Of a stretch of 64,000 nucleotides of DNA, positions 1 to 64,000 are shown piece after piece. Both the position numbers and the translations under genes were made by a program. The stretch is taken from NCBI GenBank assembly GCA_009784085.1, contig WRCJ01000001.1:66-64065 (forward strand), in the 5' to 3' direction. This stretch comes from Oscillospiraceae bacterium. Lineage in GTDB: Bacteria > Bacillota > Clostridia > Oscillospirales > UBA929. The number at the start of each line of letters is the position of its first letter. Positions within the stretch are counted from its first letter, which is position 1. Below the pieces are notes generated by a model. That model was not told where the DNA came from. It saw only the letters and a program-made list of their open reading frames with translations, and ran no database searches.

Positions 1-847
1 AGTTGACCAACCGGATGGCCGCTTGCGCAAAGCCCTTTTGCAGGGCCTCCCGAATGAGTTTCTCCCTCGCTTCCATGGTCACTGTCCCGTCTGGCTGATG
101 CTCGGGCTGGAACAGATAGTATTCCTCGTCAAACTCCTCTTTTGACAACCCTTCCGGAATGCCAAATACCCGGGCTACCTCGCTATTGTACGCAACAATA
201 TCGCCGTTTTCATCCCATATCATGCAGGGCAGCATGGTTGAATACAGCAAGTCGTTCAAGCGTTGTTCCGCTTCTTCCAGCCGCAAATCCGTGATATCCT
301 GCGCGAAGACAAATATGCCTTCATCCCCATCTCTGGCCCCATCTCTGTCCCTGGCCCCATCTCTGTCGAGCGCGATTCGTCTATAGGTAATCCGATAGAT
401 GCGGCTTTCCCCGGACGGCCATATGATAACATCATCCTCGAAGAAATCGTTTTCTCCGGACATGACGCGCGAAATCCTGCGGGACGCTTTCCTGAAAAAA
501 TCAGAGTTTTCAAACAATTTGCATGCATCGAGAACCGACATGCCAATAAACCCGCCGTTATCCCCATGATCCCCATTGTCCCCGTTGCCCCCATTGCCCC
601 TATTGTCCGGAACGCCCGCCAGGGTTAAGAGGCTGTCGCTATAGTAGAGGATTTTCGTGTCGGGATCCAGCAGCAGGGAATAGCTGAACGCACTGTCCAT
701 CAGGGCCTTGAAATAATGGTTGATCTTTCCAGGTTCTTGTGCGCCGGTTTTTTGCACGCCTGTTTCTTGTGCGCCTGTTTCTTGTGCGCCTGTTTCTTGT
801 ACCTGCCCCCCTGTGGGTTCATCCACAGTGCGCGAACGATTGGTCAT
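1..847 (-). CDS. PAS-like sensor/signalling protein, N-terminal part (gene runs off the left edge)
   Basis: The minus-strand frame is open from ATG at 847 to the window edge. It is absent from the ORF track because there is no stop in the window. My translation (MTNRSRTVDEP...FKALMDSAFSYSLLLDPDTKILYYSDSLL...IYRITYRRIAL...FVFAQDITDLRLEEAEQRL...MLPCMIWDENGDIVAYNSEVARVFG) reads like two PAS-type modules. It contains in-frame QETGA and DRDGA tandem repeats. Confidence 0.5.
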   Translation of the reverse strand, partial: MTNRSRTVDEPTGGQVQETGAQETGAQETGVQKTGAQEPGKINHYFKALMDSAFSYSLLLDPDTKILYYSDSLLTLAGVPDNRGNGGNGDNGDHGDNGGFIGMSVLDACKLFENSDFFRKASRRISRVMSGENDFFEDDVIIWPSGESRIYRITYRRIALDRDGARDRDGARDGDEGIFVFAQDITDLRLEEAEQRLNDLLYSTMLPCMIWDENGDIVAYNSEVARVFGIPEGLSKEEFDEEYYLFQPEHQPDGTVTMEAREKLIREALQKGFAQAAIRLVN

Positions 848-1038
848 TTCATCAGGCACTCACATCCCCCTTTTCTCGTTCACGTTCCGATGTGCCAGCA
901 TACCACTGTGCCAGCATACCTCCGATATATCGTATATCGTGAAAATCTTGTCGTTTGTTAAGGTTGGATCTGCCCTCGGCGGGGGCGCCCCTACTGCATG
1001 TGTATTGTCGGGTCAACAACATCGGGTCAACTTGTATC

Positions 1039-1067
1039 TTGCGGTATGGGCGTAAATGTGGTATCAT
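1039..1067 (+). promoter_or_regulatory. Sigma-70-type promoter candidate (TTGCGG, 17 nt spacer, TGgTATCAT extended -10)
   Basis: -35 ttgcgg at 1039-1044, a 17-nt spacer, and -10 tatcat at 1062-1067 preceded by tg. It is followed by RBS GAGGGGG (1077-1083) and an in-frame TTG at 1091. Confidence 0.4.
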
Positions 1068-1090
1068 GCAAGTATAGAGGGGGCTTTGCT

Positions 1091-1381
1091 TTGACGGAAC
1101 TAAAACAGCTTGAAGCATTGGCGGTGCCTGTCGTGAAACAAGCCATCGGAGCATACCGCGAAGTAATGATATCCCCCGAATTTCGTGAATTGGAACGTCT
1201 GCGGGCTGACGCTCTCCATAATGAAGCGGCGGCTCTACGTAATGCGCGGAGCGAAGGTAGGGCTGAAGGAATGTTTAGTGTGGCTCGTAATCTTTTAGAA
1301 ATGAATATGCCACTTGACCAAATTACCACGGCCACCGGGCTGACCCACGCCGAAGTGGAAGCCTTACGGGACGCCAACTGA
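1091..1381 (+). CDS. Stand-alone C-terminal fragment of an Rpn/YhgA-like (PD-(D/E)XK, TIGR01784-type) recombination-promoting nuclease; either a gene remnant or a small RpnS-like protein
   Basis: The ORF-track frame is 998..1381. Only the part from ELKQLEAL onward (..VVKQAIGAYREVMISPEFRELERLRADALHNEAAALRNARSEGRAEGMFSVARNLLEMNMPLDQITTATGLTHAEVEAL) resembles the conserved C-terminal tail of this family, and the N-terminal nuclease domain is absent. TTG at 1091 has a good RBS 7 nt upstream. Confidence 0.5.
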   Translation: MTELKQLEALAVPVVKQAIGAYREVMISPEFRELERLRADALHNEAAALRNARSEGRAEGMFSVARNLLEMNMPLDQITTATGLTHAEVEALRDAN

Positions 1382-1401
1382 ATTAGCGTCCCGCCCCCTT
1401 T
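1094..1401 (+). repeat. Direct repeat copy 1 (about 310 bp, roughly 90 percent identical by eye to 2271-2584)
   Basis: Base-by-base comparison of 1094-1401 with 2271-2584. Copy 2 has a 6-bp indel (gaagaa) near the start, and the mismatches cluster in the middle. Confidence 0.85.
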
Positions 1402-1404
1402 TTT
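1367..1404 (+). terminator. Rho-independent terminator
   Basis: Stem cgggacgc (1367-1374) pairs with gcgtcccg (1386-1393). It is followed by ccccc and tttttt (1399-1404). Confidence 0.55.
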
Positions 1405-1457
1405 GTAAGTTTATATCCTGCGTCCGTGAGGGTGCCCGTTTCGGCGTTATATCCGAA

Positions 1458-2168
1458 ATGATTCGTGATATGGCAACAAAGGATTCCTTGGCACGGTGTA
1501 GCAGAGAGCAATTGGCACTTATTATTTTTGGAGAAAACGATATGAACGAAAAAACAAGGAAAAGAGTAATGGACTATTTTTGTGGCTTCAACGGCAATCC
1601 TATTGAACAGTGTGCGAGATTAGCATATGGTGATCTTCGTCGTACGCTGCGAGGCATCGGAGATCTACCGGATAAAGAATCTTATGTCAGCAGCATATGC
1701 AAAATTATTTCAGACCGCATAGATAGCAACGAACCGATATATGACTTTAACAAATGGCATGATGGTGTCTGCAACGAAATAATAACAGCGTCAGAAAACT
1801 TCCCGCAATTTAAGGATAAAGTTACAATGTCGTCCTACAACAAGCACTTTCATTATGGTCAAGCCCAAAAATGGCTTAATGTCGCATTCAAAAATATGGT
1901 GATTTTTGAACTTCATGATAAATATCCGAAGCTTGAGCGAACTAAAAAACACCTGCACATTCCCGTTGACCAGTATATAATCAACGGGGTAGCCAAAGAG
2001 TTCGGTGAAAAAAGGCCGAAAAATGCACCTTATGCATGGAGCAGATGGAATCGTGAACAGTATATTGGATATCAGAAGGCCTTGAAAAACAGAATTCCAT
2101 CCGATAAGCCTCCGATTGAGTGGGAAATAGAGAATTGGCCGAGATTTAAGAAAGAGTTGTCATTATGA
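1458..2168 (+). CDS. Hypothetical protein, 236 aa, AT-rich orphan
   Basis: Clean ORF in a visibly AT-richer segment than its neighbours. I recognise no family. Lys/Asn/Ile-rich codon usage contrasts with the surrounding genes. Confidence 0.6.
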   Translation: MIRDMATKDSLARCSREQLALIIFGENDMNEKTRKRVMDYFCGFNGNPIEQCARLAYGDLRRTLRGIGDLPDKESYVSSICKIISDRIDSNEPIYDFNKWHDGVCNEIITASENFPQFKDKVTMSSYNKHFHYGQAQKWLNVAFKNMVIFELHDKYPKLERTKKHLHIPVDQYIINGVAKEFGEKRPKNAPYAWSRWNREQYIGYQKALKNRIPSDKPPIEWEIENWPRFKKELSL

Positions 2169-2198
2169 ATCTGTCGTAAAAGTGCTGTTTATTATGAG

Positions 2199-2564
2199 GT
2201 GCGGAAACTCCCAAAAGACATTGATACTGAAAACGAATTGGAGCTTATGCTGTCGCTGTTCCGGGCAAAAACGGAAGAAGAACTAAAACAGCTTGAAGCA
2301 TTGGAGGTGCCTGTCGTGAAACAAGCAATCGGAGCATACCGCGAAGTAATGATATCCCCAGAATTTCGCGAGTTAGAACGTCTGCGGGCTGACGCTCTCC
2401 ATAATGAAGCGTCGGCATTGCGTAACGCTGAACAGAAAGGCAGGGCCGAAGGACTGCTTAATGTGGCTCGTAATCTTTTAGAAATGAATATGCCACTTGA
2501 CCAAATTACCACGGCCACCGGGCTAACCCGCGCCGAAGTGGAAGCCTTACGGAACGCTAACTAA
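2199..2564 (+). CDS. Second C-terminal fragment of an Rpn/YhgA-like nuclease (remnant or small protein)
   Basis: LPKDIDTENELELMLSLFRAKTEEELKQLEALEVPVVKQAIGAYREVMISPEFRELERLRADALHNEASALRNAEQKGRAEGLLNVARNLLEMNMPLDQITTATGLTRAEVEAL. This is a paralogue of 1091..1381 and also lacks the nuclease domain. Confidence 0.45.
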   Translation: MRKLPKDIDTENELELMLSLFRAKTEEELKQLEALEVPVVKQAIGAYREVMISPEFRELERLRADALHNEASALRNAEQKGRAEGLLNVARNLLEMNMPLDQITTATGLTRAEVEALRNAN

Positions 2565-2584
2565 GTTAGCGTCCCGCCCCCTTT
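2271..2584 (+). repeat. Direct repeat copy 2 (partner of 1094-1401)
   Basis: See copy 1. This copy ends in the same gcgtcccgcccccttt hairpin tail. Confidence 0.85.
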
Positions 2585-2627
2585 ATGTCTTCGCATAGGG
2601 GATAAGCAAGCGGAAGGAGATGCTTTC

Positions 2628-3311
2628 GTGACAGGCACACTTGTCAATATGGCCTCAATACTGGTGGGAGGCGGGCTCGGCCTATTGTTCCGGGGGAAAA
2701 TCCCCCCCAAGATGTCGGAGGGGATTACCAAAGCCCTCGGCCTTTGTGTATGCGTCATCGGTGTCTCAGGCGCCCTGCAGGGCGACACGATGCTACTGGT
2801 GTCCTCCCTGGCCCTCGGCGCGTTGACCGGCGAACTCCTGCACATTGACGCGGGGCTAAATCGCTTCGGCGACTGGCTACAGAAAAAATTTAGCCGCAGC
2901 GATAAAAAATCCACCTTCTCCGAAGGTTTTGTCACGACGACGCTATTGTTCTGCGTGGGCGCTATGGCCATTGTCGGTTCCATCGACAGCGGGCTCAGGG
3001 GCGATCGCAGTATCATTTTCACAAAATCCATCCTGGATGGCTTCAGCGCCATGTTGTTTGCCTCAACGCTGGGCTATGGCGTGTTGTTCTCGGCGGTCAC
3101 TGTCCTTGTCTATCAGGGAAGCATAGAAATCTTCGCGGGCGCCTTGCAGAATATCCTGACACCCGCGCTGGTCACGCAGATTTCCGCGGCAGGGAGCGTG
3201 ATGATATTGGGGATCGGGCTGATCATGACGGTAAACATCCGGTTGAAGGTGGCCAACTTGCTGCCCGGGCTGTTGTTTGCGGTGGCTTATTATTACCTGT
3301 TCTTGCAATAA
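2628..3311 (+). CDS. DUF554 (YqgA-like) integral membrane protein
   Basis: 227 aa and multi-pass hydrophobic. The N-terminus GTLVNMASILVGGGLGLLF and the ...FTKSILDGFSAMLFASTLGYGV block resemble YqgA/DUF554. Confidence 0.7.
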   Translation: MTGTLVNMASILVGGGLGLLFRGKIPPKMSEGITKALGLCVCVIGVSGALQGDTMLLVSSLALGALTGELLHIDAGLNRFGDWLQKKFSRSDKKSTFSEGFVTTTLLFCVGAMAIVGSIDSGLRGDRSIIFTKSILDGFSAMLFASTLGYGVLFSAVTVLVYQGSIEIFAGALQNILTPALVTQISAAGSVMILGIGLIMTVNIRLKVANLLPGLLFAVAYYYLFLQ

Positions 3312-3339
3312 ATGCAGTAAAAACAGAGGTAAAATTTTG

Positions 3340-3368
3340 TTGCCCTCCATAGGCAACTGTGCTATAAT
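3340..3368 (+). promoter_or_regulatory. Promoter candidate for the lyase gene (TTGCCC, 17 nt spacer, TGcTATAAT)
   Basis: -10 tataat at 3363-3368 preceded by tgc, and -35 ttgccc at 3340-3345. Confidence 0.4.
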
Positions 3369-3457
3369 GGAGACGTAGCATGGCAGGTGTGTTGCAGTTA
3401 GACAACGCACAGCAAGTAGTAATTTTGTAGTACGGTAGTACGGAAAGGAGCACCCTC

Positions 3458-4903
3458 GTGCAAAAAATCAAATTTTATGGCGACCCTGTCCCCCTGGAGA
3501 TGCATAAAGTCCGCATCGTCCAAAAGCTCAACCTGATCCCCATCGAAGAGCGCGTCAAGGCCGTGACCGACGCCGGCAACAATACCTTCCTCCTGCAAAA
3601 CAAGGATGTCTTTATCGACATGCTCACCGACAGCGGCGTGAACGCCATGAGCGACCGTCAGCTCAGCGCCATGATGGTCGCCGACGACTCATACGCCGGC
3701 AGCGCCACCCACACGAAACTGGAAAGCAAGATTCAGGAGTATTTCGGCAAGACGTATTTCCTCCCCGCCCATCAGGGGCGCGCCTGCGAGCACCTGCTGG
3801 CCAAAGTGTTCGTCAAGCCGGGCGACATCATGATAACCAATTACCATTTCACCACCACCAAAGCGCATGTCCTGCTGGCAGGCGGCACGGTGAAGGAGCT
3901 GTACTATCCCGACGCTTTGGATCCCGAGAGCGACAACCCCTTCAAGGGGAACATGCCGCCCGATCGGCTCAGGGAGGCTATCGCGGAGTACGGCCGTGAT
4001 CGCATTGCCTTTGTGCGCATGGAATCCGGCACCAATCTCATCGGCGGCCAGCCATTTTCCTTGGGCAACCTGAAAGAGATATACCAAATCTGCCAGGAGC
4101 ATGGCCTTCCGCTGGTGCAGGACATGAGCCTGTTGGCTGACAACCTGTATTTTATCAAAGAGCGCGAGCCCGCATACAAGGACGCCGAGATTTGCGACAT
4201 CGCGAGGGAGCTGTCCGACAACACCGACATCATCTATTTCTCGGCCCGCAAACTGGGCCATGCCCGGGGCGGCGGCCTTTGCACAAGCGACCGCGATTAC
4301 TATTTGAAGCTTCGCGACTTGGTTCCCATCTATGAGGGCTTCCTGACCTACGGCGGCATGAGCGTGCGCGAAATCGAGGCGATCGCCGTTGGCCTTGAAG
4401 AGACCATGGACTATGAGATGATCAACCAAGGGCCGGAGTTTATCGCCTTCATGGTCGGCGAGTTGAACAAACGGGGCGTGCCCGTGGTGAATCCGGCGGG
4501 CGGCTTGGGTTGCCACCTGGATGCCATGCGCTTTGTCGATCATGTCCCGCAGTCTGAGTATCCTGCGGGCGCGCTGGGTTCTGCTTTGATGATTGCCGGC
4601 AGTATCCGGGGCATGGAACGCGGCACCCTTTCGGAGGAACGCAATCCCGATGGATCCGAGCATTACTCCAACATGGAGCTCTTGCGTTTGGCGTTGCCCC
4701 GCAGGGTCTTCACCCTCTCGCAGATCAAGTATGCCATCGACCGGGTCACTTGGCTCTACGAGAATCGCCACTTGGTCGGCGGCCTGAAGTTCCTGGAGGA
4801 GCCAAAAATGCTGCGCTTCTTCGTCGGCCGGCTGGCGCCGGTGTCCGACTGGCAGGAAAAACTGGTGGCTAAGTTCAAAGAGGACTTTGGGGACAGCCTG
4901 TAA
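3458..4903 (+). CDS. Beta-eliminating lyase of the tryptophanase / tyrosine phenol-lyase family (PLP-dependent)
   Basis: 481 aa. Contains LLQNKDVFIDMLTDSGVNAMSDRQ, YAGS, HQGRACEH and a PLP-lysine context FSARKLGHARGGGLC, comparable to SAKKD..GG..C of TnaA/TPL. Tnase and TPL cannot be told apart by eye. Confidence 0.8.
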   Translation: MQKIKFYGDPVPLEMHKVRIVQKLNLIPIEERVKAVTDAGNNTFLLQNKDVFIDMLTDSGVNAMSDRQLSAMMVADDSYAGSATHTKLESKIQEYFGKTYFLPAHQGRACEHLLAKVFVKPGDIMITNYHFTTTKAHVLLAGGTVKELYYPDALDPESDNPFKGNMPPDRLREAIAEYGRDRIAFVRMESGTNLIGGQPFSLGNLKEIYQICQEHGLPLVQDMSLLADNLYFIKEREPAYKDAEICDIARELSDNTDIIYFSARKLGHARGGGLCTSDRDYYLKLRDLVPIYEGFLTYGGMSVREIEAIAVGLEETMDYEMINQGPEFIAFMVGELNKRGVPVVNPAGGLGCHLDAMRFVDHVPQSEYPAGALGSALMIAGSIRGMERGTLSEERNPDGSEHYSNMELLRLALPRRVFTLSQIKYAIDRVTWLYENRHLVGGLKFLEEPKMLRFFVGRLAPVSDWQEKLVAKFKEDFGDSL

Positions 4904-4964
4904 GCCTATAAGCGTTAATGGGCAAAGGACGAAGCGATTCAAGGATGCCTCAATAATGTAAACA

Positions 4965-5010
4965 AGCGCGAAAGTATGGGCGCTGACCCATGCTTTCGCG
5001 CTTAAGTTTT
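4965..5010 (+). terminator. Rho-independent terminator after the lyase gene
   Basis: A 16-bp stem, agcgcgaaagtatggg (4965-4980) with cccatgctttcgcgct (4987-5002) and one G-U pair, followed by taagtttt. Confidence 0.65.
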
Positions 5011-5051
5011 ATATAAATGATAAATGTTAAAGGGGAAAGAGAGGGTAGGGA

Positions 5052-7760
5052 ATGGCTGTCTATCTAAAACCCACGGAAACCGTGCTGCAAGAACTTGACA
5101 CAAACAAGGCCGGATTGACGCGGGAGGAAGCGGCCCGGCGGCTCGTAGAAAACGGCGGCAACGAGCTGGCAAAGGCCAAGAAGAAGGGCATCCCCCGCCG
5201 CTTTTTGGAGCAACTCATCAACCCGATGGTGCTGGTGCTGATTGCCGCCGCCGCAGTTTCTGTCGTCTTGGCTGCGCTGGAGGGCGGGAACCTGCATGAA
5301 TATGCGGAAGCGGGCATTATCCTTGTGGTTGTCTTGCTCAATAGCATACTCGGCGTTTTTCAGGAGAACAAGGCGGAAAAAGCCATTGAAGCCTTACAGG
5401 AAATGAGCGCCGCCACCGCCAAAGTCCGGCGCGGCGGCGACGTAGCGCGGATTCCGGCTAGGGAGCTTGTCGTGGGCGACATTGTCCTGTTGGAGGCCGG
5501 CGACGCTGTCCCCGCCGATATACGCCTGTTGCAATGCGCCAGCCTCCAAATTGAGGAAGCCGCCCTGACGGGCGAGTCAGTCCCCGTGGGGAAAATAACC
5601 TCCGCCTTGCGCGGCGACGATTCCGGCGCCGCTTCCGACGGTGATTCCGGCGGTGATTCTGGCGGCGTGACCTTGGGCGATCGCCGGAATATGGCGTATA
5701 TGGGTTCGGACGTAACCTATGGGCGGGGCGAGGGCGTCGTCGCCGCCGTGGGCATGGATACCGAGATGGGCAAAATCGCGGGGATTATCCAGAGCACCGC
5801 GGAGGGGGAAACGCCCTTGCAAAGGCGCCTTTCCCAGTTAAGCAAGATACTCAGCATCCTGGTGCTCGGCATATGCGCGGTGATTTTCGTGGTCCAGCTC
5901 ATCCGCGCGGGAGAAATCAGCACCGATGTTATCATGCCCAGCTTTATGCTGGCGGTGTCCCTGGCGGTCGCCGCTATCCCGGAGGGGCTTGCGGCTGTCA
6001 TCACCATCGTGCTTTCCATCGGCGTGACCAACATGGCGAAACGCAACGCCATCATCCGCCGCCTGCCTGCGGTAGAAACCCTTGGATGTACGCAGATTAT
6101 CTGTTCTGACAAGACGGGTACGCTGACGCAGAACAAGATGACGGTCGTGGAGAGTTATGGCGACGAGAAGCTGGTTGCAAAGGCGATGGCCCTGTGTTGC
6201 GATTCCCAGCTTTCCCAAGATGGCGAGATCATGGGCGACCCTACCGAAAACGCGCTCGTGGCGCATGCGCTTGCAAATGGGCTCGATAAAAACGCGCTCG
6301 CGGATCAATTCCCCCGCGTCGCCGAGGCGCCCTTTGACAGCGCCCGCAAACTGATGTCCACCATCCATAAAACGCCCAGGGGGTTCGTCCAATTTACCAA
6401 AGGCGCGCCCGAAGAGGTGTTGCGGGTTTGTTCCCATGCGCTTGTGGAGGGGAACACCGGGGACACCGGGGGCGCCGCGCCGGTACCCATGGTGCCCATG
6501 GCGCCCATGGTACCCATGTCGATAGGTATCTTGGAGAAAATAGACGCGCAAAACATGGATTACGCGAACCGGGCGTTGCGCGTGCTTGCTTGCGCCTATA
6601 AAGAGTACGACACGCTTCCCGTAAGCTGCGGCCCGGCGGATATCGAAAGCGGCATGACCTTTGTCGGATTGACGGCTATGATCGACCCTGTTCGCCCGGA
6701 GGCCAAAGCGGCGGTGGATTCCTGCAACAGCTCCGGCATCAAGGTGGTGATGATCACCGGCGACCATAAGGACACGGCTATCGCCATCGCGAGGGATCTT
6801 GGGATTATCACAAGCATGGATCAAGCCATCACGGGGCGCGAGCTGGAGAAGCTGTCCGATGACGAATTCGAAGACCGGATTGAGAATATCTTTGTCTATG
6901 CGCGCGTTCAGCCGGATCATAAGGTGCGTATTGTCAATATGTGGAAACACAAAGGATATATCACCGCCATGACCGGCGACGGCGTAAACGACGCGCCGGC
7001 TATCAAATCCGGCGATATCGGCGTGGGGATGGGCATCACCGGCACGGACGTAACGAAGAATGTCGCCGACATGGTGCTGTCGGACGATAATTTCGCCACG
7101 ATCGTCGCTGCGGTGGAGGAAGGCCGCAGGATCTACGAAAATATCAAAAAGACCATCCAGTTTTTATTGTCTTCCAATGCAAGCGAGGTCTTATCGATTT
7201 TTATTGCCATATTGATGGGCTTTGAACTGTTTTTGCCGATCCATCTGCTGTATATCAACTTGATTACCGATAGCATCCCCGCTATCGCCCTCGGCATGGA
7301 CCCCGCTGAATCCGGTATCATGGAGCAACCGCCAAGGGGGCGGAAGGAAGGGATTTTCTCGGACGGCCTTGGTTTCGATACCCTATATCAAGGGGTTCTC
7401 ATCACGATACTGACCCTGGCCGCCTATTTTATTGTGGATATTTGGGAAGGCCATACCGCTGCGATGACGGCGGCTTTCTACACGATGTCCATGAGTGAAG
7501 TCTTCCACGCAGTCAATTTGCGCTCTAGGAAGCAAAATATTTTTACCCTGAAAACAACCAACAAGCTCATGTGGGGCGCGATAGGGCTTTCGCTTGTCTT
7601 GACGCTTACGGTGATCTATGTGCCTGCTCTTGCCGATGTCTTCTCCTTGCAGGCGTTGACCCTCGCGGATTTGGCTCTCACGACGGGGCTTTCGCTTACG
7701 ATAATCCCGATGGTCGAGGCGGTCAAGGCCATCTTGCGGTGGGTGCGCAGGCTTCGATAG
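5052..7760 (+). CDS. Calcium-translocating P-type ATPase (PMCA/SERCA-like, P2 type)
   Basis: 902 aa. Contains the phosphorylation motif ICSDKTGTLTQNKMTV, TGES, MITGDHKDTA and GDGVNDAPA, plus 10-TM-style hydrophobic blocks. It carries the low-complexity inserts GDDSGAASDGDSGGDSGG and PVPMVPMAPMVPM. Confidence 0.88.
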   Translation: MAVYLKPTETVLQELDTNKAGLTREEAARRLVENGGNELAKAKKKGIPRRFLEQLINPMVLVLIAAAAVSVVLAALEGGNLHEYAEAGIILVVVLLNSILGVFQENKAEKAIEALQEMSAATAKVRRGGDVARIPARELVVGDIVLLEAGDAVPADIRLLQCASLQIEEAALTGESVPVGKITSALRGDDSGAASDGDSGGDSGGVTLGDRRNMAYMGSDVTYGRGEGVVAAVGMDTEMGKIAGIIQSTAEGETPLQRRLSQLSKILSILVLGICAVIFVVQLIRAGEISTDVIMPSFMLAVSLAVAAIPEGLAAVITIVLSIGVTNMAKRNAIIRRLPAVETLGCTQIICSDKTGTLTQNKMTVVESYGDEKLVAKAMALCCDSQLSQDGEIMGDPTENALVAHALANGLDKNALADQFPRVAEAPFDSARKLMSTIHKTPRGFVQFTKGAPEEVLRVCSHALVEGNTGDTGGAAPVPMVPMAPMVPMSIGILEKIDAQNMDYANRALRVLACAYKEYDTLPVSCGPADIESGMTFVGLTAMIDPVRPEAKAAVDSCNSSGIKVVMITGDHKDTAIAIARDLGIITSMDQAITGRELEKLSDDEFEDRIENIFVYARVQPDHKVRIVNMWKHKGYITAMTGDGVNDAPAIKSGDIGVGMGITGTDVTKNVADMVLSDDNFATIVAAVEEGRRIYENIKKTIQFLLSSNASEVLSIFIAILMGFELFLPIHLLYINLITDSIPAIALGMDPAESGIMEQPPRGRKEGIFSDGLGFDTLYQGVLITILTLAAYFIVDIWEGHTAAMTAAFYTMSMSEVFHAVNLRSRKQNIFTLKTTNKLMWGAIGLSLVLTLTVIYVPALADVFSLQALTLADLALTTGLSLTIIPMVEAVKAILRWVRRLR

Positions 7761-7857
7761 ACATAGCAACATGGCAACATGGCAACATGGCATGGCTCGA
7801 TAATACATTTTATTGCGGTTATCGCGTCGCCCAATACTCATTTGGGGTTGGTATATC

Positions 7858-8253
7858 ATGCAAATCGATGATGCACTCATCGCCTATCTGGAGGACTTGA
7901 GCTACCTCTCGCTTACGGATGGGGAAAAACTGCGATTGCGCGGGGATTTGGAGAAAATCCTCACAAGCATGGCGCGGCTTGGGGCTGTGCCCACCGACGG
8001 CGTGCCGGAGCGGAGCCATCCCTTCGATCATGTCAACGCCTTTCGGGAGGATGGGGCGAAGGCCTCCTGCGACCGTCAGTTGATACTCCGAAACGCGCCG
8101 GGTGGCAACAGCGGCAACAACGGCAACAGCGAATTCTTCGTCGCCCCACAAACGGTGGACTATGATGAGGGCGCCGAGGCCGGCGCAGGGGGCGGCATCG
8201 GGGGCCCCGCCGAGGTCGGCACCGAGCCCCCCGCACCGCCGGAGGTGGAATAA
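7858..8253 (+). CDS. gatC: Asp/Glu-tRNA amidotransferase subunit C
   Basis: MQIDDALIAYLEDLSYLSLTDGEKLRLRGDLEKIL. It sits directly upstream of gatA and gatB. It has a Gly/Asn/Ala-rich C-terminal extension. Confidence 0.8.
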   Translation: MQIDDALIAYLEDLSYLSLTDGEKLRLRGDLEKILTSMARLGAVPTDGVPERSHPFDHVNAFREDGAKASCDRQLILRNAPGGNSGNNGNSEFFVAPQTVDYDEGAEAGAGGGIGGPAEVGTEPPAPPEVE

Positions 8254-9725
8254 TGGCCATGGCTAAGGCCACGCAACGGGACGCGGATACAGATGCGCTT
8301 TCACTGTCGGCTGCTATCGCTTCCGGGCAGGCTCGGGTGGCCGATGTGGTGGGTGCGGCACTGGATGCTATTGCGCAAAAGGACAAACAATATAACGCCT
8401 TCCTTTCGGTGGGCAACGAGGCGGCGATGGCTCGCGCACGCGAGGTACAGGCATCAATCGACGCCGGCCGGGCACCATCGCCCCTGGCCGGCGTACCCAT
8501 CGCGATAAAAGACAATATCTCCACGGCGGGCGCACAGACTACCTGCGCCTCCAAGATGTTGGGCGGGTACACGCCCGTGTTCAACGCCACGGTGGTGGAC
8601 AAGCTGGAAAAAGCCGGCCTGGTCGTGGTGGGGAAGCTCAACATGGACGAGTTCGCCATGGGCGGATCCAGCGAGACCGGCGTAAACGGCCCGGTACGCA
8701 ACCCTTGGGATGTATCGCGGGTCGCCGGCGGATCCTCAGGGGGCAGCGCGGCGGCCGTGGCGGCGGGGGAAGTCCCGCTGGCCCTCGGGGCGGACACGGG
8801 CGGCAGCATCCGGCAACCCTGCGCGTTTTGCGGCGTCGTCGGCATCAAGCCCACGTACGGCGCGGTGTCCCGCTATGGCCTCATTGCCTACGCCTCCTCG
8901 TTGGATCAGATCGGGCCCATCGCCCAGAATATCGACGATTGCGCCGCGCTGCTGTCCATTATCTCGGGGCCGGACAAGCGAGATAGCACCTGTATCATTG
9001 ACAAGCCCTTCCCCTTTACAGAGATCCATCCGGAACACCTGGACGGCGTCCGCATTGGTAGGCCCCGCAACTACTTCGGCGGCGCCTTGGAGGCAGGCAC
9101 CAGGCGCGCCGTCTTGTCCGCCTCCGAGGTTTTTCGGGCGGCGGGCGCCGATGTCAGCGACTTTGAGATGCCCATGATGGACGATATGGTCAGCGCATAT
9201 TACATCATCGCCTGCGCCGAGGCTTCGTCCAACCTTTCCCGATATGACGGGCTAAAATACGGCTACCGGAGCGACAATGCCACAACCCTGTCGGAGGTCT
9301 ACCGGCTCACCCGCAGCGAAGGCTTCGGGATGGAGGTCAAGCGGCGGATCATGCTGGGTTCTTTTGTATTGTCCTCCGGTTATTACGACGCCTACTACAA
9401 AAAGGCGCTACAAGTCCGCGCCCTGCTGAAAAACGTTTACAACGACCTGTTTTCGCGCTTCGACATGATCCTCTCCCCCGTGGCGCCCACGACCGCCTAC
9501 CGGATTGGGGAAAACGTGGACGACCCCATGACGATGTACATGGGGGACATCTATACCGTGCCGGTCAACCTGGCCGGCTTGCCCGCCGTGTCGCTTCCCT
9601 GCGGATTTGACGACAAGGGTCTACCGGTGGGCTTTCAGCTGATCGGGAACGCATTTTCGGAACCGGCGTTGATAGGCGCGGCGAGGGTGTACCAAGATTT
9701 GTCAAGGGGGTGGGTTGGCCCATGA
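8253..9725 (+). CDS. gatA: Asp/Glu-tRNA amidotransferase subunit A
   Basis: Amidase signature GGSSGGSAAAVAAG together with PIAIKDNI, and operon position. Confidence 0.92.
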   Translation: MAMAKATQRDADTDALSLSAAIASGQARVADVVGAALDAIAQKDKQYNAFLSVGNEAAMARAREVQASIDAGRAPSPLAGVPIAIKDNISTAGAQTTCASKMLGGYTPVFNATVVDKLEKAGLVVVGKLNMDEFAMGGSSETGVNGPVRNPWDVSRVAGGSSGGSAAAVAAGEVPLALGADTGGSIRQPCAFCGVVGIKPTYGAVSRYGLIAYASSLDQIGPIAQNIDDCAALLSIISGPDKRDSTCIIDKPFPFTEIHPEHLDGVRIGRPRNYFGGALEAGTRRAVLSASEVFRAAGADVSDFEMPMMDDMVSAYYIIACAEASSNLSRYDGLKYGYRSDNATTLSEVYRLTRSEGFGMEVKRRIMLGSFVLSSGYYDAYYKKALQVRALLKNVYNDLFSRFDMILSPVAPTTAYRIGENVDDPMTMYMGDIYTVPVNLAGLPAVSLPCGFDDKGLPVGFQLIGNAFSEPALIGAARVYQDLSRGWVGP

Positions 9726-11164
9726 AATGGGAGACAATCGTCGGCTTGGAGGTACACGTCGAGCTGTCGACGAAATCGAAGATTTTCTGTGCCTGCACCA
9801 CGGCTTTCGGCGGCGCCCCGAACACGCATGTTTGCCCGGTCTGCGCGGGCATGCCAGGCGCCCTGCCCACGCTCAACCGTTCCGTGGTGGCGTGCGCCCT
9901 GCGGGTGGGGGTGACGCTGGGTTGCGCCATTACGCGATACAGCAAATTCGATCGAAAAAACTATTTCTATCCCGATCTGCCCAAGGCGTACCAAATCTCG
10001 CAACTGTACGCGCCCATTTGCCGGGACGGACACTTGGACATCGTGGCGGCGGGCCGCAAAAAGACCATCGGGATTCGCGAAATACACATGGAGGAGGACG
10101 CGGGCAAGCTCATCCACGATCCAGGGTCCGGCAACACCTTCATGGACTACAACCGCTGTGGCGTGCCGTTGCTGGAGATCGTCACAACGCCGGACTTTCG
10201 CGATGCCGACGAGGTTTTGGCCTTCCTCGACCTACTGCGCGAAACCCTATTGTACCTCGATGTGAGCGACGGTAAGATGCAGGAGGGTTCCCTGCGCGCC
10301 GACGTCAACCTATCGGTGCGCCCCGAAGGCGGCGCACTGGGGATCCGCACCGAGATGAAAAACCTAAACTCCTTCAAAGCCATAGCCCGCGCCATTGCGT
10401 TTGAATCGGCGCGTCAGATCAAGGTGTTGAAACTGGGGGGGGTAGTAACGCAGGAGACCCGCCGTTGGGACGACGATGCCGGCGTTTCCCTGGGGATGCG
10501 ATCCAAGGAGGACGCGCAGGATTACCGTTATTTCCCCGAACCCGATCTCCTGCCCATCGTCATTGACGATCCATGGCTTCGGGAAATCAAAGACGGCATC
10601 CCCGAGCTGGCTCAGCAAAAACGCCGCCGCTATATCGACGAACTGGGGCTCTCCGAACCCCACGCGGCGGCGATCACCGCCCACAAAAATATCGCCGGCT
10701 TGTTCGAATCGGTGTCGAAAAAGAGCGGCCAACCGCTTGAGGCGGCCAATTTGATCACCGGCGCCATCATGCACATGTTGAACCAGAGCGGCACGTTGCC
10801 CGAAAACCTGCTCATCGACGCCGACAAGCTCTCGTTCTTGATCCTTCTGGTGGCCGAGGGGAAAATCAACCGAAGCGCATACAAGGAGGCGGTGGAAGCC
10901 GTCTTCCTGCATAACGTCGACCCGGAAGCCTACGTCACGGAGAGGGGCCTCCTGATGATCTCCGACGGGCATTTGATTGCCGAAACCGTCCGTGATGTCC
11001 TTGCCCAAAACCAAAGCGCCGCAGCGGACTATCACGCCGGGCGCACGAAGGCATTCGGGTTCCTCATGGGCCAGGCGATGCGGCGCGGCGGCCGGTCATG
11101 CGACCCTGACACGGTAAAAAAAGCGTTGACAGAAGCCCTGCAACGCTGGGTGCCTATAGGGTAG
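9722..11164 (+). CDS. gatB: Asp/Glu-tRNA amidotransferase subunit B
   Basis: MKWETIVGLEVHVEL..CPVCAGMPGALP..DRKNYFYPDLPK. It has an ATGA overlap with the gatA stop. Confidence 0.92.
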   Translation: MKWETIVGLEVHVELSTKSKIFCACTTAFGGAPNTHVCPVCAGMPGALPTLNRSVVACALRVGVTLGCAITRYSKFDRKNYFYPDLPKAYQISQLYAPICRDGHLDIVAAGRKKTIGIREIHMEEDAGKLIHDPGSGNTFMDYNRCGVPLLEIVTTPDFRDADEVLAFLDLLRETLLYLDVSDGKMQEGSLRADVNLSVRPEGGALGIRTEMKNLNSFKAIARAIAFESARQIKVLKLGGVVTQETRRWDDDAGVSLGMRSKEDAQDYRYFPEPDLLPIVIDDPWLREIKDGIPELAQQKRRRYIDELGLSEPHAAAITAHKNIAGLFESVSKKSGQPLEAANLITGAIMHMLNQSGTLPENLLIDADKLSFLILLVAEGKINRSAYKEAVEAVFLHNVDPEAYVTERGLLMISDGHLIAETVRDVLAQNQSAAADYHAGRTKAFGFLMGQAMRRGGRSCDPDTVKKALTEALQRWVPIG

Positions 11165-11483
11165 GCGCGGCATCCCTGACGCGCCGGGTTGGTCGGCGGG
11201 GGTTGGAATGATGTGGATCCTGCGACTACGCGCAGGATGACGGGGGTGGGTGGATCGCCGTAGGGCGCGGCATCCCTGACGCGCCGCAGTATACGCCATT
11301 CGTAGCCGCGGCATCCCTGACGCGCCGGGTTGGTCGGCGGGGGTTGGAATGACGTGGATCCTGCGTTCTGCGACTTCGCGCAGAATGTCGATAGAAAGTG
11401 AAGTAGGAGCGCAGGATGACGGGGGTGGGTGGATCGCCGTAGGGCGCGGCATCCCTGACGCGCCGTAGCATCCCTGACGCGCC
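11161..11483 (+). repeat. Cluster of REP-like hairpin repeats, type A (core GGCGCGGCATCCCTGACGCGCC), 4 full or variant copies plus 1 partial, embedded in two larger duplicated units
   Basis: Cores at 11164-11185, 11264-11285, 11305-11326 (variant), 11443-11464 and 11465-11483 (partial). Each has the 6-bp inverted ends GGCGCG/CGCGCC. The flanks gggttggtcggcgggggttggaatga and gcaggatgacgggggtgggtggatcgccgta are each duplicated. Confidence 0.8.
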
Positions 11484-11632
11484 GTTGTCAATCTGTGGTG
11501 CAATAATTTGTAAAATATCACAAAAAGGAGAAAAGGAAAAAGTTTTTTTTGGTTATGGTTAAGCGTCTCGCCGGTACATTCGATAGTATTAACGAAGGCT
11601 TCCGCAAGATCAACCAGAGGGGAGACGCCGCT

Positions 11633-12265
11633 ATGTATATCCCGCCGGTCAAGCCGCTGCGCACAGCCGACCCGGTGTCGAGGGCGCGGACCGCCTACAC
11701 AAACACGAGCTACCCCAAGGCACCTATCCGGACGTCGCCGACGCGCGACAAATTCAGCTTGTCCGACGAGGCGCGCCTACGGGAAGAGTACAGCCTGCGT
11801 TTGTCGCAGGAAGGCTTCCGCAAGCGCAAAAGAAAGGGCGCCTCGCTGCCCTCGCTGCCCACACTGCCCGACATGGCACGTCTATACGAGACGCTCTACA
11901 ATGAAATCTGTCAGACCTTCCGCCAGCGCGCGGGGGATATGATCGCCCACGCGCAGACGCTGGATTACGCCTGGCGGGACACGCTGGAAAACCTCGCGCA
12001 TGTTGTGGCGGAACGGCTGGCCCACCGCGAAGGGGATCCCCGCGCCGCCAACATCCCGATGCTGACGGACATCATCGGGGAGGCCCACCGGAAATTCGCC
12101 GACATCTTCTGCGCGGCGCTTCCCACGTCGGGCGCCAACCATGCCATTTCGGTTGCCCTCCGCGAGGCTATCAAGGTGTTGACGCTGGTGCAGAACTACG
12201 ATTTGTCCCTGTCGGACACCATGGCTTTGTTGTACTACCGACGCGGCCTGGAAAAGCAGCGTTGA
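11633..12265 (+). CDS. Hypothetical protein
   Basis: ORF-track frame 11549..12265. ATG at 11633 has RBS GAGGGGAG 8 nt upstream. I recognise no family. Its last roughly 95 nt overlap the convergent GNAT ORF. Confidence 0.4.
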   Translation: MYIPPVKPLRTADPVSRARTAYTNTSYPKAPIRTSPTRDKFSLSDEARLREEYSLRLSQEGFRKRKRKGASLPSLPTLPDMARLYETLYNEICQTFRQRAGDMIAHAQTLDYAWRDTLENLAHVVAERLAHREGDPRAANIPMLTDIIGEAHRKFADIFCAALPTSGANHAISVALREAIKVLTLVQNYDLSLSDTMALLYYRRGLEKQR

Positions 12266-12800
12266 TGATCGCCATTTGCACATGATCCTCCCAAACGCCG
12301 TTGATGTTGAGATAGGCGCGCGCCAGCCCCTCGCGGGAAAAGCCCAGCTTTTCCACGACGCGCAGCGAGGGTTTGTTGCGGGGCATGATGTTGGCTTCCA
12401 GGCGATGTAGGCCGAGTGTCCGGAAGGCAAACGCCACCAGGCGCGCCAGTGCCTCGGTGACATAGCCCGAGTTTACGTGATCCTTGTCCGCGCGGTAGGA
12501 CACGGCGGCGCCCTGGAAGGAACCCCGCACCACGTTGACCAGCGCCACCGATCCAATGACTGCGGCGGGCGGGGCCTTGGGGATCATCCAAAACCGGTAG
12601 CCGCTGCCGACGGCCATGTCCCGCTCCTCCTGCCGCAACAGGCGACGCTGTCCCTGCACGGTAAAGAAGGATTTCTCCCTAATCGGTTCAAAAGGACGTA
12701 AAAATTCCCGATTGCGCACGAAATACGCGGCGACCGCCGGCGCTAGCCGAGGACTGGAGGGGAAGAGTAAAAGCCTCTCGGTTTTCATGATGTCCGCCAT
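12171..12800 (-). CDS. GNAT-family N-acetyltransferase (RimJ/RimL-like)
   Basis: TERLLLFP...FLRPFEP...GSVALVNVVRGSFQGAAVSYRADKDHVNSGYVTEALARLVAFAFRTLGLHRLEANIMPRNKPSLRVVEKLGF matches the RimJ/L-type GNAT pattern. Confidence 0.75.
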   Translation of the reverse strand: MADIMKTERLLLFPSSPRLAPAVAAYFVRNREFLRPFEPIREKSFFTVQGQRRLLRQEERDMAVGSGYRFWMIPKAPPAAVIGSVALVNVVRGSFQGAAVSYRADKDHVNSGYVTEALARLVAFAFRTLGLHRLEANIMPRNKPSLRVVEKLGFSREGLARAYLNINGVWEDHVQMAIINAAFPGRVGSTTKPWCPTGTNRSSAPASTP

Positions 12801-12874
12801 TTGTGATTTCTCCCTGTTGTCGCTATGTCGCTACGTCGCTATATCACTGTTGTACCTGTGTCGCTGTGAGGGAT

Positions 12875-14152
12875 TTACTCGTCAATCGGGTGAATGACCA
12901 GTCCGGTGGTCAGCTTGGGGTAAAAATACGTGGCCTTTTGCGGCATGCGCTCCCCGTGCCCGGCCACGCGGCCTATCATGGGGACCGGCGTGGGCGGCAG
13001 CAGGAACGCGCACTGGAATTCGCCGGATCGCACCTTGTCGCAGGCTTCGGCGAAATCACGCGTATAGATGAGGTGGTCCTGGGCGGCCAGCTTTTTTTTG
13101 TCGATGCCCAGATGCGGCTCCAAGATGCATGTATGCAACATGGTAACCTCCAGGGCGCAATAGGCTTCGCTCTTCCCGGGCAGGCGCCGCCGGACGTCGC
13201 CGGAATCCTTGAGCGTGAACAGCGTCACCCTGTCACCGCCGGCGTAAAAGCCCACGGTATGCGGGGTTTCCGCCAGCCTCGCGGACACGGCGACGGCATC
13301 CGCCGGGCAGGTTGTTTGCCAAAACCCCTCCGCCAACGACGCCGCCAGCGCATCCGCGGAAAAGCCGGGCAGGCCGCGTACCAAACGGTGCGTGGGCCAC
13401 ACCACCAAATCGGGGTGGCGCATGTCCGCCAAAAACATGAGCACGGTCCCCAGCGGGCTGTCGGGAGGCAGATCCGCGTTTTTTTGTTTTTGATCCGCAA
13501 AGAAGGCGAGTGCCGTTTCGTAGCGATGGTGCCCGTCGGCGATGATGATGCGCGTGTCCGCCAGCGCACGGGTCAACGCCGATAGGGCGCCGGGCTCTGA
13601 AACCACCCACAGGCTGTGCGTCACCCCGTCGCCGTCGGTAAACGATGTGTCCGGATCGGCGGCCATAGCGGATAGGAGCGTATCGTTCGGGAATCCCTCG
13701 GGATCCTCGTACAGCCCGTAGATAGGGCTGATGTTGCAAAAGGTCTCGCTCATCAACGCGTATCTGTCGGACTTATCCTTCGACAAGGTCTCCTCATGGG
13801 GCAGGATGACGCCCTTTTCGAAGGGTTCCAACCCTACCCGCGCAAAAAACCCATACACGGCGCGGGACACGAGCCCATCGGCAAACGACATGCGATATAC
13901 ATAATAGGCAGGGGCGTCGTCGCGGTCGAGGATGCCCTCCTCCCGCCACGCACGCAACAACGCGCCGGCGCGGCAGTAGCAATCCTCGCCTAGCGGTCGC
14001 TCCAACCGGATGATGTTGCATGGGTTTTCGGCCTCCAATATGGGCTGACGGTCGATGGGGATGATGTCATAGGGGGGGCAGCATAGTTTCCCGGCGTCAC
14101 GGGTGAGGGTTTCGTTGTACCGAAGCGCGGCAAAGGGGGATATTCTGGCCAT
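12875..14152 (-). CDS. DUF1015 domain protein
   Basis: 425 aa. The N-terminus MARISPFAALRYN...CPPYDII and the internal IADGHHRYETAL are typical of DUF1015. Confidence 0.75.
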   Translation of the reverse strand: MARISPFAALRYNETLTRDAGKLCCPPYDIIPIDRQPILEAENPCNIIRLERPLGEDCYCRAGALLRAWREEGILDRDDAPAYYVYRMSFADGLVSRAVYGFFARVGLEPFEKGVILPHEETLSKDKSDRYALMSETFCNISPIYGLYEDPEGFPNDTLLSAMAADPDTSFTDGDGVTHSLWVVSEPGALSALTRALADTRIIIADGHHRYETALAFFADQKQKNADLPPDSPLGTVLMFLADMRHPDLVVWPTHRLVRGLPGFSADALAASLAEGFWQTTCPADAVAVSARLAETPHTVGFYAGGDRVTLFTLKDSGDVRRRLPGKSEAYCALEVTMLHTCILEPHLGIDKKKLAAQDHLIYTRDFAEACDKVRSGEFQCAFLLPPTPVPMIGRVAGHGERMPQKATYFYPKLTTGLVIHPIDE

Positions 14153-14198
14153 GATTCCACTCCTCTTATCGTCAATCGCAATTCACTCGCCATTATGC

Positions 14199-14873
14199 CT
14201 ATTGTATCAGAAAATGCCACGCAGGTAAAGGGGGGGGGGCAGGGGAGGCTGGGGCAGGGGAGCGTCGGCGTTTCCGCATGGCGGCGCGTTCCGCGCGATG
14301 CCCCGCGATGATACCGAGGGCGGACAGGGACAGAATTTCCAACGCCTCCTGGTAGACAAGCTTGGCGAACCGTCGTTTCACCCGCGTTCCGGACAGCGTG
14401 TATGTATAGATAAACGCGATGAGCCTCCCGATATCCTCTTCCGCCCTCCCGAAAGCACGTTCCTCAAAATCGACGCTGGACACGCGTCCGTTCTCGATGA
14501 TGAAATTGCGTCCGTTCACATCGCCGCGAATCTCGCCACCGGGCATGTATCCCACGGCCTGGTAAAAATCCGCAAACCAGGAGCACAGCCCCCGGGCGGC
14601 CTCGACAAGCGTGGCCTCGACGAGCGAGGCGTCGCAGGAACCAGATTCGGTTTCCCTGTGCGCCAAAAAATCCGGGATCGTCTCGCCGGGGATGTATTCC
14701 ATCACAAGTTCCGATCCCCGCTGAAAGAGGAGCTCCGGGACGCGCAAGCCCGCCCGATGGTACGTCCGCAAGAGCGAAGCCTCGGCGGCGGCGGCTTGGA
14801 CGCTGGCATGGCACTTGATGACGCGGTCGCCTTCACGGTACACGCGATGGCGTTTGGAAACAAAGAGTTCCAC
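14199..14873 (-). CDS. Small atypical protein-kinase-like (RIO/Bud32/APH-type) phosphotransferase
   Basis: 224 aa. Contains a VIK lysine context (DRVIKCH), a hinge LVMEYIPG, a catalytic-loop-like GDVNGRNFI, and VDFEE in the DFG position. Confidence 0.5.
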   Translation of the reverse strand: MELFVSKRHRVYREGDRVIKCHASVQAAAAEASLLRTYHRAGLRVPELLFQRGSELVMEYIPGETIPDFLAHRETESGSCDASLVEATLVEAARGLCSWFADFYQAVGYMPGGEIRGDVNGRNFIIENGRVSSVDFEERAFGRAEEDIGRLIAFIYTYTLSGTRVKRRFAKLVYQEALEILSLSALGIIAGHRAERAAMRKRRRSPAPASPAPPPLPAWHFLIQ

Positions 14874-14876
14874 TTT

Positions 14877-15380
14877 TTAGCAACAGCTCCCTACCATGTG
14901 AACTATCAGATCGACCAGGGGCTTCGCGTCCGGGATGGCCGATCGCGCCGGGATGCCGCGATACTCCGAGATCCCCGCCGCTACCTTGCCCGAAACGCAG
15001 AATACGCGATCGCCCAGGACCAGATCCTCCACGCTATGGGCCGTCTCGACGATTGGCACGGCGATGTCCCGCACGCCTTCCAACACAACATAGTCGAACC
15101 CGTGATAAAAGGCGAGGATTTCTTCCATGCCCAGCTTGCGGGGAAACAGGACACCGGTTTCCCGCAACCCCCTGGCGGTGACGATCTCGGCGCCCGCCCT
15201 GCGGTGGCGGGCGGTGTTGCTGGCAGGGTTCGGATCGAGGGTAAATGTTTCGGCATGGATTTCCTTGACGGAACCCACTTTGTATCCCCGGCGGACAAGC
15301 TCCGCTATCACCGCCTCGATGGTCGTGGTCTTGCCACTGCCGGAGGGGCCGCAAACGCTGAACACCTTCAATCCAACCAC
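14877..15380 (-). CDS. mobB: MobB-like P-loop GTPase (molybdopterin-guanine dinucleotide biosynthesis adapter family)
   Basis: VFSVCGPSGSGKTTTIEAVIAELVRRGYKVGSVKEIH...ARHRRAGAE fits the MobB pattern. Confidence 0.65.
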   Translation of the reverse strand: MVGLKVFSVCGPSGSGKTTTIEAVIAELVRRGYKVGSVKEIHAETFTLDPNPASNTARHRRAGAEIVTARGLRETGVLFPRKLGMEEILAFYHGFDYVVLEGVRDIAVPIVETAHSVEDLVLGDRVFCVSGKVAAGISEYRGIPARSAIPDAKPLVDLIVHMVGSCC

Positions 15381-15384
15381 CCCC

Positions 15385-16125
15385 TTATAATACTATGATG
15401 ACCGCGCCGGTCAACAGGGCAAGTGTACCGCTTACGGCGAGAAGGGCATGATCCCTGGCGTCCATGGTAAGCGTAAAGTAACTGGTGCGCCGGGGATACG
15501 CCCTGAACCCCCGCATTTCCATGGACAGCGCGAGGGCGCGCGCAGACAGCAAGCTCCCGGCCACGGCGGGCGCCGTGAGGTATAGATAGACGCGCAGCCG
15601 CCGCCGCAACTTCAGTTCTTTGATCACGACGCCGCGCAGGGCCAGGGCGGTCAACCTGTCGCGCATCTCCTCCCCCAACAGCGGCACGAAGCGCAGGCCC
15701 ACAGACACCATGTAGGCGATTTCATAGGGCAGTTTGAGCTGTATCATCCCTTGGATGAGTTCCCGCGCGCGATAGGCCGAAAACAAAGAACCGCCCAACA
15801 ATAAAATAGCCAGTCGGCCGAACACAACCAAGCCTTGCGTCAGGCCGCCGGAGGACAGCAAGATCACCGGGCCGGCGCGAAGCCAGATGGCGCCGGCGGG
15901 CGAAAAGACACTCCGCAACAACGCGATGACGAGGGCTGTCTGCCATAACCGCTTCATCCGCCGCAGATTTTTCGGCAAACTGACGCGCCAATAGACAACC
16001 GCCGCCAGCGCCATCGCCAGGATCGCGGCGATATGCCAGATGTCCTGCGCCAGAACCGCAAACAGGGAAAGATAACCCGCCCACGCGAAGGCGGCGCGCG
16101 GATCGGGCGGCTTGGCATCCCTCAT
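15385..16125 (-). CDS. ecfT: ECF transporter transmembrane (T) component, CbiQ family
   Basis: 246 aa and polytopic. It has an ATGA overlap with the upstream ATPase gene and the Arg-rich loops typical of EcfT (ARELIQGM..LRGV). Confidence 0.78.
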   Translation of the reverse strand: MRDAKPPDPRAAFAWAGYLSLFAVLAQDIWHIAAILAMALAAVVYWRVSLPKNLRRMKRLWQTALVIALLRSVFSPAGAIWLRAGPVILLSSGGLTQGLVVFGRLAILLLGGSLFSAYRARELIQGMIQLKLPYEIAYMVSVGLRFVPLLGEEMRDRLTALALRGVVIKELKLRRRLRVYLYLTAPAVAGSLLSARALALSMEMRGFRAYPRRTSYFTLTMDARDHALLAVSGTLALLTGAVIIVL

Positions 16126-16931
16126 GCCGGCAGCACCCTCCCCTCTATCATACGGAAAGATATCGAGGCCACATCACGGGCAAATCGCGTGTCATGACCA
16201 ATGACAAGAATCCCCGCGCCCTGTTTAACCAGACGACGTACCGTATCTCCCAGAATGCCTTTCCGCCGATTATCCAAACCTGTCGTCGGCTCGTCCAACA
16301 CGAGGTATTGGGGATCCTGCATCAACAGGGCCGCCAAGGCCAGCCTCTGTTTTTCCCCCCGGCTGAGCGTGAAGGGGGAGGCTTCGGCCAGCGTCGCCAG
16401 CCCAAAACGATCCAGCATGGCACTCGCCGCCTCGATAGCCTGTTGCGGCGGCATACCTGTAAGCGTTAGGGGAAACGTCAGCTCTTCGGCCACCGTGGGG
16501 GCGAAAAGCTGCCTTTCCGGCGCCTGAAAAAGATAGCCCACGCGGCGTCCAAAGCGGCCCAACGGCCAGCCGGCGGTGTCCTCCCCATCGATCAGCACCC
16601 GCCCCCTGTCGGGTCGGAGAAGCCCCGCCATCAGTTTCCCCAGCGTCGTCTTTCCGCTCCCGTTTGCGCCCGAAAGCGCGGCGCACACCCCGGCGCGAAG
16701 GGAGAACGAAGGGACATCCAGCAAAAAGGCATGGCCGCCCGGATATGGTTGCGGCTGTGGATCCGGTCGCAGTCCCGGATACGGTTGCGGCCGTGGTTGA
16801 TCCGTATCCGGACGCGATTGCGGTTGCGCCGGTCGCGCGCGCGATTGCGCGTGCGGTTGCGGCCAGTCCGGATACGCATACCGTATGTCGAGCAGGGAAA
16901 GCTTCGCGTCCCCCGCGTCAGGCGGCGCCAT
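16122..16931 (-). CDS. ecfA2: ECF transporter ATPase component 2
   Basis: Walker A GANGSGKTT, signature LSRGEKQRLALA and Walker B LVLDEPTTGLD. The start is ATG at 16931 (MAPPDAGDAKLSLLDIRYAYP). The longer 521-aa track ORF is an out-of-frame read-through of ecfA1. Confidence 0.78.
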   Translation of the reverse strand: MAPPDAGDAKLSLLDIRYAYPDWPQPHAQSRARPAQPQSRPDTDQPRPQPYPGLRPDPQPQPYPGGHAFLLDVPSFSLRAGVCAALSGANGSGKTTLGKLMAGLLRPDRGRVLIDGEDTAGWPLGRFGRRVGYLFQAPERQLFAPTVAEELTFPLTLTGMPPQQAIEAASAMLDRFGLATLAEASPFTLSRGEKQRLALAALLMQDPQYLVLDEPTTGLDNRRKGILGDTVRRLVKQGAGILVIGHDTRFARDVASISFRMIEGRVLPA

Positions 16932-16978
16932 GCGCAAACCCACACCCTGTGTCCCATGTGTCCCATGTGTCCCATGTG

Positions 16979-17743
16979 TCACCTGTGTCCCGCTTCCCCC
17001 ATCGGGAGAACCACCTCCCTGTCCGCCGTCGACAGATTCCCCTCGTCGTGGTCGGCTATGATAACCGTAACCCCCGTCCCCCGTAGCCCTGCGACGTGAG
17101 CCGTCAGCCGCGCGGCGCCCTCCTCGTCCAGCTGGGAAAAGGCTTCGTCCAGCAAGAGGATGCGCGGGCGCAACGCCAACACCGCCGCCAGGACAACCAG
17201 TTGCCGCTGCCCGCCGGATAGATGCTTCGGGGAGGCTAATCTGTATGGCGCAAGCCCTGTCAGGGCAAGGCTTTCCGCGATGCGCACAGCCATTTCCCCT
17301 TTGGCAAGGCAGATGTTTTCCAGCCCGAAGGCGATTTCGTCCTCCACGGTATCGCAAAACAACTGTGTCTCCGGATCCTGGAACACGATACCCGTGGTTT
17401 GCGCCAATTCGCCCCGGGACATCTTCGATACCTGCTTGCCGAAGAGGCGGACGATCCCGGCCGTTTCGGCGTAGATGCTCCGGGGGATCAGCCCGCAGAG
17501 GCAGTGGAGCAGGGTGGATTTCCCGCTGCCCGACTCCCCGCGCACCGCAACGCATTCCCCTGCCTGAGCCGTTAGCGAAAACCCCGTCAGCAACGGAGGC
17601 CGCTGGGGGTACCGCACCGACAGGCCGTCTATCTCGACAGCCGGAACTGCGGCATCCCTGACGCGCCGCCCAGGTGGCGTATCGCATTCGTAGGGCGCGG
17701 CATCCCTGACGCGCCGACCAGGTTTGATTTGGGAAATATACAT
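16979..17743 (-). CDS. ecfA1: ECF transporter ATPase component 1
   Basis: Walker A GESGSGKST, signature LSGGQRQLVVLA and Walker B LLLDEAFSQLD. The only in-frame start upstream of the conserved beta-1 strand (VEIDGLSVRY) is ATG 17743, which puts two REP type-A cores inside the first 30 codons. Confidence 0.7.
   Translation of the reverse strand: MYISQIKPGRRVRDAAPYECDTPPGRRVRDAAVPAVEIDGLSVRYPQRPPLLTGFSLTAQAGECVAVRGESGSGKSTLLHCLCGLIPRSIYAETAGIVRLFGKQVSKMSRGELAQTTGIVFQDPETQLFCDTVEDEIAFGLENICLAKGEMAVRIAESLALTGLAPYRLASPKHLSGGQRQLVVLAAVLALRPRILLLDEAFSQLDEEGAARLTAHVAGLRGTGVTVIIADHDEGNLSTADREVVLPMGEAGHR
17649..17715 (+). repeat. Two REP-like type-A cores
   Basis: One partial core at 17649-17667 and one full core at 17694-17715 (tagggcgcggcatccctgacgcgcc). 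Confidence 0.8.
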
Positions 17744-17764
17744 TGGGTTATGTCCCTTGTATCT

Positions 17765-19069
17765 TTATAGATAGTTTTCCAAATTGAACAATACATACAA
17801 CGGCGCATTCAGTAAACCATTGTCCATTCTTAAATTTGACAATGCGGTGCGGATTGCTATTTGCGGTTTAAATTTTTCCCGATAGATTTTAAGGCTTTGT
17901 GCTTTCAGATTTTCGCCCGCTTTCACCTCAACAGGATAGATGTTCTTCTTATCGGCGAAAACAAAATCAAGCTGTGCCGTCGCGTCCGAAGTCCAATAGT
18001 AAATGCTTCTGATAAAGTCCTTTGACACAAGCTCGGATAATACGAATTGCTCCGAAAGCGCGCCCTTGTATTCCTCAAATACTTTCATATTGTCTAAAAT
18101 GGCGTCCGGCGATAATTCACTGAGCACACGGAGCAAGCCGACATCAACGTGATACAGCTTGAACGCTTTTAAGTCCTCGTAGGATTTAAGCGGCATCGCG
18201 GCTTTTGATATTCTACCTACCTTGTGAAGGAGCCCCGCGTCCAACAGCCACAGTAATGCTTCTTCATATTCTCTCGCTCTCGCGCCCTCACGCACCAATC
18301 CATATATGAATTTCTTATTTTCTTTCGCAAGCTGTGAAGGTATGCTATTCCATAAATGACGTATCTTTGGTATAACATTCGCCGGGGGGTGTTTGGAAAA
18401 GTCGTTCTCATAAGTCGCTAAAATACCAAGCTGTGTTGCTTCCAACTCTGAAAAATCCTTTGTATCAAGCCATGTGCTGACCGCACTCGGCATGCCGCCG
18501 ACAATAAAATACATCTTCAAGTAATCGGTCATCTTGTCCGTAATCGCTTTCGGCAGTTCATGCAAGCCCTCTTTGCGGACGAAATCAACCAAACCCTGCT
18601 CGTTGTTTGCCATTAAATATTCTTCAAAATTGAGCGGATATAATGTCAAGAAATCTACCTTGCCGACGGGAAAAGATGTGCCTTTGTGGAGCGCGACACC
18701 AAGCAATGAGCCTGCACAACATATAGCGTATTCCGGTGCAGTTTCCGCAAAATATTTCAGCGAGGTAAGCGCACGGGGGAGTTCCTGTACTTCGTCAAAA
18801 ATCATCAGCGTTTCCTGCGGTTTGATTTTCTTGCCGTGCAACGCTCCTAAGATTTCTATTATCCTTTGCGGTGATATGTCACCTTCAAAGGTTTCTTTTA
18901 AGTTGGGTGCTTTTTCAAAGTTGATATACAGCACATCGCTGAACTCAGTTCTGCCAAACTCTTTCAGCAACCACGTTTTACCCACTTGACGCGCGCCCTT
19001 TAATATTAACGGCAAGCGTCTTTTCTTATTCTTCCACCCAATCAGTTCTTGCATTAAAAGTCTTTGCAT
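17765..19069 (-). CDS. AAA-family ATPase of the COG1373 type (AAA_14 plus DUF4143)
   Basis: LPLILKGARQVGKTWLLKEFG, Walker B LMIFDEVQELP, and a C-terminal YYWTSDATAQLDFVF..VEVKAG block typical of DUF4143. The segment is visibly AT-rich. The start is chosen at MQRLLMQEL; the track ORF extends to 19126. Confidence 0.75.
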   Translation of the reverse strand: MQRLLMQELIGWKNKKRRLPLILKGARQVGKTWLLKEFGRTEFSDVLYINFEKAPNLKETFEGDISPQRIIEILGALHGKKIKPQETLMIFDEVQELPRALTSLKYFAETAPEYAICCAGSLLGVALHKGTSFPVGKVDFLTLYPLNFEEYLMANNEQGLVDFVRKEGLHELPKAITDKMTDYLKMYFIVGGMPSAVSTWLDTKDFSELEATQLGILATYENDFSKHPPANVIPKIRHLWNSIPSQLAKENKKFIYGLVREGARAREYEEALLWLLDAGLLHKVGRISKAAMPLKSYEDLKAFKLYHVDVGLLRVLSELSPDAILDNMKVFEEYKGALSEQFVLSELVSKDFIRSIYYWTSDATAQLDFVFADKKNIYPVEVKAGENLKAQSLKIYREKFKPQIAIRTALSNLRMDNGLLNAPLYVLFNLENYL

Positions 19070-19189
19070 ACACACCACATCACATTTTTCTAACCAAATT
19101 ATATCGGCGCAATCACGTTTTGTCAATCAATGTTTTGTGTTCCTTTCACATGTAAGTGAAATATGCCCCATTTTGGCTGTAATCAATCC

Positions 19190-22100
19190 CTACTTGAAGT
19201 AGCCCACGCCGCCCGCAAACAGCGGCTGTATCTTATCACCCGGGATGTTTTTGGCAAGATGGGGGCCATATCTCTCGGCATGGCCCATTTTGCCCAGCAC
19301 CCGCCCATCCGGGCTGGTGATCCCTTCGACGGCGCACAGGGAGCCGTTGGGATTCACTTCGATATCCATGGAGGGGATTCCCGCAGCGTCGCAATACTGG
19401 AAGGCGACCTGGCCCTGCCGGATGAGCTCCCCTATCCGCTCCTGGCTGGCCATAAAGCGGCCCTCGCCGTGGGCGATGGGGATCACATGGCGTTGCCCCA
19501 CCTCGCAACGCGACAGCCATGGCGACAACACCGAGGACACGCGCGTCGTGATATACCGCGATCGATAGCCCAGCGTGTTGTAGGTCAGCGTGGTATCCAG
19601 CCGCCCGGGGGGCAGGATATCCCCAAAGGGGACCAACCCCAGCTTGATGAGCCCTTGAAAGCCGTTGCATATGCCCAGAACCAGGCCGCTGTCGGCCAGC
19701 AGGGCGCGCACGGCCGCAGTCAGGCGGGGGTGCCGAAAGAAAGCGGCGATAAACTTGCCCGACCCGTCCGGCTCGTCCCCCGCCGAAAAGCCGCCGGGGA
19801 TAAACAAGATTTGCGCGTCCGCCAACGCCTTCGCCATGGCTTCGGCCGACTCGGCCAGTTGCGCGGGCGTCAGATTGCGCAACACCAAGACCGTGGTATC
19901 GGCGCCGGCGCGTTCCATCGCGGCCGCCGACTCGTACTCGCAGTTGGTACCCGGGAAAACAGGGATCACGGCCCGGGGCCGCGCGCCCTGTACGGGGAAT
20001 TGCCGCTTAGGGGCGCGGGCGGTGAACGCTATGGGGGGCGCCATGGGGGGCGCTTTATCCGCCGCAACCGTCCCATCGACCGTAGCCGCCGTACCCGCCC
20101 CATCAACCGCACCCGTCACCGCACCCGTAGCCGCCGCCGTAGCCGCATCCCTATCCGCGCGTCGCGCCGACTGCCGGCCATGTGTCACGCCTGTGCCCGT
20201 GGGGAACACCGACTCCAACGGCGCTTCCCACGCGGCGCGTATAGCCGTCAGGGGCAGGATGGTTTTTCCAAAGACCAGCTTGCCGGTGTCTTCCGTGCGG
20301 CCCAGCAGGACGGCGCCGGGCAGCGCGTCATCTTCGGCGGTTTCAAAAACAATCGATCCGGCGGTTTTGTCGAACCAGCTAAAATCCGTGGGCAACTCGG
20401 CGGCGCAAAACCCTATCATATTGCCCAAGCTCATCAGCAACGCCGCCCCCGCCGATCCGCCCTCGCCGGCTGTCATCGCCGACAGCACCCGCCCCTCGTT
20501 GCATAGCGCGAGAAACGCATCCCAATTGGCCAAAAGGGCGCCGTAATCTATCATCCCCATGGAATCCAGCGCCTTTGGCGCGGGCAGAAGCCATATGTTG
20601 TGACCCGCCCCCTTCCACTCGGGGGACAGCACCTGTCCGGCGGACGCTGTGGTGACGGCAAAGGAGATGAGCGTCGGCGGGACGTCCCTATCCATAAACG
20701 ATCCGGACATGGAATCCTTCCCGCCGATAGCCGCGATGCCCAAACCACATTGCGCCTCGAAGGCGCCCAACAGCGCGGCCAGGGGCAACCCCCAGCGCAC
20801 TGGATCCTCCCGCAGGCTGGGGAAGTATTCCTGCAAGGTGAGATAGGTCCCCTCGCGGGTACAACCGGCCGCCACCAAACGCGACGCCGATTCCACCACC
20901 GCCCAGCGGGCCGCGCCGAAGGGATCGCGCCTCGCCCGCTCCGGATCATAGGCGCAACTCATGACGCTACATGTGTCCGTTTCCGCCCGCGCCACCGGCA
21001 GTAAAGCGGCCATGACCTGCGTGGGCGTCAATCGATGCGCCCCGCCATGCGGCACAAGCACGGAACCCGCGCCAATCGTACTATCGAACTTCTCGACCAA
21101 TCCCTTTTGCGAGCAAAAATTCAAATCGGCCGCGAGCATCAACAGATCGGCCGCGAATTCACAATCTTCCACTTCGGAGCCAACCTCGGACCTCGCCTCG
21201 GAATCCGCCTCGGGGCCCACCTCAGGGCCCGCCTCGGGACGCCCGGCATCCTGCATTTTCAACTTTGCGCTGGGGACAAGGGCGCTTGCCGTCTTGGGTG
21301 CGCCGTTTGTACCCAGGAACTCGCGGGAGATATCCACGACGGTCTGCCCCCGCCAGCGCATGATGAGCCGCTTATCTTTGATCACCTTGGCCACGGCGGT
21401 GGCCTCCAGATTCTCGGCGCGGGCGGCCTGGTAGAAGGGGAGTACATCGCGCATCGCCACCACCACGGCCATGCGCTCCTGGGATTCCGATACAGCCAAC
21501 TCCGTGCCGTCCAGGCCCTCGTATTTCTTGGGGATCAGATCGAGATTGATCTCCAAGCCATCCGCCAGCTCGCCAATGGCCACCGACACGCCGCCCGCGC
21601 CAAAATCGTTACAGCGGCGTATCAGGCGGGCTACCTCCGGATTCCTGAACAGCCGTTGCATCTTGCGCTCCTCGGGCGGGTTGCCCTTTTGCACCTCGGC
21701 CGCGCAGGCGGTCACCGATCGTCCGTCATGGCTCTTGGACGAACCGGTGGCGCCGCCGATGCCATCCCGCCCGGTGCGGCCCCCCAGCAAGATGACCAGG
21801 TCGCCGGGCTCCGGATCCGCCCGGACAACGGACGATGCCGGCGCGGCGCCCACCACCGCCCCCAGCTCCATGCGCTTGGCAAGGAACCCGCTGTGGTAGT
21901 GTTCGCGCACAAAACCGGTGGCCAGACCGATTTGGTTGCCGTAGGAAGAATACCCCGCCGCCGCCGTGACGGTCAGTTTGCGCTGGGGCAACTTCCCGGG
22001 CAGTGTGTCTCCCACGGGGCGGCGCGGATCGCCCGCGCCGGTGACGCGCATGGCATGGTATACGTAAGCCCTCCCGGACAACGGATCCCGGATGGCGCCG

Positions 22101-23173
22101 CCGATGCAGGTTGCCGCGCCGCCAAAAGGCTCGATTTCGGTGGGATGGTTGTGGGTCTCGTTTTTGAACAGCAACAGCCAATCCTCGGGCTGGCCGTCCA
22201 CCTGGGCCGTGACGCGCACGGTGCAGGCGTTGATCTCGTCGGATTCGTCCAATCCGGGCAGTTTCCCTTGCGCTTTCAGCCATTTCATGCCGCATGTGGC
22301 GATATCCATCAAGGTCACAGGACGGTTTTTGGCATCTTCGCCGTAAATATCCCGCCTGGCGTCCCGATAGGCGTCGTAGGCGCGCCTGACCCGGGCATCC
22401 CCGATGTCGATCCGCTGTAAATGGGTGTGGAACGTGGTATGGCGGCAGTGATCCGACCAATAGGTGTCCAGCACTTTGATTTCTGTCAGTGTCGGATCGC
22501 GGTTCTCCCCGATAAAATATGCCTGTAAAAAAAGGAGGTCGGCCATGTCCATGGCCAGCCCGTGTTCGGCATGCAACGCGCGCAAGCCGTCGGCCTTATA
22601 TGCCAGGAAACCCTCCAACACGGGAACCGGTTGGGGCGGGGGATACTGCCGGCCGAGGGCGGACGGTTTGCCCGGCAATGCCAGCCCGGCTTCCACAGGG
22701 TTTATCACATAATCCGCGAGGCGACGAAACGCCCCCTCGTCCAACCCTTCCACCGCCAGCACGGTGGCGACACGCACTTCCGGCAACTCGCCGCCGGTGA
22801 TCATTTGAATGCACTGGGCGCATGAGTCGGCGCGCTGGTCGTACTGGCCAGGCAACGCTTCATACATGAGGAGCCGCACGTCCGGGGCCAGGGGCGGCAA
22901 GGATTCCAGGTAGAGGTTGTCGCACACCGGCTCGGACAGCACGGTGACCAGAGCCGTTTGGTAGTCCTGCGGCCCTATGCCTTCGATGTCGTAGCGGAGA
23001 AACAGCCGCAGCGATCGAAGGGAACCAAGCCCCAGAAAAACCGTGAAGTCTTGCCACAGCGCGCGGGCCTCCACGTCGAAGCCATTTCTTTTTTCCACAT
23101 AAGCGCGGTATACCGTATTCGCATCTATATTCATTGTCAATACCCCATTAGTAAAAGGGAGCCGTTTTGACAC
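19190..23173 (-). CDS. purL: Phosphoribosylformylglycinamidine synthase, single-chain form (PurS/PurL/PurQ fused)
   Basis: 1327 aa. Contains ETHNHPTEIEPFGGAATCIGG, a DFGAGGVSVAIGE-type AIR-synthase fold, and a C-terminal glutaminase GICNGFQ...HGEGRF. Two low-complexity inserts are present. Confidence 0.92.
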   Translation of the reverse strand: MSKRLPFTNGVLTMNIDANTVYRAYVEKRNGFDVEARALWQDFTVFLGLGSLRSLRLFLRYDIEGIGPQDYQTALVTVLSEPVCDNLYLESLPPLAPDVRLLMYEALPGQYDQRADSCAQCIQMITGGELPEVRVATVLAVEGLDEGAFRRLADYVINPVEAGLALPGKPSALGRQYPPPQPVPVLEGFLAYKADGLRALHAEHGLAMDMADLLFLQAYFIGENRDPTLTEIKVLDTYWSDHCRHTTFHTHLQRIDIGDARVRRAYDAYRDARRDIYGEDAKNRPVTLMDIATCGMKWLKAQGKLPGLDESDEINACTVRVTAQVDGQPEDWLLLFKNETHNHPTEIEPFGGAATCIGGAIRDPLSGRAYVYHAMRVTGAGDPRRPVGDTLPGKLPQRKLTVTAAAGYSSYGNQIGLATGFVREHYHSGFLAKRMELGAVVGAAPASSVVRADPEPGDLVILLGGRTGRDGIGGATGSSKSHDGRSVTACAAEVQKGNPPEERKMQRLFRNPEVARLIRRCNDFGAGGVSVAIGELADGLEINLDLIPKKYEGLDGTELAVSESQERMAVVVAMRDVLPFYQAARAENLEATAVAKVIKDKRLIMRWRGQTVVDISREFLGTNGAPKTASALVPSAKLKMQDAGRPEAGPEVGPEADSEARSEVGSEVEDCEFAADLLMLAADLNFCSQKGLVEKFDSTIGAGSVLVPHGGAHRLTPTQVMAALLPVARAETDTCSVMSCAYDPERARRDPFGAARWAVVESASRLVAAGCTREGTYLTLQEYFPSLREDPVRWGLPLAALLGAFEAQCGLGIAAIGGKDSMSGSFMDRDVPPTLISFAVTTASAGQVLSPEWKGAGHNIWLLPAPKALDSMGMIDYGALLANWDAFLALCNEGRVLSAMTAGEGGSAGAALLMSLGNMIGFCAAELPTDFSWFDKTAGSIVFETAEDDALPGAVLLGRTEDTGKLVFGKTILPLTAIRAAWEAPLESVFPTGTGVTHGRQSARRADRDAATAAATGAVTGAVDGAGTAATVDGTVAADKAPPMAPPIAFTARAPKRQFPVQGARPRAVIPVFPGTNCEYESAAAMERAGADTTVLVLRNLTPAQLAESAEAMAKALADAQILFIPGGFSAGDEPDGSGKFIAAFFRHPRLTAAVRALLADSGLVLGICNGFQGLIKLGLVPFGDILPPGRLDTTLTYNTLGYRSRYITTRVSSVLSPWLSRCEVGQRHVIPIAHGEGRFMASQERIGELIRQGQVAFQYCDAAGIPSMDIEVNPNGSLCAVEGITSPDGRVLGKMGHAERYGPHLAKNIPGDKIQPLFAGGVGYFK

Positions 23174-23188
23174 GGCCCCCCTTCGTTT

Positions 23189-23368
23189 TCACCGGAATTT
23201 CTTTTTTGCTCTGGCCGCTTCGGACTTCTTACGGCGTTTGACACTGGGACTCTCGTAGTGCTCCCTCTTGCGGAGTTCGGAAAGCACTCCGGACTTGGCG
23301 CAGCTACGCTTGAATCGCTTGAGAGCACTGTCCAGAGACTCGTTGTCTTTGACCTTAATTTCCGACAT
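23189..23368 (-). CDS. rpsU: 30S ribosomal protein S21
   Basis: Not in the ORF track (59 aa). My translation is [59 protein letters not shown], with RBS GGAGGGAGGG upstream. Confidence 0.88.
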
Positions 23369-23501
23369 CGTTTTCCCTCCCTCCGCAATACGAGTAAATG
23401 TAATTCAGCGTTGCGTTACATAGCTTGCCCGGTGTTTTTTCGGCGTTATTTCGGCGTTTTTCCCGATGCGGGCGCGAAAACCTATGCACGAACCTTCCTC
23501 T

Positions 23502-23530
23502 ATTATATTTACTGTGCGCGGGATTGTCAA
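23502..23530 (-). promoter_or_regulatory. Consensus sigma-70 promoter (TTGACA, 17 nt spacer, TATAAT) driving rpsU
   Basis: On the minus strand, TTGACA is the complement of 23525-23530 and TATAAT the complement of 23502-23507, exactly 17 nt apart. This predicts a 5-prime leader of roughly 125 nt. Confidence 0.65.
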
Positions 23531-23579
23531 GAGCCAAGTTTGTAAACAAGTTTTGAACATGCCGCAACGGGGGTTCGGG

Positions 23580-23870
23580 CGGTGGTCGTAGGCGGTGTCA
23601 CGGGCGGTGTCACGGGCGGTGGTCGTAGGCGGTGTCACGGGCGGGGGTCCCGCCGCGTCAGGGATACCGTACCTACGGCGATCATCCCGGCGCGTCAGGG
23701 ATGCCGCGCCCTACGACGATCCACCCACCGCGTCGTTGTAGGGGACGCGCCCCCGCGCGTCCCGCCGCGCCAGGGATGCCGCCACGGGGGCGCGGGCGGT
23801 GGTCGCGGGCGGCAGGGATGCCGCGCCCTACGGCGATCCACCCCGGCGCGTCAGGGATGCCGCGCCCTAC
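23580..23870 (-). repeat. REP-like cluster: type-A cores in reverse orientation, one type-B core, and a ggtgtcacgggcgg/ggtggtcgtaggc tandem block
   Basis: Type-A reverse cores (GGCGCGTCAGGGATGCCGCGCC) lie at 23689-23710 and 23845-23866, with degenerate copies near 23652, 23765 and 23809. A type-B core gtaggggacgcgcccccgcgcgtccc lies at 23748-23773. The tandem block spans 23580-23645. Confidence 0.8.
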
Positions 23871-24547
23871 CTCCCCAACAAATCGGGGCGGCGGACACGG
23901 GTGCGTTCCAGCGATTGCGCCCTCCGCCACGCGGCGATGTCCCGATGGTGCCCGGACAGCAGGATGGCGGGGACTTCCCGGCCGCGCCAGACCTCCGGGC
24001 GGGAGTATTGCGGATACTCCAACAAGCCCTCCCAGTGGCTTTCGCCCACAAAGCAAGCCTCATCGGACAACACGCCCGGGATCAGTCGGCTCACCGCGTC
24101 GCACAGCGCGCAGGCGGGGATTTCGCCCCCGGTCAGCACGAAGTCGCCGATTGAGATCTCCTCGTCTACGCATTCCTCCACAAATCGCTCATCCACGCCT
24201 TCGTAATGCCCGCACACCAGGATGAGGTGGCTACTCTCGCGTTGCAGGCGCCGGGCATGCGCCTGATCGAACACGGCGCCTTGCGGCGACAGCAGGATGG
24301 TGCGCCCGCGCCCGGCGATTTTGACGACACGCTCCCAGCAACGGTACAGCGGCTCGGCCTGCATGATCATGCCCGGCCCCCCGCCGAAGGGGTAGTCGTC
24401 CACCTGCTTCTGTTTGTTTGTAGTGTAGTCCCGGATTTGATGCGTATGAATGGCCAAATGGCCGCGCTCGGCGGCGCGGCCAATGATGCTGGTCTTCAAC
24501 AATGCCTGTACCCCTTCGGGGAAAAGCGTTAGTATATCGAAACGCAT
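23867..24547 (-). CDS. trmD: tRNA (guanine37-N1)-methyltransferase
   Basis: MRFDILTLFPE...DDYPFGGGPGMIM...GHYEGVDER. Its stop codon TAG (complement of 23867-23869) lies in the GTAGGG flank of a REP core. Confidence 0.92.
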   Translation of the reverse strand: MRFDILTLFPEGVQALLKTSIIGRAAERGHLAIHTHQIRDYTTNKQKQVDDYPFGGGPGMIMQAEPLYRCWERVVKIAGRGRTILLSPQGAVFDQAHARRLQRESSHLILVCGHYEGVDERFVEECVDEEISIGDFVLTGGEIPACALCDAVSRLIPGVLSDEACFVGESHWEGLLEYPQYSRPEVWRGREVPAILLSGHHRDIAAWRRAQSLERTRVRRPDLLGR

Positions 24548-24553
24548 GATAAT

Positions 24554-25060
24554 TCACATTCCCTCGATAAGGCTGACCATGATGGCCCCGCGGCGCCAAT
24601 CAATGCCCTTGACAAACGCCGGGACGTTGGGAATGAGATGCTGTGCGCCCATGCCGTCGGTCACGACATAGATATCCTGTCGCCCCGGCCACACATCTGC
24701 CAGCGTCCCCACCGTCGCGCCGGACGCCTCGTCCAACACAACAAGGCCCAAGATATCCTGGATAAAAAAACGCCCCTCGGGGAGCCTGACGCCGTCCCGC
24801 CGGATGAAGACGGTTTTCCCGCGCTGCGCCTGCGCGGCGGGGATATCGTCGATGCCGGCCAGTTTGGCCAGCACAAGGCGCCTATGGACTCTGGCACTCT
24901 CCACCGTGCGGGGCTGGCCGTCGAGATGCCAGACGCCAATCCCCGCCAGGAAGGAGGGCTGGTCGCACCAAGGCTCGACGCGCACCTCCCCCCGGACGCC
25001 GTGTGTCCCCACAATGCGCCCAGCCGCCAAAAACTCATCTTTCAATGCAATTTCTTTCAA
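24554..25060 (-). CDS. rimM: 16S rRNA processing protein RimM
   Basis: GRIVGTHGVRGEVRVEPW.., plus its position between the KH protein and trmD. Confidence 0.88.
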   Translation of the reverse strand: MKEIALKDEFLAAGRIVGTHGVRGEVRVEPWCDQPSFLAGIGVWHLDGQPRTVESARVHRRLVLAKLAGIDDIPAAQAQRGKTVFIRRDGVRLPEGRFFIQDILGLVVLDEASGATVGTLADVWPGRQDIYVVTDGMGAQHLIPNVPAFVKGIDWRRGAIMVSLIEGM

Positions 25061-25065
25061 TGCAA

Positions 25066-25299
25066 CTATTCCGCGATGACCACCATGACTTTTTTGCCAT
25101 AGCGTTGCCCGACTGTCTTGAGGATCGTACGTATTTCACGGACAATCCTCCCTTGGCGGCCAATCACCTTGCCCATGTCCTCGGAAGCCACCCTGAGCGT
25201 GAGCGTCACCACGCCGTCGCGCTCGACCTCGTCGATGGAAACCTCGTCTGGCTTGTCCACCAAGTTTTTGGCAATATACTCAAGAAGATCTTTCATCAT
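25066..25299 (-). CDS. KH-domain RNA-binding protein (YlqC/UPF0109)
   Basis: MKDLLEYIAKNLVDKPDEVSIDE...GKVIGRQGRIVREIRTIL. RBS GAGGGAGAGG is upstream. The track ORF start at 25380 is rejected. Confidence 0.82.
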   Translation of the reverse strand: MMKDLLEYIAKNLVDKPDEVSIDEVERDGVVTLTLRVASEDMGKVIGRQGRIVREIRTILKTVGQRYGKKVMVVIAE

Positions 25300-25310
25300 G
25301 CCTCTCCCTC

Positions 25311-25550
25311 TTACAGTACGCCTGCGTGTTTCAGCAAGGTTTTCACCGTATCGGTAGGCTGTGCACCGGTGCGGATCCACTCCAACGCGCGCTCCGCGTT
25401 CACATGGATCTCAGACGGCTCCTTCAACGGATCATAGGTGCCGATTTCCTCAATAAAACGGCCGTCGCGGGGATAGCGGGAATCAGCCACCACAATACGG
25501 TAATACGGGGCCTTTTTAGCGCCTATCCGTTTGAGTCTCAGTTTAACCAT
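25311..25550 (-). CDS. rpsP: 30S ribosomal protein S16
   Basis: [41 protein letters not shown], with RBS GGAGGTG upstream. Confidence 0.92.
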
Positions 25551-25664
25551 TACCTTCACCTCCAAAGTTTAGTCCCATAAGAATTAGTCCCATAAGATTA
25601 GTCATATTAGTTTCGTCCCATAAGATATTACAAAAAATGTCTTTATGCTATTTTTTGCTATTTA

Positions 25665-27011
25665 TTAGCGTCCTTTTTTGCCCTTTTTGCCTTTTTTGCC
25701 CTTCTTGCTTTGATGGCCGCCGCCCATCATTTGGCGGCTCATGTCGCGCATCATGCCGAATTGCTTGAGCATCCGGTTGACATCCTCCACCCGGCTCCCG
25801 CTTCCGGCGGCGATGCGTCGCTTGCGCGATGAGTTCAAGATGGATGGATCGTCCCGCTCGCGGGGCGTCATGGACTGGATAATAGCCTCGATGCGCATCA
25901 ATACACGCTCGTCTATCTTGGCGCCGGCTAGCGCCTTTTTATCCACCCCGGGCACCATGCCCAGCACATCGGAGACATTGCCCATGCCGCGAATCTGCAC
26001 CAATTGCTCATAGTAGTCGGATAGGGTGAAGCGGTTTTGGCGCAGTTTTTTCTCCATTTCTTCGGCTTTCTGGGCATCGAAAGCCTTTTCCGCTTTCTCG
26101 ATAAGCGTAAGCATGTCGCCCATGCCCAGAATGCGGGAAGCCATGCGGTCGGGGTGGAAGACCTCGATATCGGTCAACTTTTCACCGACGCCGCAAAACT
26201 TGATGGGGCAACCGGTCACCGCCCGCACCGACAGGGCGGCGCCGCCCCGGGCATCCCCATCCAGCTTGGTCAGCATGACGCCGCTTATCCCCAGCGCCTC
26301 GTGGAAAGCCGACGCCGCCGATACGGCATCCTGGCCGGTCATGGCATCCACGACCAGCAATATCTCGTGGGGCGAGACCGCCGCTTTGATAGCCTTGAGC
26401 TCGCCCATCAGGACTTCGTCGATATGCAGGCGGCCGGCGGTGTCTAAGAACACGATGTCGTTGCCGTGGCGGATAGCGTGGGTGACCGCCTCGCGGGCGA
26501 TATCCACCGGGTTGGCTTGCCCCATCTCGAAGACCGGCAAGCCCAGCTGTGCGCCCACCACGCCCAACTGCATGATCGCGGCCGGGCGGTAAACGTCGCA
26601 AGCCACCAGCAAGGGACGCTTGTTTTGCGCCTTTTTCATATATCCGGCCAATTTGGCGCCGTTGGTTGTCTTCCCGGCGCCCTGTAAGCCGACCAGCATG
26701 ACCACGGTGGGCGGTTTGGAAGCCAGCTTCAGCTTTGCGGCGGATTGGCCCATCAAGGCGGTCAGTTCCTCGTTGACGATCTTGATGATGGACTGCGCCG
26801 GCGTCAGGCTCTCCAGCACTTGAGACCCGACGCATTTCTCGGTGACGCCGGCGACAAAGCTACGCGCCACCTTATAGCTGACATCGGCCTCCAACAGGGC
26901 CAAGCGTACCTCGCGCATGGCTTCCCGGACATCCGACTCTGTCAGCCGCCCGCGGCTGCGCAACCTCCGAAAGACATTGCCCAGCTTCTCGGTGAGTCCC
27001 TCAAATGCCAT
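25665..27011 (-). CDS. ffh: Signal recognition particle protein Ffh
   Basis: GLQGAGKTT, DTAGR and a methionine-rich M domain. It has a Lys/Gly-rich tail KKGKKGKKGKKGR. Confidence 0.94.
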   Translation of the reverse strand: MAFEGLTEKLGNVFRRLRSRGRLTESDVREAMREVRLALLEADVSYKVARSFVAGVTEKCVGSQVLESLTPAQSIIKIVNEELTALMGQSAAKLKLASKPPTVVMLVGLQGAGKTTNGAKLAGYMKKAQNKRPLLVACDVYRPAAIMQLGVVGAQLGLPVFEMGQANPVDIAREAVTHAIRHGNDIVFLDTAGRLHIDEVLMGELKAIKAAVSPHEILLVVDAMTGQDAVSAASAFHEALGISGVMLTKLDGDARGGAALSVRAVTGCPIKFCGVGEKLTDIEVFHPDRMASRILGMGDMLTLIEKAEKAFDAQKAEEMEKKLRQNRFTLSDYYEQLVQIRGMGNVSDVLGMVPGVDKKALAGAKIDERVLMRIEAIIQSMTPRERDDPSILNSSRKRRIAAGSGSRVEDVNRMLKQFGMMRDMSRQMMGGGHQSKKGKKGKKGKKGR

Positions 27012-27045
27012 CTAGTCTATCTCCCCACTCCTCAGCCCTGAGCCC

Positions 27046-27411
27046 CTAGCTTGAATATTGCTCCGCCAGCGTACGGATGCCTTCGGCCAGGCCCCTGATG
27101 TCCGGATCCACGAAACTCCGGCTGGAAAGCGAGATAATCTCGTTGGATAACGCCATGATGTTCGCGGCGTCCTGGCGGATGCGCCCGTACCTGGCGACCA
27201 GGCCGATACGCTCCTCCATGTGATGCAGCAACGCTTCGGCGCGGGTGATGATATCGCGTACGCCCTGGCGGGTGATGCCCTCGTTCTCGGCAATCTCGGA
27301 CAAGGACAGATCCTGGTGGTAGTAGAGGTCTACATAGTCCCGCTGTTTATCGGTCAGGACTTCGGCGTAAAAATCGTACAGATAGGCCAACTCCAGCAGG
27401 TTGGTCTTCAT
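27046..27411 (-). CDS. ylxM: YlxM/UPF0122 putative DNA-binding protein
   Basis: LYDFYAEVLTDKQRDYVDLYYHQDLSLSEIAENEGITRQGVRDII, and its position directly upstream of ffh. Confidence 0.82.
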   Translation of the reverse strand: MKTNLLELAYLYDFYAEVLTDKQRDYVDLYYHQDLSLSEIAENEGITRQGVRDIITRAEALLHHMEERIGLVARYGRIRQDAANIMALSNEIISLSSRSFVDPDIRGLAEGIRTLAEQYSS

Positions 27412-27550
27412 ATGGATCGCCTTCTTCCCCGTAAAGGACTTATGCTTTACAACACCATATATTGTACTGTACGGCGGGGGCGTTTGTCAATAGGAAAAAA
27501 TAATTTTTCTGCTACCAGAACCTTAGGCTCTTTACAGGGTTGCCGGGCGC

Positions 27551-27595
27551 AAAAAAAGAGCGGGGGCTACCCAGTTTGTCACCGGACAGCCCCTC
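27551..27595 (-). terminator. Candidate terminator downstream of PFOR
   Basis: On the minus strand, GGGGCT...AGCCCC (a 6-bp stem with a long loop) is followed by CGCTCTTTTTTT. Confidence 0.4.
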
Positions 27596-27681
27596 ATACC
27601 CTATACCATATTATACCAAAACCCTATATCCTATGCCCTAAACCCTATGCCCTATACTCTATGCCCTAAAGCCTATTCCCA

Positions 27682-30600
27682 CTATTCCCACAGCAGCTTC
27701 ATTTTTTCCAGCCTGGCGTACTTTTCCGCGGCGGCTTTTTCGGCCTGCGCGAACAGGGCCTCGGCCCTTTCCGGGTCGGAGATCTTCAGCGTGGCGTAGC
27801 GGTTTTCGCTGCGGATGAAATCGCCGTAGGCGTCGGTGGGTGCTTTGGAATCCAGTTGGAAGGGGTTTTTCCCCTCATCCTTCAGGCGCGGGTCGAACCG
27901 GAAGTTATGCCAGTAGCCGGCATTGACGGCCGCCTTGGTTTCGTTGATGGAGTTGCCCATGCCGCCTTTCATGCCGTGGTTGATGCAGGGGGAGTAGGCG
28001 ATAACCAGGGACGGCCCCTTGTAGTTCTCGGCCTCCACAAGCGCCTTGATCGTCTGGTTGTAGTTGGCGCCCAAGGCGATCTGCGTCACATAGACATAGC
28101 CGTAGCTGATGGCAATCTGCGCCAAGTCCTTCTTGGCTTGTGTTTTGCCGGCGGCGGCGAACTGCGCCACCTGGCCGATCTGCGAGGCTTTGGACGCCTG
28201 CCCGCCGGTGTTGGAGTACACCTCGGTGTCGAAGACCAGGATATTGATGTCCTCGCCCGAGGCGATGACATGATCCAGCCCGCCGAAGCCGATGTCGTAA
28301 GCCCAGCCGTCGCCGCCCAATACCCAGACGGATTTTTTGACAAACAGGTCGCTCTCGGCCAGCACGGCGCGCGCCAGCGCGCAAGCTTCGCACTTGCACC
28401 ATTTGTTTTCCTTATCCCAGTATTGCTCGTACTCGCCGGTAAATTGGGCGCCGTCGCCGTGGTCGACGCCGTCGCGCAACCAGCGGAGCAATTCCTGGCT
28501 GGCCTGTTTGGAGGCGTCGCCGTCGTACATGGCGTCAAGCCAGTTCTTCGCCGCCTCCTTCAGTTCTGGGATGGCCCACTCGTGATCGGCCAACGCCTTG
28601 ATATTCACAGCCAACATCTCGCGCCGTTTGTTCACGCCCAACGCCATGCCGTAGCCGTATTCGGCGTTGTCCTCGAACAGTGAGTTGGCCCAGGTCGGGC
28701 CCTTGCCCTGCTTGTTGACCGTGTAGGGCGTGGCCGGCGCACTGCCGCCCCAGATTGACGAGCATCCGGTGGCGTTGGCGATATACATGCGGTCGCCGAA
28801 CAATTGGGTGATGAGGCGGGCGTAGGCGGTCTCGCCGCAACCGGCGCAGGCGCCCGAGAACTCCATCAGCGGTTGCTTGAACTGGCTGCCCTTGACGGTG
28901 GTCTCTTTGAACGCCTCGAACACGGCCGGCTTCTCGCCCAGGTTTTCAAACAGCCAGTCGTACTGCGCCTGCACGGGGATCTGGCTCTCCAGCGGCTGCA
29001 TGGCCAGGGCCTTTTGTTTGGACGGGCAGACATTGGCGCACAGGCCGCACCCGGTGCAGTCCTGCACCGAGGGCGTGATGTTGAATTGATAGTCGCCGCA
29101 ACCCCGGCCGCTCATCTTGAGGCCCTTGATGCCCTCCGGCGCGGCGGCGCTTTCGTCCCCATCCAGCACAAAGGCGCGGATGACCGCGTGGGGGCAGACG
29201 TAGGCGCATTGGTTGCACTGGATGCAGTTTTCCGGAATCCACATGGGCACGTCCACCGCGATGCCGCGCTTCTCGTAGGCGGCGCTGCCCTGTGGGAACG
29301 TGCCGTCCTCGTTGCCGAGAAACGCCGATACCGGCAGGCTGTCGCCCCGCTGCCCGTTGACCGGGACGAGGATTTCTTTGACGAATTTGACCAGTTCGGC
29401 GCGGTCGCCTTTGATCTCCGGGCCTACCGCGCCTTCGTCGACAGCATCTTGCCACGAGGCGGGCACTTCGATCTGCTTGACATGGGCCACGCCGGCATCG
29501 ATGGCGGCATGGTTCATGGCGACCACCTTTTCCCCTTTGCGGCCGTAAGTGGCCACCACGGCGTCCTTCATATATTTCACGGCGTCGTCGATGGGGATGA
29601 TTTGCGTCAATTTGAAGAACGCCGCCTGCAAAATCATGTTGATGCGCCCGCCCAAGCCGATGGACCGGGCAAGATCGATGCCGTCCACAACGAAGAGCTT
29701 GATGTCGTTTTGGGCGATAAACCGCTTCATGGCGGCGGGCAGGTGCGCGGTCAGCTGATCGGCGTCCCAGGCGCAGTTGAGCAGGAAGGTCCCGCCCGGC
29801 TTGACATCCTCCACCATCCGGTATTTATCCACGTAGCTGGGGTTGTGGCAGGCGACAAAGTCGGCCTTGGAAACAAAGTAGGTGGACTTGATGGGAAGCC
29901 CGCCAAAGCGCAGATGGGAGACGGTCACGCCGCCCGACTTCTTGGAGTCGTACGCGAAATAGGCTTGCGCGTACATGTCGGTATGGTCGCCGATGATCTT
30001 GATGGAGTTCTTGTTGGCGCCCACCGTGCCGTCGGCGCCCAAGCCCCAAAACTTGCAGGAAACCGTGCCCGCCGGGGTGGTGTCCGGATTTTCATGCAGG
30101 GGCAGGGACAGATGGGTCACGTCATCGTCGATGCCTACCGTGAAGCCGTTGCGGGGATTATCATCCAGCAGGTGCTTGTAAACGGCGAGGATGTTCGACG
30201 GCGGCGTGTCCTTGGAGCTCAGCCCGTAGCGTCCGCCCACGACACGTATGCCGGCTTGCCCGCTGCCCGCGATGGTGGTCATGACATCCATATACAGGGG
30301 TTCGCCCAGGGCGCCGGGCTCTTTGGTGCGATCCAGCACGGCGATCTTGTTGACCGAGGCGGGCAGGGCGCTCATAAATTTCTCGGCCACCCAGGGGCGG
30401 TACAGGCGCACCTTCACGAGGCCCACCTTTTCGCCGCGCGCCAGCAAGAAGTCGATGGTCTCCTCGATGGTGTCGCAGACGCTACCCATGGCTACGATGA
30501 CCCGGTCGGCGTCGGGGTGGCCGTAATAATTGAACAGTTTGTAGTCCGTGCCGGCCGCCTGGTTGACTTCCTCCATGTATTTCTCCACGACGCCGGGCAA

Positions 30601-31314
30601 TGCGTCATAGAACGGGTTGCAGGCTTCCCTGGCTTGGAAGAAGATGTCCGGATTCTGCGCCGTGCCGCGCAAGACGGGGTGATCCGGGTTGAGCGCATTG
30701 GCATGGAAGGCGGCCAACGCCTCTTTGTCCAGCATACCGTACAGCGTGTCGTAGTCCCATACGTCAATCTTCTGCATCTCGTGGGAGGTGCGGAACCCGT
30801 CGAAGAAGTGCAGGAAGGGTATCCGGCCGCCCAGCGCGGACAGGTGGGACACGGCGCCCAAGTCCATGACCTCTTGGGGGTTGGTGGCGGCCATCAGCGC
30901 GAACCCGGTCTGACGGCAAGCCATGACATCCGAATGGTCGCCGAAGATAGACAGCGCATGGGAGGCCACGGTGCGCGCCGAACAGTGGATGACGCCGGGC
31001 AACAGCTCGCCGGCAATCTTGTACATGTTGGGGATCATCAGCAATAGCCCCTGCGACGCGGTAAATGTGGTGGTCAGCGCACCGGCGGCCAAGCTCCCGT
31101 GTACCGTGCCGGCGGCGCCCGCCTCGGATTGCATTTCGACCACCCGCACCTGCTGGCCGAACATGTTCTCCCGCCCGTCGGCCGCCCACTTGTCGGCCAG
31201 CTCGGCCATGACCGATGAGGGCGTGATGGGGTAGATGCCCGCTACGTCGGTGAAGGCGTAGGCGACATGCGCCGCCGCCGTGTTGCCGTCCATGGTTTTC
31301 TTTTTTCTCGCCAT
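27682..31314 (-). CDS. nifJ: Pyruvate:ferredoxin (flavodoxin) oxidoreductase, single-polypeptide type
   Basis: About 1210 aa. Contains two 4Fe-4S motifs (CIQCNQCAYVCPH, CTGCGLCANVCP) and a TPP motif GGDGWAYDIGFGGLDH. The start is MARKKKTMDGNTAAAHVAYAF with RBS AGGAGG. Confidence 0.92.
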   Translation of the reverse strand: MARKKKTMDGNTAAAHVAYAFTDVAGIYPITPSSVMAELADKWAADGRENMFGQQVRVVEMQSEAGAAGTVHGSLAAGALTTTFTASQGLLLMIPNMYKIAGELLPGVIHCSARTVASHALSIFGDHSDVMACRQTGFALMAATNPQEVMDLGAVSHLSALGGRIPFLHFFDGFRTSHEMQKIDVWDYDTLYGMLDKEALAAFHANALNPDHPVLRGTAQNPDIFFQAREACNPFYDALPGVVEKYMEEVNQAAGTDYKLFNYYGHPDADRVIVAMGSVCDTIEETIDFLLARGEKVGLVKVRLYRPWVAEKFMSALPASVNKIAVLDRTKEPGALGEPLYMDVMTTIAGSGQAGIRVVGGRYGLSSKDTPPSNILAVYKHLLDDNPRNGFTVGIDDDVTHLSLPLHENPDTTPAGTVSCKFWGLGADGTVGANKNSIKIIGDHTDMYAQAYFAYDSKKSGGVTVSHLRFGGLPIKSTYFVSKADFVACHNPSYVDKYRMVEDVKPGGTFLLNCAWDADQLTAHLPAAMKRFIAQNDIKLFVVDGIDLARSIGLGGRINMILQAAFFKLTQIIPIDDAVKYMKDAVVATYGRKGEKVVAMNHAAIDAGVAHVKQIEVPASWQDAVDEGAVGPEIKGDRAELVKFVKEILVPVNGQRGDSLPVSAFLGNEDGTFPQGSAAYEKRGIAVDVPMWIPENCIQCNQCAYVCPHAVIRAFVLDGDESAAAPEGIKGLKMSGRGCGDYQFNITPSVQDCTGCGLCANVCPSKQKALAMQPLESQIPVQAQYDWLFENLGEKPAVFEAFKETTVKGSQFKQPLMEFSGACAGCGETAYARLITQLFGDRMYIANATGCSSIWGGSAPATPYTVNKQGKGPTWANSLFEDNAEYGYGMALGVNKRREMLAVNIKALADHEWAIPELKEAAKNWLDAMYDGDASKQASQELLRWLRDGVDHGDGAQFTGEYEQYWDKENKWCKCEACALARAVLAESDLFVKKSVWVLGGDGWAYDIGFGGLDHVIASGEDINILVFDTEVYSNTGGQASKASQIGQVAQFAAAGKTQAKKDLAQIAISYGYVYVTQIALGANYNQTIKALVEAENYKGPSLVIAYSPCINHGMKGGMGNSINETKAAVNAGYWHNFRFDPRLKDEGKNPFQLDSKAPTDAYGDFIRSENRYATLKISDPERAEALFAQAEKAAAEKYARLEKMKLLWE

Positions 31315-31651
31315 TACTCTTATTTCCTCCTTGGTGCATAAAGTTTGCGATGGACACGTCAAGTTATTCTATCATGTGGGGTGCGGCCTGTAAACGTAAA
31401 ATATAGAATTCATCGCTTTTTTTATCATGATTCGCGCGAGACGGCCGCGTACCGCCGGATTGCACTCGGATCACACTCGGATCACACTATAGTTATCGAA
31501 CCGGGGGCGGCGTTTGTTAACCGCCGCGCCGCGCCCTACTTGCGGTTTTTACGAGAATATGGTATCATGCAGGTAGGAAGCTCGGTTGTGATTGCTTCTA
31601 TGACTGACGTGGCGTACACACGATATACACACGGCTGCGGGGACAAAGAAC

Positions 31652-33637
31652 ATGACGCTCATGACAAACTATGAGGAAAACTATATCGCGGCGCGGCGCC
31701 AAGCCCGTCGCTACCTGTCCGAACACGCGGGGGATTCGGGCCTTCTCCCCGTGCTTTCCACTGTCTTGGGAAGCATGCGGCCGGCTGGCGAATATCGGAT
31801 GGGGCTCTTCGAGATCCCGCTGAAAAAGGTAGTGGGCACCTGCTCGGCCAGCCGGCGCGATTCCTTCGCCGGCAACTTCATGCCGCTTTGGCCCCATAAA
31901 GGCGAACCCGCCCATAAATGGATGTCCGTCTATCGCAGCCATGATGACGAGGGCCTGAACCACCCCGTCAACGCATATGAGTACTTGGGATACTACTACA
32001 TCGAGGAGGGGCATAAGCGGGTAAGCGTCCTCAAAGCGAGCGGCGCATACTCGGTTTCCGCCGAAGTTATCCGTGTATTGCCCGCCTGGGACGCCGATGA
32101 CCACGATATCGCCGTGCTCTACGAGTACTACCGGCACAACCGCTCCCTTATCGTCCGCCACATGTGGTTTTCCAGGCCCGGCCGCCTGCGTTGGCTGTTT
32201 GCCGAAGCGGCGCGCACGGTGGGCGGCGACGACGGCCCCGGCAAACCCGGCGGCCCCGATAGTCCCGGCAAACCCGGCGGCGTCGACATCCCCGGCGGCC
32301 TCGGCAGGCCCATCAGCTCCATCAGTTCCATCAGCGCCAGTGGCCCCAACGACACCGACGGCGCCGACGAATGGCTGAACCATTGTTTCACGCTGTTTCG
32401 AAAACGCTATCACGCCGAGGGATTCGGCGAGTGGCCCATGACCACGGGCGACGCTTTTTACACCTATGTCCAGATCTTTGGCCTTCACGCCCAAACCGAC
32501 GACACTGCGCTGCGCGTCGAACTGACAGCCTGCGCCACGCAATGGCGGCTCGACCTCCTCCACCTGGGCGCCAGCGACCCGGAGGGCTGGGTCTCTTCCC
32601 TGTCCCACAAGGTCCCCAATATCATCGCGCCCAAAACGCGCCCCGCGGCGTACGCCTTCGCCTTCGAAGGCACGCCGCATGACAACGAAACCACGCATCT
32701 GCATAGCATCGCGCGGTACAGGCTGTCGGTACAAAACCCCGAACTCTACTTGCCGGCGCGAGAGGGGTTGCCTCCCGGCGACGAGGCGTGGCCGGCTTTC
32801 GAAGCCTTGTTGTCCGAAGGCCCGCGCTACCTGTTCGTCCCTTCGCCTACACACGCCCGCTTGGCTTGGCGGGCCGCCCTTCTGAGCCCGGATACCACCG
32901 TGGTGCACATGGGCGCGGAACATCCCCCGCCCCGCCGCCTGGCAACCTGTTGGGGCAACACACAAGAACCGGCTTTGCTGGCCGGCGCTTTGGCGGGCCT
33001 GTTGACGCGCACCGAGCGCATCGCCGTCGTCTCCTCGCCCGGCGAGCAGAACCTCTGCCAAGCGGTGGCCTTTGCCGCCGGGGCATCCCTAACGGCCCCG
33101 CGCGCGCAACTGCTGTACCACGAGCGGGACGGTATGTCTTGGGGGTGGGGGCAAATCCGGGCAGCCTTCGCCGTCCAGAAAGCCGATATCGCTTGGCTAC
33201 CGGCCACCGCAGACCCGTTGCAATCCCTCCGGACTTTTCCCGGCGTATACGCCCACCTCTGCCTCCTCTCGGAAGGCGACGCCTCTATCCTCGACATCGT
33301 GGCCGGCGCCGCTTGGCATTGGAGTGCCTTCTATCTGCTCTTGTCATCCGGGACCCCGCGCGACGGGATACCGAACGCGGAAGGCGCCACGAAAGAGAAC
33401 CTGCGCCTACGCCTGGGCATGTCCCATGGATTGGTCGATCTGCATCTGGCGCATGCCCTGCTGCCAGCCGGCGCGTTGCGCCTTCTCAGTATCCTCCGGC
33501 AGAGCATAGCGTCCGGGGAGCTGGACGCAACGGGCGCGGGCACGGCGGGTACGTCGGGCGTGGCGGGCGCGGCAGGTGCGGCGGGCGCGGCCCCGCCGGA
33601 CACGTTGCCGGACAACCTATCCGTGCTGTCTTTGTGA
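31652..33637 (+). CDS. Cytoplasmic protein with a ParB/Srx-like N-terminal region and a BMP/periplasmic-binding-protein-like C-terminal region (family usually annotated as BMP family or hypothetical)
   Basis: The N-terminus YEENYIAARRQARRYL..LFEIPLKKVVGTCSASRRDSFAGNFMPLWP...VNAYEYLGYYYIEEGHKRVSVLKASGAYSVSAEVIRVLP matches, from memory, a clostridial family. There is no signal peptide. It has Gly/Pro-rich and SSI tandem inserts. Confidence 0.4.
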   Translation: MTLMTNYEENYIAARRQARRYLSEHAGDSGLLPVLSTVLGSMRPAGEYRMGLFEIPLKKVVGTCSASRRDSFAGNFMPLWPHKGEPAHKWMSVYRSHDDEGLNHPVNAYEYLGYYYIEEGHKRVSVLKASGAYSVSAEVIRVLPAWDADDHDIAVLYEYYRHNRSLIVRHMWFSRPGRLRWLFAEAARTVGGDDGPGKPGGPDSPGKPGGVDIPGGLGRPISSISSISASGPNDTDGADEWLNHCFTLFRKRYHAEGFGEWPMTTGDAFYTYVQIFGLHAQTDDTALRVELTACATQWRLDLLHLGASDPEGWVSSLSHKVPNIIAPKTRPAAYAFAFEGTPHDNETTHLHSIARYRLSVQNPELYLPAREGLPPGDEAWPAFEALLSEGPRYLFVPSPTHARLAWRAALLSPDTTVVHMGAEHPPPRRLATCWGNTQEPALLAGALAGLLTRTERIAVVSSPGEQNLCQAVAFAAGASLTAPRAQLLYHERDGMSWGWGQIRAAFAVQKADIAWLPATADPLQSLRTFPGVYAHLCLLSEGDASILDIVAGAAWHWSAFYLLLSSGTPRDGIPNAEGATKENLRLRLGMSHGLVDLHLAHALLPAGALRLLSILRQSIASGELDATGAGTAGTSGVAGAAGAAGAAPPDTLPDNLSVLSL

Positions 33638-33673
33638 GTGTGCGTGTCCCAGACTATCGATTCAAATTATCGA

Positions 33674-35725
33674 CTACTGATAATCGAACCAATACTCCTC
33701 TCCTTCCCCGTAGTCATACAACGTATAAAAGGTTAGGCTGGATATGTCAATGAGATCGTAGCTCTCCGCTTCCCATCTATATATCATATCATCTGAAGTT
33801 TCAATTTTAATATACCAATAGCGGATTTCATCGTAATCAGAAAACCCCATCAGATCGTCGTCACCGGCCGGAATGAGATCCGGAAATTCCAGCCAGTCCG
33901 TGTCCCACTGCCCAGCCGCGTCGGGATCGGATCGAATAAACAATTGGAAATCCACTGCCGTGTTGTTATAGACTTCAAATGTCGCCTCCCCTTTGTATGG
34001 GGTATCATGCGTAGCCGATGGCGTGGGGGAGGGGATGTCGCCGAAGAACATCACTTCACAATTCGGGAGGGCGTTCTTCAAGGCGGATACTTGCGCCGGC
34101 GTTACGGGATTGCCGCTGAGATGCAAGAACACCAAATTCTGTAGCCCTTCCAGTGCGCTGAGGTCGCCAACATTGTTGAAGCTGAGATCCAGATACTTTA
34201 ACGTGTCAAGTCCGCTCAACGCGCTGATATCGCTGATGTGATTGTAGGAAACATTGAGATCCGTGACATGCGTGAGCAATCGCAGCTCGCTGATATCCGT
34301 CAGGTATTTGTCGGATAAGACCACTTCGTCCGCGTCTATTTCCACGTCTTCCCCCGCCACCGTGATCGTTGCCGACGTCGGCGACGGCGGTTGCGAGGGT
34401 GGCGCAAGAGAGGGCGTTGGCGGCACGAGGGACGGCGAAACAACGGGCGGCGGCGCAGAAGTGTCAGGCGGGCTCTCTTGTCTTGACATGCTGCTCACCG
34501 CGACGACGACCACAACAATCACCAGCGCGGCGACAGCCGCCGCGATGATACCTACCAGCCCTTTGTGCGTGCCGATCCAGCCGCCGGGGGGCTTATTGGC
34601 CTGCGTCGGCGCGGGCGCGGTCATATGAGGGGGCATAGGGGCATGGGACATAGGGGCATGGGACATGGGGGCGGTCATCGTGGCGGACATCGGCATGGGG
34701 GCGGGCATCGTGGCGGACATGTGGGTGGGCATGGGCGGCGCGGCCGGCACGTTGTACAACGCCATGTATAATTCCCGCGTGTCCCTAAAGCGGTTCTCCT
34801 GCAATACCGCCAAGCCTTTCATCAAGGCCGCTTCCTGTGCCGGGTGGATCGCGACGCCGTACATGGACGGGGGCCGCACCGTATCGTTGCGCAAACGCTC
34901 CAACGCCTCTTCGGGGACTACGCCCGTCAGCGCGTTGTACATGGTTGCGCACAGTGCGTACACGTCTGTCCACGGCCCTTGGGATCCCCTGGATCGATAT
35001 TGCTCCTCGGGGGCATAACCCGGCTTGAGCATAATGGACTTGCTTTTGTCGTTGCTGTCGGTGAACTCCCGCGCCGCCCCGAAGTCCAGTAATTTCACCG
35101 TCCCGATATCGGTAATCATGATGTTGTCCGGGCTGATATCGCGATGGATGATGCCGAGCCGATGCACCTCAGACAAGGATTCCATCAACGGCCTTATCGT
35201 GCCAAACACTTGTTCCGCAGGGAGCCTGCCGCCCATTTGGCTCAGATAGCGCTTCAAGGTCTGCCCTTCTATGAACTCCATGACAATGTAGGCCGTTCCA
35301 TTTTCCATGAAGAAGTCGGAGACCTCTACGATCCCCGGCCTGGATCGGAACTTGGCAAGGTTGCGCGCCTCTTCCACAAAACGCTCCCTGCCCCTTTGGA
35401 AAAAGACTTCCTGGTCGCCCGCATAAGACGAAACCGTATTGGTCGCCGTGACTTCCCTCGTCACAAACCCGCTGGGATAGTACTCCTTAATGGCAACCTT
35501 GACCTCCAGGTTCAGATCCTTCCCTATGTATGTGATGCCAAACCCGCCCTCGCCCAAGACCCGTCCGAGCAGATACTTTCCATTGAGTATCGTCCGCGGG
35601 CGCATCTGATGCAGGGGCGTGGGATGCTCCCTATCGTTGTATCCGCATGCGCCGCACTGCTGGGTGCCTCCTGGGAGGGCACCAAAACAGTTCATGCAAA
35701 GTAGATTTGGATCTTGGAACACCAT
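33674..35725 (-). CDS. Membrane Ser/Thr protein kinase: N-terminal zinc ribbon, Hanks kinase domain, Met/His/Pro-rich linker, one TM, extracellular leucine-rich repeats plus an unassigned C-terminal domain
   Basis: Contains CMNCFG..CGACGY, GEGGFGITYIG, VAIKEY, HRDISPDNIM, DFGAAR and GYAPEEQ. The TM is LVGIIAAAVAALVIVVVVVAV. LRRs: LTHVTDLNVSYNHISDISALSGLDTLKYLDLSFNNVGDLSALEGLQNLVFLHLSGN. Confidence 0.85.
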   Translation of the reverse strand: MVFQDPNLLCMNCFGALPGGTQQCGACGYNDREHPTPLHQMRPRTILNGKYLLGRVLGEGGFGITYIGKDLNLEVKVAIKEYYPSGFVTREVTATNTVSSYAGDQEVFFQRGRERFVEEARNLAKFRSRPGIVEVSDFFMENGTAYIVMEFIEGQTLKRYLSQMGGRLPAEQVFGTIRPLMESLSEVHRLGIIHRDISPDNIMITDIGTVKLLDFGAAREFTDSNDKSKSIMLKPGYAPEEQYRSRGSQGPWTDVYALCATMYNALTGVVPEEALERLRNDTVRPPSMYGVAIHPAQEAALMKGLAVLQENRFRDTRELYMALYNVPAAPPMPTHMSATMPAPMPMSATMTAPMSHAPMSHAPMPPHMTAPAPTQANKPPGGWIGTHKGLVGIIAAAVAALVIVVVVVAVSSMSRQESPPDTSAPPPVVSPSLVPPTPSLAPPSQPPSPTSATITVAGEDVEIDADEVVLSDKYLTDISELRLLTHVTDLNVSYNHISDISALSGLDTLKYLDLSFNNVGDLSALEGLQNLVFLHLSGNPVTPAQVSALKNALPNCEVMFFGDIPSPTPSATHDTPYKGEATFEVYNNTAVDFQLFIRSDPDAAGQWDTDWLEFPDLIPAGDDDLMGFSDYDEIRYWYIKIETSDDMIYRWEAESYDLIDISSLTFYTLYDYGEGEEYWFDYQ

Positions 35726-35766
35726 TCGCTACTCCTCCGTCTTCTCATTGCCATCTGAGCAAGCAT

Positions 35767-37254
35767 TTACTCTATCTCATAGAGATTGTCCTTGTTTCCG
35801 AGGTAGAATTTTAAGCGTGGCGCAATGGGGTACGGCTTGCCGGGGGTAAGCCTCGTGCCATTCTCCAGATACGTCCCATAACGGGAATTATTATCGATTA
35901 GGCGCAGCGCCCCCCCAATCCGGACGATCTCGCAGTGAATCGAGCTGATGCCGGGCGCCGTCGTGGGATAGACGACATGGCAGCGGGTGGCGTCCCTTCC
36001 CAGCGCGAGCTTGTCGCCATGCAACGGGAACAGCCTACCGGCAAACGGCCCCGTCAGGCCCCGCAGGCCCGTGGGCACGGGCGCGGATTGCGGCACGGGC
36101 GGCGGCACGGGTACGGGCGCGGATTGCGGCACGGGCGGCGGGACCGGCGCAGGTACAGGTTGCGGCATGGGCGGCGGGACGGGTACGGGCGGTGGGACGC
36201 GCAGGGGCGCGTCCCCTACAAGGGACGGGGGATGCGGCACGGGCGGCGGGACGCGCTGGGGCGCGTCCCCTGCAAGGGACGGGGGATGCGTGGCGGCGAC
36301 GGCGGCTTGCGGGAACGCCAAAACCTCCACGACGCCTTTTTTGATGATATAGAGCAAGATTATCCAAGCCGCGACGATCAGCAGGACATACTTAATGGCT
36401 TCCACGGGGGGAATCCCCAAAATGGAGAACGACAGTTTAATGTTCAGCAACTCGGATACATCCAGATTCCATATAAAGTGAAGCAAACATGCCGCGGCAA
36501 AGCAGAGCAAGAAACGTACGTTCACAAAATGGCGGGGGCGCAGCCGGCCGCGTCCCCGGGCAAGCATCAGCGCCCCGCCGTAAAGGGCCGCCCACACCGT
36601 GTGGGCGCCGAGGGCAAGCACCCCCCTGGCCAGTATGGTCTGCATCCCGTAGTTGTTCGTGTATCCCATGGTTTCTATGGCGGCAAAACCTGCGCCCACG
36701 GCCGCGCCGATCAGCACGCCATTGAGGGTGTATCGGTATTTCGGTTTGAGGACAAACAGGCAGATCACCAGCAATTTTGTGGGTTCTTCCGTAAGCGGCG
36801 CCAAAATTGCCTTCATATTGGGAATCATCCTGTTAAAGAGGAATGAGAAAATGATGGACAACGCACCACCGACGAAAATCATGCCAAGGATGAGGTAGAT
36901 CGGGATATTGCGCGGGATATTCATTTCCCACATCAGCAGGACAACGATGAGGGGCAAGACCAGCGCCCCGGCAAAAATCATCGGGATCCGGGCATACGTA
37001 CCCCCTCCGACCACGTCGAGGATGTACAAGGCCACGATAAACAGGAGGGCAAAGATCCCCACCCGGGAAAACAGCCACGGCTTTTTCCACTGAGAGACCA
37101 TTTGATCTTCCCGCGGCGTCGATAGGGACGTGCCGGCCAAAAACATGCTCGCCCCGTCTTCGCTTTTATGTTTCTTGAAAACGTCGGAAAAGATATCCCT
37201 CCATGTAATCTCCTGCTTGGCGGCTTTCCTGAAGAATATTGTGTTGCCTGCCAT
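35767..37254 (-). CDS. PrsW-family intramembrane protease fused to a C-terminal FHA domain
   Basis: The polytopic N-terminal half has an EExxK motif (LTEEPTKLLV), FAAIETMGY and GAHTVWAALYGG, as in PrsW. A Pro-rich linker follows. The C-terminal LALGRDATRCHVVYPTTAPGISSIHCEIV...DNNSRYGTYLNG is FHA-like. Confidence 0.7.
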   Translation of the reverse strand: MAGNTIFFRKAAKQEITWRDIFSDVFKKHKSEDGASMFLAGTSLSTPREDQMVSQWKKPWLFSRVGIFALLFIVALYILDVVGGGTYARIPMIFAGALVLPLIVVLLMWEMNIPRNIPIYLILGMIFVGGALSIIFSFLFNRMIPNMKAILAPLTEEPTKLLVICLFVLKPKYRYTLNGVLIGAAVGAGFAAIETMGYTNNYGMQTILARGVLALGAHTVWAALYGGALMLARGRGRLRPRHFVNVRFLLCFAAACLLHFIWNLDVSELLNIKLSFSILGIPPVEAIKYVLLIVAAWIILLYIIKKGVVEVLAFPQAAVAATHPPSLAGDAPQRVPPPVPHPPSLVGDAPLRVPPPVPVPPPMPQPVPAPVPPPVPQSAPVPVPPPVPQSAPVPTGLRGLTGPFAGRLFPLHGDKLALGRDATRCHVVYPTTAPGISSIHCEIVRIGGALRLIDNNSRYGTYLENGTRLTPGKPYPIAPRLKFYLGNKDNLYEIE

Positions 37255-37303
37255 GGTCCGCTCCTCCTCACATCGCCCTAGCCACTAGCCACTAGCCACT
37301 AGC

Positions 37304-38137
37304 CTACAATACCCTGAATTCGTTCTCAGGCGAAGCCAGATAGAAGCTGTCGCCGGGTTGCAACATGACGCCCTGATGGGGGTTGAGCTTTCTCCCGCCG
37401 GCCAAAAAGGTGCCATATGAGGAGCCTTTGTCCGTGAGCATGAGGCCGGCTGGCAACGCCGACAGTTCGCAGTGCAGGGAGCTGATTCCACTGGTATTGG
37501 CGGGGAATACGATCTGGCACCGCCTCGGATCCCGCCCAAAGGACAGCGATGTGCCAAGCGGGAAATTCGCGCCCGCAAAATGCCCTTTTGTACAGATAAG
37601 CTGGCTCCCCCCATGAGAAGCCACCATGGGACCTGTCACGAGCGGCGTCGTATAGGCGGGCGCAGGGGGCGTCGCCGGATAGGTAGGCGCCGGAGGGGGC
37701 GGGGGAGGCGTCGCCGCGTACGGGGCGGCCTGGGGCGGCGGGGCTTGGGGCGGTGGCGCCGCCGCATACGGGGCGGCCGCCGGAGCCGCTTGGCCTTGCT
37801 TTTTTCCTTTTTGGCTGAGCATCACAATGAGGATAATGAGCGCCAAACCCAGCACCGCCACGAGGATCACCCACCAGTATTCGGATAAGAAATCCGACTG
37901 CGGCGGGGGTTCCTCTGTCACCGGGGGGGGGCCGTCCGTTTCGTCCCCGCTCGGGTCAAAGGGCGGCGGCGGCGGGTCGTCCGGATCCTGGGAAGGTTGC
38001 GGGGGCGGCTTCGGGTTGTCGGCTAGCAACACCGGCGTCCCAGCCCTCGCATAAGCCACGCCCATCGCAACAGGCGTCAGGCATATGGCAACAGCAAGGA
38101 GAACAATAACGATCTTTTTCATACGGCTCACTCTCAC
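37304..38137 (-). CDS. Single-pass membrane protein with signal peptide, Pro-rich ecto-segment, TM, Pro/Ala-rich linker and a cytoplasmic FHA domain
   Basis: MKKIVIVLLAVAICLTPVAMGVAYA; TM WWVILVAVLGLALIILIVML; FHA SFGRDPRRCQIVFPANTSGISSLHCEL...DKGSSYGTFL. It has a GTGA overlap with the PP2C stop. Confidence 0.7.
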   Translation of the reverse strand: MRVSRMKKIVIVLLAVAICLTPVAMGVAYARAGTPVLLADNPKPPPQPSQDPDDPPPPPFDPSGDETDGPPPVTEEPPPQSDFLSEYWWVILVAVLGLALIILIVMLSQKGKKQGQAAPAAAPYAAAPPPQAPPPQAAPYAATPPPPPPAPTYPATPPAPAYTTPLVTGPMVASHGGSQLICTKGHFAGANFPLGTSLSFGRDPRRCQIVFPANTSGISSLHCELSALPAGLMLTDKGSSYGTFLAGGRKLNPHQGVMLQPGDSFYLASPENEFRVL

Positions 38138-39297
38138 AATATCTTTAGTATGATTGCGGTAAAATTGTCTTGATACGGCATAGCCTTATCCAGCACTGCT
38201 TTTTCAAGCAGAAACGCGCTTTCGTGTGGGTCGGCCGCCATGGTGGCCATGATTTCCTCATCGGACAGCGCATTGAAAACGCCATCCGACATGAGCAGCA
38301 CCCGATCATGGGGCAACAATTGCACGGGTTGGTTATTTCGGTCGATTTTCTCTATGTTCTCCATCCCCAAATAGCTGGTGAGCGCTTTGCGCTGCGGGTC
38401 GCCCAAGGCCGCTTCCCAGGTGATCGCCCCGTGCGCGGCCCGCTCGTCCAGTTCCACGGCGTATGTGTGCTCGCGGTTAATCTGGAGCAATGCGCCGCCC
38501 CGAATCAAGTATATCCTGCTGTCGCCGACCGATATCCAATACATCTTCCCGGCATGGACAATCACCGCCACTACGGTGGCGCCGCCTTTTTCGTAGCCGG
38601 CCATGTTGAGCAGGATTTGATCGTTGGTAGAAATCAGCATTCTTAAGAGGAATTCTTCCGGGGTCTGGGCGACTTCGTCTTCGATAAACATATTCAACAT
38701 GATTTGCGTCGCCATATTGCTGATGGCGGCGCCCCCGGGCAGCCCTCCCATACCGTCGGCCATGACGCAGAACACGCCCTTCCTCTCGAATAGTTCCCTG
38801 TTGGAAATATCCGATATGGCGAAGCTGTCCTGCTGGCTATCCCGGCTTCCGATATGGTGCGCGTTGCCAATCATGACCTGGCCAAACATGGCCGGCGCGG
38901 CTACCGTGGGTACGACAAGCGTTGGCGCGGGTGCCATTGGCGCGGCGGCCGGTGGCATAGCTATTGTAGGCGCAGCGGCTGCCGTTGGCGCTACCGCCAT
39001 TGGCGCGGCGGCCGTTGGCAAAGCTACCGTCGGCGCGACCGCCGGCACGGCTACCGTGGGCGCGACGCCTGTTGGCGTGGCTGCCGGCGGCACGGCCATT
39101 GTCGGTACAGCCGCCGGCGGCACGGATCCTGTCGGCGCGGGTCCTGTTGTCACAGGGATGCCCGACGTGACCATGACCGTCTTGGTCATGGCCGCGCCTT
39201 CCTTATCCGGGGCTTCCGCGGCCGGTGGCGCCATGACGAGCGGCGCCACCACCGCCTTCGCTTCGGATTTTTCTTTCTTTTTCTTTTTATTAAACAT
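38134..39297 (-). CDS. PP2C-family Ser/Thr protein phosphatase with an Ala/Pro/Thr/Val-rich N-terminal region
   Basis: GSRDSQQDSF, VMADGMGG, VGDSRIYL and LLMSDGVFNAL. The start is taken at ATG 39297 (MFNKKKKKEK); GTG 39312 is an alternative. Confidence 0.82.
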   Translation of the reverse strand: MFNKKKKKEKSEAKAVVAPLVMAPPAAEAPDKEGAAMTKTVMVTSGIPVTTGPAPTGSVPPAAVPTMAVPPAATPTGVAPTVAVPAVAPTVALPTAAAPMAVAPTAAAAPTIAMPPAAAPMAPAPTLVVPTVAAPAMFGQVMIGNAHHIGSRDSQQDSFAISDISNRELFERKGVFCVMADGMGGLPGGAAISNMATQIMLNMFIEDEVAQTPEEFLLRMLISTNDQILLNMAGYEKGGATVVAVIVHAGKMYWISVGDSRIYLIRGGALLQINREHTYAVELDERAAHGAITWEAALGDPQRKALTSYLGMENIEKIDRNNQPVQLLPHDRVLLMSDGVFNALSDEEIMATMAADPHESAFLLEKAVLDKAMPYQDNFTAIILKIL

Positions 39298-39312
39298 ACC
39301 TCTTACAACCAC

Positions 39313-39912
39313 TTACAACCACGGAAACATTTCGCCGCGCAATTTAATAAAAACAATCTTCGTTTGGCCGATTTCAATGATGTCGTAGGGCTTCAGCTCG
39401 ATGGTGGTCAAGACGGCTTTGTCATTCACCCGGACAATGCCCCTTCCGCCACCCGGCGAAAAATAGAAGGCTTTATCCCGCGTATCGCAGGCGACGGTCG
39501 CGTGGTTATCGCGGGAAACGGTGTCGTCGCCCCGGATGCAGACATCCATCTTCTCGCTTCGCCCAATAAAGTTTTTTTCCGCGTGGAGCCGGTAGTCGCG
39601 GCCTATGTCCATTCCATCCAGGATGACAAGCCACCCCACCACCGGGTCGAAGCCCATATCTTTTTTGAACACCGACTGGGTACGGCCACTGTCGAACGCA
39701 TTCGCCGTGTCCTTCGCCGTATCTACAGAGCGCGTACGATCGTAGCCGTCGTAGGCTGGCGCCGCCGACGCCGCCGAAGCCGCCGGCGCGGCTACTGGGA
39801 CAGTCGACGCGCCCGGTGCGGCAGCAGCGTTTGCGGTGTCGCAATACGGGCATATGGCATGGATCGATGCGTCATAGTAGTGGCCGCCCCCCGCGCATTG
39901 TTTCATTTCCAT
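39313..39912 (-). CDS. Zinc-ribbon plus FHA domain protein
   Basis: MEMKQCAGGGHYYDASIHAICPYCD, then an Ala-rich linker, then the FHA region GRDYRLHAEKNFIGRSEKMDVCIRGDDTVSRDNHATVACD. RBS AAGGGAG lies 8 nt upstream of ATG 39912. Confidence 0.72.
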   Translation of the reverse strand: MEMKQCAGGGHYYDASIHAICPYCDTANAAAAPGASTVPVAAPAASAASAAPAYDGYDRTRSVDTAKDTANAFDSGRTQSVFKKDMGFDPVVGWLVILDGMDIGRDYRLHAEKNFIGRSEKMDVCIRGDDTVSRDNHATVACDTRDKAFYFSPGGGRGIVRVNDKAVLTTIELKPYDIIEIGQTKIVFIKLRGEMFPWL

Positions 39913-39981
39913 TTCGTTATCTCCCTTCAGGTGATTAATCAACGATATTTTATCATTGCTCCGGGGGTTTTTGCAACATGT

Positions 39982-41907
39982 TTATTTCCAATATGCGCAT
40001 AGATTGATAAGTTCCCCGGGCGCCAGGTTGGGAAGGGTAAATGATTCTCCCGCCTGCACCACTACATAGGCCCAATCATCCGGCTTGGAGGCCCTTGAGT
40101 AGTATCCCAGCTCGTCCCCGCGCCTGCACAACCAGCTGCGCCTGTTTACGCTGTACACGTACCAACCGCCAAAGGTGTTCGGCGCCCCGTCTTTGATAAA
40201 TTCGTTTGCCTTGATGGGAAGGGGCGATCCAACCTGCGCGGTTACCGGCGCCATTGTTCCGTACCCGCCCATGGCGTTGTATTTGACGGAAAACTCGCCC
40301 CCCGTTTCCCAAACGGCGTAAAGGGTTAGCGTGTCGTTGGCCTCGGGGCTGAAGCCGACTGTCTTCCATGCGTCTTTGAATACTTTCTTTGCCGCGCCGG
40401 TGGGCTGGCCGCCATCTGCAAAGTACTCCATTTCGCCGTTGTTGTCGTAAATCCACATCCCAAGTTTTTCGCTATAGATATTCCAACCCGCAAAGGCGTA
40501 CCCTTCCCTGGTAAACTGGTTGTTGGGCAGGCGCCATTCGACGCCATCGACGGCCGATATCTCCGTCATTTGCCCCATGCCCCCGTTTGCGTTAAACAAC
40601 AGGGTGTAGACATCGTCGCCGCTCCATACCGCTACCAGCGTAACGACGTCGTTATCTACTGTCCCGAGCACGTCGACGGTTGCCCCATCTGCCAGGTATG
40701 CGTTTTCCCAACCTGCGGGCTGCATCCCATCCGGGGAATAACCGTACTCGACGCCGTTCGTGTACAACCATCCGGCGTTTTTCGCGCTGTAGGCCGCCCA
40801 TCCGTAAAACTCTGCCGAACCGTTCGTAAACTGGTTTTGCGGCAAGACCAGGCTTTCCCCGACTTCGCTCATCACCTGCGCCATTTCCCCGACGCCTCCG
40901 TTGGGGTTGAAGTTGATGAGGAACGTCTCGCTCTTCGGCGGTTCCGGCGACGGGGTAGGCTTCGGCGTTGGCGTTGGGTCGTCGGGGTCCGGCGTCGGGT
41001 CGTCTGGCCCCGGCGTCGGGTCGTTGGGCGGCGGCGTTGGGTCGTCTGGCGGATCAGGATCATCCGGATCTTCGACCGACCCTACGGTGTAGGCGTACCC
41101 CCTTTGAATGGCGATCTCATAGGAAACATAGGCAAATCCATGATCTGCCCAGTCATCCCCCCAGGAGTTGATGAACTTGAAGGCTTGGATATCGTCGTCA
41201 AACCCCACCAGGCATATGGCGTGTCCCCCGAGCATATTGCCTGTCTGTACGTTATATATGTAATTGTTGGTATTGATACTGTAGAAAGACTCGTAGATAT
41301 CGATGCCCACGACCACCCCGTAGTTTTCGTAGATGGCTTGCTTGATCTGGTTCGTCCCATCGATGGTAGCGAATTCCGAAATGCGGTAATTGTACGCGCT
41401 ATCCCGTTGCGCGCTGTTGGGCTGCGTGAGATAATCATTATCCGAATACGGCATTTCGTTCCAAGTACAAACACCTTGCTCCTGCAATAGTTCCATGGCA
41501 TCGGAGATGTAGGAGCCCCTGTCTTCGCCCCCGTTGATCTGGTTGTACACATAGGCGGGGCTGAACAGGTTGTCTTTGTCATAGTTGCCGTTCCCGCCTA
41601 CCATGTTGAGGCAGCTCCTCAAGGCGTAGGCCGTAGCCCAAGCGACACAACTCCCCTGGCCCCCCTGATCGCCGGGGGGAGGGAACATGTCGGCGTTGTC
41701 GAACTTCTTGGGCAGCGCCGCCGTGTCCACCGACATCGTGAACATTTTGGCGGCGACCTTTTCCGGGTCGTCGTCTAAAAACCCTAAACCATAGCTAGCC
41801 CATTTGTTGTTGGGGTCTTGACTTGCGTCGTCCGTGCAGCCGGCAAAGAGCGCGAAGAACATGCAAAATACCAGCAACAATGCCCCTAAAGACCGTTTCT
41901 TTTTCAT
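39982..41907 (-). CDS. Lipoprotein papain-like (C1 family) cysteine peptidase with a Pro/Asp/Thr-rich linker and three Listeria-Bacteroides (InlB B-repeat / Flg_new) domains
   Basis: Lipobox LFAGC. Catalytic contexts are QGGQGSCVAWA (Cys), GGHAICLVGFDD (His) and INSWGDDW (Asn). There are three repeats of the form F..NANGG.G.M......G....LP.N.FTR.GY.F.GW......LYAVW. Confidence 0.8.
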   Translation of the reverse strand: MKKKRSLGALLLVFCMFFALFAGCTDDASQDPNNKWASYGLGFLDDDPEKVAAKMFTMSVDTAALPKKFDNADMFPPPGDQGGQGSCVAWATAYALRSCLNMVGGNGNYDKDNLFSPAYVYNQINGGEDRGSYISDAMELLQEQGVCTWNEMPYSDNDYLTQPNSAQRDSAYNYRISEFATIDGTNQIKQAIYENYGVVVGIDIYESFYSINTNNYIYNVQTGNMLGGHAICLVGFDDDIQAFKFINSWGDDWADHGFAYVSYEIAIQRGYAYTVGSVEDPDDPDPPDDPTPPPNDPTPGPDDPTPDPDDPTPTPKPTPSPEPPKSETFLINFNPNGGVGEMAQVMSEVGESLVLPQNQFTNGSAEFYGWAAYSAKNAGWLYTNGVEYGYSPDGMQPAGWENAYLADGATVDVLGTVDNDVVTLVAVWSGDDVYTLLFNANGGMGQMTEISAVDGVEWRLPNNQFTREGYAFAGWNIYSEKLGMWIYDNNGEMEYFADGGQPTGAAKKVFKDAWKTVGFSPEANDTLTLYAVWETGGEFSVKYNAMGGYGTMAPVTAQVGSPLPIKANEFIKDGAPNTFGGWYVYSVNRRSWLCRRGDELGYYSRASKPDDWAYVVVQAGESFTLPNLAPGELINLCAYWK

Positions 41908-41972
41908 TTTTTTTGCTCCTCCTATTCTTTATTAATATAATACCGCACCAAAACGGCGAGTCCCTCTCTCAT

Positions 41973-42001
41973 ATTGTACAATGTTTTTACGAAAAATTCA
42001 A
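41973..42001 (-). promoter_or_regulatory. Promoter candidate for the peptidase/FHA/kinase operon (TTGAAT, 17 nt spacer, TACAAT)
   Basis: On the minus strand, TTGAAT is the complement of 41996-42001 and TACAAT the complement of 41973-41978, with a 17-nt spacer. Confidence 0.5.
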
Positions 42002-42114
42002 CTGTTTTTTAGTGATTTTCTAATTTTTCCACGTCGGCGCCACAACGATACCGCGTCGGCGCCACGGTCGACAACACGGGCGGCGACCCGGGCGGCGACG
42101 CAACGTCCCTGCGG

Positions 42115-42143
42115 TTGACAAGGCGGCCCTTATGGGGTAAACT
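42115..42143 (+). promoter_or_regulatory. Promoter candidate (TTGACA, 17 nt spacer, TAAACT)
   Basis: ttgaca at 42115-42120 and taaact at 42138-42143, upstream of the MBL-fold gene. Confidence 0.5.
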
Positions 42144-42188
42144 GTTCTCGGATACAACCATTTCTATCAGCAAGGGGATAAAAACCAT

Positions 42189-43010
42189 ATGCGTATACGC
42201 TATCTCGGCACCGGAGCCTCGGAAGGCTTCCCCGGCGTGTTTTGCCAGTGCCCGACCTGCGTGGAAGCGCGCTTGCATGGCGGGCGCAACATTCGCCGCC
42301 GCTCGGCCATGCTCATCGACGGCGTTTTGCTGGTCGACTTGCCCCCGGACTTGCTCTCGCAATCCTTCGAGTGGAAAATCGACATGGGCGCCATTCGCTA
42401 TTTGTTGGTGACGCATACCCACCACGACCACTTTTACGCAGCCGAACTGGCCAACCTGCGCGCGCCGTACACGCTGTCGTCCACGCGGGAAAAGATGGTC
42501 GTGCTTGGTAGCGTGGCCGTATGGGAACGCATGGTAGAAACCCTTGGCGCCGAGGAACTGATACGGCTTGAGGATGTGCTGTCGTATCATGAGCTCAAGC
42601 TATTCGAGCCGGACACCATCGGTCCCTATACCATCACGCCCCTCAAAGCCCGCCACTGCCCCGGCGCGTTCATCTATCTGATTGAAAAGGATGGCCGCGT
42701 CCTGCTGTATGGAAACGACACAGGGTTTTTCCCGGAGGAAACATGGGATTACCTGGCGGGCCGGCGCGTGGACATGGTCAGCATGGATTGCACGAACCCC
42801 CTCCATGCGGACACGCCCAATCATATGACGCTGGAAGACAATGTCACGGTGAAGAGGCGCATGTTCCAGCAAAAGAGCGCCACCGCGCATACGCGATACA
42901 TGGCGACGCATTTTTCCCACACGTCGGGCCTACTTCACCGCCCGATGGAGGATCGCCTGCGCCTGTACGGCGTTGGCATGGCCTATGACGGCCTGGAAGT
43001 TGAGATATGA
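42189..43010 (+). CDS. MBL-fold metallo-hydrolase (PhnP/beta-CASP-unrelated small type)
   Basis: GTGASEGFPGVFC..C..C, and the metal motif LLVTHTHHDHF. Confidence 0.7.
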   Translation: MRIRYLGTGASEGFPGVFCQCPTCVEARLHGGRNIRRRSAMLIDGVLLVDLPPDLLSQSFEWKIDMGAIRYLLVTHTHHDHFYAAELANLRAPYTLSSTREKMVVLGSVAVWERMVETLGAEELIRLEDVLSYHELKLFEPDTIGPYTITPLKARHCPGAFIYLIEKDGRVLLYGNDTGFFPEETWDYLAGRRVDMVSMDCTNPLHADTPNHMTLEDNVTVKRRMFQQKSATAHTRYMATHFSHTSGLLHRPMEDRLRLYGVGMAYDGLEVEI

Positions 43011-43104
43011 GATTGAGAATTAAGGGATAATATCTTCATGCGCGGTTGTATGCGCCGTGATGGATGATAATGGATTATGATGGATTATTGATGAGGTGGT
43101 AACC

Positions 43105-44196
43105 GTGAAGCTAGGGATTGTTGGGCTTCCAAATTCTGGAAAAAGCACGCTATTTAACGCCCTTACGGGCGCCAAGGCCGAATCTGCCAACTATATGTAC
43201 TCCACCATAGAACCCAACGTGGGTTCGGTCCCTGTCCCCGATGAACGCTTGTCTACGCTGGCCGACATGCACAACCCGAAAAAGGTCACGCCGGCCGTCG
43301 TCGAGTTTATGGACATCGCCGGTCTGGCGCGGGGCGCGTCCCGGGGCGAAGGCTTGGGAAACCAGTTCCTCGCTGTCATCCGGGAAGTGGATGCCCTCGT
43401 CCACGTGGTGCGTTGCTTTACATCGGACGACGTCGTATTCGCGGAAGGCGGCGTCGACCCTGTCCGCGACATTGAGATCGTCAACCTGGAACTCACGCTT
43501 TCCGATCTTTCCCTGGTAACTCGCCGGATAGACAAAGCCAACAAACTGGCCAAAGGAGATAAAAAATACGCGGCCGAAGCCGCGCTGTTCACCCGTCTGC
43601 AAACGCACCTGGACGACGGTTTGCCGGCGCGTTCTTTCCCGTGCCTGCCCGAGGAGCGCGATCAGGTCAACACGATCCCTTTGCTGTCGAGCAAGCCGGT
43701 GATCTATTGCGTCAACACAAGCGAAGAGGGTTTTGTAAGCAGGCAAGACAATCCCCATCTGAAGGCGGTAGAAGATCTGGCCGCCCGGGAGGGCGCCTTG
43801 GCGTTACCACTGTGCGCCAAGCTGGAAGCCGACATCGTCGAATTGCCGGAGGAAGACCGGGCCTTATTCCTTGAGGATCTGGGCATCCGCGAGATGGGGT
43901 TGCCCCGCTTGGTGAAGACGTCTTATCAGCTGTTGGGTTTGATTTCCTTTCTTACGGCGGGCAGGCCCGAGGTGCGGGCATGGACTGTCAGGAAAGGCAC
44001 AAAGGCACCGAAAGCCGCAGGCGTCATCCACTCCGACCTGGAGCGCGGTTTCATACGGGCAGAGGTCATCGCCTTCCCAGACCTGCAGGCGGCCGGCTCC
44101 ATGGCCCACGCCAAGGAAAAGGGCCTGGTGCGCCTAGAAGGCAAGGAATACGTCGTGCGCGATGGCGATGTGATATTGTTCCGCTTCAATGTATAA
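43105..44196 (+). CDS. ychF: Ribosome-binding ATPase YchF
   Basis: KLGIVGLPNSGKSTLFNALT, DIAGLARGAS, and a C-terminal TGS-like GFIRAEVI...VRDGDVILFRFNV. GTG 43105 has RBS GAGG 8 nt upstream. Confidence 0.92.
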   Translation: MKLGIVGLPNSGKSTLFNALTGAKAESANYMYSTIEPNVGSVPVPDERLSTLADMHNPKKVTPAVVEFMDIAGLARGASRGEGLGNQFLAVIREVDALVHVVRCFTSDDVVFAEGGVDPVRDIEIVNLELTLSDLSLVTRRIDKANKLAKGDKKYAAEAALFTRLQTHLDDGLPARSFPCLPEERDQVNTIPLLSSKPVIYCVNTSEEGFVSRQDNPHLKAVEDLAAREGALALPLCAKLEADIVELPEEDRALFLEDLGIREMGLPRLVKTSYQLLGLISFLTAGRPEVRAWTVRKGTKAPKAAGVIHSDLERGFIRAEVIAFPDLQAAGSMAHAKEKGLVRLEGKEYVVRDGDVILFRFNV

Positions 44197-44947
44197 GAAC
44201 ATAGATATAGGAAATAAGGGAAACAAGGCAATAAAAGCAAATAAAAAAGCCCGCATCCCGATCATCGATGCGCTGCGGGGCTTGTCCATTATCTTGATGG
44301 TGGCGTATCACACCGGCTACGACCTGGTATTGTTCAAACTGGCGCCGAAGGCGGCCCTCTACAACCCCCTGCTCGCGTTCTTGCAACCCTTTTTCGCGGG
44401 GGTGTTCATTGTACTTGCCGGCGTGTCCGCCCGCTACGCTAGCAACAACCATGCGCGCGGTGCGCGCGTGTTGGCCTGTGCGCTCATTGTTTCGATTGTA
44501 ACAGGCTTTATCGGCGTCCCGGTCTCTTTTGGCATTTTGCATTGCCTGGGGTTTTGCATGGTTCTCTGCGGGGATCCGGCCACATGGGTCGATAAAATCC
44601 CCCGAAAGGCGCAACCCCTGCTGTTTTGTGGATTGTTTATCGCATGTTATTTGTTTATCCCCGTTCGGGGCGATATCTTTTCCACTGTGCCGTATCTCTA
44701 TGCTTTCGGTTTCGTCGGCCCTACCTTTACGTCGGCCGACTACTTCCCGCTACTGCCATGGTTATTCCTCTACCTGCTGGGCACATGGGTTGGCAGTTAT
44801 ATTAAGGCGGGCCGCTTTCCCCGCTGGTTTTACAATTTCCGTATCCCTGTCCTGCCCGTCATCGGGCGCCATACGCTGCTCATCTATATGCTGCACCAGC
44901 CCGTAGTTTACCTCGCTGTGTCGCTACTCGCCCACATCCTGCGGTAG
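44189..44947 (+). CDS. DUF1624 / heparan-alpha-glucosaminide N-acetyltransferase-like membrane protein
   Basis: RIPIIDALRGLSIILMVAYHTGYDL followed by multiple TM segments. Confidence 0.62.
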   Translation: MYKNIDIGNKGNKAIKANKKARIPIIDALRGLSIILMVAYHTGYDLVLFKLAPKAALYNPLLAFLQPFFAGVFIVLAGVSARYASNNHARGARVLACALIVSIVTGFIGVPVSFGILHCLGFCMVLCGDPATWVDKIPRKAQPLLFCGLFIACYLFIPVRGDIFSTVPYLYAFGFVGPTFTSADYFPLLPWLFLYLLGTWVGSYIKAGRFPRWFYNFRIPVLPVIGRHTLLIYMLHQPVVYLAVSLLAHILR

Positions 44948-44969
44948 CGCACCTTTACCGATATGTTGC

Positions 44970-45022
44970 CGGGATGTCAATATATATTTATCGAGACGCG
45001 ATAAATATATATTGACATCCCG
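44970..45022. terminator. Perfect 24-bp inverted repeat with a 5-nt spacer; probably a bidirectional terminator and/or operator
   Basis: cgggatgtcaatatatatttatcg (44970-44993), agacg, then cgataaatatatattgacatcccg (44999-45022). It is followed by aatttttt. The right arm contains the -35 TTGACA of the downstream promoter. Confidence 0.6.
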
Positions 45023-45040
45023 AATTTTTTGTGTTATACT
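45012..45040 (+). promoter_or_regulatory. Promoter candidate (TTGACA, 17 nt spacer, TATACT) for the DUF2975-HTH-rSAM operon
   Basis: ttgaca at 45012-45017 and tatact at 45035-45040. Confidence 0.5.
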
Positions 45041-45066
45041 GTGATTATCTCATTTCGGGGGGGACG

Positions 45067-45549
45067 ATGATGTCATCGAAAACACTATGTTACCTAATCC
45101 GTTTCGCCGTCATGGCAACGGCAGCCTGCTCCCTATTCATCGCGCTGTTTGTTATTCCGTCATGGGGCGCCTCCATCGCCGACGCCAATCCAGAATATGC
45201 CGGCTGGTATCTTCCCTGGCTCGTTTTTATATGGACAGCCTCGCTACCTTGTTTCGCTATCCTATTGTTCATCTGGAAGGTATCCGGCGCCATAAAACGC
45301 GAAGAAGTCTTTTTGCTCAAAACCGCCAAATGGATTAAAACAAGTGCGGTTTTGCTATTTGCCGACGCCGGATTTTTCTTTGTCGGCAATGTCGCCTTCC
45401 TGTTGTTTCAGATGAGCCATCCGGGGATATTGTTTCTTTCCATGCTCGGAAATATCTTTGCCATTGCGTTAGCGTTGCTGGCAGCCGTATTGTCCCGGTA
45501 TATTACAAAAGCGGCGGAGCTACAAGAAGCAAGCGAGGGCACGATATGA
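45067..45549 (+). CDS. DUF2975 membrane protein
   Basis: Four hydrophobic segments, followed with an ATGA overlap by a YozG-like HTH gene, which is the usual DUF2975 partner. The start is at MMSSKTL after RBS GGGGGGGA. Confidence 0.6.
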   Translation: MMSSKTLCYLIRFAVMATAACSLFIALFVIPSWGASIADANPEYAGWYLPWLVFIWTASLPCFAILLFIWKVSGAIKREEVFLLKTAKWIKTSAVLLFADAGFFFVGNVAFLLFQMSHPGILFLSMLGNIFAIALALLAAVLSRYITKAAELQEASEGTI

Positions 45550-45782
45550 TTATTATCAATGTCGATGTTATGCTGGCAAAACGTAAGATGAGCGTGACGG
45601 AGCTTACCGAGCGAGTGGGCTTGACTATGGCAAACGTGTCGCTCATCAAGAATGGCAAGGTCAAGGCTGTAAAACTTTCCACCCTGGATAAGATATGCGA
45701 GGCCCTGGATTGCCAGCCGGGGGATATTTTAGAGTACAAAGCGGATAAGCCGTTGGATACGGATAAGGGTCTATTGCCATGA
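45546..45782 (+). CDS. XRE-family HTH transcriptional regulator (YozG-like)
   Basis: IIINVDVMLAKRKMSVTELTERVGLTMANVSLIKNGKVKAVKLSTLDKICEALDCQPGDILEY. Confidence 0.82.
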   Translation: MIIINVDVMLAKRKMSVTELTERVGLTMANVSLIKNGKVKAVKLSTLDKICEALDCQPGDILEYKADKPLDTDKGLLP

Positions 45783-47065
45783 AAAAGGCTTTGTTGATCA
45801 CCGTTTCCAGCGATGAAATCAAAAAAATCCGCCGCGCGCGATACATTAAATTCCAACAATGCACCATGCCTTATCTGGCGGCGCTTTTCCCGCCGGATTG
45901 GGAAGTGGTGCATATTGATGAGGAAACGCAGCCGATTGATTATACAAGCCATTATGATTTGGTAGGTTTGACATTCCATACGCCCTGTTGTTACCATGCG
46001 TATGAGATTGCAAAAAGGTTTCGCGACAGGGGGACTACCGTCATCATGGGCGGTCCCCATGTTACGCTTGTCCCGGATGAAGCGGAAAAGCACGCCGACA
46101 GTATTTTTATCGGCGAAGCCGAGAATACGTTGCCGCTGTTTTGTTCTGATTTTGCCCAAGGAACAACAAAAAAACGCTATGAAGACAACGGCGTGGTGGA
46201 TTTAGCCTCCGCCCCGCTTCTGCAAAAGCAACATTTTCATCGAACCGACCATACAGCGGGAACAATGTTCGCCACAAGAGGATGCCCAAATTCCTGTGAA
46301 TTTTGTACGATCGCCTGTATTTATAAAAATAAGTTCCGCAAACGCCCCGTGTCGGAGGTCGCAAAGGATTTTTCCTCCTTGAAAGGGAAGGTCGTCGTAT
46401 TTTGGGATGACAATATTTCGGCGGATCTTGAATATGCAAAGATGATGTTTCGGGCGATAACCCCCTATAAAAAATGGTGGACTTCGCAGGCAAGTATAAA
46501 AGCGGGCGAGGACGATGAATTTTTGGAACTTGCGTATAAGAGCGGATGCAGACATTTGTTTATTGGGTTTGAGAGCGTCGCCCAATTGTCCCTCGACGGG
46601 GCAAATAAATCATTCAACAAGGTGGCGCGTTACAAAGAAATCATTCGTCGCATCCATTCGCATGGTATTTCCATTCAAGCGGGCATTGTTTTCGGTTTTG
46701 ATCATGATACGCCTGATGTGTTCGATGAAACCCTTGCCTTTTTGCGCGAGAACGGTATCTCGCAAGCCACCTTTAATATGTTGACGCCCTATCCGGGGAC
46801 ACCGCTTTTTGAACGGCTCCGGTTGGAAGGGCGCATATTGACCAACGATTGGACAAAATACAATTCCCGGACAGATGTTGTTTTTCAACCAAAAAATATG
46901 ACCCCAGAAGCTCTGCTCGCCGGCTTTCGTCGCGCCAACCGCGAATTTTATCAGCTCGGCAACATCGTAAGCCGATTGTTTCGTTCCCGCACCAATCTGT
47001 TCTGGACGCTTCCACTCAACTTGATTTATCACGTATTGCTGAAATTGAACAAAACCGCCGGATGA
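45779..47065 (+). CDS. B12-binding-domain radical SAM protein
   Basis: The N-terminal Rossmann-like B12 domain (DLVGLTFHTPCCYHAYEIAKRFRDRGTTVIMGGPHVT) is followed by CPNSCEFC (CxxxCxxC). It has an ATGA overlap with the HTH gene. Confidence 0.8.
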   Translation: MKKALLITVSSDEIKKIRRARYIKFQQCTMPYLAALFPPDWEVVHIDEETQPIDYTSHYDLVGLTFHTPCCYHAYEIAKRFRDRGTTVIMGGPHVTLVPDEAEKHADSIFIGEAENTLPLFCSDFAQGTTKKRYEDNGVVDLASAPLLQKQHFHRTDHTAGTMFATRGCPNSCEFCTIACIYKNKFRKRPVSEVAKDFSSLKGKVVVFWDDNISADLEYAKMMFRAITPYKKWWTSQASIKAGEDDEFLELAYKSGCRHLFIGFESVAQLSLDGANKSFNKVARYKEIIRRIHSHGISIQAGIVFGFDHDTPDVFDETLAFLRENGISQATFNMLTPYPGTPLFERLRLEGRILTNDWTKYNSRTDVVFQPKNMTPEALLAGFRRANREFYQLGNIVSRLFRSRTNLFWTLPLNLIYHVLLKLNKTAG

Positions 47066-47090
47066 CGGGGGAGGGGGCGCCGTAGGACAC

Positions 47091-47215
47091 CGGGACGCGC
47101 GGGGGCGCGTCCCCTACAACGCGCCGGGACGCGCGGGGGCGCGTCCCCTACAACGCGCCGGGACGTCGCCGGTAGGGCGCGGCATCCCTGACGCGCCGGG
47201 ACGCGCGGGGGCGGG
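47091..47215 (+). repeat. REP-like cluster: two full type-B cores (GGGACGCGCGGGGGCGCGTCCCCTAC), one type-A core and one partial type-B core
   Basis: Type B at about 47102-47127 and 47136-47161, type A at 47176-47197, and a partial type B from 47198. Confidence 0.8.
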
Positions 47216-47367
47216 GGTCGCCGGCAACGGACGGCAACCCTATAAACAGAGCAAAGCCGCCCTCCCATGAGCGGCTCCGCCGATATCTAAATTCCATTCT
47301 GATAGTAGTTTACCATATGATGTGGTACGTTGTCAATAGGTATACACGATATTGTAAAAAATATTTT

Positions 47368-47613
47368 TTACGCGGGAATACATGAGAGGGCCAGCGTAAG
47401 GAAAATAAACAGTATCGCTACCCACTTCGTCATCTTGGCCAGCTTGGCATCCCATGTGCGAGCCTTGTTCTTGGACAGAAAGGTATCTGCCGCCCCGGCT
47501 ATCGCGCCGGAAAGCCCCGACCGTTTTCCCGACTGCAACAAAACCACAGCCACCAGGAAGACGGCGGCGATGAGCTGCACGATTGTCACTACCAACCTGA
47601 ATATGTTGTCCAT
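47368..47613 (-). CDS. secG: Preprotein translocase subunit SecG
   Basis: 81 aa, MDNIFRLVVTIVQLIAAVFLVAVVLLQSGKRSGLSGAIAG...; RBS AGGGGG. The longer track ORF (to 47784) is rejected. Confidence 0.8.
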   Translation of the reverse strand: MDNIFRLVVTIVQLIAAVFLVAVVLLQSGKRSGLSGAIAGAADTFLSKNKARTWDAKLAKMTKWVAILFIFLTLALSCIPA

Positions 47614-47782
47614 GAACAAACCCCCTAAGAGAAATAACCCTTTTATTATAACACAAACAAAAATAATATCAAGAGAAAAATAATATTTTTCAGGGCAGTT
47701 TTCAGGGCAGCCGCCCACCAGCCGCTGGCTGTGCTTTGTCTCGCTCTGCCTTGCATTGCTTCGCTTTACATCGTTTTCATTC

Positions 47783-47940
47783 AAATCCGTTTTACGACTT
47801 CTTCAAGTCGTAAAACATCCGGTTTCTTAATGGAGATAGCACTCCACCTGAAGTTATTCCGCCTAAAGAGGCGGGGGTCTTAACCCAGCTTGCCTTCGGC
47901 AAGACCCCCACCTCTAAGCGAAGCGTAGGTGGGGGATTTG
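47783..47940. other. Hairpin-dense intergenic element (candidate structured RNA or regulatory region, strand unresolved)
   Basis: Perfect 11-bp hairpin at 47789-47799/47806-47816. CCGCCT/AGGCGG at 47859-47874. GGGGGTCTT/AAGACCCCC at 47873-47881/47901-47909. CCCCCACCT/AGGTGGGGG at 47905-47913/47927-47935. The outer aaatcc/ggattt lies at 47783-47788/47934-47939. Confidence 0.3.
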
Positions 47941-47949
47941 ATAAACATT

Positions 47950-49152
47950 TCATGCGTTTTTGCGCACGATCTCCGCCGTGTCCAGCGCAATCAGCAGTTC
48001 CTCGTTGGTAGGGATGAGCAGAATGCGCCCACGGGAACCCGCGGTGGATATATCTTGCTCCCCCGGGCCGGGGTCGCTGTTTTTCACCTCGTCCATTTCC
48101 AACCCCATATAGGTGAGTTCCCCCGCAATCCTGCGTCTCATGCCCGCGTTGTTTTCCCCGACGCCGGCCGTAAACACGAGGGCGTCCACCCCGTTGAGCA
48201 CGGCGGCATACATGCCGACATGCTTTTTCACCGCATAGGCAAACATGCTAAGCGCCAGCTCCGCCCGTTCGTTCCCATTGGCCGTGGCATCCTCCAAGTC
48301 CCGAAAATCAGACGACACGCCGGATATCCCCAGCATCCCGGAATTCTGGTTGAGGACGTCTGTCACATCGGATAGGCTCAGGTTTTCCTCCTTTGCCAAG
48401 AAGGACAGGATGGCCGGGTCGACTGTCCCCGATCGCGTCCCCATCGGGACACCTTCAAGCGGGGTAAACCCCATGGATGTATCTACGGATTGCCCACCCT
48501 TGACGGCGGCTATCGAGGAACCGTTGCCCAGATGACATGTGATGATTTTCAGTTTCTTGGGATCCCCGCCCAGTATCTTCGCCGCACGCTCGGACACATA
48601 GCGGTGCGACGTGCCATGAAATCCGTAGCGGCGGACATGCAGGCGTTCGTAATAATCGTAGGGCAGCGCGTAGATATACGCCACGGGCGGCATGGTCTGG
48701 TGGAAGGCCGTATCGAATACGGCTACTTGCTTCACGCCGTCCATCACACGCGCGCAGGCGCGGATCCCCACCAAGCTCGGCGGATTGTGCAGCGGCGCCA
48801 AATGGACGCAGTCCTCCACAGCCGTCAGCACATCGTCGTTGATGCAAACAGACCCGGCGAAGGTTTCCCCGCCATGCACCACCCTATGGCCAACGGCCGC
48901 GATATCGCCCAGGCTCCTTAGGACGCCAGTCTCTTCGCCGAGGAGCAGATCGATGACTGCTTGCACGGCATCGGCATGGTCGTCCATGGTTTTTTCCACC
49001 ACGAATTCGCGCCGACTGGGGATAACATGCTTGATTTTCCCATCCAGCCCGATGCGCTCGCATACGCCCCGCGCCATCACCTCGCGCTTTTCCATGTCGA
49101 ACAGCTGATATTTCAAAGAGGAACTGCCCGCATTGACCACCAATACATTCAT
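47950..49152 (-). CDS. ackA: Acetate kinase
   Basis: MNVLVVNAGSSSLKYQLF, GHRVVHGG, and the overall 400-aa length. Confidence 0.93.
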   Translation of the reverse strand: MNVLVVNAGSSSLKYQLFDMEKREVMARGVCERIGLDGKIKHVIPSRREFVVEKTMDDHADAVQAVIDLLLGEETGVLRSLGDIAAVGHRVVHGGETFAGSVCINDDVLTAVEDCVHLAPLHNPPSLVGIRACARVMDGVKQVAVFDTAFHQTMPPVAYIYALPYDYYERLHVRRYGFHGTSHRYVSERAAKILGGDPKKLKIITCHLGNGSSIAAVKGGQSVDTSMGFTPLEGVPMGTRSGTVDPAILSFLAKEENLSLSDVTDVLNQNSGMLGISGVSSDFRDLEDATANGNERAELALSMFAYAVKKHVGMYAAVLNGVDALVFTAGVGENNAGMRRRIAGELTYMGLEMDEVKNSDPGPGEQDISTAGSRGRILLIPTNEELLIALDTAEIVRKNA

Positions 49153-49277
49153 TTTTTACATTTCCTTTCCCATATCATAATGCATTGCCATTGTATCATG
49201 TTTTTCCTTTTTTCACAACAATATTTCTCAGCCCCTCCCCGGCGCGCACGTCACGTGAGGCGGCATACTCGCCCAAC

Positions 49278-49303
49278 GGCGCGTCAAGGATGCCGCGCCC
49301 TAC
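49278..49303 (-). repeat. Single REP-like type-A variant core upstream of dnaA
   Basis: ggcgcgtcaaggatgccgcgccctac, with one extra base relative to the core. Confidence 0.7.
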
Positions 49304-49442
49304 GAACTACTCGTCGCATACGCGACGGCGCAAATTCTCCTTTACACCAAGCCGTAAATATGATATAAATATGCCATCGACCCTGTTTTTTCTTTGTCAT
49401 AATCTTTACCATAATAAGGCTCGAAACGATGGAGGATTTTTC

Positions 49443-50750
49443 ATGTTTTCCTATGAAGATATTTGGAACCACGTGATCTCGGAGTTGGCGCGCGCAACTT
49501 CCCAGACCGTTCTGCGCGCATGGTTCGACGGTATGAAAATCCTCCGGATCTCTGAAGACACAGCCTTTTTTTACACCCCTGCCAAATTTAAGCGCGATAT
49601 GATCCTCAACCGATACGCGGATCGTATCAAGGTAATCCTCAGCGAACTCCTCAGCGTCCCCATGTCGGTGGAAATCATCACGGAGGAAGAACTGGAGGAT
49701 TTCACGCGGCAGGAGACCCTTCAGGAGGATAAGGAGGATTATAAGTCCTATACCTTCGATCGCTTTGTGGTTGGTTCTTCCAACAAGTTCGCGCATGCCG
49801 CCGCGCAGGCCGTATCCGACAACCCCGCGGGCGCTTACAACCCCCTTTTCATCTACGGTACCTCCGGCCTGGGGAAAACGCATCTCCTCTATGCCATCAT
49901 GACGCGCGTCATGGAAAAGTTCCCCCATTTCAAGGTGCAATATGTCACCGCCGAGACGTTCACCCGTCAGTTGGTCACCGCCATACGCCTGGGGAAAAAC
50001 TATGAATTCCATGATAATTACCGACGCCTCGATATGTTGCTCGTGGACGACATCCATTTTATCGCCGGCAAAGAGTTTTCCCAAGAGGAATTTTTCCATA
50101 CCTTCAACACCCTGCATGAAGCCGGTAGACAAATTATCCTAGCCTCCGATCGACCGCCCAAAGACGTGAGCCGCCTGGAAGAACGGCTGCGTACCCGTTT
50201 TGAATGGGGCCTCATCGCGGACATTCAGCCCCCGGATTATGAAACCAGGCTCGCTATCGTGAACGTGAAGGCCTTCCGATTGGGCCTGTCCCTCCCCGAA
50301 GAGGTATCCGATTACATTGCCGGCACGATCTCGTCGAACATACGCCAATTGGAGGGCGTCGTCAAAAAGATGATGGCGTACCGGGATCTTGTCAACAAAC
50401 CCATCAGCATGGAAACCGCCGAACAAGCCATCTCGGAGATTGTCCGCGAAAGCCCGGGCCTCTCGCCAACGCCCACCCTGAACCTCCAGGAAGTCTGTGA
50501 CTTTTACAACTTGGACTCCGCCCAAGTCTTAGGGGCAAACCGGCGTTCCGACGTGGTACGGGCGCGCCAGCTCACCATGTACCTCTGCCGGTTGCTGACG
50601 ACAAAATCCCTGCATGACATTGGGAAATTCATCAACCGCGATCATACCACGGTGGGGCATGGCTGCGAAAAGGTGGAGGCGCTCAGGGTCTCCGACCCCA
50701 TGATTTCTAAGGATATCCAATCGATGATTGAAAATATTCGCAACAAATAA
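49443..50750 (+). CDS. dnaA: Chromosomal replication initiator protein DnaA
   Basis: MFSYEDIWNHV..., Walker A GTSGLGKTHL, LLVDDIHF, and the C-terminal DNA-binding GKFINRDHTTVGH. The track ORF start 49185 is rejected because it reads through a REP and the promoter region. Confidence 0.93.
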   Translation: MFSYEDIWNHVISELARATSQTVLRAWFDGMKILRISEDTAFFYTPAKFKRDMILNRYADRIKVILSELLSVPMSVEIITEEELEDFTRQETLQEDKEDYKSYTFDRFVVGSSNKFAHAAAQAVSDNPAGAYNPLFIYGTSGLGKTHLLYAIMTRVMEKFPHFKVQYVTAETFTRQLVTAIRLGKNYEFHDNYRRLDMLLVDDIHFIAGKEFSQEEFFHTFNTLHEAGRQIILASDRPPKDVSRLEERLRTRFEWGLIADIQPPDYETRLAIVNVKAFRLGLSLPEEVSDYIAGTISSNIRQLEGVVKKMMAYRDLVNKPISMETAEQAISEIVRESPGLSPTPTLNLQEVCDFYNLDSAQVLGANRRSDVVRARQLTMYLCRLLTTKSLHDIGKFINRDHTTVGHGCEKVEALRVSDPMISKDIQSMIENIRNK

Positions 50751-50771
50751 ATAAGGCTTCATCCCAAGGCT

Positions 50772-50935
50772 TTATCCCCCGCGTTTTTTATCCCCCGCAC
50801 GTTGGGGATTGTGGAAGCATGCCGCTCCCCTTGCTTTTTTCTTCTGCGTTTGCCACGCGAAATCCCCCTATTTATCCCCCAGGCCTGTTGGATGCGCATG
50901 TCCAGCCGTGCAACTGTTCCCGCCCGTTATCCCCC
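50772..50935 (+). promoter_or_regulatory. Candidate oriC repeat cluster in the dnaA-dnaN spacer: four direct TTATCCCCC nonamers plus related ATCCCC sites
   Basis: ttatccccc at 50772-50780, 50788-50796, 50872-50880 and 50927-50935. aaatccccc at 50861-50869. The inverted ggggatt at 50804-50810. An AT-rich stretch at 50955-51000 precedes dnaN. Confidence 0.5.
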
Positions 50936-51007
50936 ATCCCACGGCCTACCGCTACCTTGGCTATCGTATTAACTAATCTATTCTATTCTTAGAAAGAGAT
51001 GATCAAC

Positions 51008-52129
51008 ATGAAGTTTTCCTGTGACAAAGCCCCCCTGCTTTCCTCCATCCTCACCGTTTCCCGCGCCGTTTCGTCCAGAAGTAGCATCGCCGCCTTAGAG
51101 GGGATCCTCATCGTAGCGGATACCAAGCTCATACTCTACGGATACAACATGGAGATTGGTATCCGGGAAGAGTTGGAGGCGGATATTGAAGTGCCAGGCA
51201 GCGTTGTGATTGTTTCGCGCTTGCTGACGGATATCATCCGACGCTTGCCCGACGATAAGGTCGTGTTTTCCCTTTCGGATAAAATGGTCATGCATATCGA
51301 GTGCGGCCGCTCCATTTATGACATCTCGGCATGTTATGATGGGCAGGCGTTTCCGAATATGCCATCTGTCCCGGAGGAAGAATGCGCGTTGATGACAAAA
51401 CGGATGCTCAAGGAAATGATCCAAGGAACGGTATTCGCCGTTTCCGAGAACGACGCGAAAAAGATCCATATGGGATCGAAGTTCGTGTGGGAGAACGGCT
51501 GCCTTTCCGTCGTTTCTATCGATGGTTTCCGCCTGGCCATGCGCAGGCAAGCGTATACGGGGACGGCGCCACAAGAAGACTTTGTCGTGCCGGGGGCGGC
51601 TTTGCGCGAAGTGGAAAAGCTCCTGTCGGACGGGGAGGAAAACATACGCATCGTATTGGGCAGCAGGCATATTATGTTTCAAATCGATACGATAACGCTG
51701 ACGACAAGACTGCTCGAAGGGGAATTTATCAACTATATGGCTACGATCCCCAAGGAACAGCCGGTATCCGTGACGCTGAATACGCAAGAATTTGCCTCAT
51801 GCATCGAGCGCGTCAGTTTGCTCATCAATGAGAAAATCAAGAACCCCTTGCGCCTCTACTTGGAAGAAAACCGCATTGTCGTTTCCTGCACGACCGCGCT
51901 GGGGGCGGCGCAGGATGATTGCCCGGCGACGGTAGTCGGGTTGCCGGAGGATAACCCAGAGATGGAAATAGGGTTTAACCACCGGTACTTGCTGGAAGCG
52001 TTGAATTCCCTGAAAGAACAGCAATGCGTCATTCGGTTTACCAACCCGTTGTCCCCTTGTATCATCGTGCCCCAGGAGGGCGATGCGTTCATGCACATGA
52101 TCCTGCCGGTGAGGCTCAGGAGCGAATAG
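51008..52129 (+). CDS. dnaN: DNA polymerase III beta sliding clamp
   Basis: MKFSCDKAPLLSSILTVSRAV..., a length of about 373 aa, and its position after dnaA. Confidence 0.93.
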   Translation: MKFSCDKAPLLSSILTVSRAVSSRSSIAALEGILIVADTKLILYGYNMEIGIREELEADIEVPGSVVIVSRLLTDIIRRLPDDKVVFSLSDKMVMHIECGRSIYDISACYDGQAFPNMPSVPEEECALMTKRMLKEMIQGTVFAVSENDAKKIHMGSKFVWENGCLSVVSIDGFRLAMRRQAYTGTAPQEDFVVPGAALREVEKLLSDGEENIRIVLGSRHIMFQIDTITLTTRLLEGEFINYMATIPKEQPVSVTLNTQEFASCIERVSLLINEKIKNPLRLYLEENRIVVSCTTALGAAQDDCPATVVGLPEDNPEMEIGFNHRYLLEALNSLKEQQCVIRFTNPLSPCIIVPQEGDAFMHMILPVRLRSE

Positions 52130-52137
52130 ACATAGGC

Positions 52138-53349
52138 ATGAACGATGACATGATCAATGACAGGAACAAGGACATGGGCAGGAAAAATGGCAACGACATG
52201 GGTAGGAGCATGGGCAGGAGGGATTCTGTTCGTGTGGAAAAGCTTTCGCTTGTGAATTTTCGGAACTTTGAGAAGGAGGCTGTCCGCTTTTTTCCCGGCG
52301 TCAATATTATTTGTGGAAATAACGCGCAAGGAAAGACAAGTCTCTTGGAGGCCGTGTTTTTTTTGGGCGCGGGGAAGAGTTGCCGCACGGCGCGGGAGCG
52401 GGACATGATTCGCATAGGGCAAAAAGAGGGGCGCGTCGAGGCATGTTTTACTTCCGAGGGAAGGGCGCAAACCGTAGAAGCGAGCATATACAAACAACAG
52501 CGCAGGCTTTTTTTTATCAACGGCATCAAACTGAACACGCCCAGGGAACTCTTGGGCCGAATGCCCTGTGTCTTTTTTGGGGCTTCCCAGTTGGATATTG
52601 TGCGCGAGGGCGCGGCGGCGCGGCGGCGTTTCATGGATATCGCCCTCTGCCAGTTGAAGCCGCGCTATCTATCGCATTTGGCGGAGTTTAACCGCTTACT
52701 GGCGCATAAAAAGAGGATACTGGAAGACGCGGCGCAGGGGGCCGCCATGGCGGACGTGTTGCCGGACTTCAACAGGCGCATAGCAAAAATAGCATCCCGC
52801 GTCGTGGCGTACAGGGCGTCCTTTGTCGCGAAGGTGGCGGCGATGGCGTCGGTTTTCCATCGGGAAGCGACGGGGGGTAGGGAGAATATCACGCTCAACT
52901 ATCTGACGCGACCGGCCTTCGAAGAGGGGACAACGGAAGAAGACCATGAGGGAATGTTATATCATGCCCTCAAGAAAATGGAGATGTCGGAGCGGGCGGC
53001 GTTGCGCTGTTTGGTCGGCCCCCATCTGGATGATATCGCAATCTTGATCGATAACGCCGAAGCGCGTAAATATGGGTCGCAGGGGCAGACACGCACGGCG
53101 GCACTGGCGATGGTATTGGCGGAAAGGCAGATATTTAAGGAAGAATTCGGCAGTTTTCCCATCCTTTTATTGGACGACGTATTGTCGGAACTCGATGCGG
53201 CCAGGCAGGCGTTTGTCTTACAGAGAACCGGCGAAGGGCAGGTCATCATTACCTGCTGCAACACGGACATACTGTCCACCTGGAAAGAAGGGCGCGTCAT
53301 CCATATCGAAAATGGGGGGGTCGTGCATGTATCTGCATCTGGGACATAA
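52138..53349 (+). CDS. recF: DNA replication/repair protein RecF
   Basis: LSLVNFRNFEKEAVRFFPGVNIICGNNAQGKTSLLEAV, and the signature and Walker B region LLLDDVLSELD. The start is uncertain: ATG 52138 adds a repetitive MNDDMINDRNKDMGRKNGNDMGRSMGRRD leader. ATG 52210 and GTG 52234 are alternatives. Confidence 0.85.
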   Translation: MNDDMINDRNKDMGRKNGNDMGRSMGRRDSVRVEKLSLVNFRNFEKEAVRFFPGVNIICGNNAQGKTSLLEAVFFLGAGKSCRTARERDMIRIGQKEGRVEACFTSEGRAQTVEASIYKQQRRLFFINGIKLNTPRELLGRMPCVFFGASQLDIVREGAAARRRFMDIALCQLKPRYLSHLAEFNRLLAHKKRILEDAAQGAAMADVLPDFNRRIAKIASRVVAYRASFVAKVAAMASVFHREATGGRENITLNYLTRPAFEEGTTEEDHEGMLYHALKKMEMSERAALRCLVGPHLDDIAILIDNAEARKYGSQGQTRTAALAMVLAERQIFKEEFGSFPILLLDDVLSELDAARQAFVLQRTGEGQVIITCCNTDILSTWKEGRVIHIENGGVVHVSASGT

Positions 53350-53590
53350 CACAGTCGTACCCCACAAATCGATTATCGGAGTATTTGACTTGGAGATTAC
53401 CTCCCATTCCCGGCAAACGCGGGCATTTTTGTCTGAAGCGCAAAAAAAGGGGCAAGTCAAGGCGGTGATCGACGAGTTGCCGGCATCCTTTGTCCTCTGC
53501 GCCATGGACGGGAAGACGACGGTGTATTTGTCGCCTATCTCGGCGGCGACGCTCGGCAAAAGGGCGAGGGAAAATATCCTGGAAGATTGA
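53327..53590 (+). CDS. remB: DUF370 protein (RemB/YaaB-like)
   Basis: MYLHLGHNTVVPHKSIIGVFDL...VYLSPISAATLGKRA, and its conserved position between recF and gyrB. Confidence 0.78.
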   Translation: MYLHLGHNTVVPHKSIIGVFDLEITSHSRQTRAFLSEAQKKGQVKAVIDELPASFVLCAMDGKTTVYLSPISAATLGKRARENILED

Positions 53591-55607
<2,017 letters not shown>

Positions 55608-55677
55608 TTTGATAAAGTTATAACATTACGGAATCAGCGTTGCCGGTCGGGGTACCGTTACCGGTTGGGGGTTTTTT

Positions 55678-58143
55678 ATGTCGGAGACGAAGCATCCTGT
55701 GGATTTCGAAAATCAGAAGATCGTGACGGTGGACTTAGAGCGAGAGATGAAAAAGTCCTACATCGACTATGCCATGTCGGTCATCGTGGGACGCGCGTTG
55801 CCGGATGTGCGCGACGGGCTCAAGCCGGTGCATCGGCGCATCTTGTATACCATGTACGAGGAAAACCTCACGCCGGAAAGGCCGTACCGCAAATCCGCCA
55901 CGGCGGTGGGCGACGTGCTGGGCCGCTACCACCCCCACGGCGACGCATCGGTTTACGACGCGCTTGTGCGCATGGCACAGGACTTTTCGTTGCGCTACCC
56001 GCTCGTGGACGGCCACGGGAACTTCGGATCGGTGGACGGCGACCCGCCCGCCGCCTACCGCTACACCGAGGCGCGTATGTCGAGGATCGCGATGGCGCTC
56101 ATGGCCGATATCGACAAGGAGACCGTGGATTTTGTCCCAAACTACGACAACTCCCGAAGGGAGCCTTGGGTGTTGCCGTCGCGATTCCCCTGCCTGCTGG
56201 TCAACGGGACGACCGGCATCGCGGTGGGCATGGCCACCAACATCCCGCCGCATAACCTGCGCGAGGTCATCGACGCGACCATCTGCGTCTTGGAAAACGA
56301 GGAGGCCGACCTAAACGACCTCATGGAGTATATCCAGGGCCCGGATTTCCCCACGGCGGCCAGCATCTTGGGGCGCGTGGGCATCCGGGCGGCCTATGCC
56401 ACCGGCAGGGGCAGGGTCAAGGTACGCGCCAGGGCCGAGATAGAGGAAACGAAGGGTTCCCGCCAGCGCATCGTGGTCTCGGAGCTCCCCTATATGGTCA
56501 ACAAAACAAGGCTGGTGGAAGCCATTGCCGAGCTGGTCAAGGGGAAGACCATCGAGGGGATCAGCGAAATACGCGACGAGAGCGACCGGGGCGGCATGAA
56601 ATTGGTGATCGAGCTCAAGCGGGACGCCAATGCCCAGGTCGTGCTCAACAAGCTGTACGCCCATACGGCCATGCAGTCCACCTTCGCCATCAACATGCTG
56701 GCCCTGGTCGATGGGAAGCCCGTGATCCTCTCCTTGCGGGAGACGCTCGATCATTACATCGCCCACCAAATCGAGGTCATCGTCCGCCGCACGAGGTTCC
56801 TGCTCAAGCGCGCGCATGACCGGGCTCATCTCTTGGAGGGCTTGCGCGTCGCCGTAGACAATTTGGACGAGGTGATCGCGATCATCCGCGGGTCATACAG
56901 CAACGCGAAAGCCAAGCTCATGGAGCGGTTTTCGTTGACGGACGCGCAGGGGCAGGCGATCGTCGATTTCAGGTTGGGCCGCTTGCAGGGGCTGGAACTG
57001 GAAAAAATAGAGAATGAATACCGGGAACTGATGGAGAAAATCAGGCGGTATCAGGAAATATTGGCATCCGACGAAGAGGTTCGCGCCATTTTGCGCGAGG
57101 AATTGCTGGAAATCAGGGAGAAGTTCGGCGACGATCGCCGCACGGAGATTGTGCCCGTGGACGACGAGATAGACATCGAGGATCTGATCGAGCGCGAGGA
57201 CTGCGTGTACACGCTGACCCACGCCGGGTACATCAAGCGCATACAAAAATCGGTTTACCGCACCCAGCGGCGGGGCGGGAAGGGCGTGACCGCCCAGACG
57301 ATGCGCGAAGAGGACTATGTGGAGGAGCTGTTCGTGGCGTCCACGCACGACGTGATGCTGTTCTTCACCAACTATGGGCGCCTGTACCGCAAGAAGGGCT
57401 ACTTTATCCCGGAAGCCGGCCGGGCGGCCAAGGGGATGAATATCGTCAATGTACTGCCGCTGGAGGCAGGGGAGAAGGTGACCGCCATGATCCCGGTCGC
57501 CCAGGACGATCCCAACCGGTTCCTGGTTATGATCACCCGGCGCGGGACCGTCAAGCGCATCGAGCTGGACAGGCTGGAGACCGCCCGCAAAGGGGGCATC
57601 CGCGCGTTGCGCCTGGAGGAGGGCGACGAGCTCATCGCCGTGCGCAAGACCAGCGGGGACGAGGATATCATTTTGGCGTCGCGCGAGGGCATGGCCATTT
57701 GTTTCCGCGAGACGGACATCCGGGAGATGGGTCGCGTGGCCGCCGGCGTGCGGGGCATCCGCTTGGGGCGGGGGGACTACGTTGTGGGCGCGGTCCGCAT
57801 GCACCCGGAGGAAACCTTGCTGACTGTCACGGAGAAGGGATACGGCAAGCGCACCGCGCCGGGGGAATACAGGCGCGGCGGCGAGGCCCAGCACCGGGGA
57901 GGCAAAGGGCTCAAGGCCCATGGCATCACGGAGAAAACAGGGAAAGTGGCCGCCATCAAGGCGGTGGCGGAAGACGACGATGTGTTGTTGATCTCGGACG
58001 ACGGTACCATCATCCGCATGGCGACAAGCGACATCAACCTTTACTCGCGCAGTGCCCAAGGCGTTATCCTCATGCGCATGGCAGGGGATGCCCGCGTGAT
58101 CGCGGTGGCCAGCACGAAGAGCGAGGAAGAGGAAGAGAGCTGA
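55678..58143 (+). CDS. gyrA: DNA gyrase subunit A
   Basis: [28 protein letters not shown], the catalytic AYRYTEARM, and the C-terminal beta-pinwheel repeats. Confidence 0.96.
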
Positions 58144-58181
58144 GCTGTAGGCGATATTTTACATGATAGGTGGGGACGGGT

Positions 58182-58790
58182 ATGGATGAAAGAACTGCTA
58201 TTTTTGTATGGGGCTTTACGCTTGCGCTGATGATAATTCTTAGTGTACTCGCCGGGAGAATGGCTCGTGAAAGAAACCGTAATCCCGCAAGATGGGTCAT
58301 TCTATGTCTATTTGTCTCACCTGTCATCGTGGTTATTATCCTGGCCTGCATCGGAGAAAATATGGCCGAAAAACACAAAGAAGAACTCATAGCGGAACAA
58401 GAACGCAATGAAGAGCTGTTGCAGCGGATTCACGAACTCGAAAAGGGAGTAGCGGACGAAGACAAGGAGTCTCAGACAGATATAGACGAAAAACAGGAGG
58501 CCGCCAAAAAACAGGAGGAAGAAGACAGGAGGCAGGAGGAAGCCAGGGAGAGGAGACAGCAGGAGCTGGAGGACAAAGGGATCGCCCTGCTGATCGATAG
58601 CGAGGAAATCATGCAGGATGCCTATACGCGGAGGCTTCTGTACGGCAAGGAAGCGTATATATCCTATTTGCGCCATATGGCCAATGTATTCGATCTGGAG
58701 GGCATCGAATGGACGGATCAGACCATCGACGATATAGATCTCATGCTGAGATCAGAGGAGCCAATGGATGAACTGCAGGATCAACTATGA
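58182..58790 (+). CDS. Hypothetical membrane protein with two TM helices and a Glu/Lys-rich coiled-coil segment
   Basis: TAIFVWGFTLALMIILSVLAG and WVILCLFVSPVIVVIILACIG, followed by EELIAEQERNEELLQRIHELEK... It has an ATGA overlap with rnhA. Confidence 0.5.
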   Translation: MDERTAIFVWGFTLALMIILSVLAGRMARERNRNPARWVILCLFVSPVIVVIILACIGENMAEKHKEELIAEQERNEELLQRIHELEKGVADEDKESQTDIDEKQEAAKKQEEEDRRQEEARERRQQELEDKGIALLIDSEEIMQDAYTRRLLYGKEAYISYLRHMANVFDLEGIEWTDQTIDDIDLMLRSEEPMDELQDQL

Positions 58791-59218
58791 AACACATCAC
58801 GCTCTACACGGACGGGGCTTGTTCCGGGAACCCCGGGCCGGGGGGCTGGGCCGCTATTTTGCGGTATGGGGAACATGAGAGGGAACTCTCCGGCGGCGAG
58901 CCACATACCACCAACAACCGCATGGAACTGACCGCCGTCATCGAGGGGCTGCGGGCGCTCAAGGAACCTTGCGAAGTGCGCGTGTATTCCGACTCCAAAT
59001 ACGTCGTGGACGGCATGTCCCTGGGCTGGGCGGCCAAATGGCGGGCGCGCGGCTGGAAAAAGGCCGACAAGTCGCCCGCCCTGAACCCCGACCTGTGGGG
59101 GACGATGCTGGATTTATGCCAGTTGCACAACGTGTCGTTTACCTGGGTGCGCGGACACGCCGACAACGCCTACAACAACCGTTGCGACAAACTGGCCGTG
59201 GGCGCCATACCCCAGTAA
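58787..59218 (+). CDS. rnhA: Ribonuclease HI
   Basis: ITLYTDGACSGNPGPGGWAAIL...TTNNRMELTAVIEGL...SDSKYV...W.WVRGHA. Confidence 0.9.
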   Translation: MKHITLYTDGACSGNPGPGGWAAILRYGEHERELSGGEPHTTNNRMELTAVIEGLRALKEPCEVRVYSDSKYVVDGMSLGWAAKWRARGWKKADKSPALNPDLWGTMLDLCQLHNVSFTWVRGHADNAYNNRCDKLAVGAIPQ

Positions 59219-59273
59219 GGGGTGTCATGCCCATATATGTGGCATCGCGAATGTTCGAGGTGAATTTGAATTC

Positions 59274-61343
59274 ATGAAAAAATGGAAATTTTATCTGCGG
59301 CTTGCCCCGATGGTCGTCATCATGGCCTTGTTTTTGTTGGGCGCCACGGCGCGTCTCTACAACCTGCAGATTACCCATCGCGAAGAAAACAAAAAACAGG
59401 CGGAAAAACGACAGGCGAGGATGGTCGCGCTGCCGGCGACGCGCGGCGAGTTGCTGGATCGGTATGGGCGCCCGTTGGTGACCAACTATACCACGTACGC
59501 GCTCCGGATCGACCTAAACCGGTTGCTCATCGCCAGCGACGACCCCAACGAGGTCATCGATCGCCTCACGCGCCTGATGAAAGAACAGGGCGTCCGCTAC
59601 GAGGACACGTTCCCCATCCTGCCGGATCCGTACCATTTCAAGTTCAACATCGGCGAGAAGGAAAAGACGTACCTAAAGCAATTCACGGAGAAACTTGGGT
59701 GGCCGGAAGACATGGCCGCCCCGGAACTCATGGAAAAGATCAAAGAACTCTTTGGCATCAGCGACGAATACGCCCAGGCGGACGCGCGGCGCATAGCGGC
59801 CATCCGGTACGAAATGGAGCTACGCCGGGTGCTTCAGACCAACGAGCCGTACTACTACATCCCGGACTATCAGTTTGCCACCGAAGTGGATATGACCATC
59901 GTGGGCATGGTGCGCGAACAGGATTTCCCCGGCGTCATGGTGGAGACGGTACCCGTACGGGAATACCGCACGCAATATGCGGCCCATTTGCTGGGCATGG
60001 TGGGCCGGATCCCCGAAGGGCGGGCGGCGGAATATAAAGAGAAGGAATACGCCGCCGATGAATTGGTTGGGTTGGGCGGTTTGGAGGAAGGGCTGGAAAA
60101 ATGGCTTCGCGGCAAGCCCGGATGGCGCGAAGAAGAAACCAACACCTCCGGGAAGATCACCAATATCCTCAATAGCAAGAAGCCGGAACCGGGGAACAAC
60201 TGTTTTTTGACCATCGACATCCTGCTTCAGGAAAAGGTGGAGCATGCGCTGGAAGAAGGCATACTTTCACTGCGGGAGCAGGGGGAGCGCGGCGGGCTTA
60301 TCGACAAGCATTTGGCCGCCGGGGGCGCCGCCGTCCTGATGGATCTCAGAACCGGCGAGATACTGGCCATGGCGTCCTACCCGACCTATGATCTGATAAA
60401 CTTTGCGGAGAACTTCGAGGAACTGAACCAGGATCCGATGAGCCCCATGCTCAATCGGGCCGTCGCCGCCGCGTATGAGCCGGGATCGACCTTTAAGATG
60501 GCGTCGGCGATGGCCGCCTTGGAGGCGGAAGTGATTACACCCACCTCCACCATCTTTGACGAAGTGGTATATACCCGTTATGCCCCCAGCTATACGCCCA
60601 AGTGTACGGGTAGCCATGGGAGCATCAATGTGGCCGACGCCCTCCGGGTCTCGTGCAACTATTTCTTTTACGAGTCCGCGTACAGGACAAAGATAGAAAC
60701 CATGAACGTCTACGCGAAGAAGCTGGGCTTTGGCGTGAAAACAAACGTCGAGCTGCCGGGGGAGCGGGATGGCGTCTTAGCGGGCCCGGAGTATTGCGAG
60801 AAACAGGGCCTCTATTGGTACGACGGCGATGTGCTGCAAGCGGCTATCGGGCAGTCATACAACCTCATCACGCCGATCCAGCTGTGTAGCTATGTGGCGA
60901 CGCTGGCCAACGGGGGCGTCAGGTGCAAGCCGCACCTGCTGAACATGGTCAAGTCCTTCGATTACGCCAGCACGATATACGTGGAGACCATGGAAGTGGT
61001 CGAACGGTTGGAACTCAAGGACGGCACGCTGGAAGCTATCTTGTCCGGGATGAGGATGGTATGCGAGCCGGGCGGCACGGCGGCGCGCACGTTCGCGGAT
61101 TACCCATACCCGGTGGGCGGCAAGACGGGTTCCGCGCAGACGTTGATCGACGGCCGGCCGGCCAACGGTGTCTTTGTGGCGTTTGCCCCCTTTGACGATC
61201 CGCAAGTGGCCGTGGCTGTCGTGGTGGAGAAAGGCGGATCGGGTTCCGCCGTGGCGCCCATCGCGAGGGACGTATTTGACGCCTATTTCCAGAGCCAGGA
61301 GACCATGAGCAAAAGAATGCCGGAGAATCAATTGCATGGGTGA
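59274..61343 (+). CDS. mrdA: Class B penicillin-binding protein (PBP2-type transpeptidase)
   Basis: N-terminal TM, RGELLDRYGRPL, and the active-site motifs STFK (EPGSTFKM), SCN (RVSCNYFF) and KTG (GGKTGSAQ). Confidence 0.85.
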   Translation: MKKWKFYLRLAPMVVIMALFLLGATARLYNLQITHREENKKQAEKRQARMVALPATRGELLDRYGRPLVTNYTTYALRIDLNRLLIASDDPNEVIDRLTRLMKEQGVRYEDTFPILPDPYHFKFNIGEKEKTYLKQFTEKLGWPEDMAAPELMEKIKELFGISDEYAQADARRIAAIRYEMELRRVLQTNEPYYYIPDYQFATEVDMTIVGMVREQDFPGVMVETVPVREYRTQYAAHLLGMVGRIPEGRAAEYKEKEYAADELVGLGGLEEGLEKWLRGKPGWREEETNTSGKITNILNSKKPEPGNNCFLTIDILLQEKVEHALEEGILSLREQGERGGLIDKHLAAGGAAVLMDLRTGEILAMASYPTYDLINFAENFEELNQDPMSPMLNRAVAAAYEPGSTFKMASAMAALEAEVITPTSTIFDEVVYTRYAPSYTPKCTGSHGSINVADALRVSCNYFFYESAYRTKIETMNVYAKKLGFGVKTNVELPGERDGVLAGPEYCEKQGLYWYDGDVLQAAIGQSYNLITPIQLCSYVATLANGGVRCKPHLLNMVKSFDYASTIYVETMEVVERLELKDGTLEAILSGMRMVCEPGGTAARTFADYPYPVGGKTGSAQTLIDGRPANGVFVAFAPFDDPQVAVAVVVEKGGSGSAVAPIARDVFDAYFQSQETMSKRMPENQLHG

Positions 61344-61360
61344 GAATTGTATGATATAAT
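61332..61360 (+). promoter_or_regulatory. Promoter candidate (TTGCAT, 17 nt spacer, TGaTATAAT) inside the PBP gene end
   Basis: ttgcat at 61332-61337, and tataat at 61355-61360 preceded by tga. Confidence 0.4.
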
Positions 61361-61449
61361 GGATGCCTGAAAAACTGCGGTTTTTCATAAGGCGGGGAGA
61401 TTGATATCCCGTTGATTCAGCAAGGGTTATGTCACTGGGGGGTGAACTC

Positions 61450-62250
61450 TTGGGAAAGGCCATACTGGTGACGTCCGGGAAGGGCGGTACAGGGAAAACA
61501 ACGCTTACGGCTGGACTTGCCGCATGTTTGGCGGCGATGGGGCGGCGCGTCGTCTGTATCGATGCCGACGTCGGCCTGCGCAATTTGGATCTCGTGCTGG
61601 GCATGCCGGACGCGGCGGCGTTGGATTTTCATGATGTCCTGACCGGGGGGGCTGTTCTCCGGGAAGCCTTGTATCGGCATCCGCAGATCCCGGGGCTCTA
61701 TCTATTGTCCGCGCCGTCGGAGCGGAAGGCGGGGCAAATCGTCCCGGAATTGTTTTCCGAAATGGTCAAGGCATTGCAGAAACACTGCGATTATTGCATG
61801 GTCGATTGCGCGGCCGGGTTGGGCGAGAGCTTCGCTTTGGCCGCCGGCGCCTGCGACCACGCCATCGTGGTGGGGAATTTGGAGCCCGCGGCCATACGCG
61901 ACGCCACGCGGACGGCGGAACTCCTCCACAACCAGAACCTCAAGGCGGTGTGGCTGGCGCTCAACAGGGTGCGGCCCGAGCTCGTGGCCTATGGCAGCGC
62001 CAATGTGGACGATGCCATGGATACCGTGGGGTTGCCGTTGCTGGGGCTTGTCCCGGAGGATATTTCGGTGATCGACGCGGCCAATAAGTACATGCCGATT
62101 ATCCTCTATGGGCAGACCGACGCCGCCCTCGCCATGTTGCGCATGGCCAAGCGGCTGGAAGGGGAGCGTATCCCGTTGCCCGGGAAGAGCATTAAATCAC
62201 GCTATCACGCGCACAAGATATCCCTAAAAAAGACAGGAGGACGTATATGA
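61450..62250 (+). CDS. minD: MinD/ParA-family ATPase (MinD-like)
   Basis: GKAILVTSGKGGTGKTTLTAGLAACLAAMGRRVVCIDADVGLRNLDLVLG. TTG 61450 has RBS GGGGGG upstream; the track start ATG 61429 is an alternative. Confidence 0.7.
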   Translation: MGKAILVTSGKGGTGKTTLTAGLAACLAAMGRRVVCIDADVGLRNLDLVLGMPDAAALDFHDVLTGGAVLREALYRHPQIPGLYLLSAPSERKAGQIVPELFSEMVKALQKHCDYCMVDCAAGLGESFALAAGACDHAIVVGNLEPAAIRDATRTAELLHNQNLKAVWLALNRVRPELVAYGSANVDDAMDTVGLPLLGLVPEDISVIDAANKYMPIILYGQTDAALAMLRMAKRLEGERIPLPGKSIKSRYHAHKISLKKTGGRI

Positions 62251-62648
62251 ACATCGCATTGGTAGCCCGTGATATGAAAAAAGAGTTGATGGTGCAATTT
62301 TGTATCGCGTACAAGGGCATATTGTCGCGGCACACGCTATATGCAACGGCTACGACGGGGAAGCTCGTGGCGGAGGCCAGCGGTTTGCCGGTGAATAAGT
62401 TTTTATCCGCGCTACAAGGCGGCGAACAGCAAATCGGGGCGCGCATCGCCTATAACGAGATCGATTTGCTCATCATGTTCCGCGACCCGATATCCGCGGG
62501 TTTGCAGGAGGGGGAAGGCTCGTTGCTGCGCCTGTGCGACCTGCACAATGTGCCTGTGGCGACCAATGTGGCGACCGCCGAGGTGCTGATCCATGGCTTG
62601 GCGCGGGGCGACATCGACTGGCGCGACATCGTCAACCCCAAGAAATAG
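62247..62648 (+). CDS. Methylglyoxal synthase-like (MGS domain) protein with substituted catalytic positions
   Basis: NIALVARDMKKELMVQFCIAY..LYATATTG...GGEQQIGARIA..IDLLIMFRDP...LLRLCDLHNVPVATNVATAE aligns end to end with MgsA as I remember it. It has an ATGA overlap with minD. Confidence 0.75.
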   Translation: MNIALVARDMKKELMVQFCIAYKGILSRHTLYATATTGKLVAEASGLPVNKFLSALQGGEQQIGARIAYNEIDLLIMFRDPISAGLQEGEGSLLRLCDLHNVPVATNVATAEVLIHGLARGDIDWRDIVNPKK

Positions 62649-62773
62649 GCTTTCCCAAGATGTGGGATTTTATCAAATTGAGGCGACCTATTCGCGAAAT
62701 TCGGTGGTAGGGCCGGGATCCCAGATTACCAGTTGGGATCCACAGCCCCCCAGCCGGGTTCGGAGGTGGTAAA

Positions 62774-64000
62774 ATGAGTAATATGAGGAGCAAGAAACAG
62801 TTTTTGCTGGCGTGCGCATTTGCGTGTACATTTGCCCTTGTGCTGCTTTTTTCGTCATGCGACATTCGGACAGTTGCGACATCGCCATCGCCATCCGAGG
62901 AACCATCGCAGGAGCCGCCCACGGTGCAGGAATTCACGGTTACCTTCGACCTAAACGGCGGCGAGCTGATAAGCGGGGATGCCGTGCAATATGTGGAAGC
63001 CGGCGAGGCGGCGGTGGCGCCGGAGGTGGAGAAGGAACGCCACACCTTATCTTGGGATAAGGCATTTACCAATATTACCGAGGATTTGACGGTAACGGCG
63101 CAATGGGAGAAGAGGGAGCTGTCCTCCACCGAGGTGGCGGATATCGTGCAGGCGAGCACGGTCACCGTCGCTTGCGAATACCACAACGGCAACACAGGGA
63201 GCGGTTCCGGCTTCTTTATCGACGACGGGGGGACCATCGTCACCTGCTACCATGTCATCGAGTACGCGACGGATATCACGGTAGAAATGATAGGGGGCGG
63301 GAAATACACCGTAGAAAAGATCGTTGCCTTTGATGAGCTGATGGATCTGGCCGTACTCAAGATCAACCTGTCCGAGACGCCCGGGCTTGTGCTGTCCACA
63401 GACGTGGTCAAAGCGGGGCAAGCAATCTACGCGAACGGGTCTGCGCTCGGGACCTTAGTCGGTACGTTCACCAGCGGGACGGTTTCCAACGCGAACAGGG
63501 TTGTCAATGGGGTAAAGTGCATCCAAATAGATGCGGCTATCTCCGAGGGGAACAGCGGGGGGCCGCTGGTCAACTCCTATGCCGAGGTGATAGGCGTGGC
63601 CGCCATGTCCTTTCTGGACGGCGAGAACCTCAACCTGGCCATCCACATCGAGCAACTCGAGGACATAGAAGAAAAAAACTACTCCCTCACCAGCTATCAG
63701 GAGTGGATCATGCGGGAGGCGGATCGGTCTTATTCGCTATATACCGACCAAAACACATTCTATTATTCCACGATCAACACCTACACGGCCGTCACGGGCA
63801 GATCCTGTGACAGATCCGTGGATTTCAAAGATAAAGCCCATGCCGGGTATGTCTATAATAGCGCGTACTATATCTATAAGCTCGTGGAACATGAATCGGA
63901 AAAGTACGTGAGTTATTTGAAGGATAAGGGTTTTGTGTACGCCGACCGCAAAGAGTATTCAGACGGGGTTTCCTACTATTACACGAACAGCAGGACGAGT
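62774..64000 (+). CDS. Lipoprotein with one Listeria-Bacteroides repeat and a trypsin-like (S1C/HtrA-type) serine protease domain; runs off the right edge
   Basis: Not in the ORF track because there is no stop in the window. My translation is MSNMRSKKQFLLACAFACTFALVLLFSSC (lipobox), FTVTFDLNGGELISG...LTVTAQW, GSGFFIDDGGTIVTCYHVI, DLAVLKI, and IQIDAAISEGNSGGPL (catalytic Ser context). RBS GGAGGTGG. Confidence 0.72.
   Translation, partial: MSNMRSKKQFLLACAFACTFALVLLFSSCDIRTVATSPSPSEEPSQEPPTVQEFTVTFDLNGGELISGDAVQYVEAGEAAVAPEVEKERHTLSWDKAFTNITEDLTVTAQWEKRELSSTEVADIVQASTVTVACEYHNGNTGSGSGFFIDDGGTIVTCYHVIEYATDITVEMIGGGKYTVEKIVAFDELMDLAVLKINLSETPGLVLSTDVVKAGQAIYANGSALGTLVGTFTSGTVSNANRVVNGVKCIQIDAAISEGNSGGPLVNSYAEVIGVAAMSFLDGENLNLAIHIEQLEDIEEKNYSLTSYQEWIMREADRSYSLYTDQNTFYYSTINTYTAVTGRSCDRSVDFKDKAHAGYVYNSAYYIYKLVEHESEKYVSYLKDKGFVYADRKEYSDGVSYYYTNSRTS

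Follow-up and report, generated by a model that had tools for sequence, protein, structure and literature searches.

In orphan or degenerate toxin-antitoxin loci, a pattern familiar from type II systems and from 'anti-addiction' modules, the toxin has been lost and the antitoxin persists. Rpn systems differ from these in that toxin and antitoxin lie in one reading frame, and therefore loss of the toxin requires a deletion within the gene. RpnS antitoxins are translated from internal starts, as experiments on E. coli and C. difficile have demonstrated (Zhong et al. 2023, PMC10400941). In E. coli, RpnS neutralises RpnL by binding via the shared tail, and a difference of one repeat abolishes neutralisation (PMC10400941). 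A first-pass annotation of the DNA studied here had described an internal start and a small protein that neutralises a toxic Rpn, and the published account agrees with it. Its idea of stand-alone RpnS genes was not a fresh one, as such genes (rpnSs, ypaA, DUF4351) had already been described, with loss and fusion events noted at rpnSs loci (Zhong et al. 2023, PMC10400941).

We analyzed a 64,000-nucleotide stretch of DNA from an Oscillospiraceae bacterium (the window), in which two segments resembling the Rpn C terminus lie on either side of an AT-rich gene. We read this as a decayed toxin-antitoxin locus of the rpn (recombination-promoting nuclease) type from termite-gut Oscillospiraceae in which the two tails are possibly toxin-less RpnS antitoxins, and we give this reading a probability of about 0.65. 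The anatomy and origin proposed below are very probable; that the tails continue to function is a tentative claim, with odds somewhat below even. The locus occupies the interval between the PAS-sensor and DUF554 genes and has the following features.

1039-1067, + strand: predicted native rpn promoter (-35 TTGCGG at 1039-1044, 17-nt spacer, extended -10 TG-G-TATCAT at 1059-1067), placed by homology to the full-length relative L025
1076-1083, + strand: Shine-Dalgarno (SD) sequence AGAGGGGG, 7 nt upstream of the TTG, identical in L025 (GTAGAGGGGGCCTTGCCTTG)
1091-1381, + strand: copy 1, an apparent rpn gene with codons ~6 to 183 deleted in frame, with TTG and first five codons as in L025
1097-1105, + strand: putative deletion junction GAACTAAAA (E-L-K), a 9-nt microhomology, from alignment of the window to both ends of L025
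1120-1135, + strand: weakened internal start, GGCGGTG (1120-1126), 6 nt, GTG (1133-1135), versus the family consensus TGGAGGTG, 6 nt, GTG/ATG
1229-1277, + strand: hypervariable patch of copy 1 (…AALRNARSEGRAEGMFS…), 65% identical to its copy-2 counterpart at 2412-2460 (…SALRNAEQKGRAEGLLN…)
1367-1404, + strand: hairpin (stem 1367-1374/1386-1393) overlapping the stop codon, then C5T6; it lies within the repeat, and its conservation extends to L040, where it follows a related tail
1402-1541, + strand: spacer separating the cargo gene from copy 1, with the cargo RBS (GGAG) near 1529-1541
1542-2168, + strand: AT-rich cargo gene, 208 aa (FWE59_00015 at NCBI), its start backed by homologs P0002 and P0003
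2164-2189, + strand: right-hand junction, with the cargo stop TGA (2166-2168) inside an ATGAA microhomology, then ~20 nt of apparently decayed rpn with small indels, from comparison with L001, L023 and L024
2190-2564, + strand: copy 2, an apparent 5'-truncated rpn gene from codon ~149 to the stop
2303-2564, + strand: intact internal start and predicted RpnS ORF of copy 2, GGAGGTG (2303-2309), 6 nt, GTG (2316), 82 codons, stop at 2562-2564, from family conservation
2550-2576, + strand: copy-2 hairpin whose loop holds the stop codon (RNA fold dG -16.7 kcal/mol, z -2.3)

As the first-pass annotation had claimed, each segment is an Rpn C-terminal (RpnS-type) module that lacks the nuclease domain. 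In the profile search that it proposed, TIGR01784 (NCBIfam) matched residues 7 to 91 of copy 1 at model positions 184 to 272 of 273 (E = 7e-9) and the copy-2 ORF at positions 151 to 272 (E = 5e-11), both copies scoring below the model's cut-off. A family HMM built from 20 full-length members placed copy 1 at positions 182 to 267 (82 bits) and copy 2 at positions 149 to 267 (147 bits). The PD-(D/E)XK nuclease domain, marked by a catalytic D...E-x-K/Q core, is absent from both copies, and neither was matched by PF12784 (PDDEXK_2), which matches the full-length relatives L025 (E = 1e-31) and L026 (E = 1e-33). The absence of a full-length rpn gene from the window was likewise borne out: a tblastn search of the 64 kb with 25 Rpn proteins of full or nearly full length, together with the family HMM run on all six-frame ORFs, detected no nuclease domain and found the two tails alone. 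PF14261 (DUF4351) did not match the copies, PF27070 (HTH_Rpn_C) is a weak precomputed match on both products in an independent ENA assembly (L061), and the best match in a PDB sequence search was 7TH0 (E. coli RpnA-S).

The locus shares membership of TIGR01784, with PF12784 in full-length relatives, with RpnL/RpnS of E. coli (RpnA-E, RpnP2) and C. difficile. As in E. coli RpnL/RpnS, a small C-terminal protein would be made using an internal SD and start that are conserved, and there is a variable four-residue repeat zone in the long helix. Unlike in these systems, the nuclease (toxin) part is absent from both copies. The RpnS predicted here is 82 aa with its repeat zone ~38 residues after the start, compared with the 8 to 20 residues reported for RpnL/RpnS. 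Separate rpnS genes (rpnSs, namely ypaA downstream of rpnE and rpnCSs; DUF4351/PF14261; PF27070) also consist of the Rpn C-terminal module only and derive from a neighboring rpn gene, as these copies appear to. However, known rpnSs arise by tail duplication and lie downstream of an intact rpnL, whereas copy 1 would have arisen by in-frame excision of the nuclease with the rpnL promoter and start kept. The copies also differ from known rpnSs in that no intact rpnL is nearby in the 64-kb window, PF14261 does not match, and the PF27070 match is weak. As in orphan toxin-antitoxin loci, toxin function is deleted, antitoxin coding capacity is kept, and there is horizontal transfer and turnover.

The two segments had been described as direct repeats of ~90% identity at 1094-1401 and 2271-2584, and we measured 90.9% over 307 alignment columns between 1097-1401 and 2280-2584 (E = 1e-120). 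A repeat search resolved the pair, at a spacing of 1183, into one ungapped block of 149 nt and another of 148 nt, with 93% identity in each; with a 6-nt indel allowed, homology begins at ~1092/2271. No third copy was found when the 64-kb window was searched for the repeat, and positions 1 to 6000 had no Rfam match. An assembly artefact was rejected because L061 reproduces the same arrangement, with 99.6% identity over 5.2 kb and zero differences between 772 and 5015. Strain-level polymorphism, sought as a test of current selection, was absent, these two assemblies being identical throughout the locus.

Copy 1 appears to be a full-length rpn gene minus codons ~6 to 183, that is, minus the whole PD-(D/E)XK domain. 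Its 96-aa product would be M-T-E-L-K followed by an RpnS-type tail, which begins exactly after E-L-K. Positions 1036 to 1105 of the window align at 86% identity with the 5' end of full-length L025, which comprises the promoter, RBS, TTG start, and opening codons; the L025 rpn gene likewise starts with TTG. The GAACTAAAA microhomology is common to the N-terminal MTELKY codons and the tail TEEELKQ codons, copy 2 has the identical 9-mer at 2280-2288, and 24 full-length genes have in-frame repeats of 3 to 9 nt at both junction sites. Such a loss would resemble other short-direct-repeat (microhomology-mediated, RecA-independent) deletions, with ~540 bp between 9-nt repeats of which one is kept. The mechanism would be ordinary, and what sets this case apart is only that the repeats encode a conserved E-L-K that brackets the nuclease domain in frame. 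The same fusion of MTELK to QLE is carried by an unrelated contig, L059, and because the 5' end of L059 resembles full-length L027 and L028 more than it does the window, the deletion is recurrent. This architecture was present in only 2 of ~100 tail relatives and arose independently; thus, there is no evidence for long-term retention of such minigenes.

If copy 1 is a deleted full-length rpn gene, it would use the native rpnL promoter, RBS, and start. These expression signals, with the in-frame TTG, are credible at the level of the DNA. The first-pass annotation had assigned copy 1 its own promoter, RBS, TTG start, and terminator; the signals are present at 1039-1067, 1076-1083, and 1091, but they look like native rpn signals rather than those of an independent orphan gene, and the terminator is a non-canonical one, a hairpin with an 8-bp stem (dG -15.6 kcal/mol, z -1.5 by RNA fold) followed by C5T6. 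A terminator scan found none around the tails, 1367-1404 included. The layout TTG..., 17 nt, TGnTATAnT stands upstream of most full-length family members, and an SD occurs at the matching position in all family members. A strict sigma-70 scan called no promoter around either tail; it did not flag the copy-1 promoter because its -35 element matches at only 3 of 6 positions. NCBI annotates no protein for copy 1, and the JGI and ENA gene callers alone predict one.

Copy 2 is best read as the 3' part of a second rpn gene, joined to a foreign gene's stop codon, to within ~10 nt, at the ATGAA microhomology. From 2190 to 2420 it is 84 to 90% identical in DNA to full-length L025, L024, and L033. Homology of the cargo gene to its relative in L001 stops at 2169, and rpn DNA homology (L023, L024) starts at ~2170-2183. 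Tblastn alignments running from 2016, which placed Rpn similarity within the 3' end of the cargo ORF, were weak and gappy and were rejected as alignment drift. The NCBI product of copy 2 is 108 aa from the TTG at 2238 (FWE59_00020). At each of its two junctions the locus bears what looks like a scar of illegitimate recombination. The earlier view of the copies as free-standing orphan ORFs does not hold: descent from a full-length rpn gene is visible in the 5' signals and codons 1 to 5 of copy 1 and in codons ~149 to the end of copy 2.

The internal start of the family (TGGAGGTG, 6 nt, GTG/ATG), which would give an RpnS-type protein of ~82 aa, is present in 31/31 distinct sequences. The codon is GTG in 19 and ATG in 12, with a perfect GGAGG upstream in 25, and GTG makes up only 33% of the family's valine codons. 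Ten independently called short proteins begin exactly at this start, and the start sequence is intact in all mid-contig truncated relatives that retain the region. GGCGG is unique to copy 1 among the 31 sequences and comes from a GAG>GCG change at 1121-1123, a mutation that could reflect decay. Judged by sequence, each tail has a candidate translation start of its own, internal in copy 2 and the native rpn start in copy 1. The alignments argue strongly that the internal-start architecture extends to a PDDEXK_2 subfamily found in several phyla of termite-gut bacteria. An AlphaFold model of copy 1 (pLDDT 86) has one helix at residues 29 to 70 and two short helices that form a C-terminal helix-turn-helix. 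Foldseek superimposed the tail model on 7TH0 with an rmsd of 0.8 A over 40 columns (target TM 0.82, 32% identity), the E-value being weak because the domain is small. The predicted fold, a long helix plus helix-turn-helix, is therefore like that of E. coli RpnA-S.

The differences between the tails are clustered in the hypervariable patch, which is 65% identical compared with 95.5% and 94.4% in its flanks (clustering P < 5e-5). Both copies carry (S/K)(E/G)GR-AEG(M/L) here, a four-residue repeat zone of the RpnS kind, and relatives expand repeats at this position (EAKGRAEG x5 in P0093; AEG[LR]/AEGR runs in P0105). In E. coli, the matching zone sets RpnS/RpnL specificity (PMC10400941). The tails have an overall dN/dS of 0.23, and their flanks have 3 nonsynonymous versus 7 synonymous changes (pN/pS 0.14, P = 0.003); both frames are open, at 96 and 82 to 131 codons. 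The tails evolved under past purifying selection, a signal that may date wholly from before the loss of the nuclease domain. Among the sequences retrieved, no full-length Rpn had a tail >71% identical. The sole full-length Oscillospiraceae Rpn found, P0203, comes from another assembly (MDR2357449, versus MCL2747023/4).

We infer a tandem ancestor for the locus. Two sister rpn genes would once have stood head to tail between the PAS-sensor gene and the DUF554 gene, each encoding a toxic PD-(D/E)XK RpnL and, from an internal RBS/GTG start, an RpnS; tandem rpn-rpn pairs occur in L027 and L015. In the upstream gene, a slippage-type deletion between two in-frame 9-nt GAACTAAAA repeats would have removed codons ~6 to 183 and fused the tail to what remained of the 5' end, namely the native promoter, RBS, TTG, and five codons. 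The downstream gene would have lost its promoter and first ~148 codons, and foreign AT-rich DNA (the spacer and the 208-aa gene) would have been joined to it at an ATGAA that includes the foreign stop codon. The 82-codon RpnS frame of copy 2 could then be read from any transcript running through the cargo gene. On this proposal the tails are presumably still expressed and, if active, would be toxin-less RpnS antitoxins.

The same anatomy would also result if the tails were inert debris, pseudogene fragments that are untranslated or inactive and intact only because the deletions are recent, which we regard as unlikely, though a serious contender. Many degraded copies of the family (frameshifted or 5'-truncated) occur in the same metagenomes, and therefore two further fragments need no function. 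Clustering of 5'-truncation breakpoints in the family was not established, as cases were few and the search favored tail-retaining copies. Inertness is also consistent with the mutated internal SD of copy 1, its missing NCBI protein, the lack of a cognate full-length Rpn among the sequences retrieved, and an architecture that is rare and not inherited across lineages. However, both frames are open with native start signals, the flank pN/pS is low, and the internal start has stayed intact in the mid-contig truncated relatives that keep it. Furthermore, the rpn promoter and SD ahead of copy 1 are conserved and apparently strong, and therefore some protein is likely made.

We also considered whether the repeats arose in one step, through circular or linear DNA carrying a tail and the cargo gene that entered a single rpn gene or stand-alone tail by homologous (Campbell-type) or Rpn-promoted recombination. 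This is improbable. It would explain why direct repeats bracket a compositionally foreign gene, why microhomologies lie at both junctions, and why each tail has the other as its nearest relative (95% in the flanks), and Rpn proteins have been proposed to promote such recombination (PMC10400941). However, the left copy opens with the rpn start codon, while the right one opens only at codon ~149, which implies two distinct breakpoints and no symmetric duplication. Moreover, the copies would have begun identical, yet their divergence is now 5% in the flanks and 35% in the center, and copy 1 would still require an additional deletion. Rpn tails lay beside cargo relatives at 0 of 8 loci (L001-L008). 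The first-pass annotation had offered the pair as the scar of a recombination that captured the AT-rich gene, and of this the scar-like junctions stand; the repeats themselves were probably not made by the capture and are better explained as sister rpn genes, with an identity of 95% in the flanks and 65% in the center.

A bolder version of the decayed-locus reading, to which we give little credence as a whole, is that the E-L-K codon repeats bracketing the nuclease domain may allow recurrent in-frame 'toxin ejection', yielding an RpnS-only gene on the stronger rpnL promoter that is kept as anti-addiction against incoming Rpn toxins, while the cargo may be a new defense or anti-defense gene that displaced the toxin. 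As a decayed rpn locus, this is a natural example of an 'antitoxin within a toxin' gene shedding its toxin, with two routes of toxin loss side by side: a microhomology deletion, which recurs in an unrelated contig (L059), and displacement by foreign DNA. It is a fairly ordinary case of defense-gene decay and an instructive one. Active remnants would be orphan antitoxins able to blunt Rpn-based defense or addiction; inactive ones would be a warning against calling intact small ORFs in defense-gene wreckage functional.

The middle gene had been called AT-rich, and its GC content of 0.40 against 0.58 for the window confirms this. The spacer before it (1402-1541) has no similarity to any compared locus except in its last ~13 nt, and a promoter scan found no promoter-like site there. 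We tried the spacer as a remnant of a WYL gene or of other neighbors of cargo relatives and rejected this for lack of similarity. The idea that cargo and copy 2 form one unit, a new effector fused or coupled to an RpnS-type tail (by TGA read-through, for example) with the nuclease swapped for another domain, is highly implausible: the two frames are in phase with only the TGA between them, a terminator scan found nothing between them, and Rpn tails are modular, standing on unrelated N-terminal domains in L053-L055, but a shared frame is expected 1 time in 3 by chance, the ~20 nt after the stop have indels relative to rpn genes and so indicate decay, the end of the cargo coincides exactly with that of its stand-alone homologs, nearly all of the best 150 of 3,490 relatives are stand-alone proteins of 200 to 290 aa, and none of the 8 relatives' loci has an Rpn tail. 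The cargo protein had no match in Pfam, NCBIfam, PADLOC, PHROGs, or PDB; its AlphaFold model (pLDDT 86, pTM 0.85) is all-helical with 10 helices. It belongs to a large uncharacterized family of 3,490 representatives, and relatives are found beside candidate defense genes and relaxases.

Segments 1097-1401 and 2280-2584 are direct repeats with 90.9% identity over 307 columns at a spacing of 1183, which agrees with the roughly 90 percent estimated by eye in the first-pass annotation. The homology begins at about 1092/2271 once a 6-nt indel is allowed, and a search of the window for a third copy found none. The repeats lie in two rpn-derived genes on either side of an AT-rich gene, here called the cargo.

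Features of the locus
From start codon 847 off the window start, minus strand: PAS-sensor gene
1091-1381, plus strand: copy 1, rpn remnant, 96 aa
1542-2168, plus strand: cargo gene
2190-2564, plus strand: copy 2, 5'-truncated rpn
SD 2303-2309 and GTG 2316, plus strand: internal start of copy 2, 82 codons, intact
2628-3311, plus strand: DUF554 membrane protein gene
Downstream of the DUF554 gene, plus strand: beta-eliminating lyase, then P-type ATPase

Using TIGR01784 (273 positions), we found that copy 1 covers model positions 184-272 and the copy-2 ORF covers 151-272; an HMM made from full-length relatives placed them at 182-267 and 149-267, respectively. Both products of L061, an independent assembly of this locus in ENA, carry the precomputed Pfam label HTH_Rpn_C (PF27070). 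By these profiles, each copy consists of the Rpn C-terminal module alone, as the annotation had claimed. It had also noted the absence of a full-length rpn gene, and no further Rpn sequence was detected in the 64 kb by scanning all six-frame ORFs with the family HMM or by tblastn with 25 full-length or near-full-length relatives. Full-length relatives, which contain PF12784 and are named Rpn family nuclease by NCBI, are plentiful in databases (857 matches at E<=1e-10, typically 260-300 aa).

The 5' end of copy 1 (1036-1105: -35, extended -10, SD, TTG start, and first five codons) is 86% identical to that of the full-length rpn gene of L025, which likewise starts with TTG and reads M-T-E-L-K-Y-K-F. 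Copy 1 reads M-T-E-L-K and then directly Q-L-E-A-L, a motif that follows T-E-E-E-L-K about 180 codons further downstream in full-length genes. The junction is a 9-nt repeat, GAACTAAAA (1097-1105), and the identical 9-mer is present in copy 2 (2280-2288). Therefore, codons ~6 to 183, with the whole PD-(D/E)XK domain, were removed in frame. Copy 1, whose 5' signals match those of full-length rpn in L025, is thus an internally deleted rpn gene and not the independent orphan ORF proposed earlier. The promoter assigned to it was missed by a strict consensus scan, but the call is supported by a layout (TTG..., 17 nt, TGnTATAnT) and SD common to most family members.

A second minigene, P0060 (92 aa, on L059), has an rpn-type promoter, an SD, ATG, and M-T-E-L-K-Q-L-E-G. 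It is closest to full-length L028 and L027 (about 90%) at the 5' end and to L024 and L027 (85%) in the tail, whereas the 5' end of the window minigene best matches full-length L025. Because the nearest full-length genes differ and the minigenes are no more than 78-80% alike, these deletions were independent events. Full-length genes contain exact in-frame repeats of 3-9 nt between both deletion sites (9 nt in 2/24), which fits sporadic slippage-type deletion. Another in-frame deletion is seen in P0017 (189 aa), where residues 1-43 of full-length Rpn (MTELKYKF...DSISEF) are joined to GCEEYCSEF...; the catalytic core is gone and both ends are kept.

Because decay is common in this family, debris is a serious null hypothesis for the tails: tail-selected loci held 22 intact full-length genes, frameshifted or interrupted genes (L013, L016, and L047/L048), eight 5'-truncated mid-contig genes, and two deletion minigenes. 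In the flanks of the repeat (1097-1228 and 1278-1401; 95.5% and 94.4% identity), the copies are nearer each other than any other sequence (L025 is at 88-90%) and differ by 3 nonsynonymous and 7 synonymous changes (pN/pS 0.14; binomial P 0.003). Across the whole tail (90% identity), dN/dS is 0.23. The low ratios therefore indicate that the tails evolved under constraint after diverging, a constraint that may be older than the loss of the nuclease domain. Differences cluster (P<5e-5) in a central patch (1229-1277; 65% identity; pN/pS 0.38), which reads RSEGRAEGMFS vs EQKGRAEGLLN at the site of expanded EAKGRAEG or AEGR repeats in relatives. Because synonymous and nonsynonymous changes are both raised there, the patch hints at exchange with a further paralogue and not at positive selection alone. 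In E. coli, a single-repeat difference in the variable zone abolishes neutralization (PMC10400941). The stand-alone tails P0093 (Synergistaceae MAG, 117 aa), P0105, and P0101 have four- or eight-residue repeat expansions (EAKGRAEG x5; AEGL/AEGR runs) exactly where the two copies differ most.

The RpnL/RpnS system, in which a C-terminal antitoxin arises from an internal start within the nuclease gene, has been published, with the internal translation start experimentally shown for E. coli and C. difficile and with separate rpnS genes (rpnSs, ypaA, DUF4351) (PMC10400941); the stand-alone RpnS-like ORF suggested earlier is therefore not new. L052, with one rpn gene (3-584) and a separate downstream tail (676-906), has the published rpnSs arrangement. 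Unlike the published system, this locus holds a nuclease-less pair, and unlike the separate rpnS genes, it presents a recurring in-frame path by which an rpnL promoter comes to drive an RpnS-only gene. It also adds internal-start sequence evidence in a PDDEXK_2 subfamily from termite-gut bacteria. Among 31 distinct family sequences, the codon matching 2316 is GTG (19) or ATG (12) and never another valine codon, with GTG making up only 33% of family valine codons (naive P 6e-10 for internal-start codon bias). Upstream of this codon come TGGAGGTG and a spacer of 6 nt, with a perfect GGAGG in 25/31, and ten short proteins independently called in metagenomes begin exactly there (MTQAIGAY...). The conserved SD and GTG/ATG are the signature expected of an RpnS internal start. 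Among these sequences, GGCGG occurs in copy 1 alone, through GAG>GCG at 1121-1123; either its native upstream start took over or decay is under way.

AlphaFold models the 96-aa product (pLDDT 86) as a 42-residue helix leading into a helix-turn-helix, and the last 40 residues of the model superpose on E. coli RpnA-S (7TH0) at 0.8 A (target TM 0.82; 32% identity); 7TH0 was also the best PDB sequence match (E 0.06). The sole full-length Oscillospiraceae Rpn retrieved came from a different assembly, and the searches turned up no full-length Rpn whose tail exceeds 71% identity to either copy. Judged from sequence, continued antitoxin function is possible, though we lean slightly against it. Both tails weakly match phrog_5416, a 66-aa phage family, over the HTH part (E 0.002 and 0.0008), and stand-alone RpnS-like proteins may be phage-borne; the single tblastn match in annotated phage genomes fell within a gene for a YhgA-like transposase.

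Homology between the cargo and L001, its closest relative, spans the stop codon and stops at 2169, and Rpn DNA homology picks up at ~2170-2183. The two meet at an ATGAA microhomology (cargo ...TTATGAA overlapping CA(C/T)GAA of rpn genes), with small indels relative to rpn genes throughout the ~20 nt that follow and clean in-frame homology from ~2190 (Y-Y-E-V-R-K-L-P-K-D). Rpn similarity further upstream, within the cargo ORF, was rejected as alignment drift, and we regard the common reading frame of the cargo ORF and copy 2 as coincidence. Copy 2 is a 5'-truncated rpn gene attached to a foreign gene.

Tandem rpn-rpn pairs occur in L027 (1486-2280 and 2336-2470; near-identical starts 850 nt apart) and, with a divergent partner, in L015 (5548-6345 and 6817-7053). 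The simplest history would begin with two sister rpn genes in tandem; the first would have undergone the in-frame deletion, and foreign DNA would have taken the place of the stretch between the genes and of the second gene's first ~148 codons. We give this reading of the anatomy and origin of the locus a probability of about 0.85. The annotation's alternative, a recombination scar that captured the cargo, holds insofar as foreign DNA was joined at the microhomology, but one-step insertion creating both repeats fits less well, since the ends of the two repeats correspond to different breakpoints, the copies have diverged from each other, and in loci L001-L008 no cargo relative adjoins an Rpn tail.

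The family also occurs in MAGs of Coriobacteriales, Synergistaceae, and Clostridiales at 76-80% tail identity, so it moves horizontally; termite-gut MAGs were the source of related sequences. Rpn genes whose N-terminal domains are unrelated (L053-L055) also bear the C-terminal HTH module, which points to shuffling of tail modules between Rpn subfamilies. Those modules (L053 2849-2965, L054 937-1104, and L055 1403-1744; ARNLLxMNMPLDQIxTATGLTRxEVExL) are 72-77% identical to the window tails.

The cargo product (208 aa; GC 0.40) has an all-helical model (pLDDT 86, pTM 0.85), conserved motifs GQAQKWLN, H-x-P-x-D, WSRW, and PIEWE, and invariant D31, R34, GQAQKWLN, H139-x-P-x-D143, W166, and E195. 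A profile search returned 3,490 cluster representatives, of which 632 score E<=1e-30; stand-alone proteins of 200-290 aa make up nearly all of the best 150 of the 3,490. Pfam, NCBIfam, PADLOC, PHROG, and PDB yielded no matching family, defense model, phage family, or solved structure. In loci L001-L008 and L062, from which contexts were drawn, the L001 relative lies directly behind a WYL regulator and two genes ahead of a PDC-S10-like gene, those of L006-L008 adjoin a PDC-S37/Hhe-like helicase that neighbors a serine recombinase, and a Corynebacterium plasmid relative adjoins a MobF relaxase. By gene content, these contexts are mobile or defense related, with the PDC-S37/Hhe-like and PDC-S10-like genes as candidate defense genes.

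The surroundings of the window tails are ordinary chromosome and no defense island; NCBI gives the cargo and copy 2 region of this metagenome-assembled Oscillospiraceae genome the locus tags FWE59_00015 and FWE59_00020. L061 matches the window at 99.6% identity across 5.2 kb, without any difference in 772-5015, and therefore rules out an assembly artifact as the origin of the arrangement. The PAS-sensor gene (minus strand) contains a 15-nt tandem repeat (729-803) that encodes a short repeated peptide near the sensor N terminus. L061 is one unit shorter (757-771 missing); copy number is thus a population polymorphism. All other differences, five substitutions and a 1-nt indel, fall in 5016-5111 (~100 nt), spanning the 5' end of the P-type ATPase gene and the sequence just upstream, with the 4 kb around identical. 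The P-type ATPase ORF itself holds a 12-nt tandem repeat (5612-5671) of four overlapping copies that are 71-75% identical.

Follow-up and report, generated by a model that had tools for sequence, protein, structure and literature searches.

The stretch of DNA analysed here, 64,000 nucleotides from a gut Oscillospiraceae bacterium (the window), carries between positions 33674 and 41907 six head-to-tail ORFs, all on the minus strand. They encode a receptor-like Ser/Thr kinase, a phosphatase, three FHA proteins, one of which is fused to a PrsW-type protease, and a papain-family peptidase. Which of these genes belong together, and what could such a set of proteins do? The features of the region, from the upstream end, are as follows:

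41973..42001, minus strand: promoter-like site, TTGAAT-17-TACAAT, 9/12 consensus, 5' of the C1 peptidase gene
39982..41907, minus strand: C1 peptidase, 641 aa
39947..39976, minus strand: internal promoter-like site, TTGCAA-18-TAAAAT, the -10 preceded by TG
39313..39942, minus strand: Zn-ribbon-FHA protein, 209 aa ORF (probable ATG at 39912, giving 199 aa)
38134..39312, minus strand: PP2C (PPM) Ser/Thr phosphatase, 392 aa
37304..38137, minus strand: single-pass membrane FHA protein, 277 aa
35767..37254, minus strand: PrsW-FHA protein, 495 aa
33674..35725, minus strand: LRR receptor Ser/Thr kinase, 683 aa

The intergenic gaps are 39, 0, -4, 49 and 41 nt when the longest-ORF starts are used, and 69, 15, 11, 49 and 41 nt with the starts of a public gene caller. 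Both sets fit the range of -4 to 69 nt given in an earlier note, which had read all six genes as one operon; from spacing and synteny, the conserved genes of the cluster may form an operon.

The domain assignments of that note (C1, Zn-ribbon-FHA, PP2C, membrane FHA, PrsW-FHA and LRR kinase) were all confirmed, and the Pfam matches lie above the gathering score. The PP2C phosphatase (PP2C_2, 1.2e-11) bears the metal-binding motifs DGMGG, GDSR, SDG and DN behind an Ala/Pro/Thr-rich N-terminal extension of 150 residues, and scored 120 bits against the NCBIfam Stp1/IreP family, under the equivalog cut-off of 230. The membrane FHA protein (FHA, 7e-10) is composed of a signal peptide, a short Pro-rich ectodomain, a transmembrane helix and a cytoplasmic FHA domain. 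In the PrsW-FHA protein (PrsW-protease, 78 bits, 8.5e-22; FHA, 1.2e-10), a Pro-rich tandem-repeat linker joins the PrsW part to a C-terminal cytoplasmic FHA domain. Its PrsW motifs are intact (E156-E157-x-x-K160, F190-x3-E194 and H259-x3-N263), as are the Gly-Arg and Ser-x-x-His motifs of the FHA domains in the window, and both the catalytic and the FHA motifs of PrsW-FHA are invariant across 18 diverse homologues. The AlphaFold model of this protein (pLDDT 83) displays eight long helices and then a beta-sandwich, whose FHA fold was confirmed by Foldseek. Since the eight helices come after an N-terminal cytoplasmic region in the model, the FHA domain is placed inside the cell, and the topology agrees with a cytoplasmic location of the FHA domains.

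A survey covered 52 PrsW-FHA loci in other genomes, among them Lachnospiraceae, Oscillospiraceae, Ruminococcaceae, Acutalibacteraceae and Selenomonadales, and counted partner genes that shared the strand of PrsW-FHA and were no more than 10 kb away. A PP2C gene was found in 47 loci, a kinase gene in 46 and a Zn-ribbon-FHA gene in 45. The three occurred together in 43/52 loci, compared with 0/27 unfused PrsW genes (Fisher p ~1e-13, the loci not being independent of each other). The co-occurrence of PrsW-FHA fusions with a Ser/Thr kinase and PP2C, for which the earlier note had proposed such a survey, is thus strong, and the arrangement is not due to chance since it recurs in dozens of other genomes. 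Relatives often contain additional genes, including a second PP2C, vWA-FHA, RDD-FHA and trypsin-FHA genes, and one to four further kinases whose ectodomains are LRRs or beta-propellers. All membrane-bound FHA proteins of the family share a common plan, in which an extracytoplasmic or intramembrane module is followed by a transmembrane segment and a cytoplasmic FHA domain. The window copy is without the second PP2C, vWA-FHA, RDD-FHA and the trypsin domain. Its membrane FHA protein aligned with residues 253-421 of the Trypsin_2-FHA protein of related locus L084 (40% identity, E 1e-49) over the linker, the transmembrane helix and the FHA domain, the protease domain being excluded; judged from this alignment, it is the orthologue, without the trypsin part, of the trypsin-FHA gene that relatives have at the same position. 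The five genes from 33674 to 39942 represent a larger, widespread clostridial cluster in reduced form, and the design is not unique to this genome. The window copy could be a decaying remnant, yet all its ORFs and motifs are intact.

Does the peptidase belong to this unit? The C1 peptidase (Peptidase_C1, 61 bits, 1.9e-16, above the gathering score) has an intact catalytic set (Q81, C87, H229 and N247), C-terminal Listeria-Bacteroides (Flg_new) repeats (2.5e-10) and a lipobox, LFAGC, at Cys24; it is a papain-family cysteine peptidase and probably a lipoprotein. The earlier note had included it in a six-gene operon, in which the peptidase might process the cue of the LRR kinase and PrsW-FHA would then cleave a membrane substrate such as an anti-sigma factor. 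The peptidase gene does share the strand of the other genes and lies 69 nt upstream of them, and no terminator-like hairpin is present in this gap. Moreover, the trypsin ectodomain of gene 4 was lost in this lineage, and its role might in principle be taken over by a secreted protease from the neighbouring gene. However, the gene was adjacent to the cluster in 0/52 related PrsW-FHA loci; in five of them a C1 gene occurred within 10 kb, about 3.3 kb off and behind unrelated housekeeping genes. The nearest homologues (40-43% identity) are found in other contexts, where their neighbours are unrelated Zn-ribbon proteins and an inhibitor of the chagasin type. The gap also contains the internal promoter-like site 39947..39976, which has an extended -10 and scores as high as the site at 41973..42001, and downstream of which come an AGGGAG ribosome-binding site and the ATG at 39912, suggesting that the five-gene core could be transcribed independently. 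The upstream site, described earlier as a good promoter, does exist, and an AGGAGG ribosome-binding site precedes the ATG at 41907; nevertheless, it matches only 9/12 consensus positions and is weak evidence, because promoter-like sites are about twice as frequent in this region (10 observed) as in shuffled sequences (4.8 +/- 2.4). The peptidase is probably a lineage-specific neighbour outside the conserved unit. The self-contained phospho-signalling unit proposed earlier holds for the co-conserved core of five genes.

The second half of that scheme has a precedent in B. subtilis, where PrsW acts on the anti-sigma factor RsiW as a site-1 protease (PMC3482391). On the other hand, the window protein scored only 34 bits against the PrsW equivalog model (cut-off 225), and no ECF sigma or anti-sigma gene was detected in five Pfam-annotated PrsW-FHA neighbourhoods; nor does the cluster in these neighbourhoods encode a candidate PrsW substrate of another kind. 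An anti-sigma substrate thus receives no support from them, and we consider the six-gene scheme as a whole quite improbable.

The kinase (Pkinase, 1.9e-29; LRR_4, 2.2e-11; LRR_8, 2.5e-10) has intact VAIK, HRD, DFG and APE motifs. From the N terminus it consists of a Zn-ribbon (CxxC...CxxC), the kinase domain, a Pro/Met/Thr-rich linker and a transmembrane helix (389-412), followed by extracellular internalin-like LRRs (~465-552) and a 120-residue C-terminal domain without assignment. LRR kinases recur in the family, in line with the receptor described earlier, and the closest related locus has two of them. The best solved relative is PpkA (5hnv, 159.7 bits), the kinase that acts in the threonine-phosphorylation pathway of type VI secretion, compared with ~92 bits for PknB or StkP; in sequence comparisons the cluster kinases form one clade, which is PpkA-like and not PknB-like. 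The catalytic loop reads HRDISPDN, and HRD[IV]SP[DE]N is present in 90/102 cluster kinases. The Ser in place of the catalytic-loop Lys is shared with PpkA, which is an active kinase despite it; we count the replacement as a caveat to the presumed activity of the window kinase. Across the family, the juxtamembrane linkers of the kinases show no enrichment in Thr (6.8%, against 5.6% in the kinase domains), which leaves the idea that FHA domains dock there without support.

These features bear on a likeness drawn earlier to the actinobacterial FhaA-FhaB-PstP-RodA-PbpA-PknA-PknB growth and division cluster. A similar set of FHA, PP2C and kinase genes is present, and the window copy does lie near the origin, 7-15 kb from dnaA (49185-50750, followed by dnaN, recF, gyrB and gyrA), with the cumulative GC-skew minimum at ~50-52 kb. 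However, this location is not conserved: in a complete Clostridium asparagiforme chromosome the cluster is found at 4.91 of 6.35 Mb, far from the record start. The RodA/PBP pair and the PASTA domain are absent, the scores against the FhaB equivalog (18-22 bits, cut-off 125) and PknB_PASTA (168, cut-off 450) models are far too low, the kinase is PpkA-like, and the cluster is patchy, its copy number and content varying among relatives. The resemblance is generic, and a clostridial counterpart of the actinobacterial cluster is very improbable.

A PpkA-like kinase could also indicate that the module regulates an unlinked envelope machine (a secretion system, pilus or cell-wall synthase) post-translationally, as PpkA/PppA/Fha1 do for type VI secretion, or in parallel with the kinase, PPM and FHA genes that accompany new type VII secretion variants in Bacillota. 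In Clostridia, such novel variants frequently come with kinases and PPM phosphatases as well as FHA and vWA proteins (PMC11217815). Nevertheless, no gene for an EssC/FtsK-type ATPase, WXG100, YukD or T6SS component was found in the window or within 10 kb of six annotated related loci, and the FHA proteins of the cluster bear enzymatic modules of their own, which makes this explanation rather improbable. Finally, the tandem arrays of two to five paralogous kinases with variable ectodomains in relatives, together with matches of the kinase domain to the PD-T4-6 and Mad6 kinase models of PADLOC, could point to a system for phage defence or for conflict between bacteria, with diversifying kinases as its basis. 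These matches are generic to kinase domains, the FHA and PrsW proteins match no PADLOC defence model, and PP2C gave only a marginal candidate match (PDC-M21C, E 1e-4). Since, in addition, the sensors are extracellular and abortive-infection effectors such as toxins or nucleases are absent, we give this idea hardly any credence.

The Zn-ribbon-FHA protein (FHA, 6.3e-05; Yop-YscD_cpl, 1.5e-07) is cytoplasmic. T-x-x-V/L is the sequence context preferred by FHA domains, and a Thr in this context upstream of the FHA core is invariant in 43/43 orthologues. In the window protein it is T88 (ORF numbering; motif RTQSVF), ~20 residues before the FHA core, the same placement as in the known GarA/OdhI phospho-switch. 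This switch motif raises the possibility that the Zn-ribbon-FHA protein is the real output, its phosphorylation state controlling an unlinked cytoplasmic target (gene expression or an enzyme), and that the membrane FHA proteins, PrsW-FHA included, serve as accessory factors for docking or turnover and are not themselves the regulated effectors. No other part of the cluster is as constant as the pair of Zn-ribbon-FHA and PP2C genes, which is kept in related cluster L091, from which PrsW-FHA is missing; PrsW-FHA is therefore an optional module and not a necessary output. The Zn-ribbon-FHA gene was also found once as an orphan, and its family (at least 850 clusters) is larger than that of PrsW-FHA. 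In Sulfolobus, ArnA has the same Zn-ribbon and FHA architecture and is a regulator acting with a vWA partner (PMC6509490). However, Pfam and NCBIfam profile searches detected no DNA-binding domain in the window protein, and it had no significant match to solved proteins, ArnA included. As this explanation also leaves the consistent fusions of protease, vWA and RDD modules to FHA in the operon unaccounted for, we consider it unlikely.

With a confidence evenly balanced between acceptance and doubt, we favour the five genes as a PpkA/PppA/Fha-style threonine-phosphorylation module acting on membrane effectors tethered to FHA domains, in the window a PrsW-type protease. No characterised system of such composition came up in literature searches, in agreement with the earlier note, although the PrsW-FHA fusion itself was already mentioned in one sentence of a 2012 comparative-genomics paper, among predicted signalling peptidases (PMC3482391). 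Gene content, intact motifs for catalysis and phosphothreonine binding, topology and strong co-conservation are observations, while the kinase-target pairs and the effect on the protease, be it activation or inhibition, are inferred. In the favoured module, ligand binding to the extracellular LRRs would activate the PpkA-like kinase, which would phosphorylate itself and, as conservation suggests, the invariant Thr of the Zn-ribbon-FHA protein. The phosphothreonines would be read by the cytoplasmic FHA domains of membrane proteins, namely the PrsW-type protease and the membrane anchor in the window, and additionally a trypsin-like ectoprotease, a vWA ectodomain protein and an RDD protein in relatives. 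FHA binding may recruit, cluster or un-gate these membrane proteins, which would make intramembrane cleavage by PrsW-FHA dependent on the signal, and the PP2C phosphatase would reset the system.

ORF calling on the window gave six head-to-tail ORFs on the minus strand within 33674-42001, and the same six genes were called on a public Oscillospiraceae MAG contig encoding an identical PrsW-FHA protein. The single-strand arrangement and every domain named in the earlier note were borne out, all Pfam scores lying above the curated thresholds.

Features of the six-gene region
39982-41907, minus strand, C1 peptidase (Pfam Peptidase_C1 and Flg_new repeat)
39976-39947, minus strand, second promoter-like site, between the peptidase and Zn-ribbon-FHA genes, equal in score to the first and with an extended -10
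39313-39942, minus strand, Zn-ribbon-FHA protein (Pfam FHA)
38134-39312, minus strand, PP2C phosphatase (Pfam PP2C_2)
37304-38137, minus strand, membrane FHA protein, gene 4 (Pfam FHA)
35767-37254, minus strand, PrsW-FHA protein (Pfam PrsW-protease and FHA)
33674-35725, minus strand, LRR kinase (Pfam Pkinase and LRR_4/LRR_8)

The intergenic gaps are 69, 15, 11, 49 and 41 nt with the starts of the public gene caller, and 39, 0, -4, 49 and 41 nt with longest-ORF starts. An Rfam search of 33000-42700 found no RNA elements, and the DNA repeats of this region are coding low-complexity linkers. Short tandem repeats of 15-54 nt encode interdomain linkers of PrsW-FHA (36074-36270), PP2C (38890-39140), the C1 peptidase (40970-41050) and the kinase (34610-34735); one 54-nt duplication, for example, yields HPPSLAGDAPQRVPPPVP two times. 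The repeat sequences suggest that linker lengths may change fast. Convergent with the kinase gene, across a 36-nt gap, lies a 661-aa ORF (31652-33637, plus strand) with a Gly/Pro-rich collagen-like middle and Ala/Gly-rich C-terminal repeats, which matched neither Pfam nor PADLOC. An MBL-fold protein (Lactamase_B_2; 42189-43010, plus strand), to which precomputed annotation also gives the Anti-Pycsar Apyc1 family, is encoded divergently from the peptidase gene.

To survey other genomes, a profile made from an alignment of 18 diverse PrsW-FHA proteins was scanned against one genome per bacterial species, which gave 421 loci encoding relatives. The best 80 of the 421 were taken with 10-kb flanks, all their ORFs were searched with the domains of the window and of annotated relatives, and same-strand genes at most 10 kb from the PrsW gene were counted. 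Where PrsW is fused to FHA (52 loci), PP2C was found in 47 loci, a kinase in 46 and the Zn-ribbon-FHA gene in 45. By contrast, 27 of the 28 loci scored as unfused, from Listeria, the Bacillus group, Selenomonas and others, had none of these genes, and the 28th (L026) is a PrsW-FHA locus truncated at a contig end. All three genes occurred together in 43/52 fused and 0/27 unfused loci, which upholds the proposal that the kinase, PP2C, FHA and PrsW-FHA genes form one unit; the Fisher p of about 1e-13 for fused versus unfused context is indicative only, as the loci are related. Carriers belong to Lachnospiraceae, Oscillospiraceae, Ruminococcaceae, Acutalibacteraceae, Selenomonadales and Clostridiaceae, with one Desulfobacter MAG; cultured strains that have the cluster include Murimonas intestini DSM 26524, [Clostridium] asparagiforme DSM 15981 and Lientehia hominis NSJ-141. 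At E <= 1e-30, a full-library search with the PrsW-FHA profile recovered 804 cluster representatives (50% identity), and about 120 of the best 150 representatives span the whole profile, FHA included; at least 850 clusters (90% identity) matched in a search with the Zn-ribbon-FHA protein. The cluster family is large and concentrated in Lachnospiraceae and Oscillospiraceae. These genes are a real, conserved signalling cluster, uncharacterised in the literature: as the earlier note had supposed, no description of a system of this composition, and no experiment on one, was found in a literature search with most subscription journals outside its coverage.

The C1 peptidase, which had been counted as a cluster member, was adjacent to the cluster in 0/52 relatives. 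The protein itself has a papain-family match of 61.3 bits (Pfam cut-off 20.7), intact catalytic residues Q81, C87, H229 and N247, and a lipobox with Cys24 in front. Five Lachnospiraceae loci have a C1 gene about 3.3 kb downstream of the cluster; in the one Pfam-annotated example, housekeeping genes, among them those for D-tyrosyl-tRNA deacylase and RlmL, stand between it and the cluster. The window peptidase has its closest homologues, at 40-43% identity, next to Zn-ribbon membrane proteins and a chagasin-type inhibitor, and FHA, kinase and PP2C genes were all absent from three neighbourhoods of its homologues. The promoter expected ahead of the peptidase gene, at 42001-41973, is present as a site, but it is a 9-of-12 match of a kind about twice as common regionally as in shuffles. 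Downstream of the promoter-like site at 39976-39947 come a good ribosome-binding site and an ATG at 39912. Since the peptidase gene is not conserved in the cluster, its homologues have other contexts and a promoter-like site lies in the gap, the simplest reading is that it is a lineage-specific neighbour. There is no terminator-like hairpin between the peptidase and Zn-ribbon-FHA genes, so the peptidase and the core could be co-transcribed by read-through. The nearest C1-Flg_new homologues often carry an N-terminal Zn-ribbon themselves and are clustered with these other Zn-ribbon membrane proteins and the chagasin-family (Inhibitor_I42) protein (loci L086, 6832-12652; L088; L089). The small Zn-ribbon proteins encoded downstream of homologous peptidases were considered and have no relation to the Zn-ribbon-FHA protein.

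The consensus order of the full cluster was drawn from the neighbourhoods of four Pfam-annotated relatives and the domain map.

Consensus gene order of the full cluster
Position 1, divergent histidine kinase and NarL-like response regulator (13/52 loci)
Position 2, kinases, one to four
Position 3, Zn-ribbon-FHA gene
Position 4, PP2C
Position 5, Trypsin_2-TM-FHA (20/52 loci)
Position 6, PrsW-FHA
Position 7, kinase, at times fused to RDD-FHA (RDD found in 8/52 loci)
Position 8, second PP2C_2 (38/52 loci)
Position 9, vWA-TM-FHA (19/52 loci)

The membrane-bound FHA proteins share a common plan, with an extracytoplasmic or intramembrane module, a TM segment and a cytoplasmic FHA domain. The window copy lacks the second PP2C, vWA-FHA, RDD-FHA and the histidine kinase-response regulator pair, and is a reduced, minimal form in which five core genes stand beside an unrelated peptidase gene. 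Its gene 4 aligns (40% identity, E 1e-49) only to the linker, TM helix and FHA domain of the closest relative's trypsin-FHA protein, and is therefore a trypsin-less orthologue. Because this relative, whose PrsW-FHA protein is 54% identical, has two LRR kinases at the cluster end, the LRR receptor kinase is a recurrent feature; the ectodomains of the other cluster kinases are BspA-type LRRs, DUF5050 beta-propellers, or without assignment. A related cluster on a Lachnospiraceae chromosome (L091; CP175961.1, 1796046-1816624) has the order FHA, Zn-ribbon-FHA, PP2C, kinase-FHA, PP2C_2, vWA-FHA, kinase (YARHG), kinase (SH3_3), and contains no PrsW-FHA gene, so PrsW-FHA is an optional component among the FHA-tethered modules of a larger system. 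An orphan Zn-ribbon-FHA gene was found at another locus (L090).

The divergent pair comprises a multi-pass histidine kinase of about 480 aa and a NarL/GerE-type response regulator of about 195 aa, upstream of the first kinase (loci L002, L005, L006, L008, L012, L013, L019, L022, L024, L034, L049, L082, L083 and L085), and possibly serves as the system's transcriptional arm. At the edge of the window, a trypsin-like ORF (62711-64000, plus strand) that extends past the window end gave a weak hit (1e-09) with the ectodomain of trypsin-FHA as query; it probably encodes an HtrA-type protease with no relation to the cluster.

The PrsW-FHA protein matched Pfam PF13367 over residues 145-272 with 78.1 bits (cut-off 23.5), and the PrsW motifs E156-E157-x-x-K160, F190-x3-E194 and H259-x3-N263 are present and invariant in 18 diverse homologues. 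Its AlphaFold model (pLDDT 83) has short N-terminal helices, eight long helices (61-322) and a C-terminal beta-sandwich. PDB profile and Foldseek searches gave no solved PrsW structure for comparison; the beta-sandwich matched solved FHA domains including those of ArnA, DgcB, Rv1747, FhaA and GarA, with target-length-normalised TM-scores up to 0.85 (Foldseek), and among PDB entries the PrsW-FHA profile matched the FHA domain of ArnA best (7.7e-08). Because of the eight helices and the N-terminal Zn-ribbons of relatives, the FHA domain is predicted to be cytoplasmic. All three FHA proteins carry the Gly-Arg and Ser-x-x-His motifs of phosphothreonine binding, and are thus predicted to bind it; in PrsW-FHA, G419-R420 and S437/H440 are invariant among the 18 homologues.

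Within the PrsW/CPBP-like glutamic intramembrane proteases, the PrsW of B. subtilis, the site-1 protease of anti-sigma-W RsiW, belongs to the same Pfam family and shares the EExxK, FxxxE and HxxxN motifs. However, the PrsW equivalog NF033739 gave 34 bits against a cut-off of 225, so PrsW-FHA represents a subfamily distinct from the B. subtilis protein, and it has no linked sigma/anti-sigma pair. Neither sigma nor anti-sigma genes were found in five annotated PrsW-FHA neighbourhoods, although linkage is not required for such a function. The anti-sigma substrate proposed earlier therefore gained no support from gene context, and the model of a six-gene operon with an anti-sigma-cleaving protease, which also included the peptidase, is very unlikely.

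In Bacilli the same PrsW subfamily has an N-terminal GYF_2 or Zn-ribbon domain in place of the C-terminal FHA (proteins P0071-P0077 of Listeria and Alteribacter; loci L052 and L054), and the subfamily has the conserved N-terminal motif DVF..VFKKH..AGT..TP..W.KPWLF. The AGT..TP part was considered as a site whose phosphorylation the FHA domain of the same protein would read; such an FHA-specific role was rejected, as unfused GYF_2 and Zn-ribbon paralogues have the same motif. Zhang et al. 2012 gave one sentence to fusions of PrsW with FHA and Zn-ribbon domains, which they predicted to be 'signaling peptidases' (PMC3482391). Our literature search found no experimental work on PrsW-FHA fusions.

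The kinase has intact VAIK, HRD, DFG and APE motifs. Its best PDB match is PpkA (5hnv; E 1.1e-45, 159.7 bits), while StkP and PknB gave 92-94 bits. Ser replaces the canonical Lys of the catalytic loop, which reads HRDISPDN in the window kinase and HRDISLDN in PpkA, and HRD-x-S-x-x-N, also written HRD[IV]SP[DE]N, is carried by 90 of the 102 kinases of related loci (L001-L081). With this replacement of Lys, a lack of activity in the window kinase is conceivable. From the PpkA match and the shared Ser loop, the cluster kinases form one PpkA-like clade; a full-text literature search found no description of the HRDISPDN loop. The 120-residue C-terminal part of the ectodomain that follows the LRRs (about 561-683; 33677-34042) is acidic and aromatic-rich, with no Pfam match and no counterpart among the kinases of related loci, and a single-sequence model of the ectodomain was unusable (pLDDT 45). 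Thr-rich juxtamembrane linkers were examined as FHA docking sites and set aside: the window linker has 11% Thr, with no family-wide signal (6.8% in linkers versus 5.6% in kinase domains of 61 cluster kinases). The phosphatase has intact DGMGG, GDSR, SDG and DN motifs and is nearest to tPphA-type enzymes (80 bits; PppA 59 bits, PstP 50 bits). The Stp1 phosphatase model gave 120 bits against a cut-off of 230.

Orthologues of the Zn-ribbon-FHA protein have a common C-x3-G-H...C-P-x-C ribbon and a conserved C-terminal motif; no solved structure matched the protein at E <= 0.01. About 20 residues before the FHA core, all 43 of the 43 aligned orthologues have an invariant Thr in a T-x-x-V/L context, the +3 residue being mostly Val and sometimes Leu. 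This context is favoured by FHA domains, and the layout is that of the GarA/OdhI phospho-switch, where a conserved Thr motif likewise lies shortly before the FHA domain of a small soluble protein (ETTSVF in GarA, compared with RTQSVF around T88 of the window protein). Unlike GarA/OdhI, the window protein has an N-terminal Zn-ribbon, no sequence relation was detected beyond the FHA fold, and its phosphorylation is a prediction. On the basis of sequence conservation, the invariant Thr is the best candidate kinase substrate, and it offers a specific residue to mutate or to seek in phosphoproteomes. The same Zn-ribbon and FHA architecture is found in Sulfolobus ArnA, which with ArnB (vWA) and the kinases ArnC/ArnD regulates archaellum expression in an archaeal, cytoplasmic system (PMC6509490); there too FHA and vWA proteins go together with kinases and a phosphatase. 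In contrast to ArnB, the vWA found in some of the cluster's relatives forms the extracytoplasmic part of a membrane FHA protein; the window has no vWA. These likenesses favour the main rival reading, in which the system acts through the Zn-ribbon-FHA protein itself, as with ArnA or GarA, and the membrane FHA proteins have an accessory part. We regard it as unlikely.

The logic of the cluster, by analogy, is that of the PpkA/PppA/Fha1 T6SS pathway of Pseudomonas, Serratia and Agrobacterium, where a receptor kinase with an extracytoplasmic sensor, a PP2C and an FHA reader likewise act together; its output, post-translational control of a membrane complex, may be likened to that of the window system. 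Linked PP2C and FHA genes and a PpkA-type kinase, both features of that pathway, were found here. However, the window host is Gram-positive, the FHA readers carry effectors of their own in the same polypeptide (PrsW, and in relatives trypsin-like, vWA and RDD modules), the PP2C shows no special likeness to PppA, as it scored higher with the cyanobacterial tPphA-type enzyme, and T6SS structural genes are absent from the window and its annotated relatives.

More loosely, the logic resembles that of the actinobacterial fhaA-fhaB-pstP-rodA-pbpA-pknA-pknB cluster, in which FHA proteins, PP2C and TM Hanks kinases share one operon. Gene 4 is membrane-anchored like FhaB/FipA, and the origin proximity proposed earlier was confirmed in this genome, with dnaA 7 kb from the cluster and the cumulative GC-skew minimum at about 50-52 kb, at the origin genes.

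Origin region of the window
49185-58143, plus strand, dnaA-dnaN-recF-gyrB-gyrA
59274-61343, plus strand, class B penicillin-binding protein, downstream of gyrA

Two complete chromosomes have related loci at record positions 4.91 of 6.35 Mb and 3.49 of 5.80 Mb, coordinates that do not give the distance from the origin. The window kinase is of a different clade from those of the actinobacterial cluster, and the content of the window family is variable and accessory. No PASTA, FtsW/RodA or transpeptidase domain was found in the six window proteins. The FhaB/FipA equivalog gave 22.5, 18.6 and 18.6 bits (cut-off 125), and PknB_PASTA_kin 167.9 bits (cut-off 450). Given the absence of RodA/PbpA and PASTA and the low equivalog scores, the resemblance drawn in the earlier note is only a general one, and an actinobacterial-type division cluster is a highly improbable reading. 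Since the defining features of the two systems were tested and not found, the locus belongs to neither. The earlier interpretation is upheld in part: the kinase, PP2C, FHA and PrsW-FHA unit stands, without the peptidase and with the actinobacterial comparison holding only in a general way.

Fusion of an FHA domain to an effector, whose activity or assembly then depends on phosphothreonine binding, has precedents in Bdellovibrio DgcB (FHA-GGDEF) and M. tuberculosis Rv1747 (FHA-ABC transporter). In the window, by comparison, the effector is an intramembrane protease, and no example of a characterised FHA-controlled intramembrane protease was found. The Deinococcus radiodurans operon DRA0331-DRA0334 encodes vWA, kinase, FHA and PP2C proteins with push-pull regulation (bioRxiv 10.64898/2026.01.23.701218), but it has a KI-FHA-PP2C fusion, serves cytoplasmic DNA-damage signalling and has no protease. 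Some T7SS variants of Bacillota have kinase/PPM/FHA components (PMC11217815), and an envelope machine not linked to the cluster, for instance a T7SS variant, might be what the cluster controls; neither the window nor its annotated relatives contain EssC/TsxC ATPase or WXG100 genes, and we hold this reading to be quite unlikely. A defence system is scarcely credible: PADLOC gave only generic kinase-domain matches and one marginal PP2C match. The parts and logic of the cluster are familiar, and it is not categorically new.

The general scheme to which we give an even chance is a phosphothreonine module controlling FHA-tethered membrane effectors. An extracellular ligand would be sensed by the LRR ectodomain, and the PpkA-like kinase would autophosphorylate and phosphorylate the invariant Thr of the Zn-ribbon-FHA protein. 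The phosphothreonines would be read by the cytoplasmic FHA domains of membrane modules, in the window PrsW and a bare membrane anchor, so that membrane proteolysis would become signal-dependent; PP2C, judging from the function of its family, would reset the system. Against this scheme, no substrate is encoded nearby, the kinase linkers are without family-wide Thr enrichment, and the PrsW-FHA module is optional, being absent from L091. A more specific mechanism is put forward tentatively, as possible rather than probable: the Hanks-type kinase may directly gate intramembrane proteolysis, with PrsW switched on or off when its fused FHA domain binds phosphothreonine and, more generally, cytoplasmic phosphothreonine-FHA contacts assembling or activating changeable extracytoplasmic modules (trypsin-like, vWA, PrsW).

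Among the major routes by which bacteria signal across the membrane are regulated intramembrane proteolysis and Ser/Thr phosphorylation. No direct mechanistic connection between the two is known to us for bacteria, nor did a literature search find one. The cluster family is a candidate for such a link, with a protease that has a built-in phosphothreonine reader beside its probable writer and eraser. Lachnospiraceae and Oscillospiraceae are dominant gut anaerobes whose signal transduction is little known, and the LRR, BspA-LRR and beta-propeller ectodomains of the receptor kinases could sense host or microbial surface ligands. If phosphothreonine-FHA contacts do assemble or activate such extracytoplasmic modules, the cluster would be an inside-out, integrin-like device of gut anaerobes, driven by arrayed receptor kinases with diversified LRR and beta-propeller sensors.

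Follow-up and report, generated by a model that had tools for sequence, protein, structure and literature searches.

A predicted PrsW-family intramembrane protease with a C-terminal FHA domain, encoded in a kinase/PP2C/FHA operon of an Oscillospiraceae bacterium

Gene content of the locus

The window, i.e., the whole stretch of 64,000 nucleotides analysed here, derives from an Oscillospiraceae bacterium and carries the features listed in Table 1. The ORF under study occupies exactly nt 35767-37254 of the minus strand (the strand had been left unstated in the sequence-only reading), starts with an ATG and comprises 495 codons plus the stop. A strong Shine-Dalgarno sequence (GAGGAGGAG) was found 6 nt 5' of the start codon. 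An independent gene call of the public contig yielded this 495-aa product as well, and an identical protein (P0001) is present in NCBI as 'PrsW family glutamic-type intramembrane protease [Oscillospiraceae bacterium]'. The product, here termed PrsW-FHA, is laid out as an eight-TM PrsW-family core, followed by a disordered Pro-rich linker and by a C-terminal FHA domain. No internal stop or frameshift was found in the ORF, so that both halves belong to a single gene; each of the two domain assignments made earlier is upheld by profile, motif and structure evidence (see below).

The genes for FHA, PP2C, FHA, PrsW-FHA and kinase run in one direction at gaps of 0-49 nt, and no terminator was found inside this operon. 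The co-directional run opens with a C1 peptidase lipoprotein having Listeria-Bacteroides repeats; C1 peptidases were also detected in five Lachnospiraceae loci that are without a bitopic trypsin-FHA gene. The PP2C is soluble, without TM helices, and has a Pro/Ala-rich N-terminus. The bitopic FHA protein consists of a signal peptide, a ≈60-aa Pro/Asp-rich ectodomain, a TM helix (aa 90-108) and a cytoplasmic FHA domain sharing 42% identity with that of PrsW-FHA (E = 6e-26), and 14 of 25 orthologues elsewhere carry an extracellular trypsin-like domain. The receptor kinase, starting 41 nt downstream of the PrsW-FHA stop with its own Shine-Dalgarno sequence, includes an N-terminal Zn-ribbon, a Hanks kinase domain in which the VAIK, HRD, DFG and APE motifs are all readable, a Thr/Pro/Met-rich juxtamembrane segment, a TM helix (aa 390-408) and an extracellular region with LRRs and a C-terminal domain.

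In the Zn-ribbon-FHA protein a threonine, Thr88, lies in the context GR-T-QSV-F (codon at nt 39679-39681). Of 47 loci, 40 encode a member of this family, and all 40 members keep the Thr as part of a T-x-x-[V/I/L] motif; T-x-x-hydrophobic is a classical FHA ligand pattern. The arrangement is reminiscent of GarA/OdhI, whose phospho-switch motif is ETTSVF, as the invariant Thr (GR-T-QSVF / (R/K)TVA(V/I/L)) is located about 15 aa before the FHA core. Unlike GarA/OdhI, however, the protein has an N-terminal zinc ribbon, which recalls the architecture of ArnA; its FHA domain is of another subtype, and its Thr is to be regarded as a candidate phosphosite.

Two additional ORFs (nt 42009-42590 and 31598-33061, both on the minus strand) were discarded as operon members and considered spurious, being Arg/Gly/Ala-rich, without Pfam match and uncalled by the public gene caller. 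PrsW-FHA, the FHA proteins and the C1 peptidase did not match any defined anti-phage defence system in PADLOC-DB. A defence-system identity of the operon was rejected, PADLOC showing no more than a generic likeness among kinase domains (PD-T4-6, mad6) and a weak match of the PP2C.

Table 1. Coordinates of the predicted genes, domains and motifs at the PrsW-FHA locus (positions in the window; residues refer to PrsW-FHA)
Feature	Position	Strand	Basis or remark
Receptor Ser/Thr kinase, 683 aa	33674..35725	-	Pfam Pkinase 1.9e-29, LRR_4/LRR_8
PrsW-FHA gene	35767..37254	-	495 aa + stop; ORF, Pfam PrsW + FHA
FHA domain, aa 396-495	35770..36069	-	Pfam, invariant residues, AF2, Foldseek
Pro-rich disordered linker, aa 322-395	36070..36291	-	pLDDT 45-62
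Eight-helix membrane core TM1-TM8, aa 61-321	36292..37074	-	AF2 helices, hydropathy, positive-inside statistics
Motif 4, H259-F-I-W-N263 (HxxxN/D), TM7 outer end	36466..36480	-	B. subtilis PrsW H175xxxD/N179
Motif 3, H218, TM6 kink	36601..36603	-	Invariant (fused + unfused); B. subtilis PrsW H138
Motif 2, F190-A-A-I-E194 (FxxxE), TM5	36673..36687	-	Invariant (fused + unfused); B. subtilis PrsW F110xxxE114
Motif 1, E156-E157-P-T-K160 (EExxK), TM4	36775..36789	-	B. subtilis PrsW E75E76xxK79
N-terminal cytoplasmic region, aa 1-60	37075..37254	-	pLDDT 80-96, short helices
Bitopic FHA protein, 272-277 aa	37304..38137	-	Pfam FHA 7e-10
PP2C-type Ser/Thr phosphatase, 387-392 aa	38134..39312	-	Pfam PP2C_2 1.2e-11
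Zn-ribbon-FHA protein, 199-209 aa	39313..39942	-	Pfam FHA/Yop-YscD_cpl
Secreted papain-family (C1) cysteine peptidase lipoprotein	39982..41907	-	Pfam Peptidase_C1 1.9e-16, Flg_new; lipobox LFAGC

The PrsW-family membrane core and the FHA domain

Pfam analysis confirmed the suspected PrsW homology, as PrsW-protease (PF13367) was matched at aa 145-272 with 78.1 bits (E = 8.5e-22), well above the gathering score of 23.5 bits. The three motifs noted previously, LTEEPTK (E156-E157-x-x-K160), FAAIETMGY (F190...E194) and HTVWAALYGG (H218), were all found in place, and a fourth one, H259-F-I-W-N263, had been overlooked. The published definition of the PrsW family is indeed based on four motifs (EExxK, FxxxE, H and HxxxD/N). 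All of 57 fused homologues have E156 and K160, and at least 90% have E157, the three residues being conserved in 35/35 unfused relatives; H259 is invariant, and position 263 is N in at least 90% of the fused and D in 32/35 of the unfused proteins.

In the AF2 model the membrane core shows pLDDT values >90 and helices at aa 61-84, 86-111, 119-143, 149-168, 176-202, 204-233, 240-263 and 283-321, with a break of TM6 at 216-218. Positive-inside statistics over the 57 homologues gave 7.1 K+R in inside loops vs 0.42 in outside loops, and a mean of 8.5 K+R in aa 1-60. Hydropathy, AF2 helices and K+R statistics thus predict a topology with eight TM helices and both termini inside, which would place the FHA domain in the cytoplasm. 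From the sequence positions within the helices, the four catalytic motifs would lie in the outer-leaflet half of TM4-TM7. Profile match, four motifs and a predicted polytopic layout with the motifs in TM helices all argue for the assignment of PrsW-FHA to the PF13367 family, which is M82 in MEROPS.

The region preceding the core (aa 1-60) has conserved residues at D20, F22, H29, G41-T42, T46-P47, W56 and K58-P59. Being conserved in fused and unfused relatives alike, it belongs to the protease subfamily and does not provide an FHA-specific phosphosite; T42 and T46-P47, considered as FHA-specific autoregulatory phosphosites, were ruled out since they are equally invariant in the 35 unfused relatives.

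B. subtilis PrsW (YpdC) belongs to the same Pfam family and carries the same four motifs in consecutive TM helices, with a comparable spacing (34/28/41 residues in PrsW-FHA vs 35/28/37). The active site predicted near the outer face also matches that of B. subtilis PrsW, and such a position would suit an enzyme that cuts bitopic substrates immediately outside the membrane. With respect to the 218-aa B. subtilis protein, PrsW-FHA adds an N-terminal cytoplasmic domain, one TM helix, a long linker and the C-terminal FHA domain. In published work, PrsW models were superposed on archaeal Rce1 at its four-helix catalytic core, where EExxK/HxxxD coincides with EExxxR/HxxxN. PrsW-FHA keeps the matched residues, its likeness to Rce1/type II CAAX prenyl proteases (CPBP superfamily) being at the superfamily level only, and Rce1 is without the extra catalytic-site His of PrsW (H218 in PrsW-FHA).

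The linker spans ≈75 aa, vs a family median of 20 aa (range 9-83). The C-terminal domain, which had been described as a canonical FHA domain, was verified as such by a PF00498 match at aa 418-480 (42.1 bits, E = 1.2e-10, cut-off 20.7 bits) as well as by motif and structure. The PrsW and FHA profile matches both far exceed chance expectation. The string of conserved residues on which that description was based is present as LGRDATRC...GISSIHCEI...LIDNNSRYGTYLENG, although the C-to-S spacing is 11 residues and not 7, the dots of the earlier string being schematic. The motif residues are G419-R420, S437-x-x-H440, S457, G460-T461 and N465-G466; all 57 fused homologues have G419, R420 and H440, and at least 90% of them have S437. 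AF2 modelled a beta-sandwich (pLDDT >90) that Foldseek matched to the FHA domains of DgcB, MDC1, FhaA, GarA and ArnA (probability 1.00, RMSD 1.6-2.5 Å). The family FHA profile retrieved 59 PDB sequences at E ≤ 1, nearly all from FHA-domain proteins, GarA and OdhI included; the FHA structures of Rv1747 (FHA-1), FhaA and ArnA are among the structural or sequence matches. On the basis of profile, fold and phosphate-contacting residues, the domain is predicted to bind phosphothreonine (pThr).

Family distribution and relation to known systems

The fusion is carried by at least 109 clusters at 50% identity, chiefly from Oscillospiraceae, Lachnospiraceae and Selenomonadaceae, and the FHA domain is always C-terminal; some homologues bear an N-terminal zinc ribbon (PF13240). 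Relatives are encoded by 372 genomes. Fused and unfused forms separate cleanly in a tree of the membrane domain. Co-directional neighbours of the fused genes include FHA proteins in 47/49 loci, kinases in 44/49 and PP2Cs in 44/49, vs about 1-2/36 unfused relatives with kinase/PP2C/FHA neighbours, and the linkage held when genes were called independently and annotated with Pfam. A tight and specific association with receptor kinases, PP2Cs and further FHA proteins therefore marks the fused form. The idea of a coupling between kinase signalling and the protease, advanced in the sequence-only reading from the fusion itself, is strongly backed by this context and by the Hanks kinase, the PP2C and the two FHA genes of the operon. 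The conserved locus set comprises Zn-ribbon-FHA with its invariant Thr, PP2C, trypsin-FHA, vWA-FHA and multiple receptor kinases. Of these cluster kinases, 61/83 are bitopic, and in minimal Lachnospiraceae loci the kinase is the sole bitopic protein. A modest enrichment of Thr in kinase juxtamembrane segments (7.7% vs 5.4%) is not decisive and was not retained as evidence for FHA docking.

Receptor Hanks kinases, PP2Cs and FHA proteins also occur together in other systems, namely the M. tuberculosis cluster fhaA-fhaB-pstP-rodA-pbpA-pknA-pknB, the P. aeruginosa T6SS (PpkA/PppA/Fha1) and Sulfolobus ArnA/ArnB, and the M. tuberculosis ABC transporter Rv1747, with two FHA domains, is an example of an FHA-regulated membrane protein. 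The principle would be the same, with a receptor Hanks kinase writing pThr, the FHA domain of a membrane protein reading it and a PP2C erasing it, and the order FHA, PP2C, polytopic membrane protein, kinase resembles that of the actinobacterial cluster. The effector, however, is an intramembrane protease here and a transporter, a cell-wall synthase or a secretion apparatus in those systems, and no orthology was found at the sequence level beyond the common domains.

Fusions of PrsW to PilZ, cNMP-binding, FHA or Zn-ribbon domains were listed by Zhang, Aravind et al. 2012 (PMC3482391), who termed the versions with 'phosphopeptide-binding FHA domains' signalling peptidases. PrsW-FHA, a PrsW core with a predicted cytoplasmic signalling domain, is exactly of this FHA-fused class, and it shares with the Leptospira PrsW-PilZ protein LIC_20173 (2026 report) the logic of a cytoplasmic signal reader on a PrsW core predicted to be active. 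These earlier reports of signalling fusions are restricted to the architecture, given in one sentence or in a supplementary list. Hence, the fusion and its reading as signalling peptidase are already published, whereas the conserved multi-FHA, multi-protease operon is apparently undescribed in the literature searched, in which only the one-sentence mention of the fusion from 2012 was found.

Proposed function and alternative explanations

We propose that PrsW-FHA is probably an active PrsW-family (Rce1/CPBP-like, glutamate-type) intramembrane peptidase that its FHA domain couples to reversible Ser/Thr phosphorylation by the kinase and PP2C of the operon. Its most likely role would be that of a phosphorylation-gated or phosphorylation-recruited signalling peptidase that cuts a bitopic partner in the membrane. 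A signal would be detected by the receptor kinase through its extracellular LRR domain, and the kinase would then phosphorylate Thr sites, either on itself or in the invariant T-x-x-V/I/L motif of the Zn-ribbon-FHA protein. The FHA domain might then bring the protease onto the phospho-protein, or docking might relieve an autoinhibition, and the protease would cut its bitopic partner near the outer face, as B. subtilis PrsW cuts RsiW; finally, the PP2C would return the system to its start state. Among cis-encoded proteins, the receptor kinase is the best candidate for the substrate, being the only bitopic protein in essentially all loci, and its cleavage would amount to ectodomain shedding, as feedback or as activation. 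The adjacent bitopic (trypsin-)FHA protein ranks second among the candidate substrates.

A different role of the FHA domain has also to be considered, i.e., that of a constitutive, phosphorylation-independent assembly module tethering the protease to other FHA proteins, with proteolysis regulated otherwise, for instance, as in B. subtilis PrsW, by an envelope signal. FHA domains of some membrane machines (T3SS YscD, T7SS EssC) are indeed phospho-independent scaffolds, and the many FHA proteins per locus suggest a large complex. Nevertheless, we regard such a role as unlikely, since the secondary match to Yop-YscD_cpl (PF16697) is weak and under the Pfam cut-off (19.8 vs 33.2 bits), the phosphate-binding residues G419-R420, S437 and H440 are invariant or at least 90% conserved, and the kinases and PP2Cs to which the fused form is specifically linked look active. 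PrsW-FHA might instead be mainly a kinase substrate, its FHA domain docking on the kinase so that phosphorylation of the protease or of the linker switches a housekeeping or quality-control peptidase on or off, with the substrates encoded elsewhere. FHA proteins such as GarA and FhaA are typical substrates of bacterial Hanks kinases, and the unfused relatives with the same core, widespread in Bacilli without kinase context, suggest a generic substrate. The linker, however, is usually short (the median given above) and not Ser/Thr-rich (14%) across the family, and the fused clade showed no Thr of its own, T42 and T46 being conserved in unfused proteins too; this explanation seems improbable as well.

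Orthology to B. subtilis/C. difficile PrsW, with PrsW-FHA acting as an ECF anti-sigma site-1 protease and the FHA domain adding a second input, would agree with the shared Pfam family and motifs, and the predicted outer-face active site with the extracytoplasmic cleavage of RsiW. It is nonetheless very unlikely: the NCBIfam equivalog for PrsW (NF033739) was matched at 34 bits vs a cut-off of 225, and no ECF sigma/anti-sigma gene was found within ±10 kb, in the homologous loci inspected or among the recurrent neighbour families of 47 loci, the only Sigma70_r4-like match nearby being a 121-aa UPF0122 protein adjoining ffh. The operon of kinase, PP2C and FHA genes takes the place of sigW/rsiW-like neighbours, and the N-terminal domain and additional TM helix are absent from the shorter B. 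subtilis enzyme. The earlier identification as PrsW-type thus stands at the level of the family, not at that of the RsiW protease. A polymorphic-toxin export or processing peptidase may be called to mind by the position of the PrsW domain, as the hallmark of that class (Zhang et al. 2012) is a PrsW domain N-terminal to variable C-terminal domains. Here, though, the C-terminal domain is an FHA and no toxin, an adjacent immunity-like gene is absent, and Zhang et al. 2012 (PMC3482391) set FHA-fused versions apart from toxin versions. Likewise, two genes joined by an annotation or assembly artefact are hard to reconcile with a continuous ORF and with a fusion recurring in constant order in the 109 or more clusters and in 49 genomes; both explanations retain a negligible probability and are effectively refuted.

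A broader extension of the proposed signalling role is put forward tentatively, and we consider it possible but doubtful. PrsW-FHA may be the intramembrane arm of an as yet undescribed 'FHA-tethered protease' module, conserved in Clostridia, in which pThr marks set by receptor Hanks kinases, the invariant T-x-x-V/I/L of Zn-ribbon-FHA being among the candidates, would recruit one FHA subtype shared by trypsin-TM-FHA, vWA-TM-FHA and PrsW-FHA, thus licensing a two-step (site-1/site-2-like) cleavage of the receptor kinase or of another bitopic partner. The secreted C1 peptidase might stand in for trypsin-TM-FHA in some loci. If true, the two-step cleavage would be regulated intramembrane proteolysis governed from the cytoplasmic side by Ser/Thr phosphorylation. 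Judging from its extracellular proteases and from ectodomains of the LRR or beta-propeller type, the module may serve to sense or remodel either the cell surface or ligands derived from the host.

For the question of how PrsW-type site-1 proteases, B. subtilis PrsW included, are switched on, the PrsW-FHA clade, a protease with its own predicted pThr reader travelling with a receptor kinase and a PP2C, would offer a genetically defined input. Gut and rumen Clostridia carry the family in abundance, and cultured species such as Murimonas intestini DSM 26524 and Lientehia hominis NSJ-141 make it experimentally accessible. Point mutants of the kinase, the phosphatase and the FHA domain should gate cleavage; if true, intramembrane proteolysis would here be under the control of Ser/Thr phosphorylation, a clear example of such regulation in bacteria.

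Gene structure, fold and predicted topology of PrsW-FHA

The fusion of a PrsW-type membrane protease to a C-terminal FHA domain, proposed in the sequence-only reading, is encoded by one gene, whose ORF has no internal stop or frameshift and is preceded by a strong Shine-Dalgarno sequence (GAGGAGGAG) with the ATG 6 nt downstream. An identical 495-aa product results from the public gene call on the source contig and is labelled by NCBI as 'MAG: PrsW family glutamic-type intramembrane protease [Oscillospiraceae bacterium]'. Pfam matches were obtained both for PF13367 (aa 145–272, E=8.5e-22, 78.1 bits vs a cut-off of 23.5) and for PF00498 (aa 418–480, E=1.2e-10, 42.1 bits vs a cut-off of 20.7), and every motif quoted in that reading was found in the protein, thus the original observation stands.

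The AlphaFold2 model, obtained with 57 homologues as input, reached a mean pLDDT of 86.5 (above 90 in core and FHA domain alike) and showed a kink at residues 216–218 of helix 204–233. The C-terminal beta-sandwich matched the solved FHA domains of DgcB, MDC1, FhaA, GarA and ArnA (RMSD 1.6–2.5 Å, probability 1.00), and the 59 PDB sequences matched by the family profile (E<=1) were FHA-domain proteins nearly throughout. Among the 57 fused homologues, E156, E157, K160, F190, E194, H218, H259 and N263 of the membrane core, as well as G419, R420, S437, H440, S457, G460 and T461 of the FHA domain, are invariant or at least 90% conserved. The four membrane motifs defined in the literature for B. subtilis PrsW/YpdC (E75E76xxK79, F110xxxE114, H138 and H175xxxD/N179) are shared with PrsW-FHA, with a spacing of 35/28/37 in the former and 34/28/41 in the latter, and their residues have been located by published modelling in an Rce1-like catalytic core. 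Conserved catalytic and FHA residues, motif spacing and this published placement make a pseudo-protease or a phospho-blind FHA domain unlikely.

Summed over the 57 homologues, Lys and Arg residues per protein amount to 7.1 in the predicted cytoplasmic loops (15.6 including the N-terminal region) and to 0.42 in the predicted external ones, a distribution pointing to eight TM helices with both termini inside (N-in/C-in); the FHA domain would thus be cytoplasmic, as needed to meet kinase products. Counted from the external helix ends, E156/E157 lie 7–8 residues into TM4, E194 8 residues into TM5 and H218 about 12 residues into TM6, with H259/N263 right at the end of TM7, so that, from sequence and helix boundaries, we infer an active site in the outer-leaflet half of the membrane. 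This location fits B. subtilis PrsW, by which RsiW is cut on the extracytoplasmic side.

The loop between TM2 and TM3 (W109-E110-x-N112-I-P-R-N116-I) and the N-terminal residues H29, G41-T42, T46-P47 and P59 (within aa 20–59) are invariant in fused and unfused relatives alike. Predicted at the cytoplasmic face, distant from the catalytic motifs, they form a second conserved site defining this PrsW subfamily, possibly a gate, plug or substrate entry.

The six-gene operon and its conservation

PrsW-FHA is the fifth gene of a co-directional run of six, with gaps of 0–70 nt, in which no convincing terminator was found and which stops against a convergent gene. In the receptor kinase, an N-terminal Zn-ribbon precedes the Hanks kinase domain, whose VAIK, HRD, DFG and APE motifs are intact, and one TM leads to extracellular LRRs. 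The convergent ORF, a public contig gene call with Gly/Ala/Pro-rich middle and tail, matched nothing in Pfam, PADLOC or the neighbour families and is not kept beside the cluster in other loci. Two Arg/Gly/Ala-rich ORFs, lacking any family match and uncalled on the public contig, were rejected as operon members, being probably shadow ORFs of GC-rich regions.

Features of the PrsW-FHA operon and protein
Feature	Position	Strand	Remarks
Papain-family C1 peptidase lipoprotein	39982-41907	minus	gene 1; secreted, Listeria-Bacteroides repeats
Zn-ribbon-FHA protein	39313-39942	minus	gene 2
Thr88 codon of Zn-ribbon-FHA	39679-39681	minus	in GRTQSVFKK
PP2C phosphatase	38134-39312	minus	gene 3; soluble
Bitopic FHA protein	37304-38137	minus	gene 4
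Tandem repeat region	37255-37303	minus	intergenic
PrsW-FHA	35767..37254	minus	gene 5; 495 codons + stop, ATG start (ORF reading)
Receptor Ser/Thr kinase	33674-35725	minus	gene 6
Convergent ORF	31652-33637	plus	661 aa
Rejected ORF	42009-42590	minus	193 aa
Rejected ORF	31598-33061	minus	487 aa
PrsW-FHA, structured N-terminal region	aa 1-60		AlphaFold2
PrsW-FHA, eight long helices	aa 61-84, 86-111, 119-143, 149-168, 176-202, 204-233, 240-263, 283-321		AlphaFold2
PrsW-FHA, TM2-TM3 loop	aa 109-117 (36904-36930)	minus	invariant
PrsW-FHA, Pro-rich disordered linker	aa 322-395		AlphaFold2, pLDDT about 45-60
PrsW-FHA, beta-sandwich	aa 396-495		AlphaFold2

A short 7-bp tandem repeat, (GCTAGTG)x3-4, read as 'gctagtggctagtggctagtggctag' and with a TAG in each unit, lies after the bitopic FHA stop codon and before the PrsW-FHA Shine-Dalgarno. 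Every operon protein encoded at 33674-39312 (minus) contains expanded low-complexity stretches rich in Pro/Ala/Met: about 140 aa at the N-terminus of the PP2C, about 75 aa in the linker of PrsW-FHA (family median 20), the linker of the bitopic FHA protein, and the juxtamembrane repeats SATMxAPM and HAPMS of the kinase. The pattern resembles a linker expansion specific to this lineage.

When one genome per species was scanned, 372 genomes had a relative; the best 80 of these, with five metagenomic loci, were compared (49 fused, 36 unfused) by searching six-frame ORFs, on the strand of the PrsW gene and up to 6 kb away, with the window's own domains. Another FHA gene was found near fused PrsW in 47/49 loci, a kinase in 44/49, a PP2C in 44/49 and Zn-ribbon-FHA in 30/49, vs 1, 2, 1 and 1 of the 36 unfused loci; the lone positive among the latter, L025, is a fused gene truncated by the contig end. 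The kinase/PP2C/FHA context is thus conserved, and specifically with the fused form. Equivalent gene order, at only 29–39% identity, was seen in gene calls made independently and carrying precomputed Pfam annotation, for example FHA, PP2C, Trypsin+FHA, PrsW-FHA, PP2C, VWA+FHA, kinase, kinase, or kinase, kinase, FHA, PP2C, FHA, PrsW-2xFHA, VWA, PP2C, kinase, TerD. The full module, defined by clustering of all neighbours together with Pfam, comprises 1–4 kinases per locus (bitopic in 61/83), 1–2 PP2Cs, Zn-ribbon-FHA in 40/47 loci, a vWA-FHA protein in 19, a bitopic FHA protein and, in five Lachnospiraceae loci, a C1 peptidase.

The bitopic FHA protein, usually encoded directly upstream of PrsW-FHA, carries an extracellular trypsin-like domain (Pfam Trypsin_2) in 14/25 cases, thus a second, FHA-tethered protease is encoded at many loci. 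In three homologous loci (L002:8630-9943, L007:9053-10486 and L013:8882-10294) the layout is signal peptide, extracellular trypsin-like S1 protease, TM and cytoplasmic FHA. The window orthologue (44% identity to that of L007, with a common 'SEYWWV' TM start) keeps signal peptide, TM and FHA, the protease being lost and the ectodomain reduced to about 60 Pro/Asp-rich residues. The window holds a minimal version of the module, with the C1 peptidase gene at the operon head; such a peptidase recurs in precisely the loci without a trypsin-FHA gene, five of them from Lachnospiraceae (L008, L009, L011, L012, at 15235-16632, and L020), suggesting that the extracellular protease is an interchangeable part. 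In these Lachnospiraceae the C1 peptidase has a Lectin_like domain.

Spread, variants and origin of the fusion

Both domains were present in 80/97 matches of a 90%-identity database and, of 316 representatives (E<=1e-30) in a library clustered at 50% identity, in 109 of the top 150, FHA being C-terminal every time. The fused form is spread over Oscillospiraceae, Selenomonadaceae, Lachnospiraceae (among them two cultured species, Murimonas intestini and Lientehia hominis) and MAGs of unclassified Clostridia or Bacillota. Unfused relatives with the common N-terminal region are mostly from Bacilli (Listeria, Brevibacillus, Paenibacillus, lactobacilli), with few from Clostridia and Selenomonadaceae. 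Neighbour-joining of the membrane domains grouped 33/33 unfused sequences in one clade without fused members, compatible with one fusion event. PrsW-FHA shares 42% identity (E=6e-26) in its FHA domain with the adjacent bitopic protein, its similarity to the FHA of Zn-ribbon-FHA being slight (E=0.009); the membrane-anchored proteins thus have one FHA subtype in common and, plausibly, one ligand type.

A Selenomonadaceae-type variant has two FHA domains after PrsW (L004:9340-11070; L005/L035, protein P0047, 576 aa) and adjoins a vWA, PP2C, kinase and TerD set ('TerY-P triad' type association) with a DUF805-FHA protein. One Lachnospiraceae MAG (L085) encodes two tandem PrsW-FHA genes, seen as neighbouring ORFs (FHA+PRSW) with lengths of 471 and 490 aa. 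A complete Clostridial-type cluster (48% identity) occurs in an 'uncultured Desulfobacter sp.' chromosome (L021, OY759748.1), through either horizontal transfer or a labelling or binning error in the record.

Putative mechanism and alternative readings

PrsW-FHA is predicted to combine a protease-competent core with a phosphate-competent cytoplasmic FHA domain, and its gene is tightly linked to those of receptor kinases and PP2Cs. A kinase switched on via its ectodomain would place pThr marks; the FHA domain would dock the protease on the marked protein, or be freed from an inhibitory contact; the protease would then cleave a bitopic partner close to the outer face, and PP2C would reset the system. 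We consider this general phosphorylation-coupled scheme rather probable. A phospho-independent scaffold role of the FHA domain is disfavoured by the invariance of the pThr-binding residues and by the linkage to kinase and PP2C genes. A less likely alternative is a protease that is itself under regulation and cuts trans-encoded proteins. An RsiW-type PrsW orthologue was rejected on the NCBIfam equivalog score (34 vs 225 bits), the extra N-terminal domain and TM, and the absence of an ECF pair nearby; a toxin-export PrsW and an artefact were rejected as well.

Under phosphorylation-coupled control, the receptor kinase would be the best cis-encoded candidate substrate, since minimal loci encode no further bitopic protein apart from the neighbours of PrsW-FHA; second would come the bitopic (trypsin-)FHA protein; that the kinase is actually cleaved seems doubtful. 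As candidate pThr ligand we propose a Thr of Zn-ribbon-FHA, invariant in 40/40 orthologues (e.g. L007:7023-7619 and L012:8172-8774) about 15 aa before the FHA core, in the motif [D/E]xx[R/K]-T-[V/Q]-[A/S]-[V/I/L], i.e. a T-x-x-V/I/L context. T-x-x-hydrophobic is a classical FHA ligand, and the motif resembles the ETTSVF phospho-switch of GarA/OdhI. The Zn-ribbon plus FHA architecture is also that of Sulfolobus ArnA, the top structural FHA match.

The PrsW-FHA architecture and the interpretation given in the sequence-only reading are already in the literature (Zhang et al. 2012, PMC3482391, where FHA-fused PrsW proteins are listed as signalling peptidases) and in database annotation, and a PrsW-PilZ fusion of Leptospira was discussed in 2026. 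A full-text literature search found no experimental work on PrsW-FHA and no account of the conserved operon that joins several FHA proteins and proteases to kinase and PP2C genes. The finding is real and the sequence-only reading correct, and the interest of PrsW-FHA lies chiefly in giving tractable access to an unsolved problem, the activation of PrsW-type proteases.
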